A stretch of 62,406 nucleotides of DNA from Bacteroidales bacterium (lineage in GTDB: Bacteria > Bacteroidota > Bacteroidia > Bacteroidales > WCHB1-69): the NCBI GenBank assembly GCA_045627805.1, contig JAZQOJ010000178.1, positions 1 to 62,406 of the forward strand, given 5' to 3'. This document shows positions 1 through 62,406 of the stretch, piece after piece; position 1 is the first letter of the stretch; every line of letters begins with the position of its first letter. The notes under the pieces are model-generated. The model was not told where the DNA came from, ran no database searches, and saw only the letters and a list, made by a program, of their open reading frames with translations. Position numbers and translations under genes: made by a program.

Positions 1-1
1 A

Positions 2-391
2 GAGGCCTCCGGCAATATGAACCAGATTATGAAAATCATCGCTCATAAGCCGGCCGACTTTTCCGTCATTTCTGGCGATGATGCCATCACACTGCCGCTG
101 CTGGCTGCTGGCGCCGACGGCGTCATCTCCGTGATTGCCAACGCTTTCCCGAAGGAAATGAGCACGATGGTGCGCCTCGCTCGCAACAATCAGTTCCCTG
201 AGGCACGCCAAATCCACCTCGCCCTTCTCGATTTCATTCAGGCCTGCTTCAAAGAAGGCAGTCCCGCGGGCATTAAAAAACTGCTCGCTCTTCAAGGAAA
301 AATCCACGAAACCCTCCGCCTCCCGCAAGTCCCCGCTTCCGATGATCTAAAGAAAATTTTTTCTATTTTATTGAAAAATAATAGTTTATAA
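2..391 (+). CDS. dapA: 4-hydroxy-tetrahydrodipicolinate synthase, 5'-truncated by window edge
   Basis: The frame is open from nt 2 (EASGNM, the KEASG region). It contains SGDD and GADGVISVIAN and ends with the typical DHDPS C-terminus (P.GIK..L....LRLP). Confidence 0.9.
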   Translation, partial: EASGNMNQIMKIIAHKPADFSVISGDDAITLPLLAAGADGVISVIANAFPKEMSTMVRLARNNQFPEARQIHLALLDFIQACFKEGSPAGIKKLLALQGKIHETLRLPQVPASDDLKKIFSILLKNNSL

Positions 392-399
392 AATTTCAA

Positions 400-3087
400 A
401 TGAGAAAATTCTTCCTGTTTTTTGTATGTTGTTTTCTAATGCTGTCGGTCTTTGCTCAAAATGCTGACTTACTGCAAACAGACCTTGATTTCCTCTATGT
501 TACAACGCACGTCGCCTCTAAGGCGGAGGTCAATGCTTTGTCGCACCGTTTTTCGGTCGATAACTGTCATTTCGATGAGCGTAGCGGCCAATACGATGTG
601 CGCATTTACCTCGCTCGCCACGAGTATTCCGATTTTATGGCACAGCATCTGCCTTTCGAAATCCTTACGCCTGAGCGCCCTCCCGGCGGAAGTATGGTCT
701 CCACTTCGCTCTCCGATTTCACCGCCAATTGGAACAAGTATCCCGCTTACGACGTTTATGAGGAACTGATGCACTCGTTTGAAACCAATTTCCCCGACAT
801 TTGCAAAATCGATACCATTCTGGCGGCAACTCCTAATCCGCAGCGCCCTCACAAGATTCTGGCCGCTCACATCAGCTCCACTCTCGGACAACCTGCCGAT
901 AAGCCCGCTTTCCTCTATTCGTCCACAATGCACGGCGATGAAGTGGTGGGCTACTATATGATGCTCCAGCTTATCAATTACATTTTGAATAATGCCACTG
1001 CCGATACGCAGGTGCAGAATATCCTTCAAAATGTGGATTTGTACATTTGTCCACTTGAAAATCCTGACGGAACTTATAAAAATAGTAATACGCAGATAAG
1101 TTCTTATTATTCAACACGTTATAATTATAATAATGTGGATTTGAATCGAAATTATCCGTTTGTTCCGGGCATTTCGGGCAGCGCAAATGTGCAGCCCGAA
1201 ACGCAGGCCATCATCAATTGGGTGGCCGACAAGCATTTTGTGATGTCGGTGAATTTCCACGGTGGCGCCGAACTCACCAACTACCCGTGGGATTCTTGGG
1301 AAACCGCCGATCGTGCTCACCCCGATGCCAATTGGTATCGCTACATTTGCCAGAATTATGTGGATGATTGTCAGGAAATTGACCCATCGTATATGGTGGG
1401 CGAAACCGCTTATCAGCCCGGCTGCGGTGCCGTTACCGAGGGTGGTGATTGGTACGTCATCGATGGCTCCCGACAGGATTATATGAACTATTATCAGCAT
1501 TGCCGTGAAATCACGATTGAAGCCCATTTCGACAAGGTTGTAACGTCATCTTCTTCGCTCCCAACGTATTGGACAAACAGCAAGAATGCGCTGCTCAACT
1601 ACATTGAAGAATGTTTGTATGGTTTCCGCGGTGTTGTCACCGATGCGGTTACGGGCGAGCCAGTGGAAGCGAAAATCTTTGTGCAAAACCACGACACGTT
1701 TAATTCCGAAGTTTATTCTCATCTTCCCGTTGGCAACTACCATCGTCCCATCAAAGCGGGCACTTACACGGTGGAGGTTTCGGCCGACTGCTACGAAACA
1801 CAGACTTTCACGGTCACTACTACCGACGGCGCGGGCGTGCGCCACGATGTGCAACTCCAACCTCTCGTCAGCGCTCCGCAGGTCGCCGATCAGCATATTA
1901 ACGCTGGTGAAACGGCTACTCTTACCGCAACTTCTTCTCATACAATTAATTGGTATGATTCTGAAACCGCTTCCACCCCGCTCGCCACGGGCACGACCTT
2001 TACCACTCCGGCACTTTCGCAAAACACCACCTATTTTGTGGAGGAAATGGCCGTCGTGAACAACCTGACGTGCGTGAGCGAACGTGTCAGCGCCACCGTT
2101 TTTGTGGAAGGTGCCGCTCCCGATACCACAATCGAGAATCCCGACACCATTCCTACTGATCCCGATACCATTGTGGTCGTCCCCGATCCCGTTTATACCG
2201 ATGTGAGCTTTGAAGCGTGTGATGCTTTTGTTTATGAAGGTACAAATTATTTGCAATCAGGTGATTACGAAATTGTTTATGCCAATGCGGCTGCCAATGG
2301 TGCCGACAGCATTTTGCGCTTGCACTTAACCCTTCATTCTTCTTATAGCGAAAATCGAATCCTGAATGTTGCCCTGTGGGATACTTATCAGATTGAGGAT
2401 GACACCTATACAGCCACAGCACCCGGAATGTTCACTTATGACAAAATCCACCAGACGGTTTTCGGCTGCGACAGCGTGATTCATTACTTTGTTTATGTGA
2501 CTTCTCCTACCGAAGTTTATGCCGATACGTCTATCACTGCTTGTTCTCCGTTCATTTATGAGGGCGAGGTTTTGATAATGAGTGGCGATTACACTTTTGT
2601 GTATCCTGGTGCCTCCGCCAGCGGAGTTGACAGCATTCTGATGATACATCTCACGTTACATCCGTCGTACGAACAGGATTTGTTGATTCCGCTCTCATTG
2701 GGCGAATCGTATTGGATGGGCGACGAGGAATTTGTGGCGATGCAGGCGGGCTCGTACGATTTCAATAAGCAATTCACTACTCAGTTCGGCTGCGATAGCA
2801 TTGTGCATTATCATTTTGCAATTGAAAATACTGGAATTGATGAATTAACTGTAAATCAGTTGTTTATTTATCCAAATCCTACGCAAAGTCAAGTGTGGAT
2901 TTCTCGCATTGGACAGTGTTCGTTCGCCACGATTTCACTTTACGATGCAATGGGAAAATGTTTGTTAAGTCGCGAATGGACCGACGAAAAAATGATGTTG
3001 GATTTGACGGAATTGCCGTCTGGAATCTATTTCGTTCAGGTCCTTGAACAAGGGAATTTGCGTCAGCAGAAGGTAATAAAGCAATAA
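400..3087 (+). CDS. Secreted M14 zinc carboxypeptidase with Ig-like and GCDS-repeat modules and a T9SS C-terminal domain
   Basis: Signal peptide; Zn ligands MHGDE and VNFHGG; DLNRNY; a carboxypeptidase regulatory-like domain; C-terminal IYPNP...GIYFVQV...KVIK tail. Confidence 0.85.
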   Translation: MRKFFLFFVCCFLMLSVFAQNADLLQTDLDFLYVTTHVASKAEVNALSHRFSVDNCHFDERSGQYDVRIYLARHEYSDFMAQHLPFEILTPERPPGGSMVSTSLSDFTANWNKYPAYDVYEELMHSFETNFPDICKIDTILAATPNPQRPHKILAAHISSTLGQPADKPAFLYSSTMHGDEVVGYYMMLQLINYILNNATADTQVQNILQNVDLYICPLENPDGTYKNSNTQISSYYSTRYNYNNVDLNRNYPFVPGISGSANVQPETQAIINWVADKHFVMSVNFHGGAELTNYPWDSWETADRAHPDANWYRYICQNYVDDCQEIDPSYMVGETAYQPGCGAVTEGGDWYVIDGSRQDYMNYYQHCREITIEAHFDKVVTSSSSLPTYWTNSKNALLNYIEECLYGFRGVVTDAVTGEPVEAKIFVQNHDTFNSEVYSHLPVGNYHRPIKAGTYTVEVSADCYETQTFTVTTTDGAGVRHDVQLQPLVSAPQVADQHINAGETATLTATSSHTINWYDSETASTPLATGTTFTTPALSQNTTYFVEEMAVVNNLTCVSERVSATVFVEGAAPDTTIENPDTIPTDPDTIVVVPDPVYTDVSFEACDAFVYEGTNYLQSGDYEIVYANAAANGADSILRLHLTLHSSYSENRILNVALWDTYQIEDDTYTATAPGMFTYDKIHQTVFGCDSVIHYFVYVTSPTEVYADTSITACSPFIYEGEVLIMSGDYTFVYPGASASGVDSILMIHLTLHPSYEQDLLIPLSLGESYWMGDEEFVAMQAGSYDFNKQFTTQFGCDSIVHYHFAIENTGIDELTVNQLFIYPNPTQSQVWISRIGQCSFATISLYDAMGKCLLSREWTDEKMMLDLTELPSGIYFVQVLEQGNLRQQKVIKQ

Positions 3088-3132
3088 TTTTGCAAAAATC
3101 AAGTTATGTAATTTCAATCAACAGAACGAAAA

Positions 3133-3621
3133 ATGAAGAATTTTGAAATCAAAACAAGTTTCACTATATACGAAAAAGAGTCGGAATTGACGGCCGAAGA
3201 GCAGATGTTGTTGAAGATGTCGCGAGAAGCCGCCACCCGCGCCAACGCCGGTTACTCACATTTTCAGGTAGGCGCCGCCTTGCTATTGGAAAATGGCGAG
3301 ATTATGACAGGTAATAATCAGGAAAACTCTGTTTATCAGGGACTTTGCGCCGAGCGCACTACCGCTTTTGCTGCTGCTGCGAAATATCCGACGGTGCCTT
3401 TCAAAACGTTGGTGGTAACCGCTATTAATCCCGAAAATAAGCTCACCAAGCCCGTTCCTCCGTGTGGTGCGTGCCGGCAGGTGCTTTTCGAATACGAAAC
3501 CAAATATGGTAAGAATGTGGCCATTCTGATGGCAGGGCAGGAGGGCGAAATCTGGAAGGTGAACTCCGCCGCCGAACTCCTCCCTCTCACTTTTTCCGCT
3601 GATTTTCTTCCTGGAAAATAA
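3133..3621 (+). CDS. cdd: Cytidine deaminase
   Basis: YSHFQVGAA, GNNQEN, CAER and PCGACRQ motifs. Confidence 0.93.
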   Translation: MKNFEIKTSFTIYEKESELTAEEQMLLKMSREAATRANAGYSHFQVGAALLLENGEIMTGNNQENSVYQGLCAERTTAFAAAAKYPTVPFKTLVVTAINPENKLTKPVPPCGACRQVLFEYETKYGKNVAILMAGQEGEIWKVNSAAELLPLTFSADFLPGK

Positions 3622-3641
3622 TTTTTGAACATAGAATGCGC

Positions 3642-3686
3642 AAAAAAGGTGTTGTTTTCCGCAGGGAAGGCAACACCTCTTGTTTT
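3642..3686. terminator. Probable bidirectional intrinsic terminator between cdd and the convergent AAA ATPase
   Basis: Hairpin aggtgttg-ttttcc/gcag/ggaagg-caacacct, with an A6 run on the left and a T-rich run on the right. Confidence 0.65.
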
Positions 3687-3721
3687 GTGTTCGGTTTCAA
3701 AACGCTCGCTCTTCCGTTCTT

Positions 3722-5512
3722 CTAATTCTTGAAGCCGATGCTCTTGTTCTTGTCGCCGATTTTTTCGTGCTTGCACATATTGTCCAACTCTTCCATTGTG
3801 GGCTTTTCTCCGCGGAGCAATTCCTTCATTGTGGCTTTGCGAGCCACATTGTCGATTTCGCCGCCCGAAAAGTCGTATTTGCTGGCCAGTTGTGTGCATT
3901 CCTCATCGTTCAGCCACTCGATTTTGCTGCGCCAAATGGCTTTCTTCGCCTCTAACGAGGGCTGTCCGAACTCGATTTTGAAGAGGAATCTGCGGTCGAA
4001 TGCCGGGTCCAGATTGTTGGCTAAGTTGCTGGTTGCAATCATTATACCGTCGAGTTTTTCCATTTCTTCCAAAATAATGTTCTGAATGGCATTTTCCGTC
4101 TGGTCGGTGGAGCTGGCTCCGGAATTGCGTCCTGTATCGTGGCGGCTGCTGAACAGGGCGTCGGCTTCGTTGAAGAGCAGAATCGGCTTCGTCTTCTCGT
4201 TTTTGCACATCTCGGCGTAATCGGTGAAGATGCGTTTCACCAGTTTCTGGCTTTCCCCGTACCAGCAAGTCTTTGCCGTACTGATGTCAACGTGGTAAAT
4301 GCTTCTGCCAGTGTGTTTTGCAATCTGTTTAACCGTTTCGGTCTTGCCAGTTCCGGGAAGCCCGTAGAACAGCGCCACCATTCCTTTCGGCATCGCTTTT
4401 GTGGCCAGTCTCTTTTGCAGCGCCTTGAACTTCTTTTCTTGCAGTGTCTCTTCAAAAAAGTCGAGCTGGCTTTTCAGTTCCTCATCGTAGAACATATCCT
4501 TGTCCGCAATGCTTTTGGGCGAAATCAGTTTTTCGCCGTTGCCTTTCTTAGTGAAAATCTGGTGGTCTTTTTCCAAAAAGAGTTTCACTCCCTTTTCAGT
4601 GAGGAAAATCTGTGCGTCTGAAAGCATTGTGGCAGCTTGGATGTCAACCAGATCAAGTTCTTGCAAGATGTGCTTGCTTTTCATCAACTGCGCCGCCACG
4701 CTGAAACGTTGCTCAATATCGTCGTAAATGTCTTTCAATGTGTAATCTAAGTTACTTGAATGATTTCTTGAGGCGATAAAATCATTGCAAATGTCGTACA
4801 GCAGAGTGCGGGTTTCGGTATCCAGTTTGAATTCCAGTACTTTGCGCACAAATTCCAGTTGCATTGCCTTATTTTCAGCACGTTCCACTTCCATTTTCAG
4901 CGTTCTCGTGCTCTTATGGTCTTCGGTGCGATTTTCCACATAATGTGCAATTTCTTGCGCGAAAACGTAGCGGGTATATTCCTTCGGTTTCTGCTCGGGA
5001 ATGGGTTCGTTTGCATAAATTGCTTGTTTTACAGCGTGTGTAATACATTGAGAATCAGTATTGAATGGAGATTCGTAGGCCTCCGTCAGAAGTTTTTGTC
5101 TCAGCGCGTCCAAATCGTTTCCCAAAATAATGAAATCAATTTGTGGCAAATCAAAAAAGCGGGCAATGTCGTCTGTGTCGAAATTGTCGCAGGAGATGTT
5201 GCAGGTGAAACAGGCCACAAACAGCGCCGCTTGTACGGGTGTGCATTTCAGGTATTCGGCCAGAGTGTTCAGGTCTGCTACAATCTCGTCCAACTCCTTC
5301 TTGCTCAATTTCGGCTCATTCTCGTCGTAGTTATCAAATGGCCTGCGCTGTGAATGCTTGCTTTTCGATTTCTGCTTGCTGTAAACGTCCACCTCAATGA
5401 GGTCGGGGACCAGTTCGTTGAAGACGTTCTCTTTCGAATGTTCCAAACGGCGAGATAAAATGCGGATAACCTGCATAATCGTTCTCTCCTTTTTCGTATT
5501 TTTCTTTTCCAT
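3722..5512 (-). CDS. AAA+ ATPase with a long uncharacterised N-terminal region
   Basis: Walker A GLPGTGKT, variant Walker B LLFNEAD, and second region of homology TSNL...LDPAFDRRF. Confidence 0.85.
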   Translation of the reverse strand: MEKKNTKKERTIMQVIRILSRRLEHSKENVFNELVPDLIEVDVYSKQKSKSKHSQRRPFDNYDENEPKLSKKELDEIVADLNTLAEYLKCTPVQAALFVACFTCNISCDNFDTDDIARFFDLPQIDFIILGNDLDALRQKLLTEAYESPFNTDSQCITHAVKQAIYANEPIPEQKPKEYTRYVFAQEIAHYVENRTEDHKSTRTLKMEVERAENKAMQLEFVRKVLEFKLDTETRTLLYDICNDFIASRNHSSNLDYTLKDIYDDIEQRFSVAAQLMKSKHILQELDLVDIQAATMLSDAQIFLTEKGVKLFLEKDHQIFTKKGNGEKLISPKSIADKDMFYDEELKSQLDFFEETLQEKKFKALQKRLATKAMPKGMVALFYGLPGTGKTETVKQIAKHTGRSIYHVDISTAKTCWYGESQKLVKRIFTDYAEMCKNEKTKPILLFNEADALFSSRHDTGRNSGASSTDQTENAIQNIILEEMEKLDGIMIATSNLANNLDPAFDRRFLFKIEFGQPSLEAKKAIWRSKIEWLNDEECTQLASKYDFSGGEIDNVARKATMKELLRGEKPTMEELDNMCKHEKIGDKNKSIGFKN

Positions 5513-5696
5513 ATCTTAAATTTTTTTTGTTCTTGAGCGTAATATGTTACGTGCGCCTTTTCCTTAGGCGCATATCATCTGGCGTTTGTCTTTTTCTGGT
5601 TTTTGTTCTTGGCGATATTACTAAACAAATAACTTTCTTATTTGTTTGTATCAATGAGATATTTTTTTCAAATTTTTTTAAGATATTTTTTTATCG

Positions 5697-5704
5697 TATC
5701 TTTG
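5697..5704 (+). promoter_or_regulatory. Bacteroidota sigma-A -7 element upstream of elbB
   Basis: TATCTTTG matches TAnnTTTG, about 80 bp before the ATG. Confidence 0.6.
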
Positions 5705-5784
5705 CAAACCCAATTCTACTTCATCTTCCCGTTCAATCTTTCTCCGCTCTCATCTTTTAAAGTCTTGAATTAATTAATGATAAT

Positions 5785-6432
5785 ATGAAAAGAATAGCAG
5801 TAATTTTGAATGGTTGCGGCCATCTTGACGGATCGGAAATCCACGAGTCGGTAATGACACTTTTGGCTATCGACAGAAATGAATGTGCCTATACGGTGTT
5901 CGCTCCGAATGCGCCGCAGTACCACGTGATGAATCACCTCACTCGCCAACCGATGGAAGGTAGCCGCAATATGTTGGTGGAGGCCGCCCGTATTGCCCGC
6001 GGCAACATTCACGACATCAACGAGTATGCTCCCGCCAATTTCGATGCCCTCATCCTCCCTGGCGGTTTCGGCGTCGCCAAAAACCTATTCACTTACGCTT
6101 TTGATGGTGCCAATGCCACTGTGCTTGATTCCGTCCGCAAAGCCATCGTTGATACGCATGCCGCTCACAAACCCATCGGCGGACTTTGCATCGCTCCCGT
6201 ACTGATTGCCAAAGTGTTGGGCGATATTACCGTGACGGTCGGATCCGACTCCGCCACCATCGCCGACGTGGAAAAAATGGGCGCGTCTCACGTGAATACG
6301 CAAATTACCGAGGTGATTTCCGATAAGCAAAATCTGATTTTCACAACACCGTGCTATATGCTCAATGCTACCATCGCCGACATCGCCGACAGTGCCGACA
6401 ACCTCGTGCGTACAATGATTGAATATATGTAG
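5785..6432 (+). CDS. elbB: DJ-1/PfpI-family glyoxalase ElbB
   Basis: GCGHLDGSEIHE, EAARIARG, PGGFGVAKNL, CIAP and TTPCYM motifs. Confidence 0.92.
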   Translation: MKRIAVILNGCGHLDGSEIHESVMTLLAIDRNECAYTVFAPNAPQYHVMNHLTRQPMEGSRNMLVEAARIARGNIHDINEYAPANFDALILPGGFGVAKNLFTYAFDGANATVLDSVRKAIVDTHAAHKPIGGLCIAPVLIAKVLGDITVTVGSDSATIADVEKMGASHVNTQITEVISDKQNLIFTTPCYMLNATIADIADSADNLVRTMIEYM

Positions 6433-6434
6433 GT

Positions 6435-6800
6435 ATGTTGAAAAATTTTCTGTTTGTTGGACTGGGTGGCGCTTTAGGAAGTATGCTTCGTTATGCTTTC
6501 ACTTTGCTGGCGCAACTTCTTTGCATCTCTTCACATTGGGCCACACTCACTGTCAATATTCTGGGATCTTTTTTAATTGGTTGTTTTTCAGTTAGTTGTA
6601 GTAAGACGACATTGCTGCTTTTGCTCACTGTTGGCTTTTGCGGAGGTTTTACCACATTCTCTACTTTCTCGTCGCAGTCTTTGTTGTTACTTCAAAACGG
6701 ACGCTACGGAGCTGGAGCCGCTTATATCGTGGCCAACCTTTTGCTTTGCATCCTTTTTGCCTGGCTGGGTTTTGCCCTTGCAAGGCCTTCCGCTTCGTAA
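6435..6800 (+). CDS. crcB: Fluoride efflux channel CrcB/FluC
   Basis: GGALGSMLRY, TLTVNILGSF and GFCGGFTTFSTF signatures; four TM segments. Confidence 0.93.
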   Translation: MLKNFLFVGLGGALGSMLRYAFTLLAQLLCISSHWATLTVNILGSFLIGCFSVSCSKTTLLLLLTVGFCGGFTTFSTFSSQSLLLLQNGRYGAGAAYIVANLLLCILFAWLGFALARPSAS

Positions 6801-6845
6801 TCTTGTTAAATTGAAAACAAATTTGTTGCATTCAATTGAAAGTTG

Positions 6846-6853
6846 TATATTTG
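6846..6853 (+). promoter_or_regulatory. Bacteroidota -7 promoter element upstream of rfbA
   Basis: TATATTTG, with TTTG about 20 bp upstream (6822). Confidence 0.6.
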
Positions 6854-6876
6854 CACCTCATTTTATAATATAAAAT

Positions 6877-7746
6877 ATGAAAGGAATTATTTTGGCTGGC
6901 GGCGCTGGCACCCGACTCCATCCCATCACGTTGGCAATGAGCAAACAGTTGATGCCCATTTACAACAAGCCGATGATTTATTATCCACTCTCCACTTTGT
7001 TGTCGGCAGGTATCCGTGAGATTCTGATTATCTCTACGCCTACAGATCTGCCTCATTTTCAGCGACTTCTTGGCGATGGAAGCCGCATTGGTTGCCGCTT
7101 TGAATATGTGGTACAACACGTTCCCAATGGACTCGCCCAGGCATTTGTGCTGGGGAAAGAGTTCATCGGAAATGATAAGGTGGCCCTCGTCCTGGGTGAT
7201 AATATTTTCTACGGCAGTGAGTTTGAAAACAACCTTCATCTCAACAATGACCCCGATGGAGGTATCGTTTTCGCTTACCACGTCGCCGATCCCGAACGCT
7301 ACGGCGTGGTGGAATTCGACGAGAATATGAATGCCGTTTCCATTGAGGAAAAGCCCAAGCAGCCCAAGTCGAATTATGCGGTACCGGGCCTTTATTTCTA
7401 CGATAATTCCGTGGTGGACGTGGCCGCCAACATCAAACCGAGCGCACGCGGCGAATATGAAATTACCGATGTGAATCGTTATTATTTGGAACATAAGAAA
7501 TTGAAAGTCTGTAAGATGGACCGCGGTACTGCTTGGCTCGACACGGGAACTTTCCGTTCTCTCATCGAAGCCACTCAGTTTGTACAGGTGGTGGAAGAAC
7601 GACAAGGACTAATGGTGGGTTGTATTGAGGAAGTCGCTTACAAACAAGGTTTTATCAATGCAAACCAGTTGCGTGAGATTGCGGAGCCGCTGCGCAAAAG
7701 CGGCTACGGCGAGTACCTTCTCAAATTGATAAATGAAGATTATTAA
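6877..7746 (+). CDS. rfbA: Glucose-1-phosphate thymidylyltransferase
   Basis: [42 protein letters not shown] and WLDTGT. Confidence 0.96.
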
Positions 7747-7764
7747 CCATAAATCCCTTATATT

Positions 7765-8616
7765 ATGAAAAATATCGTAGTGGGAATCGACTTCTCCCAA
7801 AATTCAGAAAACGCCCTCCGTCACGCTGTCGCAGTCGCATTGAAAACGAAAGCGAAAATCCACGTGGTTTGGGTCAAAACCCCTACTGCCGCCAGCAAGT
7901 TAAATGTTACCGATGAAGCGGAAATGCTGCGCGTCGCTCATTCCAAATTGGCTGACCTTGTGACTTTAAGCAGAACCGAAGCTCCTAACAACGAAATTCA
8001 AGACGTGATTCTTGAAGGAAAGGCATACCTTGAGTTGGCTCAGTTTGCCGCCAACCTTCCCGATTCAATGCTCGTGGTGGGCTCCCACGGCGCCTCTGGT
8101 TTTGAAGAAATGTTCGTCGGTAGCAACACGATGAAGATCGTCGGTATCGCCAAAGTGCCCGTCCTCATCATCGGCGACCACGTGCAAATCAACCGCGACT
8201 TGATCAAAATCCTCCTCCCAATTGATACCAGTTTCGAAACATTGCAGAAAATTGAACTCGCTGGCGAATTTGCCAAGGCCTTTGCTGCCAAAGTGTCTCT
8301 CCTCGGGGTCTGCTCTCCCTGCGATGCGGAAACAAAGCACATTATCAATGTCCAATTGAATCACGCCGTTTCTATGTGCACCGAATTGAATGTCCGCCAC
8401 TCCGCATCCACCATCAGCGTTCAAGGCAATGCGCCCGAAGCTGTCGTGGAATGGGCTAAGAATGAAGGCGTTAACTTGATTGCCGTAATGCGTGAGGAAG
8501 AGGACGATATTACCGCTTACTGGTTGGGTAGCTCCACCCGCCAATTGCTGAACCTCGCTCCGATGCCGCTGCTCGTCATCCCGAATGTCAATCATTTCGA
8601 TGTCGCTGCCCGTTAG
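7765..8616 (+). CDS. Universal stress protein (tandem USP domains)
   Basis: NIVVGIDFS, VVGSHGASGFEEMFVGSNT...PVL, and a second domain ILLPID...GSSTRQLL..PLLVIP. Confidence 0.88.
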   Translation: MKNIVVGIDFSQNSENALRHAVAVALKTKAKIHVVWVKTPTAASKLNVTDEAEMLRVAHSKLADLVTLSRTEAPNNEIQDVILEGKAYLELAQFAANLPDSMLVVGSHGASGFEEMFVGSNTMKIVGIAKVPVLIIGDHVQINRDLIKILLPIDTSFETLQKIELAGEFAKAFAAKVSLLGVCSPCDAETKHIINVQLNHAVSMCTELNVRHSASTISVQGNAPEAVVEWAKNEGVNLIAVMREEEDDITAYWLGSSTRQLLNLAPMPLLVIPNVNHFDVAAR

Positions 8617-8640
8617 TTTATCATTTAATTTTTTAGAAAT

Positions 8641-10386
8641 ATGAAGAAATTAGTTCTTTCTTTCTTGTTGGTGTTCAGCGTCTTGTTCGCTGGAAGACTT
8701 TCGGCCTGCACCAACTTTATCATCACGAAGGGTGCCAGTAGCGACGGCTCCTGTATGGTGACTTATGCCGCTGATTCGCACACATTGTACGGTGAACTTT
8801 ACTTTATCGCTGCCGGCAACCATCCAGCGGGCTCTTTCCGCGACATCGTTGAGTGGGATACAGGAAAACGCCTCGGACAAATCCCGGAAATCGCTCACAC
8901 TTATTCCGTTGTAGGAAATATGAACGAACATCAGCTCACCATCTCCGAAACCACTTATGGTGGACGCGAGGAATTGTGGGAAACTCCTGGCTTAATTGAT
9001 TATGGCTCACTGATTTACATTACTCTTCAGCGTGCCAAGAATGCCCGTGAGGCCATCAAGGTGATTTGCGAATTGCTGAATGCTTACGGTTATCACAGCG
9101 AAGGCGAGTCTTTCTCCATCGTTGACCCTAACGAGGCCTGGATTTTTGAATTGATTGGAAAAGGTGCCGAAATGAAAGATGCCAAGGGCAAAACCGTGAA
9201 GGGCTGGTCAAATGGTGCCGTCTGGGTGGCCCGCCGTATTCCGGATGGTTACATCTCCGGTCACGCCAACCAAGCGCGTATCACCACGTTCCCGCTTCGC
9301 GATGGCAAGACTTCCATCACTTCAAAGGAAATTGATAAGATTTTCCTTCCCGATGTTGAAACCGTTTATTCTCAGGATGTTATCACTTTTGCAAAGCTCA
9401 AAGGTTACTATCCTGCTGATGGCGCAGATGCTGATTTCAGCTTCCGCGATGCTTACGCTCCCATCAATTTCGAAGGCGCTCGCTTCTGCGACTCCCGCGT
9501 CTGGATGGCCTTCTACCGCTGCAACCCTGGCTTGATGGCCCAGTACGAGGATTATGCTCGCGGCGACAATCTGGAACATAACTTCCCGCTTTGGATCAAG
9601 CCCGATAAGAAACTTGACGTGTTGGCTGTGATGCAGTTGATGCGCGACCATTTCGAGGGCTCCTCAATGGATATGACCAAAGACCTTGGCGCAGGCCCGT
9701 TCGCTTGTCCCTACCGCTGGCGCCCGATGAACTGGTCGTACGATGGTAAGGAGTACATCCACGAGCGTGCCACCGCAACCCAGCAAACCGGTTTCTCTTT
9801 CGTGGCTCAAATGCGTGCCGGCCTTCCCGACGGCTTCGGCGGAATCCTCTGGTTTGGCGTTGATGATGCCGCCTCCACCTGCTATATGCCGATGTTCTGC
9901 GGAATCAACAAAGTCCCATTCGAACTCCAAGAAGGCAACGGCTCTATGGTTGACTACTCTTCAACCGCTGCCTACTGGAAGTTCACGAAAGTGAGCCAAC
10001 TCGTTTATACCCGCTATTGCGATATGATTAAGCACGTCAACAATTCTCAAAAAGAATTGGAGGCCGGCTTTCTGACCGAAGTGAAGAATTTGGAAGCCAA
10101 GATGGTTTCGATGTACAAGAATGACCCCGCCGCCGCACAGCGCGAGCTCACTACCTTCTCCGCCAACTGTGCCAAGAAAGCCTGCGCCGAATGGGACCGC
10201 CTCTTCGAATACCTCCTCGTGAAGTACAACGATGGCAATGTGAAGAAAGAAGCCAACGGACAGTTCGTTAAGACAAATACTGCTGTACCGCAATGCGAAA
10301 ATCCTGATCATCCTGCCTATCCTGAAAAATGGTACAAGATGATTGTGGATGATTGTGGAAACAATATTCAAAACAAAATGCAATAA
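8641..10386 (+). CDS. Peptidase C69 family dipeptidase (exported)
   Basis: Signal peptide followed by N-terminal nucleophile Cys (ACTNFII); GNMNEHQL.ISETTYGGR; GESFSI.D; HANQARI. Confidence 0.88.
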   Translation: MKKLVLSFLLVFSVLFAGRLSACTNFIITKGASSDGSCMVTYAADSHTLYGELYFIAAGNHPAGSFRDIVEWDTGKRLGQIPEIAHTYSVVGNMNEHQLTISETTYGGREELWETPGLIDYGSLIYITLQRAKNAREAIKVICELLNAYGYHSEGESFSIVDPNEAWIFELIGKGAEMKDAKGKTVKGWSNGAVWVARRIPDGYISGHANQARITTFPLRDGKTSITSKEIDKIFLPDVETVYSQDVITFAKLKGYYPADGADADFSFRDAYAPINFEGARFCDSRVWMAFYRCNPGLMAQYEDYARGDNLEHNFPLWIKPDKKLDVLAVMQLMRDHFEGSSMDMTKDLGAGPFACPYRWRPMNWSYDGKEYIHERATATQQTGFSFVAQMRAGLPDGFGGILWFGVDDAASTCYMPMFCGINKVPFELQEGNGSMVDYSSTAAYWKFTKVSQLVYTRYCDMIKHVNNSQKELEAGFLTEVKNLEAKMVSMYKNDPAAAQRELTTFSANCAKKACAEWDRLFEYLLVKYNDGNVKKEANGQFVKTNTAVPQCENPDHPAYPEKWYKMIVDDCGNNIQNKMQ

Positions 10387-11183
10387 TGCAGGAACAACCT
10401 GTCGTAATGGGGATACTGAATGTAACGCCTGACTCGTTTTACGATGGCGGTAAGTATCTCACTGATAAGCAGATATTGAGTCGCGCCGAAGAGATTTTAT
10501 CCCAAGGCGCGGCTTTTATTGACATTGGCGCGGCTTCTACTCGCCCCGGTGCCGCTGATGTGGACGAGGAAACGGAAATCAATCGCATCCGCCACGCTGT
10601 TACGCTGGTTCGAAACGCCTTCCCTTCCGCTCAAATCTCCATCGACACCTGGCGTTCGTCGGTCGCCCGTTGCGCCGTCGGCGAAGGCGCCAATATGATT
10701 AACGATGTCTCAGGCGGTGTCTTTGATTCGCTGATGCCACTAACTATCGCCCAACTCAATGTCCCCTATGTCTTGATGCATACAACTGCGAAACCTGCTT
10801 TGATGCAACAACTTACGCTGGCCGAGAACCCGATTGCAAGTATGCTCCAGTTCTTCGGACAGCAAATCGCTATTTTCAAAGATGCCGGCTGCACCAAGTT
10901 GATCCTTGACCCTGGCTTCGGCTTCGGCAAAACATTGGAACAGAATTATTTAATACTGAAAAATCTGTCCGTTTTTCGTATTTTTGAATTTCCAATTCTT
11001 ATCGGACTATCGCGTAAATCAATGATTTATAATGTATTAGATATTGCTCCCGACCAAGCACTGTGTGGCACAACCGCACTGAATATGCTCGCACTGCAAA
11101 ACGGTGCCGATATTCTTCGTGTACACGATGTGCGCGAAGCCGTTCAAACTATCAAACTTTATCAATTGTACCAAAAACAATAA
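10386..11183 (+). CDS. folP: Dihydropteroate synthase
   Basis: VMGILNVTPDSFYDGG, DIGAASTRPG, DPGFGFGK, SRKS and RVHDV. The ATG overlaps the upstream TAA at 10386. Confidence 0.95.
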   Translation: MQEQPVVMGILNVTPDSFYDGGKYLTDKQILSRAEEILSQGAAFIDIGAASTRPGAADVDEETEINRIRHAVTLVRNAFPSAQISIDTWRSSVARCAVGEGANMINDVSGGVFDSLMPLTIAQLNVPYVLMHTTAKPALMQQLTLAENPIASMLQFFGQQIAIFKDAGCTKLILDPGFGFGKTLEQNYLILKNLSVFRIFEFPILIGLSRKSMIYNVLDIAPDQALCGTTALNMLALQNGADILRVHDVREAVQTIKLYQLYQKQ

Positions 11184-11210
11184 ATTGCTATTCGGCTTCA
11201 ACCCAATTCC

Positions 11211-11262
11211 CAACCCCTCAACAATTCAACCCCTCAACAATTCAACAATTCAACACCTCAAC
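11211..11262 (+). repeat. 8-bp tandem repeat (CAACAATT/CAACCCCT variants), about 6.5 copies
   Basis: caacccct caacaatt caacccct caacaatt caacaatt caacacct caac, ending 6 bp before the ATG at 11269. Confidence 0.85.
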
Positions 11263-11268
11263 TTGTAA

Positions 11269-12375
11269 ATGAAACGTTTATTCACACTTACAATCTTACT
11301 GGTCACCCTTTCTGTCGCGGTGGCGCAAGTACCGGATGGCTACTACAATGCGGCTATCGGAAAAAGCGGCGAGCAACTTCGTACCGCCCTTTGCAATATC
11401 ATAAAAAGCCATACCGTGCTGAATTATTCCGATTTGTGGAATGCGTATCGTGCCACCGACGTAATGCCTTCGGGTAAGGTTTGGGATATCTATTCCGACA
11501 ACCCGACAGGAACTGCGCCCTACTATTTTGATTTCAGCGACCAGTGCGGCAATTATACAAGCGAAGGACAATGCTACAATCGCGAGCACACCATTCCGCA
11601 AAGCTGGTTCAACGATGCCACGCCGATGAAAACAGACCTTTTCCACATCTATCCGACCGATGGCTGGGTGAACAACAAGCGTGGAAATCTGCCTTACGGT
11701 GAGGTGGATGAGAACTCCAATCCTTGGACCAGTCAAAATGGTTCGAAAGTCGGTGATTGCAGCTATCCAGGATGCTCTGGCAATGTTTTTGAACCGATTG
11801 ATGCGTACAAGGGCGATTTGGCCCGCGGCTTTTTCTATATGTCGGTCTGCTATATGGATAAAAATCTGGGGCAGTCCTCCGAATCCGTCTTTACGGGTTC
11901 TCAACTCGTTTCCTGGGCTAAAAATATGTTTGTGGATTGGCACACTAACGATCCCGTAAGCCAAAAAGAGATCGATCGCAATAATGTGATTGATAGTCAG
12001 ATACAGCATAATAGAAATCCTTTTATTGATTGTCCCGAATTGGTGGACTACCTTTTTGGCAGCCGCCAGAATGAACCGTGGTATCCTACTTGCATTGAGT
12101 GGAATGAAACCGATATCGAAAACTACCATCTCGCTGACTATCAGTCTTGTCAGATTTTCCCCAATCCTGCTTCAAATCAAGTGAATATTAGAAGCAATTA
12201 TTTGAATATTAATAAGATAGAAATATTTGACATTGCAGGCCGTGAGGTGCTTTCCATCCAGAATGTAGGCGATAAAAATACGATGATTTCCACCGACAAC
12301 TTGCCGACGGGCTGCTATTTCATTAGGATTTCCACGCAAAAAACTACCGAAACCCTCAAACTCATCATCAAATAA
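11269..12375 (+). CDS. Secreted endonuclease I-family nuclease with T9SS C-terminal domain
   Basis: Signal peptide; NREH, DLFHIYPTDGWVNNKRGN, KGDLAR and QHNRNPFID motifs; IFPNPA...GCYFIRI...KLIIK tail. Confidence 0.88.
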   Translation: MKRLFTLTILLVTLSVAVAQVPDGYYNAAIGKSGEQLRTALCNIIKSHTVLNYSDLWNAYRATDVMPSGKVWDIYSDNPTGTAPYYFDFSDQCGNYTSEGQCYNREHTIPQSWFNDATPMKTDLFHIYPTDGWVNNKRGNLPYGEVDENSNPWTSQNGSKVGDCSYPGCSGNVFEPIDAYKGDLARGFFYMSVCYMDKNLGQSSESVFTGSQLVSWAKNMFVDWHTNDPVSQKEIDRNNVIDSQIQHNRNPFIDCPELVDYLFGSRQNEPWYPTCIEWNETDIENYHLADYQSCQIFPNPASNQVNIRSNYLNINKIEIFDIAGREVLSIQNVGDKNTMISTDNLPTGCYFIRISTQKTTETLKLIIK

Positions 12376-12426
12376 TCCGGATTTCGCAATATTCTTCCTC
12401 TCCTTCACCCATTCACCAAAAAAACA

Positions 12427-12861
12427 ATGCAACTCCGTCTCACCAAGCAATTCTCGTTTGAAATGGCCCACGCGCTTACGCATTACGAGGGGCTCTGCCA
12501 GAACATTCACGGGCATTCCTATAAGATGGATGTCACGGTGGCTGGAAAGCCGCAAACGGCTCCCGATTCTCCACAATTGGGGATGGTGATGGATTTTCGT
12601 GAGCTGAAAAATATTGTGAATGAGGCGGTTATAGGTAAAATGGACCATACCCTTGTGTTGAGCGACGAGACGGATGCGGAGTTGGTGAGCCAGTTGAAGA
12701 AACATTATGAGCGCGTGCTGGTGTTGCCCTGCCAACCCACCACCGAAAACTTGTTGATGATTTTCGCAGACCTCATCATCAAACTGCTTCCCGACGGTGT
12801 TTCACTTTACTCCATCCGCCTTCAGGAAACCGAAACCTCGTTCGCTGAATTGGTGCTTTAG
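12427..12861 (+). CDS. queD: 6-carboxy-5,6,7,8-tetrahydropterin synthase
   Basis: FEMAHAL, CQNIHGHSY, GMVMDF, DH, PTTEN and ET motifs. Confidence 0.9.
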   Translation: MQLRLTKQFSFEMAHALTHYEGLCQNIHGHSYKMDVTVAGKPQTAPDSPQLGMVMDFRELKNIVNEAVIGKMDHTLVLSDETDAELVSQLKKHYERVLVLPCQPTTENLLMIFADLIIKLLPDGVSLYSIRLQETETSFAELVL

Positions 12862-12943
12862 CCCCTTTTCTTTTTTCACATCTTGTTGTTCAAAAAAAAA
12901 TCGTTTTTCCTAAAAAAACGTGTGCTATTACAAAAAAAAGTAC

Positions 12944-12951
12944 TATTTTTG
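12944..12951 (+). promoter_or_regulatory. Bacteroidota -7 element upstream of the giant surface protein gene
   Basis: TATTTTTG in an AT-rich intergenic region, about 125 bp before the ATG. Confidence 0.5.
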
Positions 12952-12967
12952 TAAGATTTTATATCTA

Positions 12968-12987
12968 TGTGGATAAGTTGTTGATAA
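12968..12987 (-). promoter_or_regulatory. Pair of DnaA-box-like 9-mers
   Basis: tgtggataa (12968-12976) is the reverse complement of consensus TTATCCACA; tgttgataa (12979-12987) has one mismatch. Confidence 0.4.
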
Positions 12988-13075
12988 AAAACAACTCTTC
13001 ACATATAATTTATTGAAAATAAAATAGATAGAAAGAAGAATAGAGAAAATTAATAATCAATCAAAAATCAAATTT

Positions 13076-16000
13076 ATGAAAAGGTTTTACACTTTTAGAC
13101 CTGAAAATTTCCGAATCTTTGCAAAGATGAAGAGTTTTATTGCTGTCGCATTGATGATGTTGATGGCTGTGGGTAATGTAAACGCTCAAGTTTACCAATT
13201 GGTAACGAACGCTGCCGACCTTCAGGTGGGCGACTCAATCGTTATTGCGGCAAGTGACTACAATAAAGCTTTGGGAACCGGAACCAATGCAACTGCAACC
13301 AACCGCACCGCTGTTGACATTACCAAAACCAACAATCTGGCTTCTTGGACTTCTAATGTTCAAGTGATTAAACTTGAAACAGGTGAGGTCTCGGGTACGT
13401 TCGCTTTCAAAGTTGACGGCGGCTATCTGTATGCTGCCAGCAATACCGGTAATCAGTTGAAAACCCAAACGACCAATGATGATGAGGGCTCTTGGTTGAT
13501 TACCATTGCTTCAAATGTGGCAAGTATCGTTGCGCAAGGAGACAATACTCGTAATCAATTGAAATACAATACGTCTGGCTTGTTCTCTTGCTATGGTTCA
13601 ACAAACACGCAGCCGGCTGTCTGCATCTATAAGAAGTCTTGTCCCGCTGTTACTGATTTGGCAAGCTCTAATGTCGCTTACAATGCCGCTACTATAACTT
13701 GGACTTCAGCACTCGCGAACTTCGATTTCCAACTCAACGGAACGCCTCAGGCATACACCCCCACTCACGAAGGCGATGTCTGGACTTTGAACCTTGATGA
13801 GCTGGATCCCGAAACTGCTTACACTTTTGGTGTGAAACTTACCTGTTCAGCGGAATACGCAACCACTTCTTTTACTACCGAAGCTGCTCCTATTATTTCT
13901 CACGTGAATGAAGAATACATCAACGCTTGCCAAACTTGGAATTTTGCTAAGCTTGACGGCTCTAATATTATATGTACAGAAACAAGTATATTATATGATA
14001 CGCTTGTAGGTGGTGCATCCAATGGTGACGACACGATCCATATCGTTCACTTGACCATCGGTCAGCCGTTTGATGGCGATATTTACAAAACTGTTTGCCA
14101 AAACGCACTTCCTTATACTTTTGGCGAACTCACTTTCGGCGCCGAGTCACCTGTGATGGAATACCCCGTGGCTTTTGAACAAACGTTCACCACTCCTTGC
14201 GGTTGCGATAGCACTGTGAGACTCCATCTTACCATTACTGAAATGTTCACCGCCACCGATGAGAAAACCATTTGTGAAAACGATCTTCCTTATCCGTGGA
14301 ATGGTGAGACTTTTGACGCAGCAGGTGAAAAGACCGTTACACTGACCGCTTCCAATGGTTGCGACTCAGTGGTGACGATGACCTTGACGGTTAATCCTAA
14401 CACTGCTGAAACCATTACTGCCAGCATCATTGAAAATGAACTTCCTTACAGGTTGAATGATTCAACCTACAGCACTACTGGCAGCTACACTCAGAAACTC
14501 ACTAACGCAAATGGCTGCGATAGCATCATCACCTTGAACCTTACGGTTTATGAAAACCAATTTGCTACCGCCAACAAGACCATTTGCGCTTCTGAACTTC
14601 CTTACACTTGGGATGGCGTGCAGTTCAATGAAGCCGGTACCAAGGATACCACCCTCGCTGGCCAGGGCGCTCACGGTGTTGATAGCACCGTCACGATGAC
14701 CCTCGTTGTGAATCCGACCTATAACATTGACGTGGATTCCACCATTTGCGACGGCGCACTTCCTTTCCCTTGGAATGGCCTCAACTTCCTTACCGCTGGC
14801 ACTATGTCAGTAACCCTCGCTACCGCTAATGGTTGCGACTCAGTGGTTAATATGACTTTGAATGTCAATTATCGTGACTATGAAAACGCTGGTGAATTGA
14901 CCCTCTGCGAAAACGAGCTTCCTTATACTTGGCGTGATGTGACTATCAGCGAAAACGTTGCTGATAGCACTTATACTTTTGTCCGCACCAATGCTGCTGG
15001 TTGCGACAGCACTGTTACCCTTCACGTTTTGGTGAACGGTACCGCAGCTTGCGCTTTCAATGTTGAGTACGAACAGCCCGAACACGGTACCATCGCAGGT
15101 CCCGCTACCGTTAACCACGGCGAAGATGCTGAATACACTTTCACTGCTGAAAGCGATTGCTACTACCTCGAAGACGTTACGCTCGATGGCACTTCTGTAA
15201 TGGCTCAGCTTGTTGACAATACTCTCTCACTTGACAGCGTTGTGGCTCACCACGCCTTGACTGCTACCTTTGCTCAGTACGAATACACTGTTACTGCCAC
15301 CCAGGTTGAAAACGCTACTATCACCGCTACCGAAACCTATGGTTGCGGCGAAGATGCAACCTATACCGTTACTCCTGCTGAAGGTTACCATATTGTATAT
15401 GTAACCGTTGACGGCACTCCTATGACTGATATCGCTGAATACACTTTCGAAAATATTCACGAAGCTCATACCATCACCGCTACCGTGGCTATCAACACCT
15501 TCAACATCGTTGCTACCGCTGGTGAAAACGGTTCAATCACTCCGCTTGGAACCACTACTGTAGATTGGCACACCACCCCCACTTACACCATCGCTCCTGC
15601 TTCTTGCTACGAAATTGCTACCCTTACCGTGAATGGTTCCGTTATCGAAAATCCGACCAATACTTATACTTTCGATTCTATCGAAGCTGACGCTACCATT
15701 GACGTGACCTTCCAGATGATTCAGTACGAACTCACTTGGGAAAGCATCGGTGAGGGCGAAGGTTTGGTGAATGGTCAGCCCGAAGGCGTTTTCACCACCG
15801 CAATGTGTGGCGAAACCGTTTCTAACTTCCCCATCCACGCTAATACCGGTTCTCATATCGCTTCCGTGGTTTGGAACAATTACCCGATCGTTCTCGGTGG
15901 CACTATCTCCGATTGGACCATCAACATTCCTATGGTGGTGAATGCTTCTAACACGAATGTTCAGGTTGAATTCACTATTGACACGCACGTTGTTACTGCT

Positions 16001-19000
16001 TCAGTAAACGATGCCACTATGGGTGAGGTTGTTCCTGCTACCAACACCGTTAATTACAATACGGCTGACACCGTTGCTGTTACTGCTAACGAAGGTTATC
16101 ATATTGCCAGTATCATTTGTGGTAATGATACCGTTGAATACGGAAACAATGAAGATGTTACCGCTACTTATGTTGTGAACAATGTTACTTCCGATACCGC
16201 TGTTATGGTGAACTTCGCTATCAACGAATATACCATCACGATGAACTACAACGAAGCAGAAGGCACTGTGACTCCTGGTACCACCACTGTACAACACGGT
16301 GCTGATTTAGCAGTGACCATCACTCCTGCTGATTGCTATCATATTGCCAATGTTCAAATCGACAACGTTGATGTTATCGATTACAATCTTACGGCTGTTG
16401 ATGCTAATCACGTTTACGACATCACCTTCGCTATCGATCAGTTCGCAATGACAGGTGTTGCACACGATGCTACTATGGGCGAAGTGGTTGAAGGTACAGT
16501 TGATTGCGGCGAAACCTACACTTACACCATTAACGCTAACACGGGTTATCATCTTGATTCTGTTAAGTTAGGTGATGAGGTCATCGCTACCTATACGGAT
16601 CAGGCCGCTACGCAAACTTGCGATGTTCCTGCCGTACACGCTGCTACCAGCATTGATGCTTACTTTAGCATTAATGAATACAATGTTACCGCTACTGCTG
16701 AAAATGGCGAAGTTAATCCTGCTGACAGCACGGTTGCTCACGGCGGTTCACAGACCTTCGATCTTATTCCGAACAACTGCTATGAGCTGACTTCAGTTTT
16801 GGTTAACGGCACTGAAATGATTGCTGACGTTGTTGAAACGCCTGCTACCAGAGCCACCCTTTTGGATGTGAACTTCTCTGAAGTCACTTCTGGTGGTACT
16901 CAAGACTGCGATGCTGCTAATGGTACCATTACCATCGGTGGCGTTTATTCTGGCTGGACTGGCACCAGAGTTTATCCTGCTAATGGTAAAATCAAATTGG
17001 GAAGTGGCAGCAGTGCTGGTCACGTTAATTTGCCCACAATGGATTGCTCTGCCAATGACGGCAACTTCCACATCGCATTTGATGCTAAAGCTTGGAAAAA
17101 TGATGCAACTTCTTTGAAAGTGATCGTTACCACTGCTTCTGGCGCACGTACTTATACGGTTGCTGGCCTTTCCAATGCCAATGATTGCGAAATGTCACGC
17201 TTCGATATTGCTTGCACCGACGGTGATGCTCATACTCAGATCACTATTGATGGCGCTGCTAATGCCAACTCTCGCTTCTTCTTGGATAATGTCTTGGTTT
17301 ACACTGGCTCAAATGCTGCTTATACCTTGACTGTTAACGATATTGAAGGTGAAACTAACGTTGAAGCAACGTTCAGCCAGATTCAATATGACGTTGTTAC
17401 CAGTGTGATTGAAGGTAATGGAGACATTACTCCGAGCTTCCAGTTGCCTTGCGGTACTACCAATACCGTTACGATGACCGCAGAGGAAGGTTCACACATT
17501 GAATATTATACCATCAATGGCAATCTGTACACCTTGGGCGAAAATGACGATGCCGTGCGTGAATTGACGATTGAAGGTACTGAAAACGATACGATTGCGG
17601 TTGCTTTCGCTACTAATTCCTACAAAGTTACCACTCAGGTTGGTAATGGTCAGGGTTCTTTCACTCCTGCTACTCAGTTTGTTGACCACGGTCAGGATGC
17701 TATCGTAATGGTTGTGGCTGATACGGCTCACGGTTATCACATTGCTGATATCGATGGCGTTGTTTATGGCAATAATACCGATACCGTTGTTTATGATACT
17801 TTGTATAATGTAGTTAGCGATACTACTGTTATGGCTAATTTCGCGCTCAATCTCTATCCGATTACGGTTACCAACCTGAATCCAGATGGCGGTTCTGTTG
17901 TTCCTACTACCAATAATTGGACTTGGGGCCAGAATGCTTCATTCACCATTACTCCTAATTCACCTTGCTTCTACATCAGCGAAATCACTGCCGATGGTGT
18001 AACCCTCGTAGCGGGTGCTGATTATAATGTTGATGGTAAAGTCTATACTTTCAACGCTGTCGCTGAAGAGCACACCCTTACTGTTAACTTCACTGATTCT
18101 GTTTTCAATATGACTGCAAGCGTTCATCCTACCAGTGCTGCTACTGTTAATGCTGGTACTGCTCATTGTGGTGAAGACTTCACTTATGAAATTGAAGCTG
18201 CAGACGGTGTACACCTTTCCACTATCTTTGTTGATGGTCAGTTGGATACCGTTTTCGCTAATCAGGAAGACTACTATGAATACACTATTGAAAACATTCA
18301 CGAAAATCATAATGTAATTGTTTATACCGAAGCCGACCTTTACACTGTTGAAATTTCTGGTTGCGCTGATGATATCAATGGTACTTATGATAATGTTGCA
18401 TACGGTCAGGCATTTGAATTCAACCTCAAACCTGCTGAATGCGAATACCTCTCATCTTTCACCATTAATAATGTTCAATATGCTGACAGTGTGGTTGGCG
18501 GTTTGTACACTTGGTATGCAAACGATAATGCTGTTATCACCGCTACTTTCGATAGCATCCAATATGTAATGGCTGAAACCCATACTGGTAATGGTACTGT
18601 AAGCAGCGACACTGTTATGTGTGGCGAGGATTTCGTTTACGAAGTTTTAGCTGATGAGGGTTGGCACATTGCTTCCTGCATTCTTACGGATGGTATTGAT
18701 AGTTTGGAACTGATGTCAATCCCGACCACCAATGCTGACAACAATACTACCGTTAACGTTACTGCTGATGCCAACTATGCTTTGGTAGTTGAGTTCGCAA
18801 TTAATACTTATAATGTAACGGCTTGCAACACGCTTACCGATGGTACAATCACTTTTGAACAGGCTGTTGTAAACCACGATGCTTCTGTTGAGGCAACTGT
18901 AACTGCTACCACTGCTGGTATGCACGTTCAGACCGCGTTCAGCGATGCTACTAACGTTGCTACTTACGGTGCAAACGATCAAACCACTGTTACTTACACT

Positions 19001-22000
19001 TTGAGCAATATCGTTAGCGACACTTGTATTGACGCTACCTTCGAATTGAACAACTACACCATCACCGCTTCTGTTACTGATACCGAAAATGGTGAAATCA
19101 TTCCTGTTGGCGACAGCGCAGTCCGTTATGGTGACACTGTTGAATATGTTGTCCGTCCGACCAATGATTGCCACTTCATCACTACGGTTGTTGTTGACGA
19201 CACTACTGAGATTGTTGTCAATGATAGCGCTGCATTCACCTACACTTTCAGCGCTATTGAAGACAACCACACGATCGTAGCTAATTTCGATACCTACACT
19301 TATGTTGTTGCTACTTCTGTTAATGATGTAACTCTTGGAACCATCACGGATGGTGACACTTTGGATTGCGGTGATATTTACAATTATACTGTAACTCCTG
19401 CCGAAGGTCAGCACATCGTTTCAGTTGAAGTTGATGGTGTTGCTCAAACCATCACTGACAGCTCTTCATTCATTGGTTCAATTGAAGACATCCACGCCGA
19501 TGCCAATATCGTAGCTAACTTTGGTATCAATCATTATGTCATCGCAGTTACTGCTGGTGAAAATGGTTCTATCACTCCTGTTGATACGGTTGTTGAACAC
19601 GGCGGTTCTGCTAAGATTCATATCACTCCTGCCGATTGCTACTATATCAGCGAATTGATCGTTGATGGTGAAACTGCCAACATTACTAATGCTGACGGTA
19701 TGGAATATTTGTTTATGAACATTGACCGTGCTCATACTGTTGAAGCCAACTTCGCTATCTATCAGTACGAAATGGCTGAAACTCACACTGGCAATGGTAC
19801 TGTAACTACTGCCACTGTTGATTGCGGCGAATCCTATACTTACACTGTTACCGCTGATCAGGGTTGGCACATTGAAAGCTACGACTTTGCTGGCATTCAT
19901 TATGCTAATATGATGACTGAACCTAATGATTATAATGTTCAGACTGTAACGGTTGCTCCTGCTCGTCAAGACACTATGTTGACGGTTAACTTCGCAATCG
20001 ATACTTACACTGTTACTGCTTGCACCGCTGTTGGTGGTACTTTGGCTGTAAATGATCCTGTTGAAGTTGATTCCAACAGCAATACTACCGTAACTGTTAC
20101 TGCTGACGCAGCTAATGGCTATCACATTGTAGCTGTTACTGACAATCGTGGCGGTTCATACGAACTCGGTGCCAACACCGACGTTGAATACACCTACGAA
20201 GTAAATAACGTTGATCAAGATATTGAAGTTTGTGCAACCTTCGCTCTCAATACTTTCAACATCACTGCTACTGCTGGTGAAAATGGAACTATCGATCCTG
20301 AAGGCGACGCCACATTGACTTATGGTGATTCTTTGACTTACACGATTGAACCCAACCACACTTGCTACTACATTTCCGCTATCAATGTTGACGGTGCCAA
20401 TGTTTGGACTGGTTATACTGATTCTGTAAGCGCTACTACTTACACTTTCACCGCCGCTAATTTCGATCAGAGTGTTGTTGACCACACCATCGCTACCGAA
20501 TACAGCATCTTCCGTTACGAAATGATGTCAGACGTTCACAATATGTCATACGCTGTTGTTCCGGGCACTGTGACTTCTGCAACTGTTGACTGCGGTACTG
20601 CTTACGACTATGTGATTAATGCTGCTACTGGTTATCACATCGACCACGTTGTTTTGGATGGCGAAACCACTTCTTACGAAGGCCAGCAAGCCAACGCTAC
20701 CGTTACGGTTTCTGACATTCACCAAAACCACAACTTGGAAGCTTATTTCGCAATCAACCATTACGACATCACCGCATCTGCTACTGAAAATGGTACGATT
20801 ACTCCTGCTGGTGCTACTGACGTTGAGCATTTCTCAAGCTTGACTTACACCATCGTTGCTGACGAACCTTGCTATCACATTGCTGACGTTCTCGTTGACG
20901 GTGCTTCTGTTGGAGCAGTTGCTACCTACACCTTCAACAACATCGCTGGTCCTCACACCATCAACGCTGTGTTCGCTATCAACCAGTATGCAATGAACGA
21001 AACCCACACGGGTGAAGGTACTGTTACAACTGCTATTGTTGACTGCGGTTCTGCTTACCAGTACACGATGACGGCTGCTGAAGGTTGGCACATTGACAAC
21101 CACACTCTCGGTGGAACCACCTATATTTTGAACCACAATAGTGACGTTGTTACCTACAGAAATGTTACCGCTGCTACTCAGGATACCACTTTGGATGTTG
21201 TGTTCGCACGTAACCAGTACATTATCACTGTTAATACTACTGGCGCTGGTATCACCAATCCTGGCACTGACACGGTTGAATACGAAGACGACGCTACCTT
21301 CACGATGACTCCTGCTTTCGGTTATCACGTAGCTGACGTATTGGTTGACGGTGAGTCTGTTGGCACTCAGACTTCTTATACATTCAATTCAGTTGATGCT
21401 AACCACACTTTGGACGTTACTTACGAGCCCGATGTCTTCACCGTTACTGCTTCTGCTGCTAACCACGGTACGATTACCGTTGCTGGTGACAATGAAGTTG
21501 TTTATAACGAAAGCGTGGACTTCACCATCGTAGCTGATCCTTGCTACAACATCAGCGCCGTACTGGTTGACGGTACCGCTGACGCTAACTTCGAAGCCGG
21601 TCAAACCGTTGCTACTTATACTTTGAACAATGTTACGGCTAATCATACTGTTGAAGCTCAATTCGCTATCAACACCTATAATGTAACCGTAAATGTTATG
21701 GGTAATGGTACTGCTACTCCTGGCACCGCTACTTACAACTGCGGTGACGATGTTACCATCAACTTCGTTGCGAATGCTGGCTCCGCAGTTCAGAGCGTTG
21801 TTGTCAACGGCACGAACATTGGCAATGTTCCTTCTTACAGCATCCTTGACATTGCCGCTGATTATACTATTGATGTTACCTTCGCAGACAATACCTATAC
21901 TTTGAATGCGATTGCATACAACAATGGTACGATTACTCCTGCTGGCGAAACTGTAGTCGCAGAAGGTGCTAACGTTACCTACACCTTGACTCCTGACGCT

Positions 22001-23782
22001 TGCCAGACTGTTTCTGAAATCTTGGTTGATGGTGTTTCTTACCTCAACAATGAAAACTTCGACGGTACTACCCTCACTTTGAATAACATTACCCGCGATA
22101 TGACCATTCAGGCATACTTCCAGGTGATGACTTATGAAGTTGAAGCCACTCAGACCGAAGGCGGTGCGATTACCGAAACCGGTATTTACAACTGCGGTAC
22201 TGACGTTGTTTACAACATCACTCCTGCTGCTTGCTATCAGATTGCTGACGTAATGGTTGACGGTGCTTCTGTTGGTGCTGTTACTTCCTACACCTTCAGC
22301 GCAATTGATGCTGACCATACCATCACTGCTACCTTCGAAATGGATACCTACACTATCACGGCTACTGCTGGTGAAGGTGGTGCTATTACTGCTACCAATA
22401 CCTTCAACTGCGGTGAAACTCCTACCTACACTATTACTCCTGATGAAGGTTACTTCGTAGAAGACGTTACTGTTGACGGCGTTTCAGCCGGTGCTGTTGA
22501 AACTTACACTTTCAGTGCACTGAATGCTGATCATACGATTGATGCTACCTTCGGTCAATACACCTTCAACATCACTGTTGGTGCTGGCGAAGGCGTTGAA
22601 ATCGACGTTAACGTTGATCCTGAAAACGTTGCTTACGGTACTGACGTTACCTACACCTTCACTGCTGATGAATGCTACGAAATCGTTGACATCTTCGTTG
22701 ATGGCGAAAGCGTTGGCGCAGCTGATAGCTACACTCTCTACAACGTGACTGAAAACCACGTAGTAACCGTTGAAACCGCAATTCTGACTTACACCATCAC
22801 TGCTACTGCTACTGGCAACGGTACCATTGCTCCTGCTGGTGAAACCAACGTTGATTGCGGCGGCGCTCAGTTCTACACCATCACTCCTGCTGCTGGTTAT
22901 GTAATCAGTGATGTTACTGTTGACGGTGAAAGCGTTGGCGCAGTTAACAGCTACAACTTCGAAAATGTTACTGAAGATCACTCAATCGAAGTCATCTTCA
23001 CCGCTATTGCTGATTCTACTTACACTATCACTGCTACTGCTGGTGCCAATGGTACTATCACTCCTGCTGGTGTCGTTACCGTTAACTACGGCGCAAGTCA
23101 GACCTTCACCATTGAGCCCAACACCTACTATGCAATCGCTGACGTATTGGTTGACGGTCAAAGCGTTGGCGCTGTTTCCACCTACACTTTCGCTAACGTA
23201 ACCGCTGATCACACCATCGACGTTACCTTCACCGAAGCTGAGTGCGAAACTCCTGCTAACCTCTGGACTTCTGACATTACCGAAACTTCCGCTACTTTGA
23301 ACTGGACCGATATGGGTGCTGCTTCTTATACTGTACGTTATCTTGCAAGTGGCGAAACCACTTATACTGAAATCACTGGTATTACCGATAACTTCTATGC
23401 ACTTACTGGTTTGCAGGAAGGTACTCGTTACTATTGGAACGTGAAGTCAGTATGTGTTGAAGACGTTGCTGAAAGCAACTGGAGCGCACAGCAAGAATTC
23501 ACTACCACTGCCACCCCGGTTGATACGACTGGCATCAACAATTACGATCTGACTTCAATCAATGTTTACAGCTATGGTAACGACGTTTATGTTGTGAACA
23601 ATGGCAACGAACAGATTAAGAACGTTCAGGTTTACGATGTGAACGGTCGCATCATCTTTGATGGTCAGGCACAAAGCAATCCTACTGTTATCAATGTAAA
23701 TGCTGCTAACGGAATGTATATCGTTAGAGTTGCAACCGAAAGCCGTATTAGCAACTACAAAGTTAGCATTTCACAAAGATAA
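13076..23782 (+). CDS. Giant (3568 aa) repetitive T9SS-exported surface protein, adhesin-like
   Basis: Signal peptide, N-terminal globular domain, FN3, several GCDS repeats, many ~75-aa beta-rich repeats (YTITATAG.NG.ITP...Y.I.DV.VDG...YTF..V...HTI...F; InlB-B/Flg_new-like), a C-terminal FN3 and a T9SS-type tail (VYDVNGR...GMYIVRV...KVSI). Confidence 0.85.
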   Translation: MKRFYTFRPENFRIFAKMKSFIAVALMMLMAVGNVNAQVYQLVTNAADLQVGDSIVIAASDYNKALGTGTNATATNRTAVDITKTNNLASWTSNVQVIKLETGEVSGTFAFKVDGGYLYAASNTGNQLKTQTTNDDEGSWLITIASNVASIVAQGDNTRNQLKYNTSGLFSCYGSTNTQPAVCIYKKSCPAVTDLASSNVAYNAATITWTSALANFDFQLNGTPQAYTPTHEGDVWTLNLDELDPETAYTFGVKLTCSAEYATTSFTTEAAPIISHVNEEYINACQTWNFAKLDGSNIICTETSILYDTLVGGASNGDDTIHIVHLTIGQPFDGDIYKTVCQNALPYTFGELTFGAESPVMEYPVAFEQTFTTPCGCDSTVRLHLTITEMFTATDEKTICENDLPYPWNGETFDAAGEKTVTLTASNGCDSVVTMTLTVNPNTAETITASIIENELPYRLNDSTYSTTGSYTQKLTNANGCDSIITLNLTVYENQFATANKTICASELPYTWDGVQFNEAGTKDTTLAGQGAHGVDSTVTMTLVVNPTYNIDVDSTICDGALPFPWNGLNFLTAGTMSVTLATANGCDSVVNMTLNVNYRDYENAGELTLCENELPYTWRDVTISENVADSTYTFVRTNAAGCDSTVTLHVLVNGTAACAFNVEYEQPEHGTIAGPATVNHGEDAEYTFTAESDCYYLEDVTLDGTSVMAQLVDNTLSLDSVVAHHALTATFAQYEYTVTATQVENATITATETYGCGEDATYTVTPAEGYHIVYVTVDGTPMTDIAEYTFENIHEAHTITATVAINTFNIVATAGENGSITPLGTTTVDWHTTPTYTIAPASCYEIATLTVNGSVIENPTNTYTFDSIEADATIDVTFQMIQYELTWESIGEGEGLVNGQPEGVFTTAMCGETVSNFPIHANTGSHIASVVWNNYPIVLGGTISDWTINIPMVVNASNTNVQVEFTIDTHVVTASVNDATMGEVVPATNTVNYNTADTVAVTANEGYHIASIICGNDTVEYGNNEDVTATYVVNNVTSDTAVMVNFAINEYTITMNYNEAEGTVTPGTTTVQHGADLAVTITPADCYHIANVQIDNVDVIDYNLTAVDANHVYDITFAIDQFAMTGVAHDATMGEVVEGTVDCGETYTYTINANTGYHLDSVKLGDEVIATYTDQAATQTCDVPAVHAATSIDAYFSINEYNVTATAENGEVNPADSTVAHGGSQTFDLIPNNCYELTSVLVNGTEMIADVVETPATRATLLDVNFSEVTSGGTQDCDAANGTITIGGVYSGWTGTRVYPANGKIKLGSGSSAGHVNLPTMDCSANDGNFHIAFDAKAWKNDATSLKVIVTTASGARTYTVAGLSNANDCEMSRFDIACTDGDAHTQITIDGAANANSRFFLDNVLVYTGSNAAYTLTVNDIEGETNVEATFSQIQYDVVTSVIEGNGDITPSFQLPCGTTNTVTMTAEEGSHIEYYTINGNLYTLGENDDAVRELTIEGTENDTIAVAFATNSYKVTTQVGNGQGSFTPATQFVDHGQDAIVMVVADTAHGYHIADIDGVVYGNNTDTVVYDTLYNVVSDTTVMANFALNLYPITVTNLNPDGGSVVPTTNNWTWGQNASFTITPNSPCFYISEITADGVTLVAGADYNVDGKVYTFNAVAEEHTLTVNFTDSVFNMTASVHPTSAATVNAGTAHCGEDFTYEIEAADGVHLSTIFVDGQLDTVFANQEDYYEYTIENIHENHNVIVYTEADLYTVEISGCADDINGTYDNVAYGQAFEFNLKPAECEYLSSFTINNVQYADSVVGGLYTWYANDNAVITATFDSIQYVMAETHTGNGTVSSDTVMCGEDFVYEVLADEGWHIASCILTDGIDSLELMSIPTTNADNNTTVNVTADANYALVVEFAINTYNVTACNTLTDGTITFEQAVVNHDASVEATVTATTAGMHVQTAFSDATNVATYGANDQTTVTYTLSNIVSDTCIDATFELNNYTITASVTDTENGEIIPVGDSAVRYGDTVEYVVRPTNDCHFITTVVVDDTTEIVVNDSAAFTYTFSAIEDNHTIVANFDTYTYVVATSVNDVTLGTITDGDTLDCGDIYNYTVTPAEGQHIVSVEVDGVAQTITDSSSFIGSIEDIHADANIVANFGINHYVIAVTAGENGSITPVDTVVEHGGSAKIHITPADCYYISELIVDGETANITNADGMEYLFMNIDRAHTVEANFAIYQYEMAETHTGNGTVTTATVDCGESYTYTVTADQGWHIESYDFAGIHYANMMTEPNDYNVQTVTVAPARQDTMLTVNFAIDTYTVTACTAVGGTLAVNDPVEVDSNSNTTVTVTADAANGYHIVAVTDNRGGSYELGANTDVEYTYEVNNVDQDIEVCATFALNTFNITATAGENGTIDPEGDATLTYGDSLTYTIEPNHTCYYISAINVDGANVWTGYTDSVSATTYTFTAANFDQSVVDHTIATEYSIFRYEMMSDVHNMSYAVVPGTVTSATVDCGTAYDYVINAATGYHIDHVVLDGETTSYEGQQANATVTVSDIHQNHNLEAYFAINHYDITASATENGTITPAGATDVEHFSSLTYTIVADEPCYHIADVLVDGASVGAVATYTFNNIAGPHTINAVFAINQYAMNETHTGEGTVTTAIVDCGSAYQYTMTAAEGWHIDNHTLGGTTYILNHNSDVVTYRNVTAATQDTTLDVVFARNQYIITVNTTGAGITNPGTDTVEYEDDATFTMTPAFGYHVADVLVDGESVGTQTSYTFNSVDANHTLDVTYEPDVFTVTASAANHGTITVAGDNEVVYNESVDFTIVADPCYNISAVLVDGTADANFEAGQTVATYTLNNVTANHTVEAQFAINTYNVTVNVMGNGTATPGTATYNCGDDVTINFVANAGSAVQSVVVNGTNIGNVPSYSILDIAADYTIDVTFADNTYTLNAIAYNNGTITPAGETVVAEGANVTYTLTPDACQTVSEILVDGVSYLNNENFDGTTLTLNNITRDMTIQAYFQVMTYEVEATQTEGGAITETGIYNCGTDVVYNITPAACYQIADVMVDGASVGAVTSYTFSAIDADHTITATFEMDTYTITATAGEGGAITATNTFNCGETPTYTITPDEGYFVEDVTVDGVSAGAVETYTFSALNADHTIDATFGQYTFNITVGAGEGVEIDVNVDPENVAYGTDVTYTFTADECYEIVDIFVDGESVGAADSYTLYNVTENHVVTVETAILTYTITATATGNGTIAPAGETNVDCGGAQFYTITPAAGYVISDVTVDGESVGAVNSYNFENVTEDHSIEVIFTAIADSTYTITATAGANGTITPAGVVTVNYGASQTFTIEPNTYYAIADVLVDGQSVGAVSTYTFANVTADHTIDVTFTEAECETPANLWTSDITETSATLNWTDMGAASYTVRYLASGETTYTEITGITDNFYALTGLQEGTRYYWNVKSVCVEDVAESNWSAQQEFTTTATPVDTTGINNYDLTSINVYSYGNDVYVVNNGNEQIKNVQVYDVNGRIIFDGQAQSNPTVINVNAANGMYIVRVATESRISNYKVSISQR

Positions 23783-23804
23783 TCATCATTTGATGAAATA
23801 ATAT

Positions 23805-23840
23805 AAGAGAGGGCTTTCACGAGTCCTCTCTTTTTGTTTT
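23805..23840 (+). terminator. Intrinsic terminator after the giant gene
   Basis: agagagggct-ttcacg-agtcctctct followed by a T-run. Confidence 0.8.
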
Positions 23841-23845
23841 TTTAT

Positions 23846-23853
23846 TATCTTTG
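23846..23853 (+). promoter_or_regulatory. Bacteroidota -7 element upstream of the MFS transporter
   Basis: TATCTTTG, 20 bp before the ATG. Confidence 0.55.
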
Positions 23854-23873
23854 CAGCTGAAAAAATTATTCTT

Positions 23874-25121
23874 ATGAAAGAAAATAAATATGCTTTTAGT
23901 TTATTCATTATTGGCTCGTTATTCTTTGTCTTCGGTTTCGTTACCTGGCTGAATAGTATCCTGATGCCTTTCTTACAAATGACTTGCGAACTGACAGAGG
24001 TGCAGGCCGCTTTTGTGCCATTTGCTTTTTATATTTCATACTTTGTGATGTCGATTCCTTCCTCTATGCTAATCAAGCGAGTGGGTTATGCGAATGGAAT
24101 GATATTGGGGTTAATTATTATGGCTATTGGTTCCATTACTTTTGTCCCGGCCTCCATTTATCGCAATTTCTTTATCTTCCTCACGGGGCTGTTTGTTCAG
24201 GGTATTGGCTTGTCGGTTTTGCAGACCGCCTCTAACCCTTACGCCACGATTTTAGGGCCGATAGAGACCGCTGCCCGCCGAATCAGCTTGATGGGTATCT
24301 GCAATAAAGTAGCGGGATGCATCGGCGTTTTTGTCATCTATAAGGCGCTTTTCTCTGGTATGGACGACGAAGTAGAACTCTTGAAAACTATGCCAGCGGG
24401 GACTGGGCGCGATTTGCTGTTGCAAAGTCTTTCTGAAAACATCATCCTTCCATATATTGTCATTACAGCCGCACTGATTTTGCTGGTTATTTTCCTGAAA
24501 TTGGCAAAGTTACCTGAAGTGAGTGAAGCTGGCGACACTGCGGAACGCTGTCAGAAGTCCATTTTCTCGTATCCTTATATGTGGTTGGGCGTTTTGGCTA
24601 TCTTCTTTTATGTGGGTGCCGAGGTTATTGCAATTGATTATCTTCCCAAATATGGCCAGGATTTCTGGGGCTATTCTTTGGCTTTTTCCAAAAACTTTAG
24701 CGCATACGCCTTGGTGGCTTTGATCTTGGGTTATTTGTTAGGTATTTTGACGGTTCCGAAGATGATTTCACAGCGTCACGCATTGATTGCGCATTTGTGT
24801 ATCGCAATGGCTTTGGTGGCCGTTGCCATCTTCACCAAAGGGATGCTTTCTGTTGGGTGCATCATTATGCTGAGTTTTTGCCACGCTATTATGTGGCCTG
24901 CCATCTGGCCGCTTTCCATTCACGATTTGGGAAGTCACACGGAGCTGGCTTCCGGATTGCTGGTGATGGCGATTGCGGGTGGCGCTGTAATGCCGCTGAT
25001 TTATAGTAAACTCATCGGATGGGTCGGCAATCAGGTGGCTTATGCTTTGCTTTTTGTTTGCTACCTCTATATTTTGTTTTTCGCTGTATATGGCTATCGT
25101 ATTCAGCGCAAAAGCAAATAG
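23874..25121 (+). CDS. MFS sugar transporter, FucP/GluP (glucose/galactose) family
   Basis: About 12 TM segments; LFFVFGFVTWLN, LQTASNPYATILG, FFYVGAEV, IMWPAIW and GGAVMPL motifs. Confidence 0.88.
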   Translation: MKENKYAFSLFIIGSLFFVFGFVTWLNSILMPFLQMTCELTEVQAAFVPFAFYISYFVMSIPSSMLIKRVGYANGMILGLIIMAIGSITFVPASIYRNFFIFLTGLFVQGIGLSVLQTASNPYATILGPIETAARRISLMGICNKVAGCIGVFVIYKALFSGMDDEVELLKTMPAGTGRDLLLQSLSENIILPYIVITAALILLVIFLKLAKLPEVSEAGDTAERCQKSIFSYPYMWLGVLAIFFYVGAEVIAIDYLPKYGQDFWGYSLAFSKNFSAYALVALILGYLLGILTVPKMISQRHALIAHLCIAMALVAVAIFTKGMLSVGCIIMLSFCHAIMWPAIWPLSIHDLGSHTELASGLLVMAIAGGAVMPLIYSKLIGWVGNQVAYALLFVCYLYILFFAVYGYRIQRKSK

Positions 25122-25199
25122 GGCGAGCGAGTGATAGGTGGGGAGAGCTGCACTTTTTTTGAAAACAATTCACAAATTAATGAATAAAAACAACGGATT

Positions 25200-25574
25200 A
25201 TGAAAAAAGTTATTCACACTGACAAAGCGCCTGCTGCTATCGGACCATACAGCCAGGCAATTGAAGCAAACGGAACTCTTTACATTTCAGGCCAGATTCC
25301 GGTAGATCCTGCGACAGGCAACATTCCTGAAACTATTGAAGGACAGACTGAGCAGGTAATGAAAAACATCGCTGCTATTTTGGAAGAGGCGGGCTATACT
25401 TTTGCTGATGTGGTAAAATCGACTTGCTTGCTGAGTGACATTGCCTATTTTGCTCCGATGAACGAGGTTTATGCGAAGTATTACACGGTGAACCCTCCAG
25501 CGCGTGCCGCATTTGCAGTGAAGTCGCTTCCCAAGGGAGTGATGGTAGAGATTGAAACGATTGCTGTTAAATAG
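25200..25574 (+). CDS. ridA: RidA family enamine/imine deaminase
   Basis: APAAIGPYSQA, SGQIP, PARAA and LPKG..VEIE motifs. Confidence 0.92.
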   Translation: MKKVIHTDKAPAAIGPYSQAIEANGTLYISGQIPVDPATGNIPETIEGQTEQVMKNIAAILEEAGYTFADVVKSTCLLSDIAYFAPMNEVYAKYYTVNPPARAAFAVKSLPKGVMVEIETIAVK

Positions 25575-25598
25575 TCGTTACAGTTCCAGAAATCAATC

Positions 25599-25626
25599 GT
25601 AGAGGCGTCCGTTTGTGCGCCTCTAC
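25599..25626. repeat. GTAG-type REP-like palindrome
   Basis: gtagaggcg-(10 nt)-cgcctctac, a perfect 9-bp inverted repeat without a strong U-tract. Confidence 0.5.
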
Positions 25627-25634
25627 ATTTATTT

Positions 25635-26135
25635 ATGCTTATGAAAATCGGAATTATTTCAGACACACACGGTTATTTTCATCCGGATTTGTTCTCTTTT
25701 TTTGAAAAATGTGACGAGATTTGGCACGCGGGTGACATTGGCAATACCGATATATTAGACGACCTGAAGTTGATTGCGCCCGTGCGTGCGGTTTATGGTA
25801 ATTGCGATGATTGGGATGTGAGGGAGCAGACATCGGAATCGCTTGTTTTTCAGTGTGAGGAACACAAAGTGGCATTGATGCACATTGTGGGGAATGGAAA
25901 TTATTATACTACGCCAGCAATGAACATCATTTTGCAGGAAAAGCCCACCATTTTTGTTGCGGGGCATTCCCACATTTTGAAGGTCGTCAAAGACCAGAAG
26001 TATGGTCATTGGTTTATCAATCCTGGCTCGGCATCGCGTTTCGGACATCACACGCGGCTTACCTTTCTACGTTTAGACATTGAGGGCAAGGAGTTGCGAA
26101 ACTTGGAGATTTTTGATGAACCGAAATTCGGTTAA
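25635..26135 (+). CDS. YfcE/MJ0936-type metallophosphoesterase
   Basis: ISDTHG, HAGD, GNCD, GHSH and NPGS motifs. The start may be the ATG at 25641. Confidence 0.88.
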   Translation: MLMKIGIISDTHGYFHPDLFSFFEKCDEIWHAGDIGNTDILDDLKLIAPVRAVYGNCDDWDVREQTSESLVFQCEEHKVALMHIVGNGNYYTTPAMNIILQEKPTIFVAGHSHILKVVKDQKYGHWFINPGSASRFGHHTRLTFLRLDIEGKELRNLEIFDEPKFG

Positions 26136-26160
26136 ACGCTTTGGGTGAATGTTCGCATTC

Positions 26161-27042
26161 TCACAATTCCACGAACTCGTAAGAGTCATCGCGTTTGAAC
26201 CAAGTCATTTGCCGTTTTGCATAGCGTCGGGTGTGGGTTTTGATGTCGGTGACGGCTTGGTTGAGGGACGTTTTCCCATCAAGATAATCAAAAAGCTCCT
26301 TATATCCTACCGTATTCAGTGAATTAAGGTGTTTGTAGGGATATAATTCTTTGACTTCCTGAAGGAGTCCTTCATCCATCATTGCGTCCACTCGTTGGTT
26401 GATGCGGTCGAAGAGGACATCGCGCGGCCGTGTGAGGCAGATTTTCACGATGTCGAAATCGCGTTTTTTTCTGTTGTTTTTCAGGAAGAAGGAGTAAGGT
26501 TTCCCCATTTGGAGTGAGACTTCCACGGCGCGCATAATACGTTTGAAATCGGACGGGTTGCAGCGCTGATAATAGTCGGGATCGACGATGCGGAGTTGTG
26601 CGCGGAGACCATCAACACCTTCATTTTGATAACATTCGTTGACGTACTGCCGTATTTGTGGTTCGGGGTCGGGGAGGTCGTCGATGCCATAGCAAACGGC
26701 ATCGATGTAAAGTCCGGAACCGCCGGTCATCACTACCACATTGTTTTTAGCGAAGAGAGAGGGGAGCAGAGCCAGCACATCCTGCTCGAAGCGAGAAACG
26801 CTGTAATAATCGTTGATGGAAAGGTTGCCTATGAAGTAATGTTTCACCAGGGAAAGTTCCTCGGGCGTTGGTGCTGCGGTGCCGATTTTCATTTCCCTAT
26901 AAAACTGACGCGAATCTGCCGAAAGCACGACAGATTCGCAATGGATGGCTGTTTGTATTGCGAATTGGGTTTTCCCGACGGCGGTCGGCCCCGCAATAAC
27001 CAAAAGCGTGGGTTTGTTAAAAGTCGTTGATGCTAATTTCAT
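26161..27042 (-). CDS. miaA: tRNA (adenosine(37)-N6)-dimethylallyltransferase
   Basis: GPTAVGKT, SADSRQFY, GTAAP, GGSGLY, VGYKE and TRRYAKRQMTWF. Confidence 0.96.
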   Translation of the reverse strand: MKLASTTFNKPTLLVIAGPTAVGKTQFAIQTAIHCESVVLSADSRQFYREMKIGTAAPTPEELSLVKHYFIGNLSINDYYSVSRFEQDVLALLPSLFAKNNVVVMTGGSGLYIDAVCYGIDDLPDPEPQIRQYVNECYQNEGVDGLRAQLRIVDPDYYQRCNPSDFKRIMRAVEVSLQMGKPYSFFLKNNRKKRDFDIVKICLTRPRDVLFDRINQRVDAMMDEGLLQEVKELYPYKHLNSLNTVGYKELFDYLDGKTSLNQAVTDIKTHTRRYAKRQMTWFKRDDSYEFVEL

Positions 27043-27610
27043 TCAAATCGCTGAAGTCGTCATCATTGAAACCATCATCAAAGGTAGAGTCTTCATCGTC
27101 ATCTTCATTGAGGAGGAAGTCATCATCAGGATCGGGGAGCCGGTTTTGCTTAGTGGGTTTGGGGAGTTCCTTCTCTTTGCGGGTGCAGCGAGGATAGGTT
27201 ACGCCTGCCTCGGATTCAAGAATTTTGAGTAGTTCAATGTAGAAGACTTTGGGAGAATTGTAATCGTATTCATACATAAGGTGTTGGTGCGGATCAGAGA
27301 TGAAATCCTTGAGGATGGAATCTGTCATCACGGAGAGTGGGAGGTGCGAGCGAAGGGCGAACTCATCGCTTTCTTCGTACTGCGGTTCCTCCTTTTCAGA
27401 GTCATCGCTCATATCCATCAAGGTGATTTCTTTCTGCTTGTTCCATTTAGAGTCGCAAATGTAGAAGGAGGCGAGTTCACCTGCTGCGAGGCCGATGGAA
27501 GAAAGGAGAATTTTGTGGAAACTCTCAAACGAGTCGTTGGAAAGGATTTCAATGTCGCGGACAAAATCCTCGACTTCATCGTAATAAACTCTAAATTTGT
27601 AGTAGTACAT
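27017..27610 (-). CDS. Conserved Bacteroidota protein (pRiA4b ORF-3 / IS1096 passenger TnpR-like fold) with acidic tail
   Basis: FVRDIEI...FH..I...ASFYICD..W.K.KEITL pattern, YEYDY and YPRC. The acidic C-terminus overlaps the miaA start. Confidence 0.65.
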   Translation of the reverse strand: MYYYKFRVYYDEVEDFVRDIEILSNDSFESFHKILLSSIGLAAGELASFYICDSKWNKQKEITLMDMSDDSEKEEPQYEESDEFALRSHLPLSVMTDSILKDFISDPHQHLMYEYDYNSPKVFYIELLKILESEAGVTYPRCTRKEKELPKPTKQNRLPDPDDDFLLNEDDDEDSTFDDGFNDDDFSDLNEISINDF

Positions 27611-27633
27611 AGTATGTATGAAATTACAAAAGG

Positions 27634-28344
27634 TTATTCCATATTGGTGAAAACGTTGGTAACGTCTTCATCTTCTTCAATTTTTTCAAGAAGTTTATCG
27701 ATTTCTTCGCGTTGCTCGTCGGTGACGGCTTTCATCACGTTAGGAATTCTTTCGAACTTGAAGCTTTTGATTTCGAAGGAGTTGTCTTCAAAATATTTTT
27801 GCATTGGGCCGAAGCTTTGGAATTCGCCGTAGGCAACGATCTCGTCGCCGTCTTCAAAGATTTCCTCGCAGCCGCAGTCAATGAGTTCGAGTTCAAGTTC
27901 TTCAACGTCAACGCCGTCTTTTTTGCAAACCACGAAACTGCATTTTCTATCGAAGATGAAGTCGTGCATATTGGAGTTGCCGAGGGTTCCGCCGAGTTTG
28001 TTGAAATAGCTGCGGAGGTTGGCAACGGTGCGCTGATTGTTATCGGTAGCGGTTTCGATGACGATGGCTACGCCGTAAGGGGCGGTACCCGCGAAAACGA
28101 TTTCCTTGTAGTCGGAGGTATCTTTCTCGAAAGCGCGTTTGATAGCACGGTCAACGTTGTCTTTCGGCATATTTTCCGAGCGTGCGTTCTGGATGAGAAG
28201 ACGGAGCTTGGCGTTGGAGTTCGGGTCCGGACCGCCAGCTTTTGCTGCCATTGTGATTTCTTTTCCCAGACGGGTAAACACGCGTGCCATGTTACCCCAT
28301 CTCTTTAATTTTCTTGCTTTTCTATATTCAAATGCTCGACCCAT
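27634..28344 (-). CDS. yebC: YebC/PmpR family protein
   Basis: Likely start MGRAFEYRKARK; GGPDPNSN, NMPKDNVDRAI, TDNNQRT and DEDVTNVFTN. Confidence 0.92.
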   Translation of the reverse strand: MGRAFEYRKARKLKRWGNMARVFTRLGKEITMAAKAGGPDPNSNAKLRLLIQNARSENMPKDNVDRAIKRAFEKDTSDYKEIVFAGTAPYGVAIVIETATDNNQRTVANLRSYFNKLGGTLGNSNMHDFIFDRKCSFVVCKKDGVDVEELELELIDCGCEEIFEDGDEIVAYGEFQSFGPMQKYFEDNSFEIKSFKFERIPNVMKAVTDEQREEIDKLLEKIEEDEDVTNVFTNME

Positions 28345-28408
28345 ATATGTAAGTTTTAGTTTTGTAAAAATCGGCTGCAAATTTACATTTTTTTTCCGAG
28401 AAAATGGC

Positions 28409-28416
28409 TATCTTTG
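28409..28416 (+). promoter_or_regulatory. -7 element of a divergent promoter pair (opposite-strand element at 28378-28385 serves yebC)
   Basis: TATCTTTG on +, and CAAATTTA (TAAATTTG on -). Confidence 0.55.
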
Positions 28417-28434
28417 CACGCAAATTTGGAAACA

Positions 28435-28911
28435 ATGCGAAAGATTTTAATTCTATTTTTGAACTTTTGGGTAATGATGTTATATGCGGGCTTTGCGCAG
28501 TCGAATGATGGGAATGGAGGCGGCGCCGTGCGCATTGGTTTTGGCTCGGATTCGGAGTATGTGGAACCGCGCACCTTGTCGGGCGATGACCCAGCAGTTC
28601 CCCCGAAACCGCATCGCACTTTTCATACCAATAGCGTAACTTTGAACAAAATTTTGGATGCGACTTGGGATTTTGAGGAAATGAATAAAGTTCTGGAAAA
28701 ACTGAAAAGTTCGCAAAAAGTAGTGGTCTCAGAAGATGGTGAGTGTGGGGCGTGTTTTGCGATTGTTTATAACTTTTCCACCAAAGAGGTGGTTGCAGTT
28801 ATGGATAAGGGAAGTGGGAAACGTATGAATTTGCTTTCTAATAAGTTTGAAACCAACGACTTATATGATAATGAGTCTTTTGGATTCATTTTGTTCGAAT
28901 TGAACGAATAA
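28435..28911 (+). CDS. Hypothetical exported protein
   Basis: ATG at 28435 followed by a signal-peptide-like segment (MRKILILFL...AGFAQ), downstream of a promoter motif. No family recognised. Confidence 0.6.
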   Translation: MRKILILFLNFWVMMLYAGFAQSNDGNGGGAVRIGFGSDSEYVEPRTLSGDDPAVPPKPHRTFHTNSVTLNKILDATWDFEEMNKVLEKLKSSQKVVVSEDGECGACFAIVYNFSTKEVVAVMDKGSGKRMNLLSNKFETNDLYDNESFGFILFELNE

Positions 28912-28952
28912 AAAGTTATCAACAAGTCTTGAAATGGGGGGTGCGTTGATAG

Positions 28953-28960
28953 TATCTTTG
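28953..28960 (+). promoter_or_regulatory. -7 element upstream of comM
   Basis: TATCTTTG, about 30 bp before the ATG. Confidence 0.55.
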
Positions 28961-28989
28961 CGGCAATTCTAATTGCAAAACTCAAAGAT

Positions 28990-30531
28990 ATGCTCATACG
29001 AACTCATAGTTGCGCCCTGATGGGTGTTGCTGCCATTCCCATCACAGTTGAAGTAAATGTAGAAATCGGTGTCGGTTATTTCTTGGTCGGGTTGCCCGAT
29101 AGTGCGATTAAAGAGAGTCAGCACAGAATTGATACGGCCTTAAGGAATTACAATCTAAGGATTCCCGTACGCAAAATCATTATTAATATGGCTCCTGCGG
29201 ATATTCGCAAGGAAGGAGCTTCGTTTGATTTGACGTTGGCGATAGGAATTCTGGTGGCTTCGGGGCAGATTAACGGAGCGGAAATCGTGGAGGATTATTA
29301 CATAATGGGCGAACTTTCGCTGGATGGCTCGTTGCAGTCGGTGAAGGGGGCCTTGCCGATGGCGATAGAGGCGAAGCGACGCGGCAAGCGAGGCGTGATT
29401 TTGCCGATTCAGAATGCGCGTGAAGCGGCCATTGTGGATGGAATTGAGATACTTGGAGCAGAGAACATTAAGCAGGTCATTGACTTTTTTAATGAAGGGA
29501 TTCCCATAGAACCGACCACGATTGACATCAAAGACGAGTTTCAAAAAAGTTTGAACAATTACGAATACGATTTTTCTGATGTAAAGGGGCAGGAGAACAT
29601 CAAGCGGGCACTGGAGATCGCTGCGGCTGGAGGTCACAACGTGATTTTGATTGGTCCCCCAGGTTCCGGAAAGACTATGCTGGCCAAGCGGTTGCCCTCA
29701 GTGTTGCCACCGTTGACGTTGGACGAGGCGTTGGAGACTACTAAGATTCACTCGGTGGCGGGCAAGATGAGTCGCTATGCTTCCTTGATTTGCGTCAGGC
29801 CCTTCCGCGCGCCACATCACACGATTTCGGATGTGGCGTTAGTGGGAGGCGGGCAGCATCCGCAGCCGGGAGAGATTTCTTTGGCGCATAATGGAGTGCT
29901 GTTTTTGGATGAGTTGACCGAGATGAATCGCGCCACGCTGGAGGTCCTCCGCCAGCCGTTGGAAGACCGCTGCATTACCATTTCTCGTTCTAAGTACTCG
30001 GTTGATTTCCCTGCTTCGTTTATGCTGATTGCGGCAATGAATCCGTGCCCGTGCGGAAATTACAACAATCCGAAAATTCCTTGCACTTGCCCGCCAGGTG
30101 TGGTGCAAAAGTATTTGGCGAAAATTTCGGGCCCACTTCTTGATCGAATTGATCTGCACGTGGAGGTGAAGCCGCTCAGTAACGATGAACTTCTCACCAA
30201 GGCCAAAGGGGAGCCGAGTGCGGTGGTGAGAGAACGAGTGGTTCGGGCTCGCAACATACAGGCGGAACGCTATAAAGATTGTCCTGACGTGCATTGCAAC
30301 GCCCAAGTGAACACCAAGTTGTTCCATCAGTATTGCGTGATTGACGAGGGGTGCAAGGCGTTGATGAAGACAGCGATGGATCGACTTGGCCTTTCCGCTC
30401 GTGCGTATGACCGGATTCTGAAGGTGGCACGCACCATTGCCGATCTTGACGGAAGCCCGAACATCAACTCCGATCATCTGTCGGAAGCAATTAATTTCAG
30501 AAGTTTGGACCGCGATAGCTGGGGCCGGTAA
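28990..30531 (+). CDS. comM: YifB/ComM Mg-chelatase-like AAA+ ATPase
   Basis: VGLPD..IKES, INMAPADIRKEG, GPPGSGKT, RPFRAPHH, GEISLAHNGVLFLDE, MNPCPCG, SGPLLDRID and SARAYDRILKVARTIADL. The frame is intact. Confidence 0.95.
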   Translation: MLIRTHSCALMGVAAIPITVEVNVEIGVGYFLVGLPDSAIKESQHRIDTALRNYNLRIPVRKIIINMAPADIRKEGASFDLTLAIGILVASGQINGAEIVEDYYIMGELSLDGSLQSVKGALPMAIEAKRRGKRGVILPIQNAREAAIVDGIEILGAENIKQVIDFFNEGIPIEPTTIDIKDEFQKSLNNYEYDFSDVKGQENIKRALEIAAAGGHNVILIGPPGSGKTMLAKRLPSVLPPLTLDEALETTKIHSVAGKMSRYASLICVRPFRAPHHTISDVALVGGGQHPQPGEISLAHNGVLFLDELTEMNRATLEVLRQPLEDRCITISRSKYSVDFPASFMLIAAMNPCPCGNYNNPKIPCTCPPGVVQKYLAKISGPLLDRIDLHVEVKPLSNDELLTKAKGEPSAVVRERVVRARNIQAERYKDCPDVHCNAQVNTKLFHQYCVIDEGCKALMKTAMDRLGLSARAYDRILKVARTIADLDGSPNINSDHLSEAINFRSLDRDSWGR

Positions 30532-30755
30532 AATTGGTGGAAGGGGTCAGCATACGTTGTCACTTGCTCCACTTATCTTGACCGTAGATGCAGCTCCCCA
30601 CCTGAAAACAATACTTCGCAACCATACACTGGTTGGCGACGACAAACCACATATAGGCTGCGACAATGTTAGTCGCTTGGTTGTAATGAAGAATAGAATA
30701 GTATCAATGGTTGCACTATTGGTATTCAGTTAATTACAATTCTATTAAAATGGAT

Positions 30756-30792
30756 AGGGATAACCCAAACAACAAGTTATCCCTGTTTTTTT
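30756..30792 (+). terminator. Probable intrinsic terminator in the spacer after comM
   Basis: agggataac-(11 nt)-gttatccct followed by G and T7. Confidence 0.6.
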
Positions 30793-30833
30793 ACATAATA
30801 TCCCACTTTACAGAAATTCGGCTTTGGCGATTG

Positions 30834-30841
30834 TATTTTTG
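30834..30841 (+). promoter_or_regulatory. -7 element upstream of the two small island genes
   Basis: TATTTTTG, about 42 bp before the ATG at 30884. Confidence 0.5.
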
Positions 30842-30883
30842 CTCCATCATTTTTGAAAAATAAAACAAAAAAAAGAGCAAGTT

Positions 30884-31174
30884 ATGATCCATACTAGAAA
30901 TTTCCATCTAACCGATCATTTCCTCTACCGCAAATGGGACAGAGGAGTAGAAGATTCCACAATCAATGCCATTATACGTTATGTCTCCACAGAAAGCGAG
31001 GAACAAACCATAATAGCTTTCCCGTGGTTTTTGCGTAATCATGGAGAGAAAACCCAGAACTGCTTGGTGGTAATCTTCAAAGAAAGGAATATCGTCACCA
31101 CCTATTGGCGAACCATGGAAGAAATCTTGTTCAATAGGTTCCACGCTGATAATATCAGAACTTTAATTAAGTAG
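30884..31174 (+). CDS. Small protein resembling DUF4258 / BECR-fold ribonuclease toxins
   Basis: N-terminal LTDHF..R..DRGV....I pattern and C-terminal LVVIF....IVTTYW pattern. Similarity judged by eye. Confidence 0.5.
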   Translation: MIHTRNFHLTDHFLYRKWDRGVEDSTINAIIRYVSTESEEQTIIAFPWFLRNHGEKTQNCLVVIFKERNIVTTYWRTMEEILFNRFHADNIRTLIK

Positions 31175-31196
31175 CAACCATTTAAATATCAAGACT

Positions 31197-31607
31197 ATGG
31201 AAGCCACAGACAAAAAAATCATTTTGAAATTGCAAGGCAGAAAAAAGTATACAACAAGCGTAAGCGATATTGTATGCATTGAATCCATCCCATACAATAG
31301 CAATAATAAGATTATTTATTTCAAAGTCCATAGGGCGGAAGTACTGGTTAATTTCTCGGCGAGCAAAGACATCGCAGGAAAGCTTCAGCTTACCGATGGC
31401 GAATTGGTGGAGGTCGGTCGAGGCGTCTGGGTCAACGCTGAGCAAGTAAAAAAATGGCTCAAAGAACACCGACATCTTCATTGGAAAAACGGGGCTAGTA
31501 TAAACGTGAATGTGAGAAATGCGAATGGAGCTGTAGAGGAAAATCACAAGTGTTTTATCAGTCGGGCAGCCTTCGGAAGAATCAAAAAACTTGAACGATG
31601 CGCATAA
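31197..31607 (+). CDS. Stand-alone LytTR-like DNA-binding domain protein
   Basis: VSDIVCIES...IIYF...LVEVGRGVWVN..QV...LHWKNG pattern matches the LytTR consensus. No receiver domain. Confidence 0.6.
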   Translation: MEATDKKIILKLQGRKKYTTSVSDIVCIESIPYNSNNKIIYFKVHRAEVLVNFSASKDIAGKLQLTDGELVEVGRGVWVNAEQVKKWLKEHRHLHWKNGASINVNVRNANGAVEENHKCFISRAAFGRIKKLERCA

Positions 31608-31718
31608 AATTCACCACTCGTTCCCCATTGAAAAACAATCAAATACAATCTCGTGTTAAGATGCTGTAGAAAATATGAATGTACCATATGACTGTTGCCC
31701 CATGTTTATGCTCTTATG

Positions 31719-31731
31719 TGACATTTTGTCA
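31719..31731. promoter_or_regulatory. Palindromic operator-like site TGACA-N3-TGTCA upstream of nrdG
   Basis: tgacattttgtca, about 140 bp before the nrdG ATG. Confidence 0.35.
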
Positions 31732-31868
31732 GTACAATTTACCATGGCATCGTTTGTGTTGAGTATCAACAATTATCACTATGATAGACCTTTCAAGATT
31801 CAATTCAATTATCAATCATTTAACCTCCATTAATTCAAAAGAAGGATATTTTCAATAATACTTTGAAT

Positions 31869-32309
31869 ATGAAAATCTATTACAATTCAATTAAAGAAAA
31901 CCCATCGCTGGTGGATGGGCCAGGCTACAGAACTGTAGTCTTCTTACAAGGATGCGACCTGCATTGCAAAAATTGCCAAAACCAAGGAACCTGGAGCCCG
32001 GAGTCTGGTCACTCGGTAGATGTCAAAGATTTAGCTCAATTAATAAGGGAACATAGTTTCAACAAAAAAATCACTATCAGCGGCGGAGAACCGCTCTTGC
32101 AAAAAGCCGCCCTGTTAGAGCTGATCAATGAATTGCAAGGATACAATATCTGTTTGTATACAGGCCACCAAATTGAGGATGTTTCCCAAGAAATTTTAAA
32201 CAAAATCCACTACATAAAATATGGCCCTTTTAAGGAAAGTTTGAAAACAAGTACAATGCCATTTGTCGGTTCAAGTAATCAAATTTTTAAAGCAATAAAC
32301 CATGAATAG
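31869..32309 (+). CDS. nrdG: Anaerobic ribonucleotide reductase activating enzyme (radical SAM)
   Basis: SLVDGPGYRTVVFLQGC, CxxxCxxC (CDLHCKNC), ISGGEP, YTG and GSSNQ. Overlaps nrdD by 8 bp. Alternative TTG start at 31863. Confidence 0.92.
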   Translation: MKIYYNSIKENPSLVDGPGYRTVVFLQGCDLHCKNCQNQGTWSPESGHSVDVKDLAQLIREHSFNKKITISGGEPLLQKAALLELINELQGYNICLYTGHQIEDVSQEILNKIHYIKYGPFKESLKTSTMPFVGSSNQIFKAINHE

Positions 32310-33999
32310 TCAAGAAAAAAATGACAATGCGGCTAACCGTAAAAGTTACGTCGGCCACATTTACAATGATGGCGAAAAACTCACTAAAGAAGAGATATTG
32401 AATTCGTTGTCCCCTCAGTGGGCCGAATTGCATAGGAAAGGATACATCCATATCCACGACTTGGATGCATACGGTCTCACTTACAACTGCCTGACCTTTG
32501 ACATTCAAAAGAAGTTCCCCTATGAATCTTTTATGGGAATGTCAACTGTCAAAAAAATTACCGGTGTATTCAGCTTCCTTCAAGAATTGTTTGCCAAAAT
32601 CGGCAACGAACAAAGTGGCGGAATGTCTTTGGCCAACTTTGACAATGATATGGCAGACATTTTTACGAAACTACAGGTCGATTACCGGGGAAATGAGGAA
32701 ATCTTTCAAGCTGCTGTGAGGAATATGATTCTGTGGTGCAATAACACACACACAAGAATGGGGCAAACAAGCTACTATGTTTCATTCAACATCGGCCTTG
32801 CCGACAATGATTTTGCACGCTTTCTGGCTTATACACTGATTGATGAATTCTATCAAGCCGGGAACTTGGTTTACAAACCGAATATCATATTCAAAGTTGC
32901 TGGTGGCGTCAATAGATTCCCCGATGACCGAAATTATGATTTGCTGTTGAAAGCGCTGGAATGCACTGGCAAAAAGATGATTCCGACTTATTTGCTCTGC
33001 GATTGCGAAATGGACAAAATAATAGATCCGGCATTATTGTCCATTATGGGCTGCAGAACGAGAGTAGTTGACGATTTGTACGGAAAAACGGGCGCCATCG
33101 GGAGAAGCAATGTCGACAACATTTCAATTAACCTGCCGAGATTGGCCTTAGAAGTTGAAAAAGATTTTCCGGCTATTCCAGTAGAAGCCAAGTATGAAGA
33201 ATTGAAACGCAAATGGTTGGCTGTCGCAGAAACCACCAAGGACATTTTGCTGGATCGTTATGAGAAAACTTGTAAATGCGAATCAGCTTGGTTCCCAACG
33301 AATAAGCAATACAATTTGTGGTGTGATGATGTGGAAAAAGTGGGAGTTGAAGGCATCTTGAAACATGGCACCTTGTCCATCGGATTCATCGGCCTGAGTG
33401 AAATGCTGGAAGTATTGTTCTATGGAAAATTCTGGGAAAAGGAAGAAATCTATCGCTATGCCGAGGACTTCTTGCAATTTATGAGGGGATATGTTGATGA
33501 ACAAAAGGAAAAATATCATTTGAATTTCTCACTCTTGGCTACAAGTGGCGAACTTATCAGTGGAAGATTTGTGGAATTGGATAAAAAGGAAGGTTTCACG
33601 TCTCCCATTATGGAAAAGGGATTTTATACCAATTCATTCCATGTTGAAGTGGACAGCAAACTTGTGGCGTGGAAGAAAATTCAGCAAGAGGGACCTTTCC
33701 ATAAGTATTGCAACGGTGGTTGTATCACCTATGTTGAACTGGAAGAAGCACCCATTGGAAATCCTGAAGGCCTGCTGGAACTGATTGAAGTGGCTGTGAC
33801 TGCAGGCGTACATTATTTGGGTTTCAATTTCAATAAAGATGTCTGCAACAATTGCGGAGAAAGCGGAATTTTTGATGTGTGCCCTTGCTGTGGCAGCCAC
33901 GACATCACTCGAATCAGAAGAGTGAGTGGTTATCTTGAAATTGTAGACGGCTTTACATCCGGTAAAAAAAATGAAGTGAGAAATAGAAAATCAAATTAA
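32302..33999 (+). CDS. nrdD: Class III (anaerobic) ribonucleoside-triphosphate reductase, short form lacking an ATP cone
   Basis: IHIHDLD, YNC, NEQSGG, finger-loop MGCR, SINLPR, SIGFIGL, YTNSFH, Zn ribbon CNNC...CPCC and glycyl-radical motif RRVSGYL. 565 aa. Confidence 0.9.
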   Translation: MNSQEKNDNAANRKSYVGHIYNDGEKLTKEEILNSLSPQWAELHRKGYIHIHDLDAYGLTYNCLTFDIQKKFPYESFMGMSTVKKITGVFSFLQELFAKIGNEQSGGMSLANFDNDMADIFTKLQVDYRGNEEIFQAAVRNMILWCNNTHTRMGQTSYYVSFNIGLADNDFARFLAYTLIDEFYQAGNLVYKPNIIFKVAGGVNRFPDDRNYDLLLKALECTGKKMIPTYLLCDCEMDKIIDPALLSIMGCRTRVVDDLYGKTGAIGRSNVDNISINLPRLALEVEKDFPAIPVEAKYEELKRKWLAVAETTKDILLDRYEKTCKCESAWFPTNKQYNLWCDDVEKVGVEGILKHGTLSIGFIGLSEMLEVLFYGKFWEKEEIYRYAEDFLQFMRGYVDEQKEKYHLNFSLLATSGELISGRFVELDKKEGFTSPIMEKGFYTNSFHVEVDSKLVAWKKIQQEGPFHKYCNGGCITYVELEEAPIGNPEGLLELIEVAVTAGVHYLGFNFNKDVCNNCGESGIFDVCPCCGSHDITRIRRVSGYLEIVDGFTSGKKNEVRNRKSN

Positions 34000-34009
34000 C
34001 ATCAACATT

Positions 34010-34582
34010 ATGAAATATTACATTTCAGATTTGCACTTTGAAGACCAAAGAGTCTTTAAAAAATGTTCAAAAGAGCGTTATTTCAAGGATTTGAACGAGT
34101 ATGCGGAAAAAATTATCGAGAATTGGAACCGAGTAGTGAACGATACAGATGAAGTCTATATACTGGGTGACATTGCCGAGGACCATTTTGAGAAAGTCGT
34201 AAGTGTACTTAAGCAATTAAAAGGCCAAAAACATCTTATTGTGGGGAATCACGACATTCCGTTACGGGAATTGTTTGAAAAATCAGGCATCTTCCTGTCT
34301 GTCCAGGACAATTTACTGATTGAAGACGACAACAGAAAAGTCCACTTATCTCACTATCCTTTAATGGATTGGATGGAATTTAGCCGGGATGGATATTTGA
34401 TATATGGGCATATACACAACAAAACACCAGAACAAAATCCAGCGTACAGGCAAATAAAAGAGTATTATGCTGACAAGTTGGCATTCAACGCAAGTTGCGA
34501 TGTAATCGGTTACGTACCAAGAACTTTAGATGAATTAATCAACCTTAAAAAACAAAATGCAAATGAAACATTTATCAATTGA
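34010..34582 (+). CDS. Calcineurin-like metallophosphoesterase (phage-associated type)
   Basis: SDLHF, NWN..V...D.VYILGD, GNHD, SHYP and YGHIH motifs. Confidence 0.88.
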   Translation: MKYYISDLHFEDQRVFKKCSKERYFKDLNEYAEKIIENWNRVVNDTDEVYILGDIAEDHFEKVVSVLKQLKGQKHLIVGNHDIPLRELFEKSGIFLSVQDNLLIEDDNRKVHLSHYPLMDWMEFSRDGYLIYGHIHNKTPEQNPAYRQIKEYYADKLAFNASCDVIGYVPRTLDELINLKKQNANETFIN

Positions 34583-35147
34583 GGGTATGGATGGCATTGG
34601 GAAGTCCACCACCTGTGAATTGTTATCCCAAAAATTGGTTTTTACATTTGTTGAAAAACCATTACACTTGTTGTTCGACAAATCCCCTGATCGTATTGAT
34701 GAATACATCCGTATCAGAGATCAGGTGAACGCCAACCCAAACAGAGATTTTACATCATGGTTCTATGGACTTGGAAGCCTGTATATGTATAATAAGTATC
34801 AAAATGAGAATATTGTAACCGACCGTCACCTCGCCTCCAACTATGCTTGGAGTGGAACTGAAAACAACAAGGATGTGTACCAACTTTTATTGAAAAAACT
34901 GGGCAAACCGCAATTGACTGTTATTCTGAAAGCTTCCGAAGAAACCGTTTTGGCAAGATTGAAAAAAAGAGATTCAGAAGACAGCGACATTAATAAGGTG
35001 CATAAAACGGCAATGATTTGTAACAGAATGATTGAATTCTGTGAGGAATATGAATTGCCTTATATGGTGGTGGATTCAAGTGATTTAACCCCAGAAGAAG
35101 TGGTAGAAAAAATTATAGAAAAATGGAATACGATATGCGAGGAATAA
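34563..35147 (+). CDS. Thymidylate-kinase-like P-loop nucleoside monophosphate kinase
   Basis: SIEGMDGIGKSTT P-loop, VTDRH.AS (DRX motif) and LID-like ARLKKR. Overlaps both neighbours. Confidence 0.82.
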   Translation: MKHLSIEGMDGIGKSTTCELLSQKLVFTFVEKPLHLLFDKSPDRIDEYIRIRDQVNANPNRDFTSWFYGLGSLYMYNKYQNENIVTDRHLASNYAWSGTENNKDVYQLLLKKLGKPQLTVILKASEETVLARLKKRDSEDSDINKVHKTAMICNRMIEFCEEYELPYMVVDSSDLTPEEVVEKIIEKWNTICEE

Positions 35148-37546
35148 GTGATTTGCGACTCAGCAAAAACATGAAATACACGGCTCTTTATTGGTCAATG
35201 CGATTCACCGAACGTGAACCTGACGTATTCATCAAGCAATATGAAAACGGTATCGCATTGACCATCAAGGCCAATGAACAAAAGGTTTACTACCAAAATA
35301 GTCCGATTCTGAATCTGGATACCCACGAGAGTTTTGTCGTTCTAGAACTAATAAACCGATTATTCCAACTCGGTTATACTTTTGAAGATGTTCAATTCTC
35401 TGAAAATCAGGTACTTTTCAAAAATTTTCGGATAAATTGTTTCGTATGGGATGAGGAAATGCCTTATCCGACAGAAAACGACACGGTTTATTATAAATCA
35501 CGCCTTGTCAGCGGCGTTTTGGAGTATGTCTCTAAAATAAGAATGAACGACAAATGCTACGACTATGGCCTATTCGGAGAAACAGACGGCTTGACATCAA
35601 AGGAAAAGAAAGATTTTTGTTCGGCTGACTTCATATATGATGAAAACCGTCTGATGAAGTACTGCGGAAAAGAGAAAATTGTTGTGGTTCCTGATGGAAC
35701 GGAAGAGATTGAGTCTTGTGCCTTTTGGGATAATCAATATATTGAAGAGGTGAAAATTCCGGATTCTGTCACAAATTTTGGAGGCGATACTTTTTATAAT
35801 TGTAAAAATTTGAAAAAGGTCAACATTCCTTCCAATGTGAAGGTGATGGGCAACAATCCTTTCGCCGGTTGTCCGGAAGTCAAAATTGAAAATCAATCGC
35901 CGTTCTTTCTTTATGAAAATGGAATTCTTTACAACAAAGGAAGAGACCAGGTTATCTATTGTTCCATTATCGGTGAGGAAAAAAGTTTGGAAATCCCTGA
36001 AGGTGTGAAGATCATCGGCAAACATGCTTTCTATTTGTGCGATCGATTTGAAAAAATCGTTCTCCCTTCTTCCATTGAAAAAATGGAAAACAATCCTTTT
36101 TCGGGTTGCTCAAAATTGGAACTGTTGTCAAAGTCAAAAGCGTACCGAATCCAAGATGATGTGATTTATAATGGCTTTATGACTTCAGTAACAGGCTGTC
36201 TGAACAGAATAAAATCTGAAAATCTTGTAATACCGGAAGGCATCAAAACTATCAACAGAAATTCCTTTTGGAATTGTAAGGGGATTAAAAAGATAACTTT
36301 GCCGGAATCCCTGGAAGATATCGGTTACAATCCTTTCGTATCTTGCTCAAACATCCATTTTGAAAGCAAATCCAAACATTTCAACGTAATTGATGATGTA
36401 TTGTACAATGAAGATTGTTCTAAAATAATTTGTTACCCAGCTTGGAAAGCGGTCGGCAAGGTGAAATTGAAGGATAGCGTGATAACATTGGAAAGGGGCG
36501 CTTTTTCCGATTGTAATAAGATGACAGAAATAGACCTCCTTAATGTGAACACCATCAGCAAATCCTGTTTTACAAACTGCACTTCATTGCAAAAAATCCA
36601 TTGTTCTGATCTGGTTACATACATCGGAGAATGGGCTTTTGCCTATTGCAGCAGCCTTCAATCCATATCTGTCAATAAAAAAACGACCATCGATAATAAT
36701 GCATTTTCAAATACAGATGTGGATGTGATCAAAAGAGGGAAACTGGAGAATTACCTGATTGAGTCAGACAACACTTATACGCTAAGCTCAATGTCAAAAT
36801 TCTATAAAGGCAAAATCGATTCCATTTTGATTGATCCACCTTATAATTCTAAAATCGACTACATCGGTTATAAAGATGATCAGTTTGCAAATGGGTATGG
36901 GGAATTTATGAAAGAACGTTTGGTAAAAGCGTATGAATTGTTGACGGAAAAGGGGTTCTTGATTATAAATATAGATGAAGGTGAAGTAGAAAATCTCACA
37001 CGATTATGCAGGAATATCTTTGGCAAAAAGCTGGTTTCTGTACACGGTTGGAAGAAAAAACATCCGTTGTTTGATCAAAACAGGGTCATTTTGAACCCAA
37101 ACAAGGTACAGACAGATTACGAGTTCATCATTGTGTGCCGAAAATCTGAGCATTCAAAACTGGGGAAAGTGTCTCAGCCATATTATGCCAATGGGGTATG
37201 GAAGGAAAAAATGGTGGATTTCCCTCAAAATTTTGATTGTTTTGGAACAACATCTTCTGCCAAAGATGAAATAGAAGAGATTTTTGGAGATAGAACCTAT
37301 TTCTCAACACCAAAACCTGTGAAATTAATCAAGGAATTTGTTCGCGCGACAACGGACAAGGAATCTTTGGTGCTGGATTTTTTTGCAGGTAGTGGTACGT
37401 TAGCGCACGCAGTAGCCGAAATGAACATAGAAGATGGTGGAAACCGTGTTTTCATTCTGGTTAATAATCATGAAAATGATGTGTGCGATAATGTGATTAA
37501 AAAGAGACTTGATTATTTGAATGTGAAATATTCTCAATTGGGTTGA
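35123..37546 (+). CDS. Fusion protein: degenerate restriction-nuclease-like N-terminus, BspA-type leucine-rich repeats and beta-class N6A/N4C methyltransferase
   Basis: LRR_5-type repeats (IPEGVKIIGKHAFYLC, LPESLEDIGYNPFVSC). MTase motifs NYLIESDN, IDPPYN (DPPY 36833-36844), FSTPKP and VLDFFAGSGT in beta order. The start could be 35135 or 35171. Confidence 0.85.
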   Translation: MEYDMRGISDLRLSKNMKYTALYWSMRFTEREPDVFIKQYENGIALTIKANEQKVYYQNSPILNLDTHESFVVLELINRLFQLGYTFEDVQFSENQVLFKNFRINCFVWDEEMPYPTENDTVYYKSRLVSGVLEYVSKIRMNDKCYDYGLFGETDGLTSKEKKDFCSADFIYDENRLMKYCGKEKIVVVPDGTEEIESCAFWDNQYIEEVKIPDSVTNFGGDTFYNCKNLKKVNIPSNVKVMGNNPFAGCPEVKIENQSPFFLYENGILYNKGRDQVIYCSIIGEEKSLEIPEGVKIIGKHAFYLCDRFEKIVLPSSIEKMENNPFSGCSKLELLSKSKAYRIQDDVIYNGFMTSVTGCLNRIKSENLVIPEGIKTINRNSFWNCKGIKKITLPESLEDIGYNPFVSCSNIHFESKSKHFNVIDDVLYNEDCSKIICYPAWKAVGKVKLKDSVITLERGAFSDCNKMTEIDLLNVNTISKSCFTNCTSLQKIHCSDLVTYIGEWAFAYCSSLQSISVNKKTTIDNNAFSNTDVDVIKRGKLENYLIESDNTYTLSSMSKFYKGKIDSILIDPPYNSKIDYIGYKDDQFANGYGEFMKERLVKAYELLTEKGFLIINIDEGEVENLTRLCRNIFGKKLVSVHGWKKKHPLFDQNRVILNPNKVQTDYEFIIVCRKSEHSKLGKVSQPYYANGVWKEKMVDFPQNFDCFGTTSSAKDEIEEIFGDRTYFSTPKPVKLIKEFVRATTDKESLVLDFFAGSGTLAHAVAEMNIEDGGNRVFILVNNHENDVCDNVIKKRLDYLNVKYSQLG

Positions 37547-37629
37547 ATTAAAAAATGCATCCTATCAATAGTGGCGAATAATATATCATCATTTTTTGGA
37601 CAAACTGTGTTTTGTTGCTGAATTAATAG

Positions 37630-37637
37630 TAATTTTG
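37630..37637 (+). promoter_or_regulatory. -7 element upstream of the 5'-nucleotidase
   Basis: TAATTTTG, with TTTG about 16 bp upstream. Confidence 0.5.
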
Positions 37638-37671
37638 CCGCACTGATTTTGAAAATTAAATATCATACAAT

Positions 37672-39318
37672 ATGTTGTTAATTAAAAGATTACGAGTATT
37701 ATTTGTCTTTGCATTTTCATTATTGTGGGGAGTAGTCCTTCTGGGGCAAACTCCGGCGGCATTGTCTAATATCACGAAACAGGATATTGTGATATTGTTC
37801 GATAATGATGTTCATTGTGCGATTGATGGCTATGCGAAAATGGCATCGCTGCGCGACGAGGTCAAGAAAAAGACTTCTCGCGTGCTGGTGGTTTCAAGCG
37901 GTGATTTCGCTTCGGGCAAGTCGTTAGGGTCTGCATCGAAAGGCGAATACCTTGTGCGAGCGATGAATATGGTGGGATACGATTATGTGACACTGGGCAA
38001 TCACGAGTTCGATTTTGGTATTCCTCAGATGAAAACTTTCCTCTCTAATCTAAAATCTAAAGTGTTGTGCTGTAACTTTTTAAACGTATCGGATAACAAG
38101 AGCGTGTATGATGGATTTGAAATCCGAGATTTTGCAGGAACGAAGGTGGCGTTGATTGGTGTGGCCACTCCCGCCACCATCAGTGCGGGCACCCCGTCGA
38201 ATTTCCAAAATGAAAACGGTGAATTCATTTATACGTTCTGTATGAGCAATCTCGCTCAGATTGTGCAAGAAACCGTCAACGAGGCGCGTCGCCAAGGTGC
38301 TCAGTATGTGGTTCTGCTTTCCCATTTGGGAACGGTTCCTCCAGGTGTGACTTCCGATCAATTGATTGCGCAAACCACAGGCATTGACGTGGTTCTAGAT
38401 GGACATTCCCATAGCGTGATTCCGGAGCAGAAAGTGAACAACCGTAATGGAGAATCTGTGATTCTGACTTCAACTGGAACTGAATTCGCAAATATTGGGG
38501 CTTTGCTTATCCATTCAGGTAAAATGAGTACCTGTTTGATTCCTACAAGTGAATATGCGGCCGTGAATCAGAAAGTGGCAGCCGAAATTGCAAAGATTAA
38601 GGAAGAGTATGCCGTGATTGGCAATCGTGTGATAGGTAGTAGCGATGTGAAGTTGACGATTAACGACGATACTGATAGAATTCGTATTGCCCGCCGTCGG
38701 GAATGTAATCTTGGCGATTTTGTTTCGGATGCGTTTCGCATTATGATGGATGCGGAAATTGGTTGGGGAAATGGCGGTGGATGTCGTGCGAGCATTCCTG
38801 CTGGTGATTTGACTTTTAATGCGATATTTTCAGCATTCCCTTTTGAAAATCAAGTGTATGTGGTGGACGTGCCAGGACAGGATATTTTGGACGCACTGGA
38901 AATGTCGGCGCACGCCACTCCTCAGGAGTTTGGCGGATTCGCTCAGGTTTCGGGACTAACGTATCAAATTGATACTACCATCGCCTCCTCTGTGGTGAAG
39001 GATTCAAATGATGTTTTTGTGAAAGTGGCAGGAAAACGTAGGGTGAGCGATGTTCGCGTTTACAACCCAACGAAAGGAAAATATCAGAAACTTTCTCCCA
39101 GAAAGCATTACCAAATGGCAACAACCAGTTTCATTCTGATGAAGGGCGGAGATGGCTTGCGTTTCCCTCATTATCAAGTAATTCGGGAATATCCTAATCT
39201 CGATGTGGATTTGATTGAAGATTACATTCGTCACACTTTAAACGGGCATATTGATGCGCAATATGCGAAGCCGCAGGAGAGAGTGGTGTTTAAAAGCAAA
39301 GGGAAGAAAGGTAGATAG
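37672..39318 (+). CDS. Exported bifunctional metallophosphatase / 5'-nucleotidase (UshA/CpdB family)
   Basis: Signal peptide; NDVH, SGD, LGNHEFD, LSHLG and DGHSH; C-terminal domain NGGGCRA...PFEN...QVSGL...GGDG. Confidence 0.9.
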   Translation: MLLIKRLRVLFVFAFSLLWGVVLLGQTPAALSNITKQDIVILFDNDVHCAIDGYAKMASLRDEVKKKTSRVLVVSSGDFASGKSLGSASKGEYLVRAMNMVGYDYVTLGNHEFDFGIPQMKTFLSNLKSKVLCCNFLNVSDNKSVYDGFEIRDFAGTKVALIGVATPATISAGTPSNFQNENGEFIYTFCMSNLAQIVQETVNEARRQGAQYVVLLSHLGTVPPGVTSDQLIAQTTGIDVVLDGHSHSVIPEQKVNNRNGESVILTSTGTEFANIGALLIHSGKMSTCLIPTSEYAAVNQKVAAEIAKIKEEYAVIGNRVIGSSDVKLTINDDTDRIRIARRRECNLGDFVSDAFRIMMDAEIGWGNGGGCRASIPAGDLTFNAIFSAFPFENQVYVVDVPGQDILDALEMSAHATPQEFGGFAQVSGLTYQIDTTIASSVVKDSNDVFVKVAGKRRVSDVRVYNPTKGKYQKLSPRKHYQMATTSFILMKGGDGLRFPHYQVIREYPNLDVDLIEDYIRHTLNGHIDAQYAKPQERVVFKSKGKKGR

Positions 39319-39333
39319 GGAAGAATCGCTGAA

Positions 39334-39843
39334 CTACTCTTCGGGACGCAGTGCTGAGCGCATCTGAGTGTAATATAGCCAGATGAACAGAATGGTCCAG
39401 CAAATGCCCCCGATCCCCATTTGTAACGGCGCACCTACGAGGAAATTTAAACAGCTGAATCCTAATAGTTGGGCAATTATGTAAAAATGAAATCCTAACT
39501 TGTTCATTTTAAGCATAAAAGCAGCGCCAACGACGGCTAAAACATAGGTAAGTGCGGTAAGAATGAATTTCCAATCGGGCACAAGTGCGATGGCATCGTA
39601 AATTGGTGCATTTTGTTCATAAATGCTTTCCCACCCCAATTGCTCGTAATAACTTTGCAGTGTGGGGAACATATTCTTGGTAAACGGCATTGTGAAGTAT
39701 GTCAGTGCGTTACATCCGGAACCGATGAATGTGAGGATACATAATACGGTTAGGAGCGGGGTGCGTTCGGGCTGTTGTCTGACTTCATTCTGCCAGCCGT
39801 TATTGTTTTCGGAATTCTCGTAATTGTTTTCAAATTCTTCCAT
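39334..39843 (-). CDS. Hypothetical membrane protein
   Basis: Likely start MEEFENN at 39843; LTVLCILTFIGSG and about four TM segments. Overlaps the tilS 3' end. Confidence 0.65.
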   Translation of the reverse strand: MEEFENNYENSENNNGWQNEVRQQPERTPLLTVLCILTFIGSGCNALTYFTMPFTKNMFPTLQSYYEQLGWESIYEQNAPIYDAIALVPDWKFILTALTYVLAVVGAAFMLKMNKLGFHFYIIAQLLGFSCLNFLVGAPLQMGIGGICWTILFIWLYYTQMRSALRPEE

Positions 39844-41179
39844 TGTATTCAATTTTATAATAATGCTTGGTGTTTTCATCAATGCAGAAACGCGCGTCGG
39901 TGCGCCTTCCGACAATCCATACGATTTGTCCTCTCGAAAGAAGCAGTTGCACTTGCTGTTTGGCGTAACAGTCTATTTTTTGATTAATGAAAAAATCGCT
40001 GAGCTTCTTTTTACCTTTCATACCGAAAGGAATGAACCAATCTCCTCGCTGCCAATTCCGAATTTCTACGGGGAAGGTCATCTTGTCGGCATCTACAAAT
40101 AGTGTGTTGGCATTGGCCGATTGAATCTCCTTCATTAAAGTTTCCAATGCGGCTGTACTTCCCGCTGCGATTTCTTTGTGTTCTACTGAAAAATCCTGTT
40201 CGCTCAACTCCGCGATGCAACTGCAAACGCATTGCTTCGCATCATTATCGGAATTTCGCTTGATGATGAGAGAATTTCTGTCTTTTAATAATTTATGAGT
40301 AGGCGAATAGAAGATTTTTCCAGATTCATTTTGCAAATTATTGTGAATGGATTTCACCACCGCCCCCTCAAACTGATAGGGTTGGAGAAGTTCGTACAGC
40401 ACTAATTCCGGCTCTGGAGTCTTGCTTAGTTTTTCAATGTCAATGTAGAGTGTATCGTTTTCAAAATGCGTAATCTCTGCAGAAATTTGGCGCATTTGAC
40501 ACGCAAAGAAATTTTTTAACTGATTGAATATCTGAATATTTTGCGAAAATGTAGCAATTAAGTCGGGATTGATCTCTTTTAATTTCGGAATGACGGCGAG
40601 ACGGATTTTGTTTCGTTGGAATTGTTCAGATAGATTGGATTGATCGACTTGGAATGGAATGTGATGTGCTTGAGCATACTGTAGAATTTCATCGGAGGAG
40701 AAGGGGAGCAGCGGACGAATGATTTTGCCATTTTTTTCTGGAATGGCTGCGAGCCCTCTGAGGCCTGTCCCCCTTGAGAGGTTGAGCAGTAGTGTTTCCG
40801 CATTGTCGTCGGCGTGGTGCGCGGTGACGACATAATCATAGTGGTGCGAAAGTTCGCAAAACCAGTCGTAGCGGAGTCGTCGTGCAATCATTTCAATTGA
40901 CTCTCCAGAATTTTTTTGTGAGGAATAGGTATCGAATTCCTTTATAAACAGTTTCTTGCCTAAATTATTGGCTAAAATTTGCACAAAGTGCATATCGTCG
41001 TTTGACGCTTCACCACGAAGGTGAAAGTTGCAATGCGCTAAATCGAAATGCAAGCCGCAGTCAGCGAAAAGGTGCGCCAGTACGGTAGAATCCTTCCCTC
41101 CGCTAATGGCCAGTAAGAAGGTCGCATTTTCGCAGTCGGGCGCGATTTTTTGCAAATTACTGAAAAAACGGCTTTGCAT
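39830..41179 (-). CDS. tilS: tRNA(Ile)-lysidine synthetase
   Basis: PP-loop SGGKDS, HCNFHLRG, AR.LRY, TAHHADDNAET, RPLL, RNKIR and C-terminal KKKLSDFF. Confidence 0.95.
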   Translation of the reverse strand: MQSRFFSNLQKIAPDCENATFLLAISGGKDSTVLAHLFADCGLHFDLAHCNFHLRGEASNDDMHFVQILANNLGKKLFIKEFDTYSSQKNSGESIEMIARRLRYDWFCELSHHYDYVVTAHHADDNAETLLLNLSRGTGLRGLAAIPEKNGKIIRPLLPFSSDEILQYAQAHHIPFQVDQSNLSEQFQRNKIRLAVIPKLKEINPDLIATFSQNIQIFNQLKNFFACQMRQISAEITHFENDTLYIDIEKLSKTPEPELVLYELLQPYQFEGAVVKSIHNNLQNESGKIFYSPTHKLLKDRNSLIIKRNSDNDAKQCVCSCIAELSEQDFSVEHKEIAAGSTAALETLMKEIQSANANTLFVDADKMTFPVEIRNWQRGDWFIPFGMKGKKKLSDFFINQKIDCYAKQQVQLLLSRGQIVWIVGRRTDARFCIDENTKHYYKIEYNGRI

Positions 41180-41202
41180 ATTATTGATTTACGGCACGAT
41201 GA

Positions 41203-41493
41203 CTATTCCTTGCGGCCGATCCCCATTTCTTTGCGATTTTTGCCGATGTAAAGGAAATAGAGGAATAGGTCGAAACTGACAATGAGCATATTGAAGGCGT
41301 AAAGCCAAGTCACCCAGTCGAAATTGTGAGTCACTTTGTGGATGATTCCCATTACATAACCGAAAATGATAATGCCCATAAAAACGGGGCTTTTCCCAAT
41401 TACAATCTTGGTTCTCAATGATTTAACGATAGAAAAAGGCCAGCTGCAAGCGAAACTGAGCAGCATCAGAATTTCCCAAATGCTAAAGTTCAT
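41203..41493 (-). CDS. Small 3-TM membrane protein (PQ-loop/SemiSWEET-like)
   Basis: EILML.SF..SWP.SI.KS....GKS..F; three hydrophobic helices. Confidence 0.6.
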   Translation of the reverse strand: MNFSIWEILMLLSFACSWPFSIVKSLRTKIVIGKSPVFMGIIIFGYVMGIIHKVTHNFDWVTWLYAFNMLIVSFDLFLYFLYIGKNRKEMGIGRKE

Positions 41494-41696
41494 AATGGTA
41501 GGTTTTTGACTTGCAAAAATACTATTTTTTTGTCGTTTTTTCTTTGTGTTTTCAGTGGTTAATTTCTGAATTGTCGCGCATTGGTAGTGAGGCCTTCAAA
41601 CGATTATCTAAAAAAAAGTAAAAATATCCATTATTACAAAAATATGTAGTATTTTTGCACGTTGATTATAATTGACTTAAAATAAATTATCAAGCA

Positions 41697-42785
41697 ATGA
41701 AAAAATTAGTTTTATCATTAATGATGATTGTGGCTATGGTGGTCGCTATGGCCCAACCGAAAATCGAATTTGAAAAGAAGACGCACGAGTTTGGCGATGT
41801 GCACGAGGAAGGTGGCAAGATTACCGCTCGTTTTACCTTTAAGAATGTGGGTGATAGCGCACTGATTCTGACCAAGGTAAAACCTGGTTGCGGTTGTACT
41901 GCAGCTAATTACACTCGTGAAGCCATCGCTCCTGGCGCAACCGGCTATATTGATGCTACCTATGATCCGTGGGGTCGTCCCGGTGCATTCAACAAGAACA
42001 TCAAAGTGAATACCAATGAGCCGAATCAGACTGCTCCTTACATCATTTTCATCAAAGGTAATGTGATCAAACGCCCCCCCACAAAATATGAGTTGGCTGG
42101 TTACAACCAAGGCAAGGGCGAAGTCCGCATCAAGGACGCCAATGTGAAAGTGAACGTGTTGAACACCCAGACTCATTTAGACACCCTGACCATTAGAAAT
42201 TTCTATGAAAACGGTCGCGCTGTTGAGGTTACTACCGAGCTTCCCAGCTACATTCAGGAAGTTTCCCGTACTTTTGGCCAAAGTTTGAAGGCGGGCGAAG
42301 AAGGTCAGTTGGTGCTCAAATATGATGGCGCTGCTCGTAACGGCTGGGGCACGCTGAAAGATCGTGCGGTTATCATCACGAACGATACTTTGGAACAGCG
42401 CAAATATATTTATTACACTGTTAATCTGAAGGAGGACTTTTCCAAAATGAGCCAAAAAGAATTGGAAAAGGCACCCAAAGTAGCATACGACAAGGTGATT
42501 TACAATTTTGATACCATTGCACAGAATACTTCTGCTACTGAGACTATTAAGATTACCAACAGTGGCAAGACCCCGTTGATTATTCGCAAAGTTGATACCA
42601 GTATGCCTGCGTTGACTTACAAAATGTCAACAATGACGATTGAACCCAACCAAAGCGCCGAACTGACGGTAACGTTCAAAGCTCAAAGCCGCCGTGGCAA
42701 GCAAAATTGCAGTCTCGAAGTCATTACCAACGCACCCAACAATCCGGTACAAGTGATTCGCGTTGAAGGTTTTGTGCAAAAATAA
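41697..42785 (+). CDS. DUF1573 domain-containing exported protein
   Basis: Signal peptide; HEFG.V....F.FKNVG...L....V.PGCGCT motif; repeated Ig-like domains. A -7 element TATTTTTG lies at 41650. Confidence 0.85.
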   Translation: MKKLVLSLMMIVAMVVAMAQPKIEFEKKTHEFGDVHEEGGKITARFTFKNVGDSALILTKVKPGCGCTAANYTREAIAPGATGYIDATYDPWGRPGAFNKNIKVNTNEPNQTAPYIIFIKGNVIKRPPTKYELAGYNQGKGEVRIKDANVKVNVLNTQTHLDTLTIRNFYENGRAVEVTTELPSYIQEVSRTFGQSLKAGEEGQLVLKYDGAARNGWGTLKDRAVIITNDTLEQRKYIYYTVNLKEDFSKMSQKELEKAPKVAYDKVIYNFDTIAQNTSATETIKITNSGKTPLIIRKVDTSMPALTYKMSTMTIEPNQSAELTVTFKAQSRRGKQNCSLEVITNAPNNPVQVIRVEGFVQK

Positions 42786-42800
42786 TGTTTGACCTTACAT

Positions 42801-42835
42801 AAAAAAGAGCTCGCAACGCTGCGAGCTCTTTTTTT
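42801..42835. terminator. Bidirectional intrinsic terminator
   Basis: aaaaaagagctcgca-acgc-tgcgagctctttttt between convergent genes. Confidence 0.9.
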
Positions 42836-42850
42836 ATGTGTTTCTCGTTT

Positions 42851-43519
42851 TTAGAAATGGAAACCGAGTTTGAAAGCGAGCATACCGGTTTTGATTTTGT
42901 GAGGAGTGATGTAGGTTTCATCGTAAGTGATTCCGTTGACTTTCACTCTTTGATTGCCCAACCAGTAGTAGTGAACGCCGATGCTGATGAGATCTACAAA
43001 GCAAACTCCAACGCCTGCTTCAGCAGCAAAAGCAGTGTTCATATCATATTTCAGGAGATTGTTGTTCCAACCTTCTGCGGTTTTGAAAAAGAGGTCAGCG
43101 CCCACACCAGCTTCGGCCCATACATCCACCACGTCGCTGAAGTCGGAGATGTAGCTCACACCCACGAAAATCGGTACGTTGACGTACATAGGTTTGGTGC
43201 AGGATACGTTGTCGTACATCGTGCGGATGTCTTTGTTGAGCGCATTCCACATCAGGTCGGCGGAAGCGAACACACCCAAGCCGATATCGAAGCGGTGGTT
43301 GTATTTGAAACCGAGGTTGGCTCCGAACATCGCAGCACCCGTGTTGCCCAAGTTGTTAGTGCCGGGGAGGCAGTATGCTGGGGAGGCACTGAAACTGTGC
43401 AAGGGGAGAAGACCGCCCAGCTGGATGGAGAAATCGTTTTCGCGTTTTTGTGCGGAAACATTCATTGTGCCGCCAATTACGAGAGCGGCCAATACGAAAA
43501 TTGAAATAATTTTTTTCAT
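42851..43519 (-). CDS. Outer-membrane beta-barrel protein
   Basis: Signal peptide, alternating amphipathic strands and a C-terminal Phe (FKLGFHF). Confidence 0.75.
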   Translation of the reverse strand: MKKIISIFVLAALVIGGTMNVSAQKRENDFSIQLGGLLPLHSFSASPAYCLPGTNNLGNTGAAMFGANLGFKYNHRFDIGLGVFASADLMWNALNKDIRTMYDNVSCTKPMYVNVPIFVGVSYISDFSDVVDVWAEAGVGADLFFKTAEGWNNNLLKYDMNTAFAAEAGVGVCFVDLISIGVHYYWLGNQRVKVNGITYDETYITPHKIKTGMLAFKLGFHF

Positions 43520-43540
43520 AATTCTTTGTTTAATTGTTAA

Positions 43541-44035
43541 TTATAGATGTGAATGAATTTGCGTGGCTAAATAGTTCAGGGAAGGGTAGGAGGATTCCAA
43601 TTTTTGCAGCGCCGTTTTCAGCGGTTCCCATCCCGTGAACTCAATGTCTTCTTCGGTTTGTGGTTTCAGATGCTGATCTGTAGTGGCCGTCATTCGGAAC
43701 CAGCGCGTTTCCTTTAGCATTTGGAGACCATTCATTTCATAGGTGTGCCAAACTGAAATAAACTGATTATCAATTATTTCTGCTTTAATACCAGTCTCTT
43801 CCCACACTTCGCGTAGGGCAGCTTGTTCGTCGAGTTCGCCGTTTTCTACTTTCCCTTTGGGAAGGTCCCATTTGCCTCGGCGGAAAATCATCAATACTTC
43901 GCCATTTTTGTTGATAACCCATCCTCCGGCCGCTCTGATGTAGGTGAATTTTTGAAGAATTTTTTCAAAATCAGATTGATTCTCAATAAGTTGATATTGA
44001 TTTTCGGTATAAATTCTGATGGGGAATGTGGGCAT
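43541..44035 (-). CDS. NUDIX hydrolase
   Basis: RAAGG, WDLPKGKVE..E...AALREVWEETG Nudix box. Likely start MPTFPI at 44035. Confidence 0.88.
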   Translation of the reverse strand: MPTFPIRIYTENQYQLIENQSDFEKILQKFTYIRAAGGWVINKNGEVLMIFRRGKWDLPKGKVENGELDEQAALREVWEETGIKAEIIDNQFISVWHTYEMNGLQMLKETRWFRMTATTDQHLKPQTEEDIEFTGWEPLKTALQKLESSYPSLNYLATQIHSHL

Positions 44036-44042
44036 AATGAAC

Positions 44043-45227
44043 TTATCTTTTGGCGATGTGTTGTGCGATTTTGAAAAACAGGTCGGTAAAGACAATGGCG
44101 GAGTTGACATTCCTTTCGATGTGGCGGATGGCAAGGTCGCACTCTTTATTGAGAGGTCCAGCGTTTTTGACGGTGAAATATTGGATGAATTCGCCGAGTA
44201 CCGTGCGCTCTTCCCCAGTGGTTTTCACGAGTGTGTTGGCACTTTGGTGCAGCAGGAGCTCGTTGCGGAACATATTTGATAGGTATGTCAGGAAGCGTTT
44301 TTGCGTTTCTTTTCCATTCTTGACCAATTCGTCAATTGTTTTGATGAGGTTGGGATAGTCCACTTTGTCGAGGGTGGTTTGAGGGTCGCCAGTATTGAGG
44401 CGTGCCATAGAAACCGCACTTTTCACAAAAATGTTGTAGCAGGTGAGGAGGTGATGGAGTTCCGCATTGTCTTTTGCGAGGGTGCGTGCGCGGGTGAAAC
44501 TTCCTTCGGAAATGGCAGCAATATCGGCGGCTTCTGATTCGTTAAGTCCTTCTTCGTCAATGAGATGTTGCTTGATGACTTCTTCTTTCAGCGGTGGTAT
44601 TTTCACCAACTGCGTACGCGAAAGAATGGTGGGAAGGATGGCGTCGCTGCTTTCTGCTAACAGGATGAAAAGAGTTTTGTTTTCTGGTTCTTCCAGCGTT
44701 TTGAGCAGTTTGGGCGCGGCGGAGTAATGCAACTTTTCGGCCATCCACAGAATGTAAATCTTGTAGCCGTTTTCGTAGGAGCGGATGCTGTTCTGGGAGA
44801 TGATGTTGGCGCAGTCGCGGATGTTGATGGAAAGCAGGTTGTTGTCGCCCTTCCCTTTGAGTTCCTGCACCCATTCGTTGTAGGCGAGGTGGTAGTTGTT
44901 CGCAATCACGAAGTTGCGGAACACGTTGGTGAATTGCTTGGAGTCGGAGTCCTTTTTGACGTGAAGGGCGTTGCAGTTCGGGAAGATGAGGTGCAGGTCG
45001 GGATGTTGAAGTTTTTCGAACATCACGCAGGAATGGCATTTCCCGCACGAATCGCCGTCGTGCTTGTCTTCGCAGCAGATGTATTGTGCGTAGGCGATGG
45101 CGAGGGCGAAGCTATGGGTTCCTTCTTTGCCTAAGAACAGTTGCGCGTGGCTGATGCGGTTGGTGTCGGCGAGCGCAACGAGCTGCGTTTTCAGTTTCTC
45201 ATCAACTAAAACATCTTTGAAGCGCAT
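44043..45227 (-). CDS. holB: DNA polymerase III subunit delta'
   Basis: RISHAQLF.G, CGKC.SC Zn module, HPDLH, LLKTLEEP and ILPTILSRTQ. Confidence 0.9.
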   Translation of the reverse strand: MRFKDVLVDEKLKTQLVALADTNRISHAQLFLGKEGTHSFALAIAYAQYICCEDKHDGDSCGKCHSCVMFEKLQHPDLHLIFPNCNALHVKKDSDSKQFTNVFRNFVIANNYHLAYNEWVQELKGKGDNNLLSINIRDCANIISQNSIRSYENGYKIYILWMAEKLHYSAAPKLLKTLEEPENKTLFILLAESSDAILPTILSRTQLVKIPPLKEEVIKQHLIDEEGLNESEAADIAAISEGSFTRARTLAKDNAELHHLLTCYNIFVKSAVSMARLNTGDPQTTLDKVDYPNLIKTIDELVKNGKETQKRFLTYLSNMFRNELLLHQSANTLVKTTGEERTVLGEFIQYFTVKNAGPLNKECDLAIRHIERNVNSAIVFTDLFFKIAQHIAKR

Positions 45228-45228
45228 A

Positions 45229-46206
45229 CTAAGCGAGCATTAATTTGTGGATGATGTCCTCGATCGAGATTCCCTCTGCTTCGGCCTTGTAGTTCTTGAT
45301 GACGCGGTGGCGGAGGATGTTGATGGCGACGGCTCTCACGTCCTCGATGTCGGGGGCGTACTTTCCGTTCAGGATGGCGTGGGTGCGTGCGCCGATGATC
45401 AGGAACTGCGATGCGCGCGGACCGGCTCCCCAGGCGAGGTAGTCGTTAGCCCACGGATGTGCGAGCGGCGTGTTGGGGCGCGTCATCGTGGCCAGGTTGA
45501 CGGCGTAGCGATAGACGTTGTCGGAAATCGGCACTTTCTGCAGCAGTTTCTGATAGAAGATGATTTCTTCCATTGAAAGCACCTGGTTGGGTTCCACCAG
45601 GTCGCCGTGAATGGTGGACTTCACCACGTTCACCTCGTCTTCGAATTCAGGATAGTCGAGCAGGATGTTGAACATAAAGCGGTCCTGCTGCGCTTCCGGA
45701 AGCGGATAGGTTCCTTCCTGTTCGATCGGGTTTTGCGTAGCCAGAACGAAGAACGGTTCGGGCAGCGCGTAGGTGACGCCGTTCATACTGACCGAGCGCT
45801 CCTGCATCGCCTCGAGCAGTGCTGACTGCGTTTTGGGCGGCGTACGGTTGATTTCGTCGGCGAGCACGATGTTGGAAAAGATGGGGCCTTTCACGAATTT
45901 GAACTGGCGGCTCTCGTCCAGGATCTCGGTGCCCATAATGTCGGAAGGCATCAGGTCGGGGGTGAACTGGATACGGCTGTACGAGAGATTGACGGTTTTC
46001 GCTATCGTGGTGATCATCAATGTTTTGGCAAGACCGGGCACGCCGATGAGGAGGGCGTGGCTGCGGCTGAACATCACCATCAGGATATTCTTGATGATTT
46101 CGTCTTGCCCGACGATTACTTTTGCAATCTCTTTACGAACCTCAGCATATTTTTCTACAAATGCTTCAATGGCTTCTACGTCGTCTTTAAAATTCAGATT
46201 TGACAT
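45229..46206 (-). CDS. moxR: MoxR-family AAA+ ATPase
   Basis: IVGQ, GVPGLAKT, RIQFTPDLMPSDI, LADEINRTPPKTQSALLEAM and ATQNPIEQEGTYPLPEAQ.DRF. Confidence 0.92.
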   Translation of the reverse strand: MSNLNFKDDVEAIEAFVEKYAEVRKEIAKVIVGQDEIIKNILMVMFSRSHALLIGVPGLAKTLMITTIAKTVNLSYSRIQFTPDLMPSDIMGTEILDESRQFKFVKGPIFSNIVLADEINRTPPKTQSALLEAMQERSVSMNGVTYALPEPFFVLATQNPIEQEGTYPLPEAQQDRFMFNILLDYPEFEDEVNVVKSTIHGDLVEPNQVLSMEEIIFYQKLLQKVPISDNVYRYAVNLATMTRPNTPLAHPWANDYLAWGAGPRASQFLIIGARTHAILNGKYAPDIEDVRAVAINILRHRVIKNYKAEAEGISIEDIIHKLMLA

Positions 46207-46220
46207 TTCGGATAATAATT

Positions 46221-47573
46221 TTATTCAGGAATTCCCCATTCCTTGACGAATGGGCAATTGCGGTATTGTTCGTTGATTTTGATATGTGTTTCAGTGACCT
46301 TTTGGAGGATTCAGTCCTTGATGAGGTTCTGTTTTTTCTCTTCGAGTGCGGCGTTCTTGATGAGGTCGTAGTCTTCTTTGAGGTTGGGCTTGTGTGCGGC
46401 CACCTTCGACTTGAGATAGATGATGCGGTAGGCCATTTTCCCGTCCTCGTTGACGTATGCGACGGGTTGTGAGTACTCGCCGGGGATGAGCCGGTTGATG
46501 GTGGCGAAGGCGGAGGGGTCGATGGCCTCTTTTTCAAACTTGTAGGAGTTGTTGTAAGGGTTGACCACCCAGCCGCCGCTGTTCTTGTTGTTGTCGTCGG
46601 AAAATTTCTTGGCCGCCTCTGAGAAGTCCATCTTTTCGGTGGTGACGACGTTGCGCACGCTGTCGAGGAACTCGATGGCCTTGACCTGCTCTTCGGTGGA
46701 TGGCTTGGGCTGGAGGAGGATGTGGGCGACATTGATCTGGTCGCCTTTCCGTTCGATCATCTGGATGATGTGGTAGCCGGCCTTGGTCTGCACCACGCCC
46801 GATATTTCGCCAGATTTGAGGTTGAAGGCGACGGCTTCGAATTCGGGATAAAGGGAGCCGCGTTCCACGAAGCCGAGTTCACCGCCCTTGGATGCGGAGC
46901 CGGGGTCGTCGGAGTACAGGCGCGCGAGCATTGAGAACTTCTCTCCGCGCAGCACGCGCTCGCGGAACTCTTCCAGCCGCCCCTTGATGGCCACTATCTC
47001 CTCCTCGCTCACGGGCGGCATTTTCACGATGTGACCGAACTCGTAGGCGGGCTCAACCGTGGGCAGACTGTCGTAAGGGATGCGGTCGTAGAAACGCTTC
47101 ACTTCCGCTGGCGTGATGGTGACACCCTCCGTGATGTCCTGCTGCACGCGTTCCATCACCATCTGCTCGCGAACCATCTCGCGCATATCCTTGCGAATCT
47201 CGTCCATCGTTTTGTGGTAGGCGTCCTCAATCATTTTCTGATTGCCGCCCACTTGCGACAGCCAGTAGTTGATCTGGTAATTCACACGCGAGTCAATCTC
47301 CTGGTCGCTGAACTCCAAACTGTCTAACTCTGCCTGGTGCTCGTACAGTTTCTGCCTTACAAGATGTTCGAAGATGAGACAGCGTGTCTCTTCGATGTTG
47401 TCCATCACCGAATATTGCGATGCGTACGTCGCATATTCGGTCTCCAGTTGCGACTTCGTGATGATTTCCTTTCCCACAATGGCAATAATTTCATCAATCG
47501 TATTGGTGGATTGTGCCCAGGAAATCTGTAAACAACTGATTATAAAAACGATAAAGAGGAATATCTTCTTCAT
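46221..47573 (-). CDS. surA: SurA-type periplasmic chaperone/parvulin PPIase, interrupted by an in-frame TGA at 46311-46313
   Basis: Signal peptide from ATG 47573; IDEIIAIVG; two parvulin domains (SDDPGSASKGGELGF, GYHIIQ). After TGA the same frame continues ILQKVTETHIKINEQYRNCPFVKEWGIPE to TAA at 46221-46223. Confidence 0.8.
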
Positions 47574-47605
47574 TGCTTGTCCGAGTTTTGAGATGCGAAA
47601 ATACA

Positions 47606-47640
47606 AAAAAAAAGAAGACAAAACTTTGCCTTCTCCTTTT
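47606..47640 (-). terminator. Intrinsic terminator after rpmH
   Basis: On -: aaggagaaggcaaa-gt-tttgtcttctt followed by a T-run. Confidence 0.6.
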
Positions 47641-47661
47641 AACGCACAATATTTTTTGTGG

Positions 47662-47820
47662 TTATTTTCTGCCCAAACTTTCGTCAGAAACGGTGAGTTT
47701 TTTTCTGCCTTTCGCACGGCGAGCAGCCAAAACTCTGCGACCATTAGCGGTAGCCATTCTTTCTCTGAAACCATGTTTGTTTTTGCGTCTTCTGTTCGAC
47801 GGTTGGAATGTTCTTTTCAT
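47662..47820 (-). CDS. rpmH: 50S ribosomal protein L34 (not in the supplied ORF track)
   Basis: Hand translation: [53 protein letters not shown] -7 element lies on - at 47860-47867. Confidence 0.97.
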
Positions 47821-48003
47821 CGTATTATGATTTTTTTATTTCTTATAATTTTGGGGTTGCAAAAATACAACTTTTTTTTAAATAACCGCTATGTGAGGGA
47901 ATTTTATTTTAACTATTTGATTTTCTTTTGTTTTCACCTACAAAATAAATCGTTTCCGCTCATTCGCAAAAGATATTTTTTTCAATTGCCAACTCATTGT
48001 GGC

Positions 48004-48627
48004 TCAGTTTTTTCTAATTCCTGTCAAAATTAAGTCTTTGATTTCCTCTTTTCGGTGCTCAAGATATGCTAAAATGTCCTCCTCTTTCTGGTCAAAAAAA
48101 TCGGAATACAGTGGCAGTGAGATGAAGGTGAAAATGATGAGCGACATCACGTGCAAGGTCAGGTCCATCGTGTCAATCGGGCGGATGTTGCCTTTCTCGA
48201 TTTCCGCCTTCACCATCTTGTCCCACATTGCGTAATATCCTAATTTATCGGCCTTTTCCAACATCATTCTCCGCATCGTCTTTCGCCGTTCTTCGTTCAA
48301 AATCAATTCTTTAATGATGAAAAACGGCAGCCGCCGATTCTGCGTCAGCATATTGAAATACTGGTCGATAAACCAGCACAGCGCAGACTTGAATTCCATC
48401 TGCGGATGCTGCTTCGGATCAATGTATGCCAAAATCAGTTTCGATTTTTCAATGAAAATCTGCTGAAAAAGTTTTTCCTTCGTGCGAAAATAGTAATGTA
48501 CCAACGCCTGATTGCACCCCACACGCCGCGCAATGTCGGTGGTGGAGGTGGCATCGTAGCCCTTTTCCAGAAAAAGTTCCTCCGCCGCTTTCAAAATCTG
48601 CTGCTCTAACTGTGCCTGCTTCCCCAT
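48004..48627 (-). CDS. TetR/AcrR family transcriptional regulator
   Basis: ILKAAEELFLEKGYDATSTTDIARRVGCNQALVHYYFRTKEKLF HTH. Confidence 0.93.
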   Translation of the reverse strand: MGKQAQLEQQILKAAEELFLEKGYDATSTTDIARRVGCNQALVHYYFRTKEKLFQQIFIEKSKLILAYIDPKQHPQMEFKSALCWFIDQYFNMLTQNRRLPFFIIKELILNEERRKTMRRMMLEKADKLGYYAMWDKMVKAEIEKGNIRPIDTMDLTLHVMSLIIFTFISLPLYSDFFDQKEEDILAYLEHRKEEIKDLILTGIRKN

Positions 48628-48632
48628 TTCTT

Positions 48633-48682
48633 ATTGTTGAATTGTTGAACTGTTGAATTGTTGAACTGTTGAATTGTTGAAT
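48633..48682 (-). repeat. 8-bp tandem repeat (ATTGTTGA/ACTGTTGA on +; TCAACAAT on the coding strand), 6 copies
   Basis: attgttga attgttga actgttga attgttga actgttga attgttga, ending 5 bp before the TetR ATG. Confidence 0.88.
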
Positions 48683-48711
48683 TTCGTTCCTTAATATCGA
48701 ATCAAAATTAA

Positions 48712-51222
48712 TTATTTAACCGTTTCATCCACTCTGCAATTTTCAACCATAAAATGCAACCGGTTGAATACGTTGGCCTCCGACGTGCCGCTGTCGAAGT
48801 CCAAAAACAGCAGACTTAGTTGCGGATACAGCTGTTTCAGTCTTTTTTCTATCCCTTTGGAAATGATATGGTTGGCAATGCATCCGAAGGGCTGTAAACT
48901 CACCACGTTGTGAATGCCGCTCTCCGCCAAATGACAGATTTCGCCAGGAAGGAACCACCCCTCGCCAAAGTCGCCCGCCATATTGACTACTTTCTCAGCC
49001 AGTTTCGCGTCATCGAAAATGTTGGTCAAAGGCCTGTAGTGGGGAAAATCAGCGCAAATGTGGTTGTACTCGCCCATCTGCTTCCACACCAGTTTGTACA
49101 CGATGTCGTTCAGCCATTTCGGAAATTTAACTTCTTTGATGTTGAGTTCGCGGTTGATGTGGTTGTTGGCAAATCCCATCGTGAGAAACCCGATCAGGGC
49201 AGGCGGCACAACTTCCACTCCTTTTTCTTCTAACCAATTGATTACAAATTTGTTGCTAAATCCATTGTACTTGACGTAAATTTCGCCCACTACGCCAATT
49301 ATTGGCACTGTTATGTCGTTTTTAATGGCAGCGGAAAAATCGGCGACCGCTGCTCGCAGCAGGTTTTTCAGTCCTTTGCTGTCCTTCGCCTCAATCAAAG
49401 GGAAGGCCTCCTCCGTGTATTTTTGGCGGAGTTTCAGCGCCAGTCCGGGTTCTTTTTCGCGCACCACGCTGGCGTGGAAAAGCTTGGCCAGACAGTCGGC
49501 GTAGAGTACGGTTTGCAGTGCGATGGGCACGACCTTTTTCCAGGGGATGGTGAAGCCGGGCTGCGTGGCGGTGACGGAGGCGCTGAGGGCCAGCGAGATG
49601 ACGGGAATTTCCTCCAGTCCGGCGGTCACGAGGGCGTTCTTGATGAGCGAGTAGTAGTTTGACGCTCGGCACTGTCCGCCCGTTTGCGTCATCACTACCG
49701 CCACTTCCGTCGGGTCGTATTCCCCGCTCAACAAGGCGTTCATTATCGAACCCACCACGATTGTGGCCGGGTAGCAAATCTCGTTGTTCGCATACCTTAG
49801 CCCTGTTTCGGCCGCTTCCTGGCTGCCCGTCGGAAGGGTGATGAGGTTATAGCCGGCGACTTTGAAAACCGAAGGGAAAAATTCGGAGTAACCTTCGGCA
49901 AAGTAGGGTGCGATGAGCGTGCGGCGGCGTTCGATTTTGGTGAACGTGCGCGTGGTGACGTAGGGCAATGGCTTCGCGCTATCGGCTTTATCTCTCTCTG
50001 TCATCGTGTTTTGCGTCGTTGTTCCAACCGATTCTACGAGTGAACGCACGCGCAGTCGCAAAGAACCGATGTTGTTGACATCGTCGATTTTCAAAATGGT
50101 ATGGTTCTTTTTGAATCGTTTCAGAATGGCGTTCACTTCGTCCAAAATGAAGGAGTCGGGACCGCAGCCGAACGAGGTGAGCTGCACGAAATGCAGGTTG
50201 CGGTAGCCACTTCTTCCGGCAAAGTAGGCCGCCTTGAAAATGCGGTTGGGATAGCTCCATTGCGAAATGGCGTTCAATTCATCGTAAACTCCTTTGCCAC
50301 TTTGCGTTGCAACGTTTTCGGTAATCACGTCGATGCCCATATCGGCGATGGCGTGTGAGATTTTGTGCTCGATGAGCGGGTCGATGTGATAGGGGCGGGC
50401 GGCGAGCAAAATCACCATCCGGTTCTCGCTTTTCGCCTTTTCCAGTATCTCGTTGGCACGGCGGGTGAGCGCATTCAGGTAGTTTTCCTGTGCTTGAATT
50501 GCTTTTTCAATGGCGAAATCCGCTTTTTCTTTGTTGATTCCCAACGAAAAGAGATATTTTTCGCACGATTTTTTCAGCAATTTCACATTGTTGAAAGCAA
50601 TGACTGGCGCATCCAAAGGAATCCCCGCTTTCACAGCTGGGTCCATCGAACTTTTGATCACATCGGAGTAGCCAGCCACCACCGGACAGTTGTAACTGTT
50701 GCCCGATTTCTCGTCCTCTTTGCGCTCGTAAACCACGTAAGGGTACAGAATCCGGTCCACCTTTTTGGAAATGAGGTCCTGAATGTGCCCGTGCATCAGT
50801 TTCGCAGGAAAGCAGATATTGTCGGCCATAATGGAGCGTAAACCGCTTTCGTACTGCTTGTTGCTTGACGCATTCGATAGTACAACGCGGAAGCCGCAAT
50901 GGGAGAGGAGGGTGTTCCAAAAAGGAAAATTCTCGTAAATGCCCAGCGCGCGCGGAATCCCGATGGTGATGGCTCCCGGCTGCGGCTTGACCTCCGATTT
51001 CTGAAAAAGTAGTTTATATTTTTCTACAAAAAGATTGGTCCCCTTTTGCACGCTGTCGGGCGTGTTGGAATATATTTTTTCGCAGTTGTTGCCCGAAAAA
51101 TAGGTGTTCCCGTTGGGAAAATGAAATAGTTTTACGGTGCAGTGGTTCTCACAACCGCAACAGGTCTCGAATTCCGATTCGTAGTGGTTGGCAGAAATCA
51201 AGTCGGTGAGTGTTGTACTCAT
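48712..51222 (-). CDS. CoA-substrate-specific enzyme activase-related protein, C-terminal half (DUF2229-type)
   Basis: CCGCENHC, IGIPRAL, NICFPAK.MHGH, YNCPVV, RPYH.DP, SFGCGPD, CYPA, GGQCRASNY and QPFGCIANH. Confidence 0.85.
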   Translation of the reverse strand: MSTTLTDLISANHYESEFETCCGCENHCTVKLFHFPNGNTYFSGNNCEKIYSNTPDSVQKGTNLFVEKYKLLFQKSEVKPQPGAITIGIPRALGIYENFPFWNTLLSHCGFRVVLSNASSNKQYESGLRSIMADNICFPAKLMHGHIQDLISKKVDRILYPYVVYERKEDEKSGNSYNCPVVAGYSDVIKSSMDPAVKAGIPLDAPVIAFNNVKLLKKSCEKYLFSLGINKEKADFAIEKAIQAQENYLNALTRRANEILEKAKSENRMVILLAARPYHIDPLIEHKISHAIADMGIDVITENVATQSGKGVYDELNAISQWSYPNRIFKAAYFAGRSGYRNLHFVQLTSFGCGPDSFILDEVNAILKRFKKNHTILKIDDVNNIGSLRLRVRSLVESVGTTTQNTMTERDKADSAKPLPYVTTRTFTKIERRRTLIAPYFAEGYSEFFPSVFKVAGYNLITLPTGSQEAAETGLRYANNEICYPATIVVGSIMNALLSGEYDPTEVAVVMTQTGGQCRASNYYSLIKNALVTAGLEEIPVISLALSASVTATQPGFTIPWKKVVPIALQTVLYADCLAKLFHASVVREKEPGLALKLRQKYTEEAFPLIEAKDSKGLKNLLRAAVADFSAAIKNDITVPIIGVVGEIYVKYNGFSNKFVINWLEEKGVEVVPPALIGFLTMGFANNHINRELNIKEVKFPKWLNDIVYKLVWKQMGEYNHICADFPHYRPLTNIFDDAKLAEKVVNMAGDFGEGWFLPGEICHLAESGIHNVVSLQPFGCIANHIISKGIEKRLKQLYPQLSLLFLDFDSGTSEANVFNRLHFMVENCRVDETVK

Positions 51223-51295
51223 TATTTTATCTTATTGTTTGATAATAATTTAGTAAATCTTGCAGGGCTTTCGTTTCTCTTTTGTTCTCAAAAAA

Positions 51296-53098
51296 TCAAT
51301 TCTTAATGCCCGGTGCGTCATTTTGTTGGTTTATTGCATATAATGCAGCTCCGTAAGCGCCCATCAGTTCGGGAATGTCGGAAAAAGAGACGTTGCATCC
51401 GGTCATTTTTTCCAGCGCTCGCACAATACTGTGGTTGCGGAAAGTTCCGCCTTGAACCACAATATTCTTTCCAAGTTCTTCTATATTTTTGAGTTTCAAT
51501 ACTTTGAAAAGACAGTTTTTGACAACCGAATAGCTGAATCCGGCAGCGATGTCTTCTACGGCGGCGCCTTCTTGCATCGATTGTTTCACTTTGGAGTTCA
51601 TAAAAACGGTGCAGCGCGTGCCGAGGTCGCAGGGATGTTGTGCGAAACAGGAGATTCGGGCGAACTCGGCCACAGGGTATCCCATCATATTGGCGAATGT
51701 TTCAATGAAGGAGCCGCATCCTGACGAGCAGGCCTCGTTGATTTCCATCCGCCGGATGGAGCCGTTGTCAACGAAAATGGCTTTCATATCCTGCCCTCCG
51801 ATGTCCAGCACAAAGCTCACTTGTGGCTCTACTTGCTTTGCGGCCGAGAAGTGCGCCATCGTTTCCACAATGCCAAAGTCGAAATCGAAGGCGGTTTTGA
51901 TGAGGTTTTCCCCGTAGCCCGTTACGCAACTGGCTTTAATGACGATATTTTGAGGGCTTTCCACGCTGTTGTACAGTGTTTTAAGCATTTTGCAGAAAGT
52001 TTGAAAACTATCACCGTTATTGCGTTGGTAGTCGGTGTAAACGATTTCGGAATGTTGATTGAGCAGTACGAGTTTGGTGGTGGTGCTTCCCGAATCCACG
52101 CCAAGGAAGTAGGGAGTGGGTTCTGTGCAAGTCAGTTCTCCGCGCGGAACGTAGTAGAGGTTTTTGTTCTTGAGCCAGCGGTCGTGTTCGGCGCTGTCGG
52201 CAAAAAGTGGCTCTAACCGCTGGGCGTAATCTTGCGCGCTATGGTTTTTTTGTAATTTTATAAGATTCAGTAAATCAGATAGTTTAATTGTCTGTTTAGC
52301 GCAGGTTTCCGCAAGGAGCGCACAACCAGATGCGGGGATGATTTGCGCGTTTTCGGGAAGAATGCACTGCTGTTCGGTCAGGGAGAGTATGCGGCGGAAA
52401 TGCTTTTGCAATTCCGGAAGAAAAGCGAACGGGCCGCCGCAAAAGAAGACTATGGGGAGGATGTCCATTCCGCGGGCGAGCGAGCTTACCACCTGCATTG
52501 CCACGGCATTGAACACGGAGGCGGCGATGTCGGCGCGGCTCACATTGCGGCTGATGAGGTTTTGGATGTCGGTTTTAGAAAATACGCCGCAGCGGGAAGC
52601 AATCGGGTAGATATTCTCTGATTTTTCTGCCAACGCATTCATTTCTTGTGTGTTAACATTGAGAAGCGTAGCGGTTTGGTCAATGAATGCGCCCGTTCCG
52701 CCCGCGCAACTGCCGTTCATTCGGATATCGGGAATCTTGCCCTTTTCAAAGAAAATCATCTTGCTGTCTTCGCCCCCCATATCAATGAAGGTCCTCACTT
52801 CGGGATAGCGCTGTTTCACCATTTCGGCGGCGGCTACCACTTCTTGTACGAAGCCGAAGCCGAGCCGTTGCGCGTAACCCATCCCGACGGAGCCCGTGAC
52901 AACGATGCGCAGCGTGCAATCGCCAAGCGCGTTCCATAATTCATCGGCCACTGCTGCCGCCGTGCTGCGAATGTCGGCGTGATGTCGGCGATATGCCGAA
53001 AATCGCAGCGCACCCTCGCTGTCTAAAACCGCAATCTTGAGTGTGGTTGAGCCAATGTCAACGCCTACGCTATAAACGTTTTCTATCGTTTCCGTCAT
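51296..53098 (-). CDS. Acyl-CoA dehydratase activase, N-terminal half (two BadF/BadG/BcrA/BcrD ASKHA ATPase domains)
   Basis: GVDIGSTT, DMGGEDSK, CAGGTG and RCGVF; second domain GVDSGSTT, DIGGQDMK, CSSGCG and RCTVF. Confidence 0.88.
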   Translation of the reverse strand: MTETIENVYSVGVDIGSTTLKIAVLDSEGALRFSAYRRHHADIRSTAAAVADELWNALGDCTLRIVVTGSVGMGYAQRLGFGFVQEVVAAAEMVKQRYPEVRTFIDMGGEDSKMIFFEKGKIPDIRMNGSCAGGTGAFIDQTATLLNVNTQEMNALAEKSENIYPIASRCGVFSKTDIQNLISRNVSRADIAASVFNAVAMQVVSSLARGMDILPIVFFCGGPFAFLPELQKHFRRILSLTEQQCILPENAQIIPASGCALLAETCAKQTIKLSDLLNLIKLQKNHSAQDYAQRLEPLFADSAEHDRWLKNKNLYYVPRGELTCTEPTPYFLGVDSGSTTTKLVLLNQHSEIVYTDYQRNNGDSFQTFCKMLKTLYNSVESPQNIVIKASCVTGYGENLIKTAFDFDFGIVETMAHFSAAKQVEPQVSFVLDIGGQDMKAIFVDNGSIRRMEINEACSSGCGSFIETFANMMGYPVAEFARISCFAQHPCDLGTRCTVFMNSKVKQSMQEGAAVEDIAAGFSYSVVKNCLFKVLKLKNIEELGKNIVVQGGTFRNHSIVRALEKMTGCNVSFSDIPELMGAYGAALYAINQQNDAPGIKN

Positions 53099-53195
53099 CT
53101 TTAATAATGTAATTTAATAGTGCTATTAAAAACGGCGGCAAAATTACGCAAAAAAGCCGAATCCATCACCTTTCTAAGCCGACTTCACCATTTAC

Positions 53196-53232
53196 AAAAA
53201 AATCGGTTAAACGTTTTGCGCTTAACCGATTT
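53196..53232 (-). terminator. Intrinsic terminator after the lipoprotein gene
   Basis: aaatcggttaa...ttaaccgattt inverted repeat with an A-run on + (U-tract on -). Confidence 0.65.
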
Positions 53233-53242
53233 GCGTTTTCTT

Positions 53243-53749
53243 TTATTTAATGCGTTGGAATTTGTCTTTCAATTCTTTATGCTTGATGATGCGGTTCAGT
53301 TCATCGAGGTTGTCGCGAGAGAAATGATTTTTACTAATCCACATTTCCTTGATAGGGTCGCGGTCGATGATGTGTGCCTTGATGTCATCGAATGATGGCG
53401 CATCGGGGAGTGCGGCGTACTCTTCGTAAGTGTATGAGAGGAAAGCGACGTGCTCGTTAATGCCGCGGTTGTCGAGCCAGTAGCCCTTGGCGAGTTGGGT
53501 CGGCTTGGCTAATTCGCCACGCGTATAAACGTCGCGGGGATGCGGATAGGAGGCGATGGCATCTCCGTCGTCGGTAAGTGTGATGGGCACGTTCTCACTG
53601 TAGTCTTTATTCATTTTATAAATAACAATGGGAGGTGCAGCCACCGCAACGGTCTTGTTTTCTGCGGAAGACGTTTCGGTGCTGGTCTCTTGCGTTTTGC
53701 AGGCGCAGAAACTGATGATGCAGAGAAGTAAAATGACAAACTTTTTCAT
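53243..53749 (-). CDS. Conserved hypothetical lipoprotein
   Basis: Lipobox-like FCAC after a hydrophobic signal; YK...DYS..VP...SYP.P.D...GY.LDNRGI pattern. Confidence 0.7.
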   Translation of the reverse strand: MKKFVILLLCIISFCACKTQETSTETSSAENKTVAVAAPPIVIYKMNKDYSENVPITLTDDGDAIASYPHPRDVYTRGELAKPTQLAKGYWLDNRGINEHVAFLSYTYEEYAALPDAPSFDDIKAHIIDRDPIKEMWISKNHFSRDNLDELNRIIKHKELKDKFQRIK

Positions 53750-53879
53750 ATTTTTTGACTTGTTATGGTTGATTTTTGCGCCTCTTCTTTGTGAAGCATT
53801 TTATATGAAATTCGAGCGAATTGATGCGGCAAAGTTACGAAAAGTTTTGATTCTTTGGTTGAGAATGTGAGCAAAACCA

Positions 53880-55676
53880 TTAACCCACCATAAAATAGGT
53901 TTCCGGATATTCGTGGCGGCTCTCTTTCGTTCGCTTGCTCAAAGCATACGCAAATGTAAGGGTTCCAATACGGCCAATGTACATATTCAAAGTAAGAACT
54001 GCTTTGCCTGCTATAGAGAAATGTTCGATGCAACCCGTTGACAATCCGCACGTTGTGAAAGCGGATGTGGTTTCAAACAACACATTTTTCAGCGGAACCA
54101 GCGGTTCGATGGCGGCCACAATCACGGAGGAAACGAAAATGATGATCAACGACATCAATACGATGGAGTAGGCCTTGTCAACCAGTGAAAACGGGATGGT
54201 TTTTTTGTGGAATTCAATGCGTTTTTTACCTTTGATGGTGGCCATCATTGACTTTAAAATCACAAAGGCGGTGGTGGTTTTGATACCGCCGCCGGTGGAA
54301 CCTGGCGAGGCCCCAATGAAAATGATGACGATGATGACCAGCAGCATTGGCACTGAAATGCTGTCAACAGGCACGATGTTGAAGCCCGCCGTTCTTCCCG
54401 CAACTACTTGAAATAGAGATGAGAAGAAACAGTCGAAGCCGTTTTTGCCGGCCAAAGTGTGGTTTTTTTCCAAAATGATGAAAAGGATAGTGCCCACAAT
54501 GATGATGGCGAAACTGGTTATCAGGGCGATGTTCGTTCCATCGGTCAGTTTTTTCCAGCGTTTTTGTTTTCGGTCTTGAATGACTCTCGGGTTGAAGAAG
54601 TCGCGCAACACCACATATCCGATTCCGCCCACGAAAACCAGCACCATAATGATCATTTGCGGGAAATAGCTATTGACAATCGCTTCGTCCATTAAGTTGT
54701 TGGGCCACAATGAGAAACCAGCATTGTTGAAGGCCGAAATGGCGTGGAATGCCGCGAAGAAAACCGTCTCTCCCTCCGTTTCGAAAACGCCTGTCGTGCG
54801 CCAATACATATACAGTAACAATGCGCCAACGCCTTCAATCACAAAGGTTACCACAATGATTTCGCGCAAAAACGAGAAGGAATCCGATACGCGGTCGGTT
54901 GACAGCATATCTTTTACCATATATTGATAGCGCAGGCCCGTGTAGGAATGAGAGAGAAACGAGATGAAGAAGGTTGCGAACGACAGGATGCTCATACCGC
55001 CCATCTGCATTAGCAGCATCAGCACGATGTGCCCCGACGTGGTGAAGCAGGTGGCGGTGTTTACAACGGTCAGCCCTGTAACGCAACTCGCACTGGTTGA
55101 GGTAAATAGAGCGTCAATGAAGGAAATGCCTCTCACTGTCATCTTCGGAAGCATAAGAAGTCCCGTGCCACAAACGATGAGGAGGAAGAACGACAGCATC
55201 ATCAGCAGCGGCGGACTCATATTCACTTTCTGGAAGATGGCGCTCACTTTGGCAATTTCAACAAAGAAAATGACGAAATAGTAAATGTGGAATAGCAGGT
55301 CGGCAAAATGGCGTGTGGTCACTTCCGCCAAATTGAAAATCCCCACGATGTGTTCGCCGAAAATGCAAAGGAAAACGAAACCGAGAATGATGATGAACTC
55401 CATCAGGTTGTCTTTCAGGAACTTCCATAATTTCCCAGAGTAAAACCAGCGGAGAAGGTATTTGAAAATGTAAAAGACGTAGGCGAGTGTGACGATGCTG
55501 GATACGAGCTCTTCGCCGTAGGGAGTAAGGTACGAGCCGTGCTCCCAGACAATGGCCGTCACGGCGCCCAACGAAATGAGCACCGACAACACTTTCAGCA
55601 CGCGCTCAATGATGTGCCGATAAGTCGCGGTCTTGAATTGCAGTTTCCTTAAAAACAACGCAACGCGCTTCAACAT
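53880..55676 (-). CDS. trkH: TrkH/KtrB-type potassium transporter
   Basis: ALFTSTSASCVTGL, LMQMGG, SAFNNAGF, RTAGF, GASPGSTGGGIKTTT, SAF.T.GLS and GRIG. Confidence 0.9.
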   Translation of the reverse strand: MLKRVALFLRKLQFKTATYRHIIERVLKVLSVLISLGAVTAIVWEHGSYLTPYGEELVSSIVTLAYVFYIFKYLLRWFYSGKLWKFLKDNLMEFIIILGFVFLCIFGEHIVGIFNLAEVTTRHFADLLFHIYYFVIFFVEIAKVSAIFQKVNMSPPLLMMLSFFLLIVCGTGLLMLPKMTVRGISFIDALFTSTSASCVTGLTVVNTATCFTTSGHIVLMLLMQMGGMSILSFATFFISFLSHSYTGLRYQYMVKDMLSTDRVSDSFSFLREIIVVTFVIEGVGALLLYMYWRTTGVFETEGETVFFAAFHAISAFNNAGFSLWPNNLMDEAIVNSYFPQMIIMVLVFVGGIGYVVLRDFFNPRVIQDRKQKRWKKLTDGTNIALITSFAIIIVGTILFIILEKNHTLAGKNGFDCFFSSLFQVVAGRTAGFNIVPVDSISVPMLLVIIVIIFIGASPGSTGGGIKTTTAFVILKSMMATIKGKKRIEFHKKTIPFSLVDKAYSIVLMSLIIIFVSSVIVAAIEPLVPLKNVLFETTSAFTTCGLSTGCIEHFSIAGKAVLTLNMYIGRIGTLTFAYALSKRTKESRHEYPETYFMVG

Positions 55677-55682
55677 AGCTTT

Positions 55683-56378
55683 TTATTGATTGCGTTTGAT
55701 AAAGTTCTCGATGTCGCGGGTTTTGCCGAAAATCACGAAACAGTCCTTGTCTTCAATGGTGGTTGTCGTGTCGGGCACACCGATGATGTGGCCCGTGGCA
55801 TTGCCCTGCGTGGGAGTAGTACTTTCAATGAAATTGCGGCGGATGGTGACCAAACTCAGTCGGTAGGCGTCGCGCAAGTTCAAATCGCCAATTGTCATTC
55901 CAATCAGACGGGGAGAGGCAATGACTTCCGCAATCTTGTAACCATCAGGAAGTTGCAGATACGAAACGATGTTCGGGTTGAGCAGTCGCTCGGCAAACAG
56001 CGTGCCGATTTCGTCTTCGGGCGACAAGAATTCCGTGACTCCCATTTTGGCCAGAATCAGTCGCTGATTTTCGCCCATCGTTCGGCAGATGATTCTTTTC
56101 ACGTTGAGGTCCATCAGGTTGGCGGTGCATAGCAATCGCTTCACGAAGTCGTTGCCGATGGCCACCACCACCACGTCAAAATCCTGGATGTTTTCCGCAA
56201 TCAGCGCCTTCTTGTTGGTGGCATCAATGCAAACGGCGTAAGCCACTTCTTCTGAAATATCCTGAATCACATTGATATCGGAATCAATCACCAACACTTC
56301 CGCACCGCTCTTCGACAGGGCGATGGCGATGGCGGAACCGAAGTGACCCGCACCGATAATGGCAAATCTTTCTGACAT
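55683..56378 (-). CDS. trkA: TrkA/KtrA-type RCK regulatory subunit
   Basis: FAIIGAGHFG Rossmann motif, VVVAIG and a TrkA-C domain; adjacent to trkH. Confidence 0.88.
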   Translation of the reverse strand: MSERFAIIGAGHFGSAIAIALSKSGAEVLVIDSDINVIQDISEEVAYAVCIDATNKKALIAENIQDFDVVVVAIGNDFVKRLLCTANLMDLNVKRIICRTMGENQRLILAKMGVTEFLSPEDEIGTLFAERLLNPNIVSYLQLPDGYKIAEVIASPRLIGMTIGDLNLRDAYRLSLVTIRRNFIESTTPTQGNATGHIIGVPDTTTTIEDKDCFVIFGKTRDIENFIKRNQ

Positions 56379-56453
56379 AGTTTTCTTTTTTTGATAAGCC
56401 GCAAAAGTACGAATTTTTGTGCAAACGGCTATTTGTTGAGTGAAATTTTAGTT

Positions 56454-59024
56454 CTACTTTTGTTGATTCTCTTTCGACGAGGGCGTGGCCATTTGACGCA
56501 CATAGACATCTCGTTGCGGGAATGGGATTTCGATGTTGTTCTCGTTCAGCGTGTTGTAGATTTGTTCTTTGATTTTCCCTCCAATCGCCACTTTCTCTTC
56601 CACCAGCACCCAGCACACCACCAGCAGGTCAACGCTGCTGTCGCCAAAGTCGTTGAACAGCACTTCGAAGCCGTGTTTCGGATCAATGACATTTTTGCCA
56701 TTCTCGTTCTTTACCATCAGCGATTTCAGCGATTCTTTCAGCAGCTCGCGCACCAAGCGGACATCCGTTCCGTAAGCCACGCCAACTGGCAGCTTGATTC
56801 TGACGTAACCGTGATTGCGGGTTCGGTTTTGGAAATTCTTGCTGAAAAGCTGCGTGTTTTGGAATGCGATCACGCTGCCGTCCAGCGTCACAATCTGCGT
56901 GCTTTGGTAATTGATGCTCTCCACTCGGCCTTCCGTCCCGTCGCACTCAATGTAGTCGCCCACGCGCAAACGTCCCGTCATCAACGAGATGCCGTACACG
57001 AAGTTTTCCAACAGGTCCTTCATTGCAAAACCCAAACCAGTAGCCAAACCGGCCATCACAATGGAGATGCCGCTGCTCGGTACCTGTAAAATGATGAAGG
57101 AAGCAATGGCGAAAATACCCCATACCAGAACAGAAATCACGTTGTTGCCCAGCGTGATGTTGCTTGGCCCGTTCGGATCTTTCTGCTTTCTCTTTTTCAA
57201 GAAAAGGAAGAATGACCGCAACATATAGTTGAGGTATTTGAAGAAGAAGAAGAGTTCCAAAACCAAGCATAACTTGAAGAGCGATAATTGAATAACGCCC
57301 GGTTTGTTTAAGAAAGTGTAGAAAAACACGTTCACGCAAGCCGAACTCATCTCAAAAATTCCCGCTGCAAAATAGATGCTGGCAGGCACCGAAAACACAG
57401 CCACCATAGGAATCAGGGCGCGGTAAACAAAATCGTACAACCACGTTTGCGCAATGTATTCGCCTTTGTCTAATTTGGGGCGCAAGCTCTTGTACAAGGT
57501 CTTGCGCTCTTTCACTGTCTTGTCTTGCATTTTTTCTGGCACAATCTTGTGCAGCAAGTAACGCAGTTCGTACATTTTAGCCAGGTCATAAAAACAAGTG
57601 ATGGTTTGAATGGCAGCTAATTGAATCGTCCACCAAATCATAATTTGAACAGCCAGAAGCACATAGCCAATCCACGCGGCTACGCAGGCCACCACCATCG
57701 CTACCAGCGATATCACCGTGTAAATCATATCGCTGTCGGGCAGATGTCCGAGTTTCCGTTTCAAAATCACTAATTGCCAAATGGTGAACAAAAGCAAAAT
57801 CGGCGGATATATCAGATTTACAACATTGTTGGGAATCAAAATGATACGGAAAATGATTACCAACAATGCCATCGTAAGGAACGGCGTGTATGCGCGGATG
57901 CCGGGCAGAATCTGTTTCTCGTTCAAACGGATGAGCAGCGAAAGCAGAATCACCTCCATCAGCCAGGCAAAAGTGATGAGCAGGTCAATGGCCATCACAA
58001 TGAAATTCTGTTTCACGAAAAAGCGCGCCACCATAATGGAGATGGCGAAAACGGCCACACCCACCGCAATGTTGATGACCGAAAGTTTCTTTTTGTCGGA
58101 AAACTTCTCGCGCAATCGCTTCGGCAGCAGCCAGCGCACGATCGCGAAACTCAAAAATGAGGCGATTATCAGGTACGACAACACGAAAATACAGATGCCG
58201 CCAATCACCGGACCGCGCCACTCCGACGCCTTTCTCAACGGACGGTATTTGTCGTCAACATCTTTCTTCGCCAACTGAATCTGCATTTTCAGTCTTTTCA
58301 GCGTGGTGAAATAGTTGTTGTCGCCGTTTACGAAAATGCTTTGCTGGATGTTGGCGTAGCGGGCCATCGCATAGTCGTTCAGCTCCTTCACTCTTTTCGT
58401 AACGTGATTGTAATGTTCCTCGTCTAAAATGACGTTTTCCAATAGTTTTTTGTAATTGTCGCGAATGGCCGTCGCATATTTCAAACAGGCCTCGCGGTCG
58501 GCAATGCCCTGCTGGTCTAACTTAAACAGAGACAGTTTGCTTGTGTCAATGAGCATTTTGGGAAACTTTTCCTTCAAGGAATCGGGCATTTCCGCGCGTT
58601 CTCCGTTGGGCTTTAGGCGGGGAGGCAAATCGAGCAGTGCCTGAATCAACTCGTCGTAACGCTCGATTTCCGATGTCAGTCGGTCTTTGATTTTCGCATA
58701 AGGCAGATGGTGCAGGTGCAAATTGCGATACTGTTCCGTCGCCTCCTGACAAGCGTACGTCATATCGAATGTGAAATCAGAGTTTTGCGAGTACAGCATC
58801 AATGCTATCTGATTGCTTTTTTGCATCATACGAATCAGATTCGTGTGCTGCTCCATATTGGTGCGCTCGAAACGGGCCATCTGCACAGTCTGCTGGTTGT
58901 ACGCCTGCTCCAATTCTGCTCGCAGCACGCCCAAAGTCTGAGCTAAGTCCTTCTCTTTCAGTACAGCTTGCGCCTGGAAAACCGTCAGCACCGCTATACA
59001 AAACAAAACCAAAATCTTTTTCAT
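56454..59024 (-). CDS. Large MscS-family mechanosensitive channel (MscK-like)
   Basis: Signal peptide from ATG 59024, periplasmic helical region, many TMs, GLGFAMKD...GRLRVGDYIE, VGVAYG, FGDSSV and IEIPFPQRDV. Confidence 0.9.
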   Translation of the reverse strand: MKKILVLFCIAVLTVFQAQAVLKEKDLAQTLGVLRAELEQAYNQQTVQMARFERTNMEQHTNLIRMMQKSNQIALMLYSQNSDFTFDMTYACQEATEQYRNLHLHHLPYAKIKDRLTSEIERYDELIQALLDLPPRLKPNGERAEMPDSLKEKFPKMLIDTSKLSLFKLDQQGIADREACLKYATAIRDNYKKLLENVILDEEHYNHVTKRVKELNDYAMARYANIQQSIFVNGDNNYFTTLKRLKMQIQLAKKDVDDKYRPLRKASEWRGPVIGGICIFVLSYLIIASFLSFAIVRWLLPKRLREKFSDKKKLSVINIAVGVAVFAISIMVARFFVKQNFIVMAIDLLITFAWLMEVILLSLLIRLNEKQILPGIRAYTPFLTMALLVIIFRIILIPNNVVNLIYPPILLLFTIWQLVILKRKLGHLPDSDMIYTVISLVAMVVACVAAWIGYVLLAVQIMIWWTIQLAAIQTITCFYDLAKMYELRYLLHKIVPEKMQDKTVKERKTLYKSLRPKLDKGEYIAQTWLYDFVYRALIPMVAVFSVPASIYFAAGIFEMSSACVNVFFYTFLNKPGVIQLSLFKLCLVLELFFFFKYLNYMLRSFFLFLKKRKQKDPNGPSNITLGNNVISVLVWGIFAIASFIILQVPSSGISIVMAGLATGLGFAMKDLLENFVYGISLMTGRLRVGDYIECDGTEGRVESINYQSTQIVTLDGSVIAFQNTQLFSKNFQNRTRNHGYVRIKLPVGVAYGTDVRLVRELLKESLKSLMVKNENGKNVIDPKHGFEVLFNDFGDSSVDLLVVCWVLVEEKVAIGGKIKEQIYNTLNENNIEIPFPQRDVYVRQMATPSSKENQQK

Positions 59025-59148
59025 TTTATTATCATTATTATATTGATCAAATTTATGCTTCATTTCTTTCTCTTTGCTCGACAAAGCTCAGGTTTTGAGT
59101 CATTTGCTCAACTTTCGCCCTCCGAACTTTTGAAAGTTGAATCAACTA

Positions 59149-61050
59149 TTATTTCTGAAGATAGTAGTCATAAACTTTCTGCATACGTTCGGCAGAGTCG
59201 TCGAGTCCGCCGGGTCGGTTTCTCACAACCCATAATTTCTTATGATTCTGAATGATGGGCTTCAATTCGGCCGCCAGTTTTTTTCTTTTTTCATAAGGGA
59301 TGCTTTTGGTTTGATGGTCTTTCACCGCCAGGCGTGCCAAAGCGAGGTGAAGACTGTGCTTGGCCAGGGCGGCGGCCTGATGAACTTCCGCTTTCACGAT
59401 GTCGGCATCCTTGCATTGCGGCTTCCCTTGGTCGAAAATGACGAGGGCGCTGTCAATGGCAGCTTCTGTAATTTGCAGATTTTCAGCGGTGATGGGCTTC
59501 GTCTGGTAGAAATTCTCCCACTTCCAGGCGTAGCGGTTCAAAATCACGTGGTAAATGTTGGCCACGCCTTCCGGAATTTTAGCCAACTCGTAAGAGTCGC
59601 CCAAAAGGAGCAGCGCCTTGGCAGTGTTGCCGGTTTCGTCGTGAAAAACATAGTGGTTGAGCAGGAATTCCAGACGGTCAAGCAGTGTGGTGTCGCAGTT
59701 CCAGGCGTAGCCGCAGCCCAGCATCATTGCGGGCTCGCACACCGACAGCGGCTGCCAGTGTCCGTGGTCGCCCCAGTTGGTCACCAGCATTCCTTTTGCG
59801 CCAAACTTCGCTCCGTTGATGGCGGCTTTCTTGATATTGGTGAACGCAATCTGATTCTTTCCTAAGATGGAACGCCACGTTGAGGTGCCGGGACAAACGT
59901 AGAAATCAAGGCCCGCCTTTTGGAATTTCGGCAAAATGGTGTCGAAGCGGAACTGGCTGTCGTAGCCCCACACCATCGCAATCATATCTTTTGGCAACTC
60001 GCTAATCAAACTGTCGTGATTGATGACAATGTCGCCCCAAAACTGCGTGCGGCGGCCATATTTGTTCACTTCTTTGTTCAATTCGAGCAAAAAGTCGAGG
60101 TAAACGCGCCCCAAACCGCGTTTCTCGCACGCCGCTTTCGAATGGCCCAAGCCCAATTCCACCGTTTCATCACAGCCGATATTGAAAAACTGACTGTTGA
60201 AGTTGGGAAGCAACTCCGCATACAACCCTTTCACCAGTTCCAAGGAGCCGGGATTCGTGGGATCGAGCGAAGTGTATTTGCTTTTGCCCCAAATGGTGTT
60301 GCAATCGGTCTCGCACTCTGCCAGATTTTTGTATTGATCGTACTTCAGCCAGTTCTCCATATGGCCGAAAGAGTTCTGGTTGGGCACCAGGTCAATGAAG
60401 CGGTCGTTGCAATATTTTTGCAGAGTCGCAATCTCTTCCGGAGTCATCGGAGAGGCGTTTTCCCACACGGTTTTATGATTTTTGTAAGCAAAAGTGTGTT
60501 CTGTGTAGAGTTGCAATTCATTGATTTTCAAACTTGAAATAAAATCCACGATTTGGAAGAGCGTCGCCATTGTGGGCACTTTGTCGCGACTGATGTCGAG
60601 CATAAAACCGCGTCGTTGAATGGCGGGGTAGTCGAAAATGTATATGCCGGGAAGGTCTTTCTTTTCGGTGAGGCAATACGACAGGATTTGCCGTAAGGTC
60701 TGTACGCCGTAATAAATGCCTTCCTGCGTGCCGCTAATGATGGTAATGGTTTGGTTTTTAATCAGTAAACGATATTCTTGCGACACGAATTTTCGGTCAA
60801 GATAGACCGACATTTTGATGATATTCTCGCCATTTTCGTGAAAAACGACCTCTTTTTCCCAAGTTGACAAATTGAATTGGGAAAGATAATTTTGCATTTG
60901 CGAGAATTGGAATTCGTGGAAAGGAATATGGTCATCTTTCTGAATTTCAATTTGTTGCGGAGTTGGAATAAGATAGTTTTCCAAATTTTGAGCGTGGAGG
61001 GCGCACAGCAGCCCCAGGCAAACCGTTAGGATAGCAATTTTTTTAAGCAT
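59149..61050 (-). CDS. Glycoside hydrolase family 20 (beta-N-acetylhexosaminidase-like)
   Basis: Signal peptide, LIPTPQ, EYRL, DYP...RGFMLDISR, FGH and catalytic NIGCDET. Confidence 0.85.
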   Translation of the reverse strand: MLKKIAILTVCLGLLCALHAQNLENYLIPTPQQIEIQKDDHIPFHEFQFSQMQNYLSQFNLSTWEKEVVFHENGENIIKMSVYLDRKFVSQEYRLLIKNQTITIISGTQEGIYYGVQTLRQILSYCLTEKKDLPGIYIFDYPAIQRRGFMLDISRDKVPTMATLFQIVDFISSLKINELQLYTEHTFAYKNHKTVWENASPMTPEEIATLQKYCNDRFIDLVPNQNSFGHMENWLKYDQYKNLAECETDCNTIWGKSKYTSLDPTNPGSLELVKGLYAELLPNFNSQFFNIGCDETVELGLGHSKAACEKRGLGRVYLDFLLELNKEVNKYGRRTQFWGDIVINHDSLISELPKDMIAMVWGYDSQFRFDTILPKFQKAGLDFYVCPGTSTWRSILGKNQIAFTNIKKAAINGAKFGAKGMLVTNWGDHGHWQPLSVCEPAMMLGCGYAWNCDTTLLDRLEFLLNHYVFHDETGNTAKALLLLGDSYELAKIPEGVANIYHVILNRYAWKWENFYQTKPITAENLQITEAAIDSALVIFDQGKPQCKDADIVKAEVHQAAALAKHSLHLALARLAVKDHQTKSIPYEKRKKLAAELKPIIQNHKKLWVVRNRPGGLDDSAERMQKVYDYYLQK

Positions 61051-61124
61051 TTGAATAAAATTTTAGGGTGCAAAGGTACGGAAAATCCGTTGCAAAATTG
61101 TAATTTTGCATCAAAATTTGCACT

Positions 61125-61661
61125 TTGGTAAAATTATCACAACTTTTCGTCTCTTTTTTCAAAATCGGAACCTTCACGATTGGGGGCGGTTACGCAATGA
61201 TTCCGCTGATGGAAAAGGAGTTAGTGGAGCGGCATTCGTGGATTTCCAAAGAGGATTTTATGAATATTTTGTCTCTTTCTCAGGCGATGCCGGGCGTTTT
61301 CGCGGTGAATATGGCCACGCACGTCGGGCAAAAGTTGCGCGGTTTCCGCGGAGCCGTTACTGCCGTGATCGCCAATATTTTAATGCCCATCCTCATTATC
61401 TTGGGGCTTGCAATGTTCTTCCATTATTTTACGGGCAATCATATCGTTGACTCTATTTTCAAGGGTGTGCGCCCCGCTGTTGTCGCACTGATTGCGGCTC
61501 CCGTTTTCAAGATGGCACAGACGGCGAAACTGAATTGGAAAAACTTTTGGATTCCGCTGTTGGCGGCGCTTCTCATCTGGCTGTTCGGTGTGTCACCCAT
61601 CCTCATCATATTGGTGGCCGGCGTTGGCGGTTTTATTTATGGCAAACTTAAAAAACGATGA
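61125..61661 (+). CDS. Short-chain chromate transporter (CHR family), subunit 1
   Basis: FFKIG.FTIGGGYAMIP, SQAMPG and GVRPAVVALI. TTG start; divergent -7 elements at 61071 and 61101. Confidence 0.9.
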   Translation: MVKLSQLFVSFFKIGTFTIGGGYAMIPLMEKELVERHSWISKEDFMNILSLSQAMPGVFAVNMATHVGQKLRGFRGAVTAVIANILMPILIILGLAMFFHYFTGNHIVDSIFKGVRPAVVALIAAPVFKMAQTAKLNWKNFWIPLLAALLIWLFGVSPILIILVAGVGGFIYGKLKKR

Positions 61662-62233
61662 TTTTCTGGCAGCTTTTCTATACGTTTTGCAAAATCGGGA
61701 TTTTCAATTTCGGCGGCGGCTACGCAATGATTTCGCTGATACAGAGCGAGGTGGTGGCGCACCACGCTTGGCTTACGGCGCAGGAGTTCACCGACATTGT
61801 GGCTATCAGTCAGAGCACACCTGGTCCCATCGGCATCAACGTGGCTACTTATGCGGGTTACACGGCGGTAGTGAATGCTGGCTTCGCCCCTTGGTTGGGC
61901 GTGCTCGGCGCTTTTCTCGCCTCATTTTCGGTGATTCTGCTCCCTTTCCTGCTGATGCTTATTATTAGCAAATGGCTAATTAAAAATCGTGATAATCAAA
62001 ATGTTAGCAACGTATTTGCGGCATTGAGAATCGCTGTTGTGGGGCTGGTTGGAGCCGCTGCTCTCACTCTTATTTCTCCCGAAAACTTTGGCAGTTGGTC
62101 CTCAAGTCCCTACCAGTTCATCTCCAGCATCGTGATTTGCATTGCCGTTTACATTGCGGCCGCGCAATACAAGAAAAGTCCGATTCTTCTCATTGTTTTG
62201 AGCGGCATTGCGGGCCTGATCCTGTATGTGTGA
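61658..62233 (+). CDS. Short-chain chromate transporter (CHR family), subunit 2
   Basis: FCKIG.FNFGGGYAMI and SQSTPGPIGIN.ATY. ATGA overlap with subunit 1. Confidence 0.9.
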   Translation: MIFWQLFYTFCKIGIFNFGGGYAMISLIQSEVVAHHAWLTAQEFTDIVAISQSTPGPIGINVATYAGYTAVVNAGFAPWLGVLGAFLASFSVILLPFLLMLIISKWLIKNRDNQNVSNVFAALRIAVVGLVGAAALTLISPENFGSWSSSPYQFISSIVICIAVYIAAAQYKKSPILLIVLSGIAGLILYV

Positions 62234-62356
62234 GCTCGTTCAAAGGGACAAAAAGAAACGGAATCATCCCTTTTAGTCTTGTCAATTTGTATGCTGAAAT
62301 TTTAGAATCTTCCGATAATGGGAATTATGAGACGTGGAAACGGTTAACGTCGGTTA

Positions 62357-62404
62357 AACGGTTAATTGGATGAATGGACGAATGGTGGAATGGACGAGCG
62401 GCTT
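62357..62404 (+). repeat. Degenerate 8-bp-period tandem repeat at the window end
   Basis: aacggtta attggatg aatggacg aatggtgg aatggacg agcggctt. Confidence 0.5.
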
Positions 62405-62406
62405 AA

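Follow-up and report, generated by a model that had tools for sequence, protein, structure and literature searches.

What does a single protein do that joins a domain of alpha/beta fold, a solenoid of BspA-type leucine-rich repeats (LRRs), and a DNA methyltransferase (MTase), and why is it encoded at the end of a set of nucleotide metabolism genes? The gene lies in a 62,406-nucleotide stretch of a Bacteroidales contig (accession no. JAZQOJ010000178.1), here called the window. Repeats of the BspA/LRR_5 type are usually regarded as parts of extracellular adhesins, yet a large and strongly conserved family appears to put them in the cytoplasm, on or beside a DNA MTase. We refer to the protein as LRR-MTase.

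The reading frame and its integrity

The LRR-MTase frame runs without interruption over positions 35123-37546 of the forward strand and encodes 807 aa, just as a first-pass annotation of this DNA had described it. Translation probably starts at M5 (position 35135, 803 aa) and not at residue 1, because both the database entry and the homologs begin there. The features of the protein are as follows:

35123-37546, forward strand: LRR-MTase open reading frame, 807 aa, consisting of N-domain, LRR_5 repeats, and MTase
35123-35632, forward strand: N-domain (aa 1-170), alpha/beta fold, found almost only in the LRR-MTase family
35633-36736, forward strand: BspA-type LRR_5 solenoid (aa 171-538), three 79-aa super-repeats and then terminal LRRs
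36737-37546, forward strand: beta-class, type III Mod-like DNA MTase domain (aa 539-807), PF01555 and PADLOC MTase_III
36833-36844, forward strand: catalytic motif IV, D571-P-P-Y574, read from the sequence
37382-37399, forward strand: SAM-binding motif I, F754-A-G-S-G-T759, read from the sequence

The first-pass annotation had raised the possibility of a chimeric assembly at the two domain junctions, and it had asked whether any homolog keeps the fusion and whether the protein alone could be modeled with AlphaFold. Contigs from other, independent public runs span both junctions (X4, 35095-35738 and 36468-36987; X1, 36549-36769), and all 120 homologs listed, the protein of the window included, keep LRR_5 and MTase together at full length (792 to 811 aa, 60 to 100% identity). 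Relatives occur in at least 121 species genomes of several phyla and in one phage, and the AlphaFold2 model of the full chain is confident (pLDDT 88.9, pTM 0.84). The fusion thus stands, and we reject a chimeric assembly or a chance reading frame as vanishingly improbable. A metatranscriptome run also yielded contigs 99 to 100% identical over the cassette, from an RNA library in which DNA carry-over is possible.

No hydrophobic segment was found in LRR-MTase (the Kyte-Doolittle maximum at a window size of 19 is 0.78 in the first 70 aa and 1.16 in the whole protein), so that nothing in the sequence suggests a membrane anchor or, in agreement with the earlier annotation, a signal peptide; a Pfam search likewise recovered no anchor domain. 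Because its LRRs are fused to a SAM-dependent DNA enzyme, LRR-MTase must, judging from the sequence, act in the cytoplasm.

The methyltransferase domain

The Pfam family N6_N4_Mtase (PF01555) matches aa 565-770 with an E value of 8.9e-34 and 117.8 bits against a cutoff of 26.7, which bears out the MTase previously placed within aa 540-807, and the PADLOC model MTase_III matches with an E value of 3e-44. The DPPY and FAGSGT motifs are both intact, each in at least 95% of 90 family sequences, and motif IV precedes motif I, giving the beta-class order. Mod subunits in the PDB are matched strongly (6k0w, E value of 3.5e-24; Mbo45V 7dsu, 9.7e-21; EcoP15I 4zcf, 3.8e-20), and the mod product of phage P1/P7 has 37% identity to the domain. 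In Foldseek comparisons the TMt values were 0.72 to 0.74 for M.BceJIV, 0.73 to 0.76 for M1.HpyAVI, and about 0.63 to 0.65 for MboIIA and RsrI. The Mod-type target recognition insert is ∼100 aa shorter than in EcoP15I or 6k0w (EcoP15I 253-399 aligns with query 149-184 and 6k0w 227-329 with query 107-131), and profile matches are broken into two or three pieces; conserved residues of the residual insert are W643, K645, D651, N653, and G708-E716.

In the window LRR-MTase is flanked by a kinase gene upstream and a 5'-nucleotidase gene downstream, and across 82 loci no Res-like or other large conserved open reading frame lies beside it, as judged from conserved large neighbors, which argues for an orphan MTase. 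We infer that the substrate is DNA, that the target is adenine-N6, and that the enzyme has an orphan, protective role.

The LRR solenoid and the N-domain

The family LRR_5 (PF13306) matches in four stretches over about aa 170-536 with an E value of 1.6e-55, nearly the extent (aa 170-535) that the first reading had given to the repeats; the "F...DGVLY" spacers it had remarked on are real and form part of the three 79-aa super-repeats. These super-repeats carry an NPF(A/S)GC motif, with its proline at residues 246, 325, and 404, and can be recognized even at the nucleotide level, where a 26-nt repeat recurs every 237 nt (family D1; positions 35846, 36083, and 36320). Foldseek matched the LRR arm to 4gt6, 4h09, and 4fs7. 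Averaged over the columns of the family alignment, identity reaches 0.65 in the LRRs and 0.66 in the MTase, against 0.52 in the N-domain. Swapping of the N-domain in the manner of a target recognition domain was considered and rejected, as the domain identities co-vary (r = 0.94 for N-domain versus LRR and 0.86 for N-domain versus MTase). A search for longer homologs, aimed at larger Rosetta stone fusions, was dominated by giant LRR_5 surface proteins, with PF01555 in none of the 120 listed.

The N-domain, modeled separately with a pLDDT of 88.6, is confined almost entirely to this family: among 1.84 billion representative proteins searched, no more than 59 matched, and all 10 of those checked in Pfam carry LRR_5. 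Its conserved residues are K18, Y19, Y23, K38, E75, W109, Y124, S126, R127, and S130, among which E75 is the sole acidic residue kept in at least 95% of 90 family sequences. No Pfam family matches it, the only hit at an E value of ≤10 being DKNYY (0.039), and Foldseek found nothing at an E value of ≤0.001 (best values, 0.2 in the PDB and 0.054 in BFVD). The best score in a wide VIA comparison, a Z of 5.5 to a Mediator subunit, falls inside the noise stated for that tool (typical best Z, 7 to 8). With a pI of 4.8 (5.7 on average in the family) the N-domain is acidic, the LRRs being near neutral, and this does not favor simple DNA binding by the arm.

A conserved nucleotide metabolism cassette

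LRR-MTase is the terminal gene, in the loci examined, of a cassette with the order nrdG, nrdD, an optional metallophosphoesterase gene, a gene for a TMK-like kinase, and LRR-MTase. In the window the cassette and its surroundings comprise the following:

30540-37670, no strand assigned: low-GC island holding the cassette and three small unknown open reading frames upstream
31863-32309, forward strand: nrdG, anaerobic ribonucleotide reductase (RNR) activase, first core cassette gene (Pfam Fer4_12, E value of 4.9e-29)
32302-33999, forward strand: nrdD, anaerobic ribonucleoside-triphosphate reductase, 565 aa (Pfam NRDD, E value of 3.1e-104)
34010-34582, forward strand: calcineurin-like metallophosphoesterase, optional member (Metallophos_2, E value of 2.6e-7; phrog_547, E value of 5.3e-40)
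34557-35147, forward strand: TMK/dNK-like P-loop nucleotide kinase (Thymidylate_kin, E value of 1.9e-16; dNK, E value of 1.1e-9)

NrdG matches TIGR02491 with an E value of 7.3e-28, under the curated cutoff, and also phrog_626, while NrdD, the sole NRDD match in the genome, exceeds the cutoff of TIGR02487 (332.5 versus 326.35 bits). The kinase scores under the TIGR00041 cutoff; 30 sequences show no variation in its P-loop (G10-K16), its D89-R90 motif, R134, or R138. The cassette genes overlap or almost abut: the start of nrdD overlaps the end of nrdG, and the kinase gene overlaps both of its neighbors. Among related loci with enough upstream DNA to be counted, the kinase gene lies directly upstream of LRR-MTase in 74 of 74, nrdD is present in 63 of 63, nrdG in 59 of 59, and the metallophosphoesterase gene in 40 of 59. 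This invariant synteny with the kinase and NrdDG supports the cytoplasmic location and the link to the operon that the first-pass annotation had proposed.

Pnkp/Hen1-type RNA repair, which we take to combine a kinase, a metallophosphoesterase, and a methyltransferase, was rejected as an explanation of the gene set, given that the kinase is TMK/dNK-like, the MTase is of the DNA type (PF01555), and a ligase is absent.

Fused and split forms

Besides the fusion, we found a split form consisting of 14 adjacent pairs of open reading frames, in which a gene for N-domain plus LRRs stands beside an MTase gene and the division falls precisely at the LRR/MTase boundary. Of 21 split entries in the tree, 19 fall into one clade (SH-aLRT 99), versus 53 fused entries, and this two-gene sister clade is a deep one. 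That the arm and the MTase are adjacent genes there argues that they are obligate partners. Two cultured isolates, Brachyspira catarrhinii Z12 and Ureaplasma ceti OM1, carry relatives, and metagenome-assembled genomes from gut and rumen often hold the cassette.

No publication on the N-domain plus LRR plus MTase architecture was found in the literature searched. In the passages that matched, a paper on Heliusvirales (PMC11283538) names only generic DNA methyltransferases, and its supplements may list the gene cluster; those of PMC7648426 have no bearing on the architecture.

Mobility of the cassette

The cassette genes have a GC content of 0.36 to 0.41, versus 0.456 for the whole window. The cassette was found in none of 40 relatives, and positions 30537-37780 have no DNA match in any of five genomes of the same genus. 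In the family tree, host labels of several phyla are scrambled. A complete Heliusvirales phage genome (PV036423.1) carries the LRR-MTase gene and cassette, and 1 of 37 pattern matches in IMG/VR is a confirmed relative. Because it sits in a low-GC island, is missing in the 40 relatives, and is present in the phage genome and the IMG/VR contig, the cassette evidently moves horizontally, apparently also between phyla.

Related cassettes are often near DUF4238, Abi_2, and recombinase genes; serine recombinases flank 11 of the loci and HTH repressors 12. Many flanks are ordinary chromosomal genes, such as those for ABC transporters. Among phage records with a match, the whole protein was present in 1 of 92. 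Given this rare presence in phages and IMG/VR together with the chromosomal flanks, "phage module" is not the general context of the cassette. Between 26 and 42 kb of the window, profiles for families c5 and c6, DUF4238, a DEDDh-like exonuclease, an HTH repressor, a serine recombinase, Abi_2, and others gave no match at an E value of ≤1. The window holds no tRNA gene, and the only att-like repeat around the island is a 35-nt inverted pair with 74% complementarity (30771-30805 and 39470-39504), which we do not trust.

A proposed role and its alternatives

The reading we prefer, at a probability of roughly 0.5, is that LRR-MTase is an orphan DNA adenine MTase tethered to a noncatalytic arm of N-domain and LRRs, in a mobile operon coupled to deoxynucleoside triphosphate (dNTP) supply. 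The element would carry its own anaerobic dNTP supply, in the form of RNR, kinase, and phosphoesterase, along with the MTase; the MTase would mark the DNA of the element or of the host, either for protection from restriction or as an epigenetic mark; and the arm, which presumably has a binding role, would hold the MTase on a conserved partner, be it DNA, the replication machinery, or a cassette enzyme. A plain anti-restriction MTase would not require so strict a linkage to the kinase and RNR, for which this reading offers no explanation. Without exception in the loci examined, the MTase is linked to an anaerobic RNR and a TMK-like kinase, and this points to a functional coupling of dNTP supply and DNA methylation that is outside current pictures of orphan or phage MTases. 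It is conceivable, though we think it unlikely, that the arm is a new kind of MTase partner, fused or separate, that couples adenine methylation to the dNTP enzymes of the cassette or to the replisome. If so, the five-gene mobile cassette would be a self-contained unit to make and mark DNA, replication-coupled or near-wholesale adenine methylation would become possible, and a cytoplasmic BspA-type LRR would have a role never described for that repeat class. As the cassette is frequent in gut and rumen genomes and appears to cross phyla, its activity could shape the methylomes and restriction barriers of those communities.

The invariant synteny would also suit an arrangement, raised as a second possibility in the first-pass annotation, in which the LRR arm scaffolds RNR, kinase, and phosphoesterase together with the MTase, a proposal that we regard as doubtful. 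The overlapping genes suggest cotranslation, and so highly conserved an LRR suits a partner that travels with the cassette. In its logic this would be a base modification pathway like those of the phage hmC, hmU, or Z clusters, in which a modifying enzyme is encoded along with a dNMP kinase, a nucleotide phosphohydrolase, and an RNR. Methylation might then be tied to dNTP synthesis or replication and yield heavily or nonspecifically adenine-methylated DNA, with which the shortened insert is compatible insofar as it permits relaxed specificity; this outcome, too, we hold to be rather unlikely. PF01555 enzymes, however, flip bases in DNA, and we know of no precedent for their action on free nucleotides; moreover, the residual insert is about the size of the target recognition regions in sequence-specific small beta-class MTases. 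An altogether different assignment would make the N-domain, described as nuclease-like in the first-pass annotation, an active, divergent PD-(D/E)xK nuclease of a restriction-modification-like or host-DNA-scavenging enzyme. Restriction endonuclease-like folds are indeed scattered among its weak VIA matches (N terminus of HsdR of EcoR124I, Z of 5.0, root mean square deviation of 3.8, 85 aligned residues; tRNA-splicing endonuclease, 5.0 to 5.1; I-Ssp6803I, 4.3; DrdV N terminus, 3.8; Hjc, 3.6), BsaXI appears in Foldseek at E values of 0.6 to 0.8, and a language model search of the ESM Atlas placed 21 of the 30 nearest clusters in a partly HSDR_N_2-bearing set (score, 0.93; HSDR_N_2 in 12 to 22% of the members of the two top clusters), with one Hjc cluster also among the nearest. 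Yet every one of the VIA scores is within the noise stated for that tool, a comparison by hhalign of the N-domain profile with 30 aligned HSDR_N_2 proteins reached a probability of 0.1 with the ExK strand opposite a gap, and the E...D...ExK catalytic motif, obvious in genuine HSDR_N_2 proteins, is not conserved, E75 being the one acidic residue kept. With no match in Pfam and none in Foldseek at an E value of ≤0.001, the nuclease-like label is weakly supported, and we judge activity as a nuclease improbable. The same low standing applies to the scheme built on it, in which the LRR spacer fixes the distance between nuclease and MTase, as in type IIG/IIL enzymes, unmethylated DNA is cut, and kinase and RNR recycle the products: the neighboring dNMP-type kinase would suit such recycling, but a nuclease plus MTase would be odd in a phage nucleotide operon without a recognizable specificity domain.

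The LRRs had further prompted the suggestion of a ligand-gated antiphage effector, in which they sense a phage protein and switch the MTase on. LRRs are sensors in NLR-type immunity, the DUF4238, Abi_2, and recombinase genes near related cassettes form a neighborhood typical of defense islands, and the kinase has weak PADLOC matches (PDC-M51B, E value of 9.6e-14; VakA, 1.1e-11). This suggestion did not hold up well, because the LRRs are among the best-conserved parts of the protein, conserved like the MTase and above the N-domain, and are never swapped. Pfam, NCBIfam, and PADLOC show no NACHT, NB-ARC, or STAND NTPase domain, and Pfam and NCBIfam no oligomerization switch; PADLOC fits only generic models to the MTase part and recognizes no system; a phage carries the gene; the accessory families of related loci gave no match between 26 and 42 kb of the window; and an MTase is unlikely as an abortive effector. 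We consider a phage sensor very improbable and retain the orphan, arm-tethered MTase as our working explanation.

Comparison with known systems

The nearest relatives of aa 539-807 in sequence and structure are the Mod subunits of type III restriction-modification systems (EcoP15I, Mbo45V, 6k0w, and Mod of phage P1/P7), which share DPPY ahead of FxGxG, an "IDPPYN" block, and a "DFFAGSGT...ED" block. LRR-MTase differs from them in its shorter target recognition insert, in the lack of an adjoining Res gene in the 82 loci, and in the 538-aa extension of N-domain and LRRs, whether fused or encoded by a separate upstream gene. Small beta-class type II or orphan N6A MTases (M.BceJIV, M1.HpyAVI, MboIIA, RsrI, and CcrM) are similar in catalytic domain size and fold (TMt, 0.63 to 0.76) and are self-sufficient, which fits the stand-alone MTases of ∼280 aa in the split clade, but sequence identity is 15 to 22% and they have neither LRRs nor an N-domain; we know of no case in which such an enzyme is linked to nrdDG plus a kinase. 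The N-terminal domains of DrdV and HsdR are among the weak fold matches. Likeness to type IIG/IIL enzymes of the MmeI/DrdV type, single chains that run from an N-terminal endonuclease-like domain through a spacer to an MTase, is a matter of analogy only: their MTases are of the gamma class, their spacers are helical, and their PD-ExK motif is clear, whereas LRR-MTase has an LRR spacer and catalytic residues that are not conserved. Dependence of an MTase on a separate noncatalytic subunit, the logic of type I HsdS/HsdM, is likewise an analogy.

The other cassette genes resemble phage nucleotide metabolism modules composed of NrdDG, a dNMP kinase, and a phosphoesterase, with matches to phrog_626, phrog_487, phrog_547, and phrog_761 and the same module annotated in phage NatCom_17901; in the literature searched, no such module is described with an obligatory terminal gene for N-domain, LRRs, and MTase. 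The repeats themselves are of the type found in BspA/LRR_5 surface proteins of gut Firmicutes and Bacteroides (such as 4gt6, 4h09, 4fs7, and HupY/LrrG-type adhesins), down to the "...DGVLY..." units between repeats, but in LRR-MTase they come without a signal peptide, anchor, or secretion domain and are fused instead to a SAM-dependent DNA enzyme.

Domain structure of the LRR-MTase

The LRR-MTase gene closes a compact operon, a cassette whose genes overlap or are separated by tiny gaps:

31863-32309, nrdG, the first core cassette gene
32302-33999, nrdD, the second cassette gene
34010-34582, metallophosphoesterase, the third cassette gene in the window
34557-35147, TMK/dNK-like kinase, directly before the LRR-MTase ORF
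35123-37546, + strand, LRR-MTase ORF, 807 codons in a single open frame

The uninterrupted 807-aa ORF described in the first-pass annotation was borne out, although its real start is probably M5 (35135), since the database version of the same protein has 803 aa and homologs also start at M5. Pfam searches recovered both annotated domain types, BspA-type LRR_5 repeats (E 1.6e-55; four stretches, about aa 170 to 536) and N6_N4_Mtase (E 8.9e-34; aa 565 to 770). The 'F...DGVLY' units that had been picked out as spacers are real and form parts of three 79-aa super-repeats, in which the P of an NPF(A/S)GC motif falls at residues 246, 325, and 404; a 26-nt DNA repeat with 237-nt spacing mirrors them. 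No hydrophobic N-terminus or segment was found (Kyte-Doolittle(19) maximum 0.78 in the first 70 residues), in agreement with the earlier reading that a signal peptide is absent, and because the chain also carries a SAM-dependent DNA enzyme, the protein must be cytoplasmic. Modeling of the chain alone with AlphaFold2, as had been proposed, gave a pLDDT of 88.9 and a pTM of 0.84 (24-row alignment), and the predicted structure suggests a fairly rigid three-domain body.

Fused and split forms

The fusion is not an artifact, and it is old. All of the best 120 database proteins (792 to 811 aa; 60 to 100% identity over at least 98% of the query) carry LRR_5 together with the MTase, and independent contigs from public sequencing runs span both domain junctions as well as the boundary between kinase and ORF (run X4, 35095-35738 and 36468-36987; run X1, 36549-36769), so that the three-part architecture first proposed from the sequence stands. 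A HMMER search of 1.84 billion representative proteins with the N-domain (aa 1 to 170) recovered 59 matches, and all 10 that were examined in Pfam carry LRR_5: three are fused with the MTase (805 to 822 aa), six lack it and are about 550 aa long, and the last is a 337-aa fragment. The C-terminal end of the ∼550-aa forms lies exactly at the LRR/MTase boundary, and in 14 cases among the fetched loci an overlapping MTase ORF of about 280 to 290 aa directly follows the N-domain+LRR ORF. The arm (N-domain plus LRR) and the MTase are thus partners that can be encoded either as a single chain or by two separate genes.

When one genome per prokaryotic species was scanned with a pattern, 121 relatives came to light, and 80 of their loci were fetched. 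The carriers include two cultured isolates, Brachyspira catarrhinii Z12 (L080), which has the split form, and Ureaplasma ceti OM1 (L054). A quick maximum-likelihood tree with 74 rows (53 fused, 21 split) groups 19 of the split rows in a single clade (SH-aLRT 99), opposite a clade with all 53 fused rows, including that of the window. The two split rows left over come from Mycoplasmatota loci and fall inside the fused clade; they may be genetic-code or assembly artifacts. In the two-gene clade (fetched loci L061 to L077 and L080), the called ORFs for arm and MTase lie in different frames and either adjoin or share up to 43 nt, an arrangement that could reflect translational coupling. Locus L081 (10220-12081) is the only one that encodes a split LRR and MTase without the N-domain, nrdDG, or the kinase, although 10 kb of DNA upstream of it is available.

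The cassette and its neighbors

Among the 82 fetched loci, all those with sufficient upstream sequence show the same cassette order (kinase in 74/74, nrdD in 63/63, nrdG in 59/59); the phosphoesterase is present in 40/59 and varies in position, following the kinase in some loci. Upstream neighbors are variable and include an unknown 148-aa protein (40 loci), an unknown 272-aa protein (29), DUF4238 (22), HTH repressors (12), large serine recombinases (11), and an Abi_2-like protein, while a DEDDh-exonuclease-like protein lies downstream in 18 loci; other flanking genes are ordinary ones, for example ABC transporters. The window contains no member of these accessory families. DUF4238 and the 272-aa and 148-aa proteins recur as a set upstream of nrdG in L031 to L079 and other loci, and this set, which the window lacks, may belong to a larger element. 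The window has instead three small ORFs (98, 96, and 136 aa; 30437-31607, +) between yifB and nrdG, within a low-GC stretch; they had no family match and no homology to the 148-aa protein found ahead of nrdG elsewhere (40 loci). Immediately 3' of the cassette lies a 548-aa 5'-nucleotidase/metallophosphoesterase (37672-39318, +; phrog_19584, E 1.7e-73), whose adjacency is not conserved in other loci and which has weak DNA matches in two same-genus genomes. Under table 11, the cassette genes of L053 (Mycoplasmataceae) and L054 (Ureaplasma ceti) appear fragmented into several ORFs, which the reading of TGA as Trp in these hosts would explain.

Contigs from a metatranscriptomic library (run X5) are 99 to 100% identical to nrdG, nrdD, the phosphoesterase, the LRR, and the MTase (31800-37700), which hints at expression of the cassette, with DNA carry-over as an alternative source.

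Mobility and distribution

The five cassette genes have a GC content of 0.36 to 0.41, versus 0.456 for the whole window, and the next gene, the 5'-nucleotidase, is host-like at 0.448. The cassette flanks are of the Bacteroidota chromosomal type (type IX secretion sorting domains, yifB, tilS, miaA, holB). Other features there are a single 3,568-aa ORF (13076-23782, +), with type IX secretion sorting domains nearby, and a PRiA4_ORF3-like protein of a plasmid-associated family (27017-27610, -), between miaA and a YebC-family gene. The fusion was found in none of 40 related genomes (18 of the same genus), two of which gave unrelated LRR-only matches, and five same-genus genomes had no DNA match to 30537-37780. 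NrdD is confined to the cassette; another RNR of this genome is on a different contig.

Relatives are labeled as Clostridia, Bacilli, Mycoplasmatota, Spirochaetota, Bacteroidota, Cloacimonadota, and others. The tree mixes these labels, part of which may stem from the mis-binning of short contigs. In the complete 57-kb genome of a Heliusvirales phage (PV036423.1), nrdG, nrdD, the kinase, and the split pair occur with adjoining recombinases, and a fused cassette lies beside a serine integrase in one IMG/VR contig. Recognized viral carriers are few: the whole protein occurred in 1 of 92 phage records with any match, and 1 of 37 IMG/VR pattern matches was confirmed as a relative.

Possible roles of the arm

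The N-domain had been labeled nuclease-like. It has no Pfam match even at E≤10; modeled separately (pLDDT 88.6), it matched nothing in PDB or BFVD at E≤0.001, and an exhaustive structural scan gave a best Z of 5.5, under the tool's own noise level. Restriction-endonuclease-like domains do recur among the weak structural rows (HsdR N-terminus, tRNA-splicing endonucleases, I-Ssp6803I, DrdV, Hjc), and 21 of the 30 nearest clusters in a protein-language-model search belong to a set partly carrying HSDR_N_2. However, comparing its profile with that of 30 genuine HSDR_N_2 proteins gave no significant match (probability 0.1), and whereas those proteins have a clear E...D...ExK motif, the N-domain conserves only one acid, E75. 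Together, these results point to a possible degenerate endonuclease-like fold rather than a nuclease; the label probably does not hold, and a restriction-modification-like enzyme with an active N-terminal nuclease is improbable.

The first-pass annotation preferred an effector in which the LRR senses a phage protein. Mean column identity, however, is 0.65 for the LRR, close to that of the MTase (0.66) and above that of the N-domain (0.52), and the three domains diverge in step, with no swapping among them. These results speak against a fast-evolving sensor of phage proteins and for a partner of the arm that is universal or travels with the cassette; we consider the sensor improbable. Simple DNA binding by the arm is not favored, since the N-domain is acidic and the LRR near neutral. 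A metabolon or wholesale-modification pathway is unlikely. Our preferred reading, to which we assign a probability of roughly 0.5, is an orphan DNA adenine MTase, Type III Mod-like, that has the N-domain+LRR arm as its obligate partner and is carried on a mobile anaerobic dNTP-supply cassette.

Comparison with known methyltransferases

Literature searches found no published description of the N-domain+LRR_5+MTase architecture, and in public databases members of the family are named only "leucine-rich repeat protein" or "DNA modification methylase." The motifs D571-P-P-Y574 and F754-A-G-S-G-T759 stand in beta-class order and are conserved in at least 95% of 90 family sequences; we take DPPY, as usually read, to suggest an adenine-N6 target. 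No Res-like gene adjoins the ORF in the window, and no large neighbor of the LRR-MTase gene is conserved among the 82 loci, so we read the MTase as an orphan. PADLOC Type III MTase models matched strongly (best E 3e-44) but as separated pieces, and the only solved sequence relatives of the domain at E≤1e-5 are three Mod subunits (6k0w, Mbo45V 7dsu, and EcoP15I 4zcf); identity with the mod proteins of phages P1 and P7 is 37%. In alignments, the central target-recognition insert is ∼100 residues shorter here than in Mod subunits, and the remaining domain is similar in size to the small self-sufficient beta-class MTases M.BceJIV, M1.HpyAVI, MboIIA, and RsrI (TMt 0.63 to 0.76).
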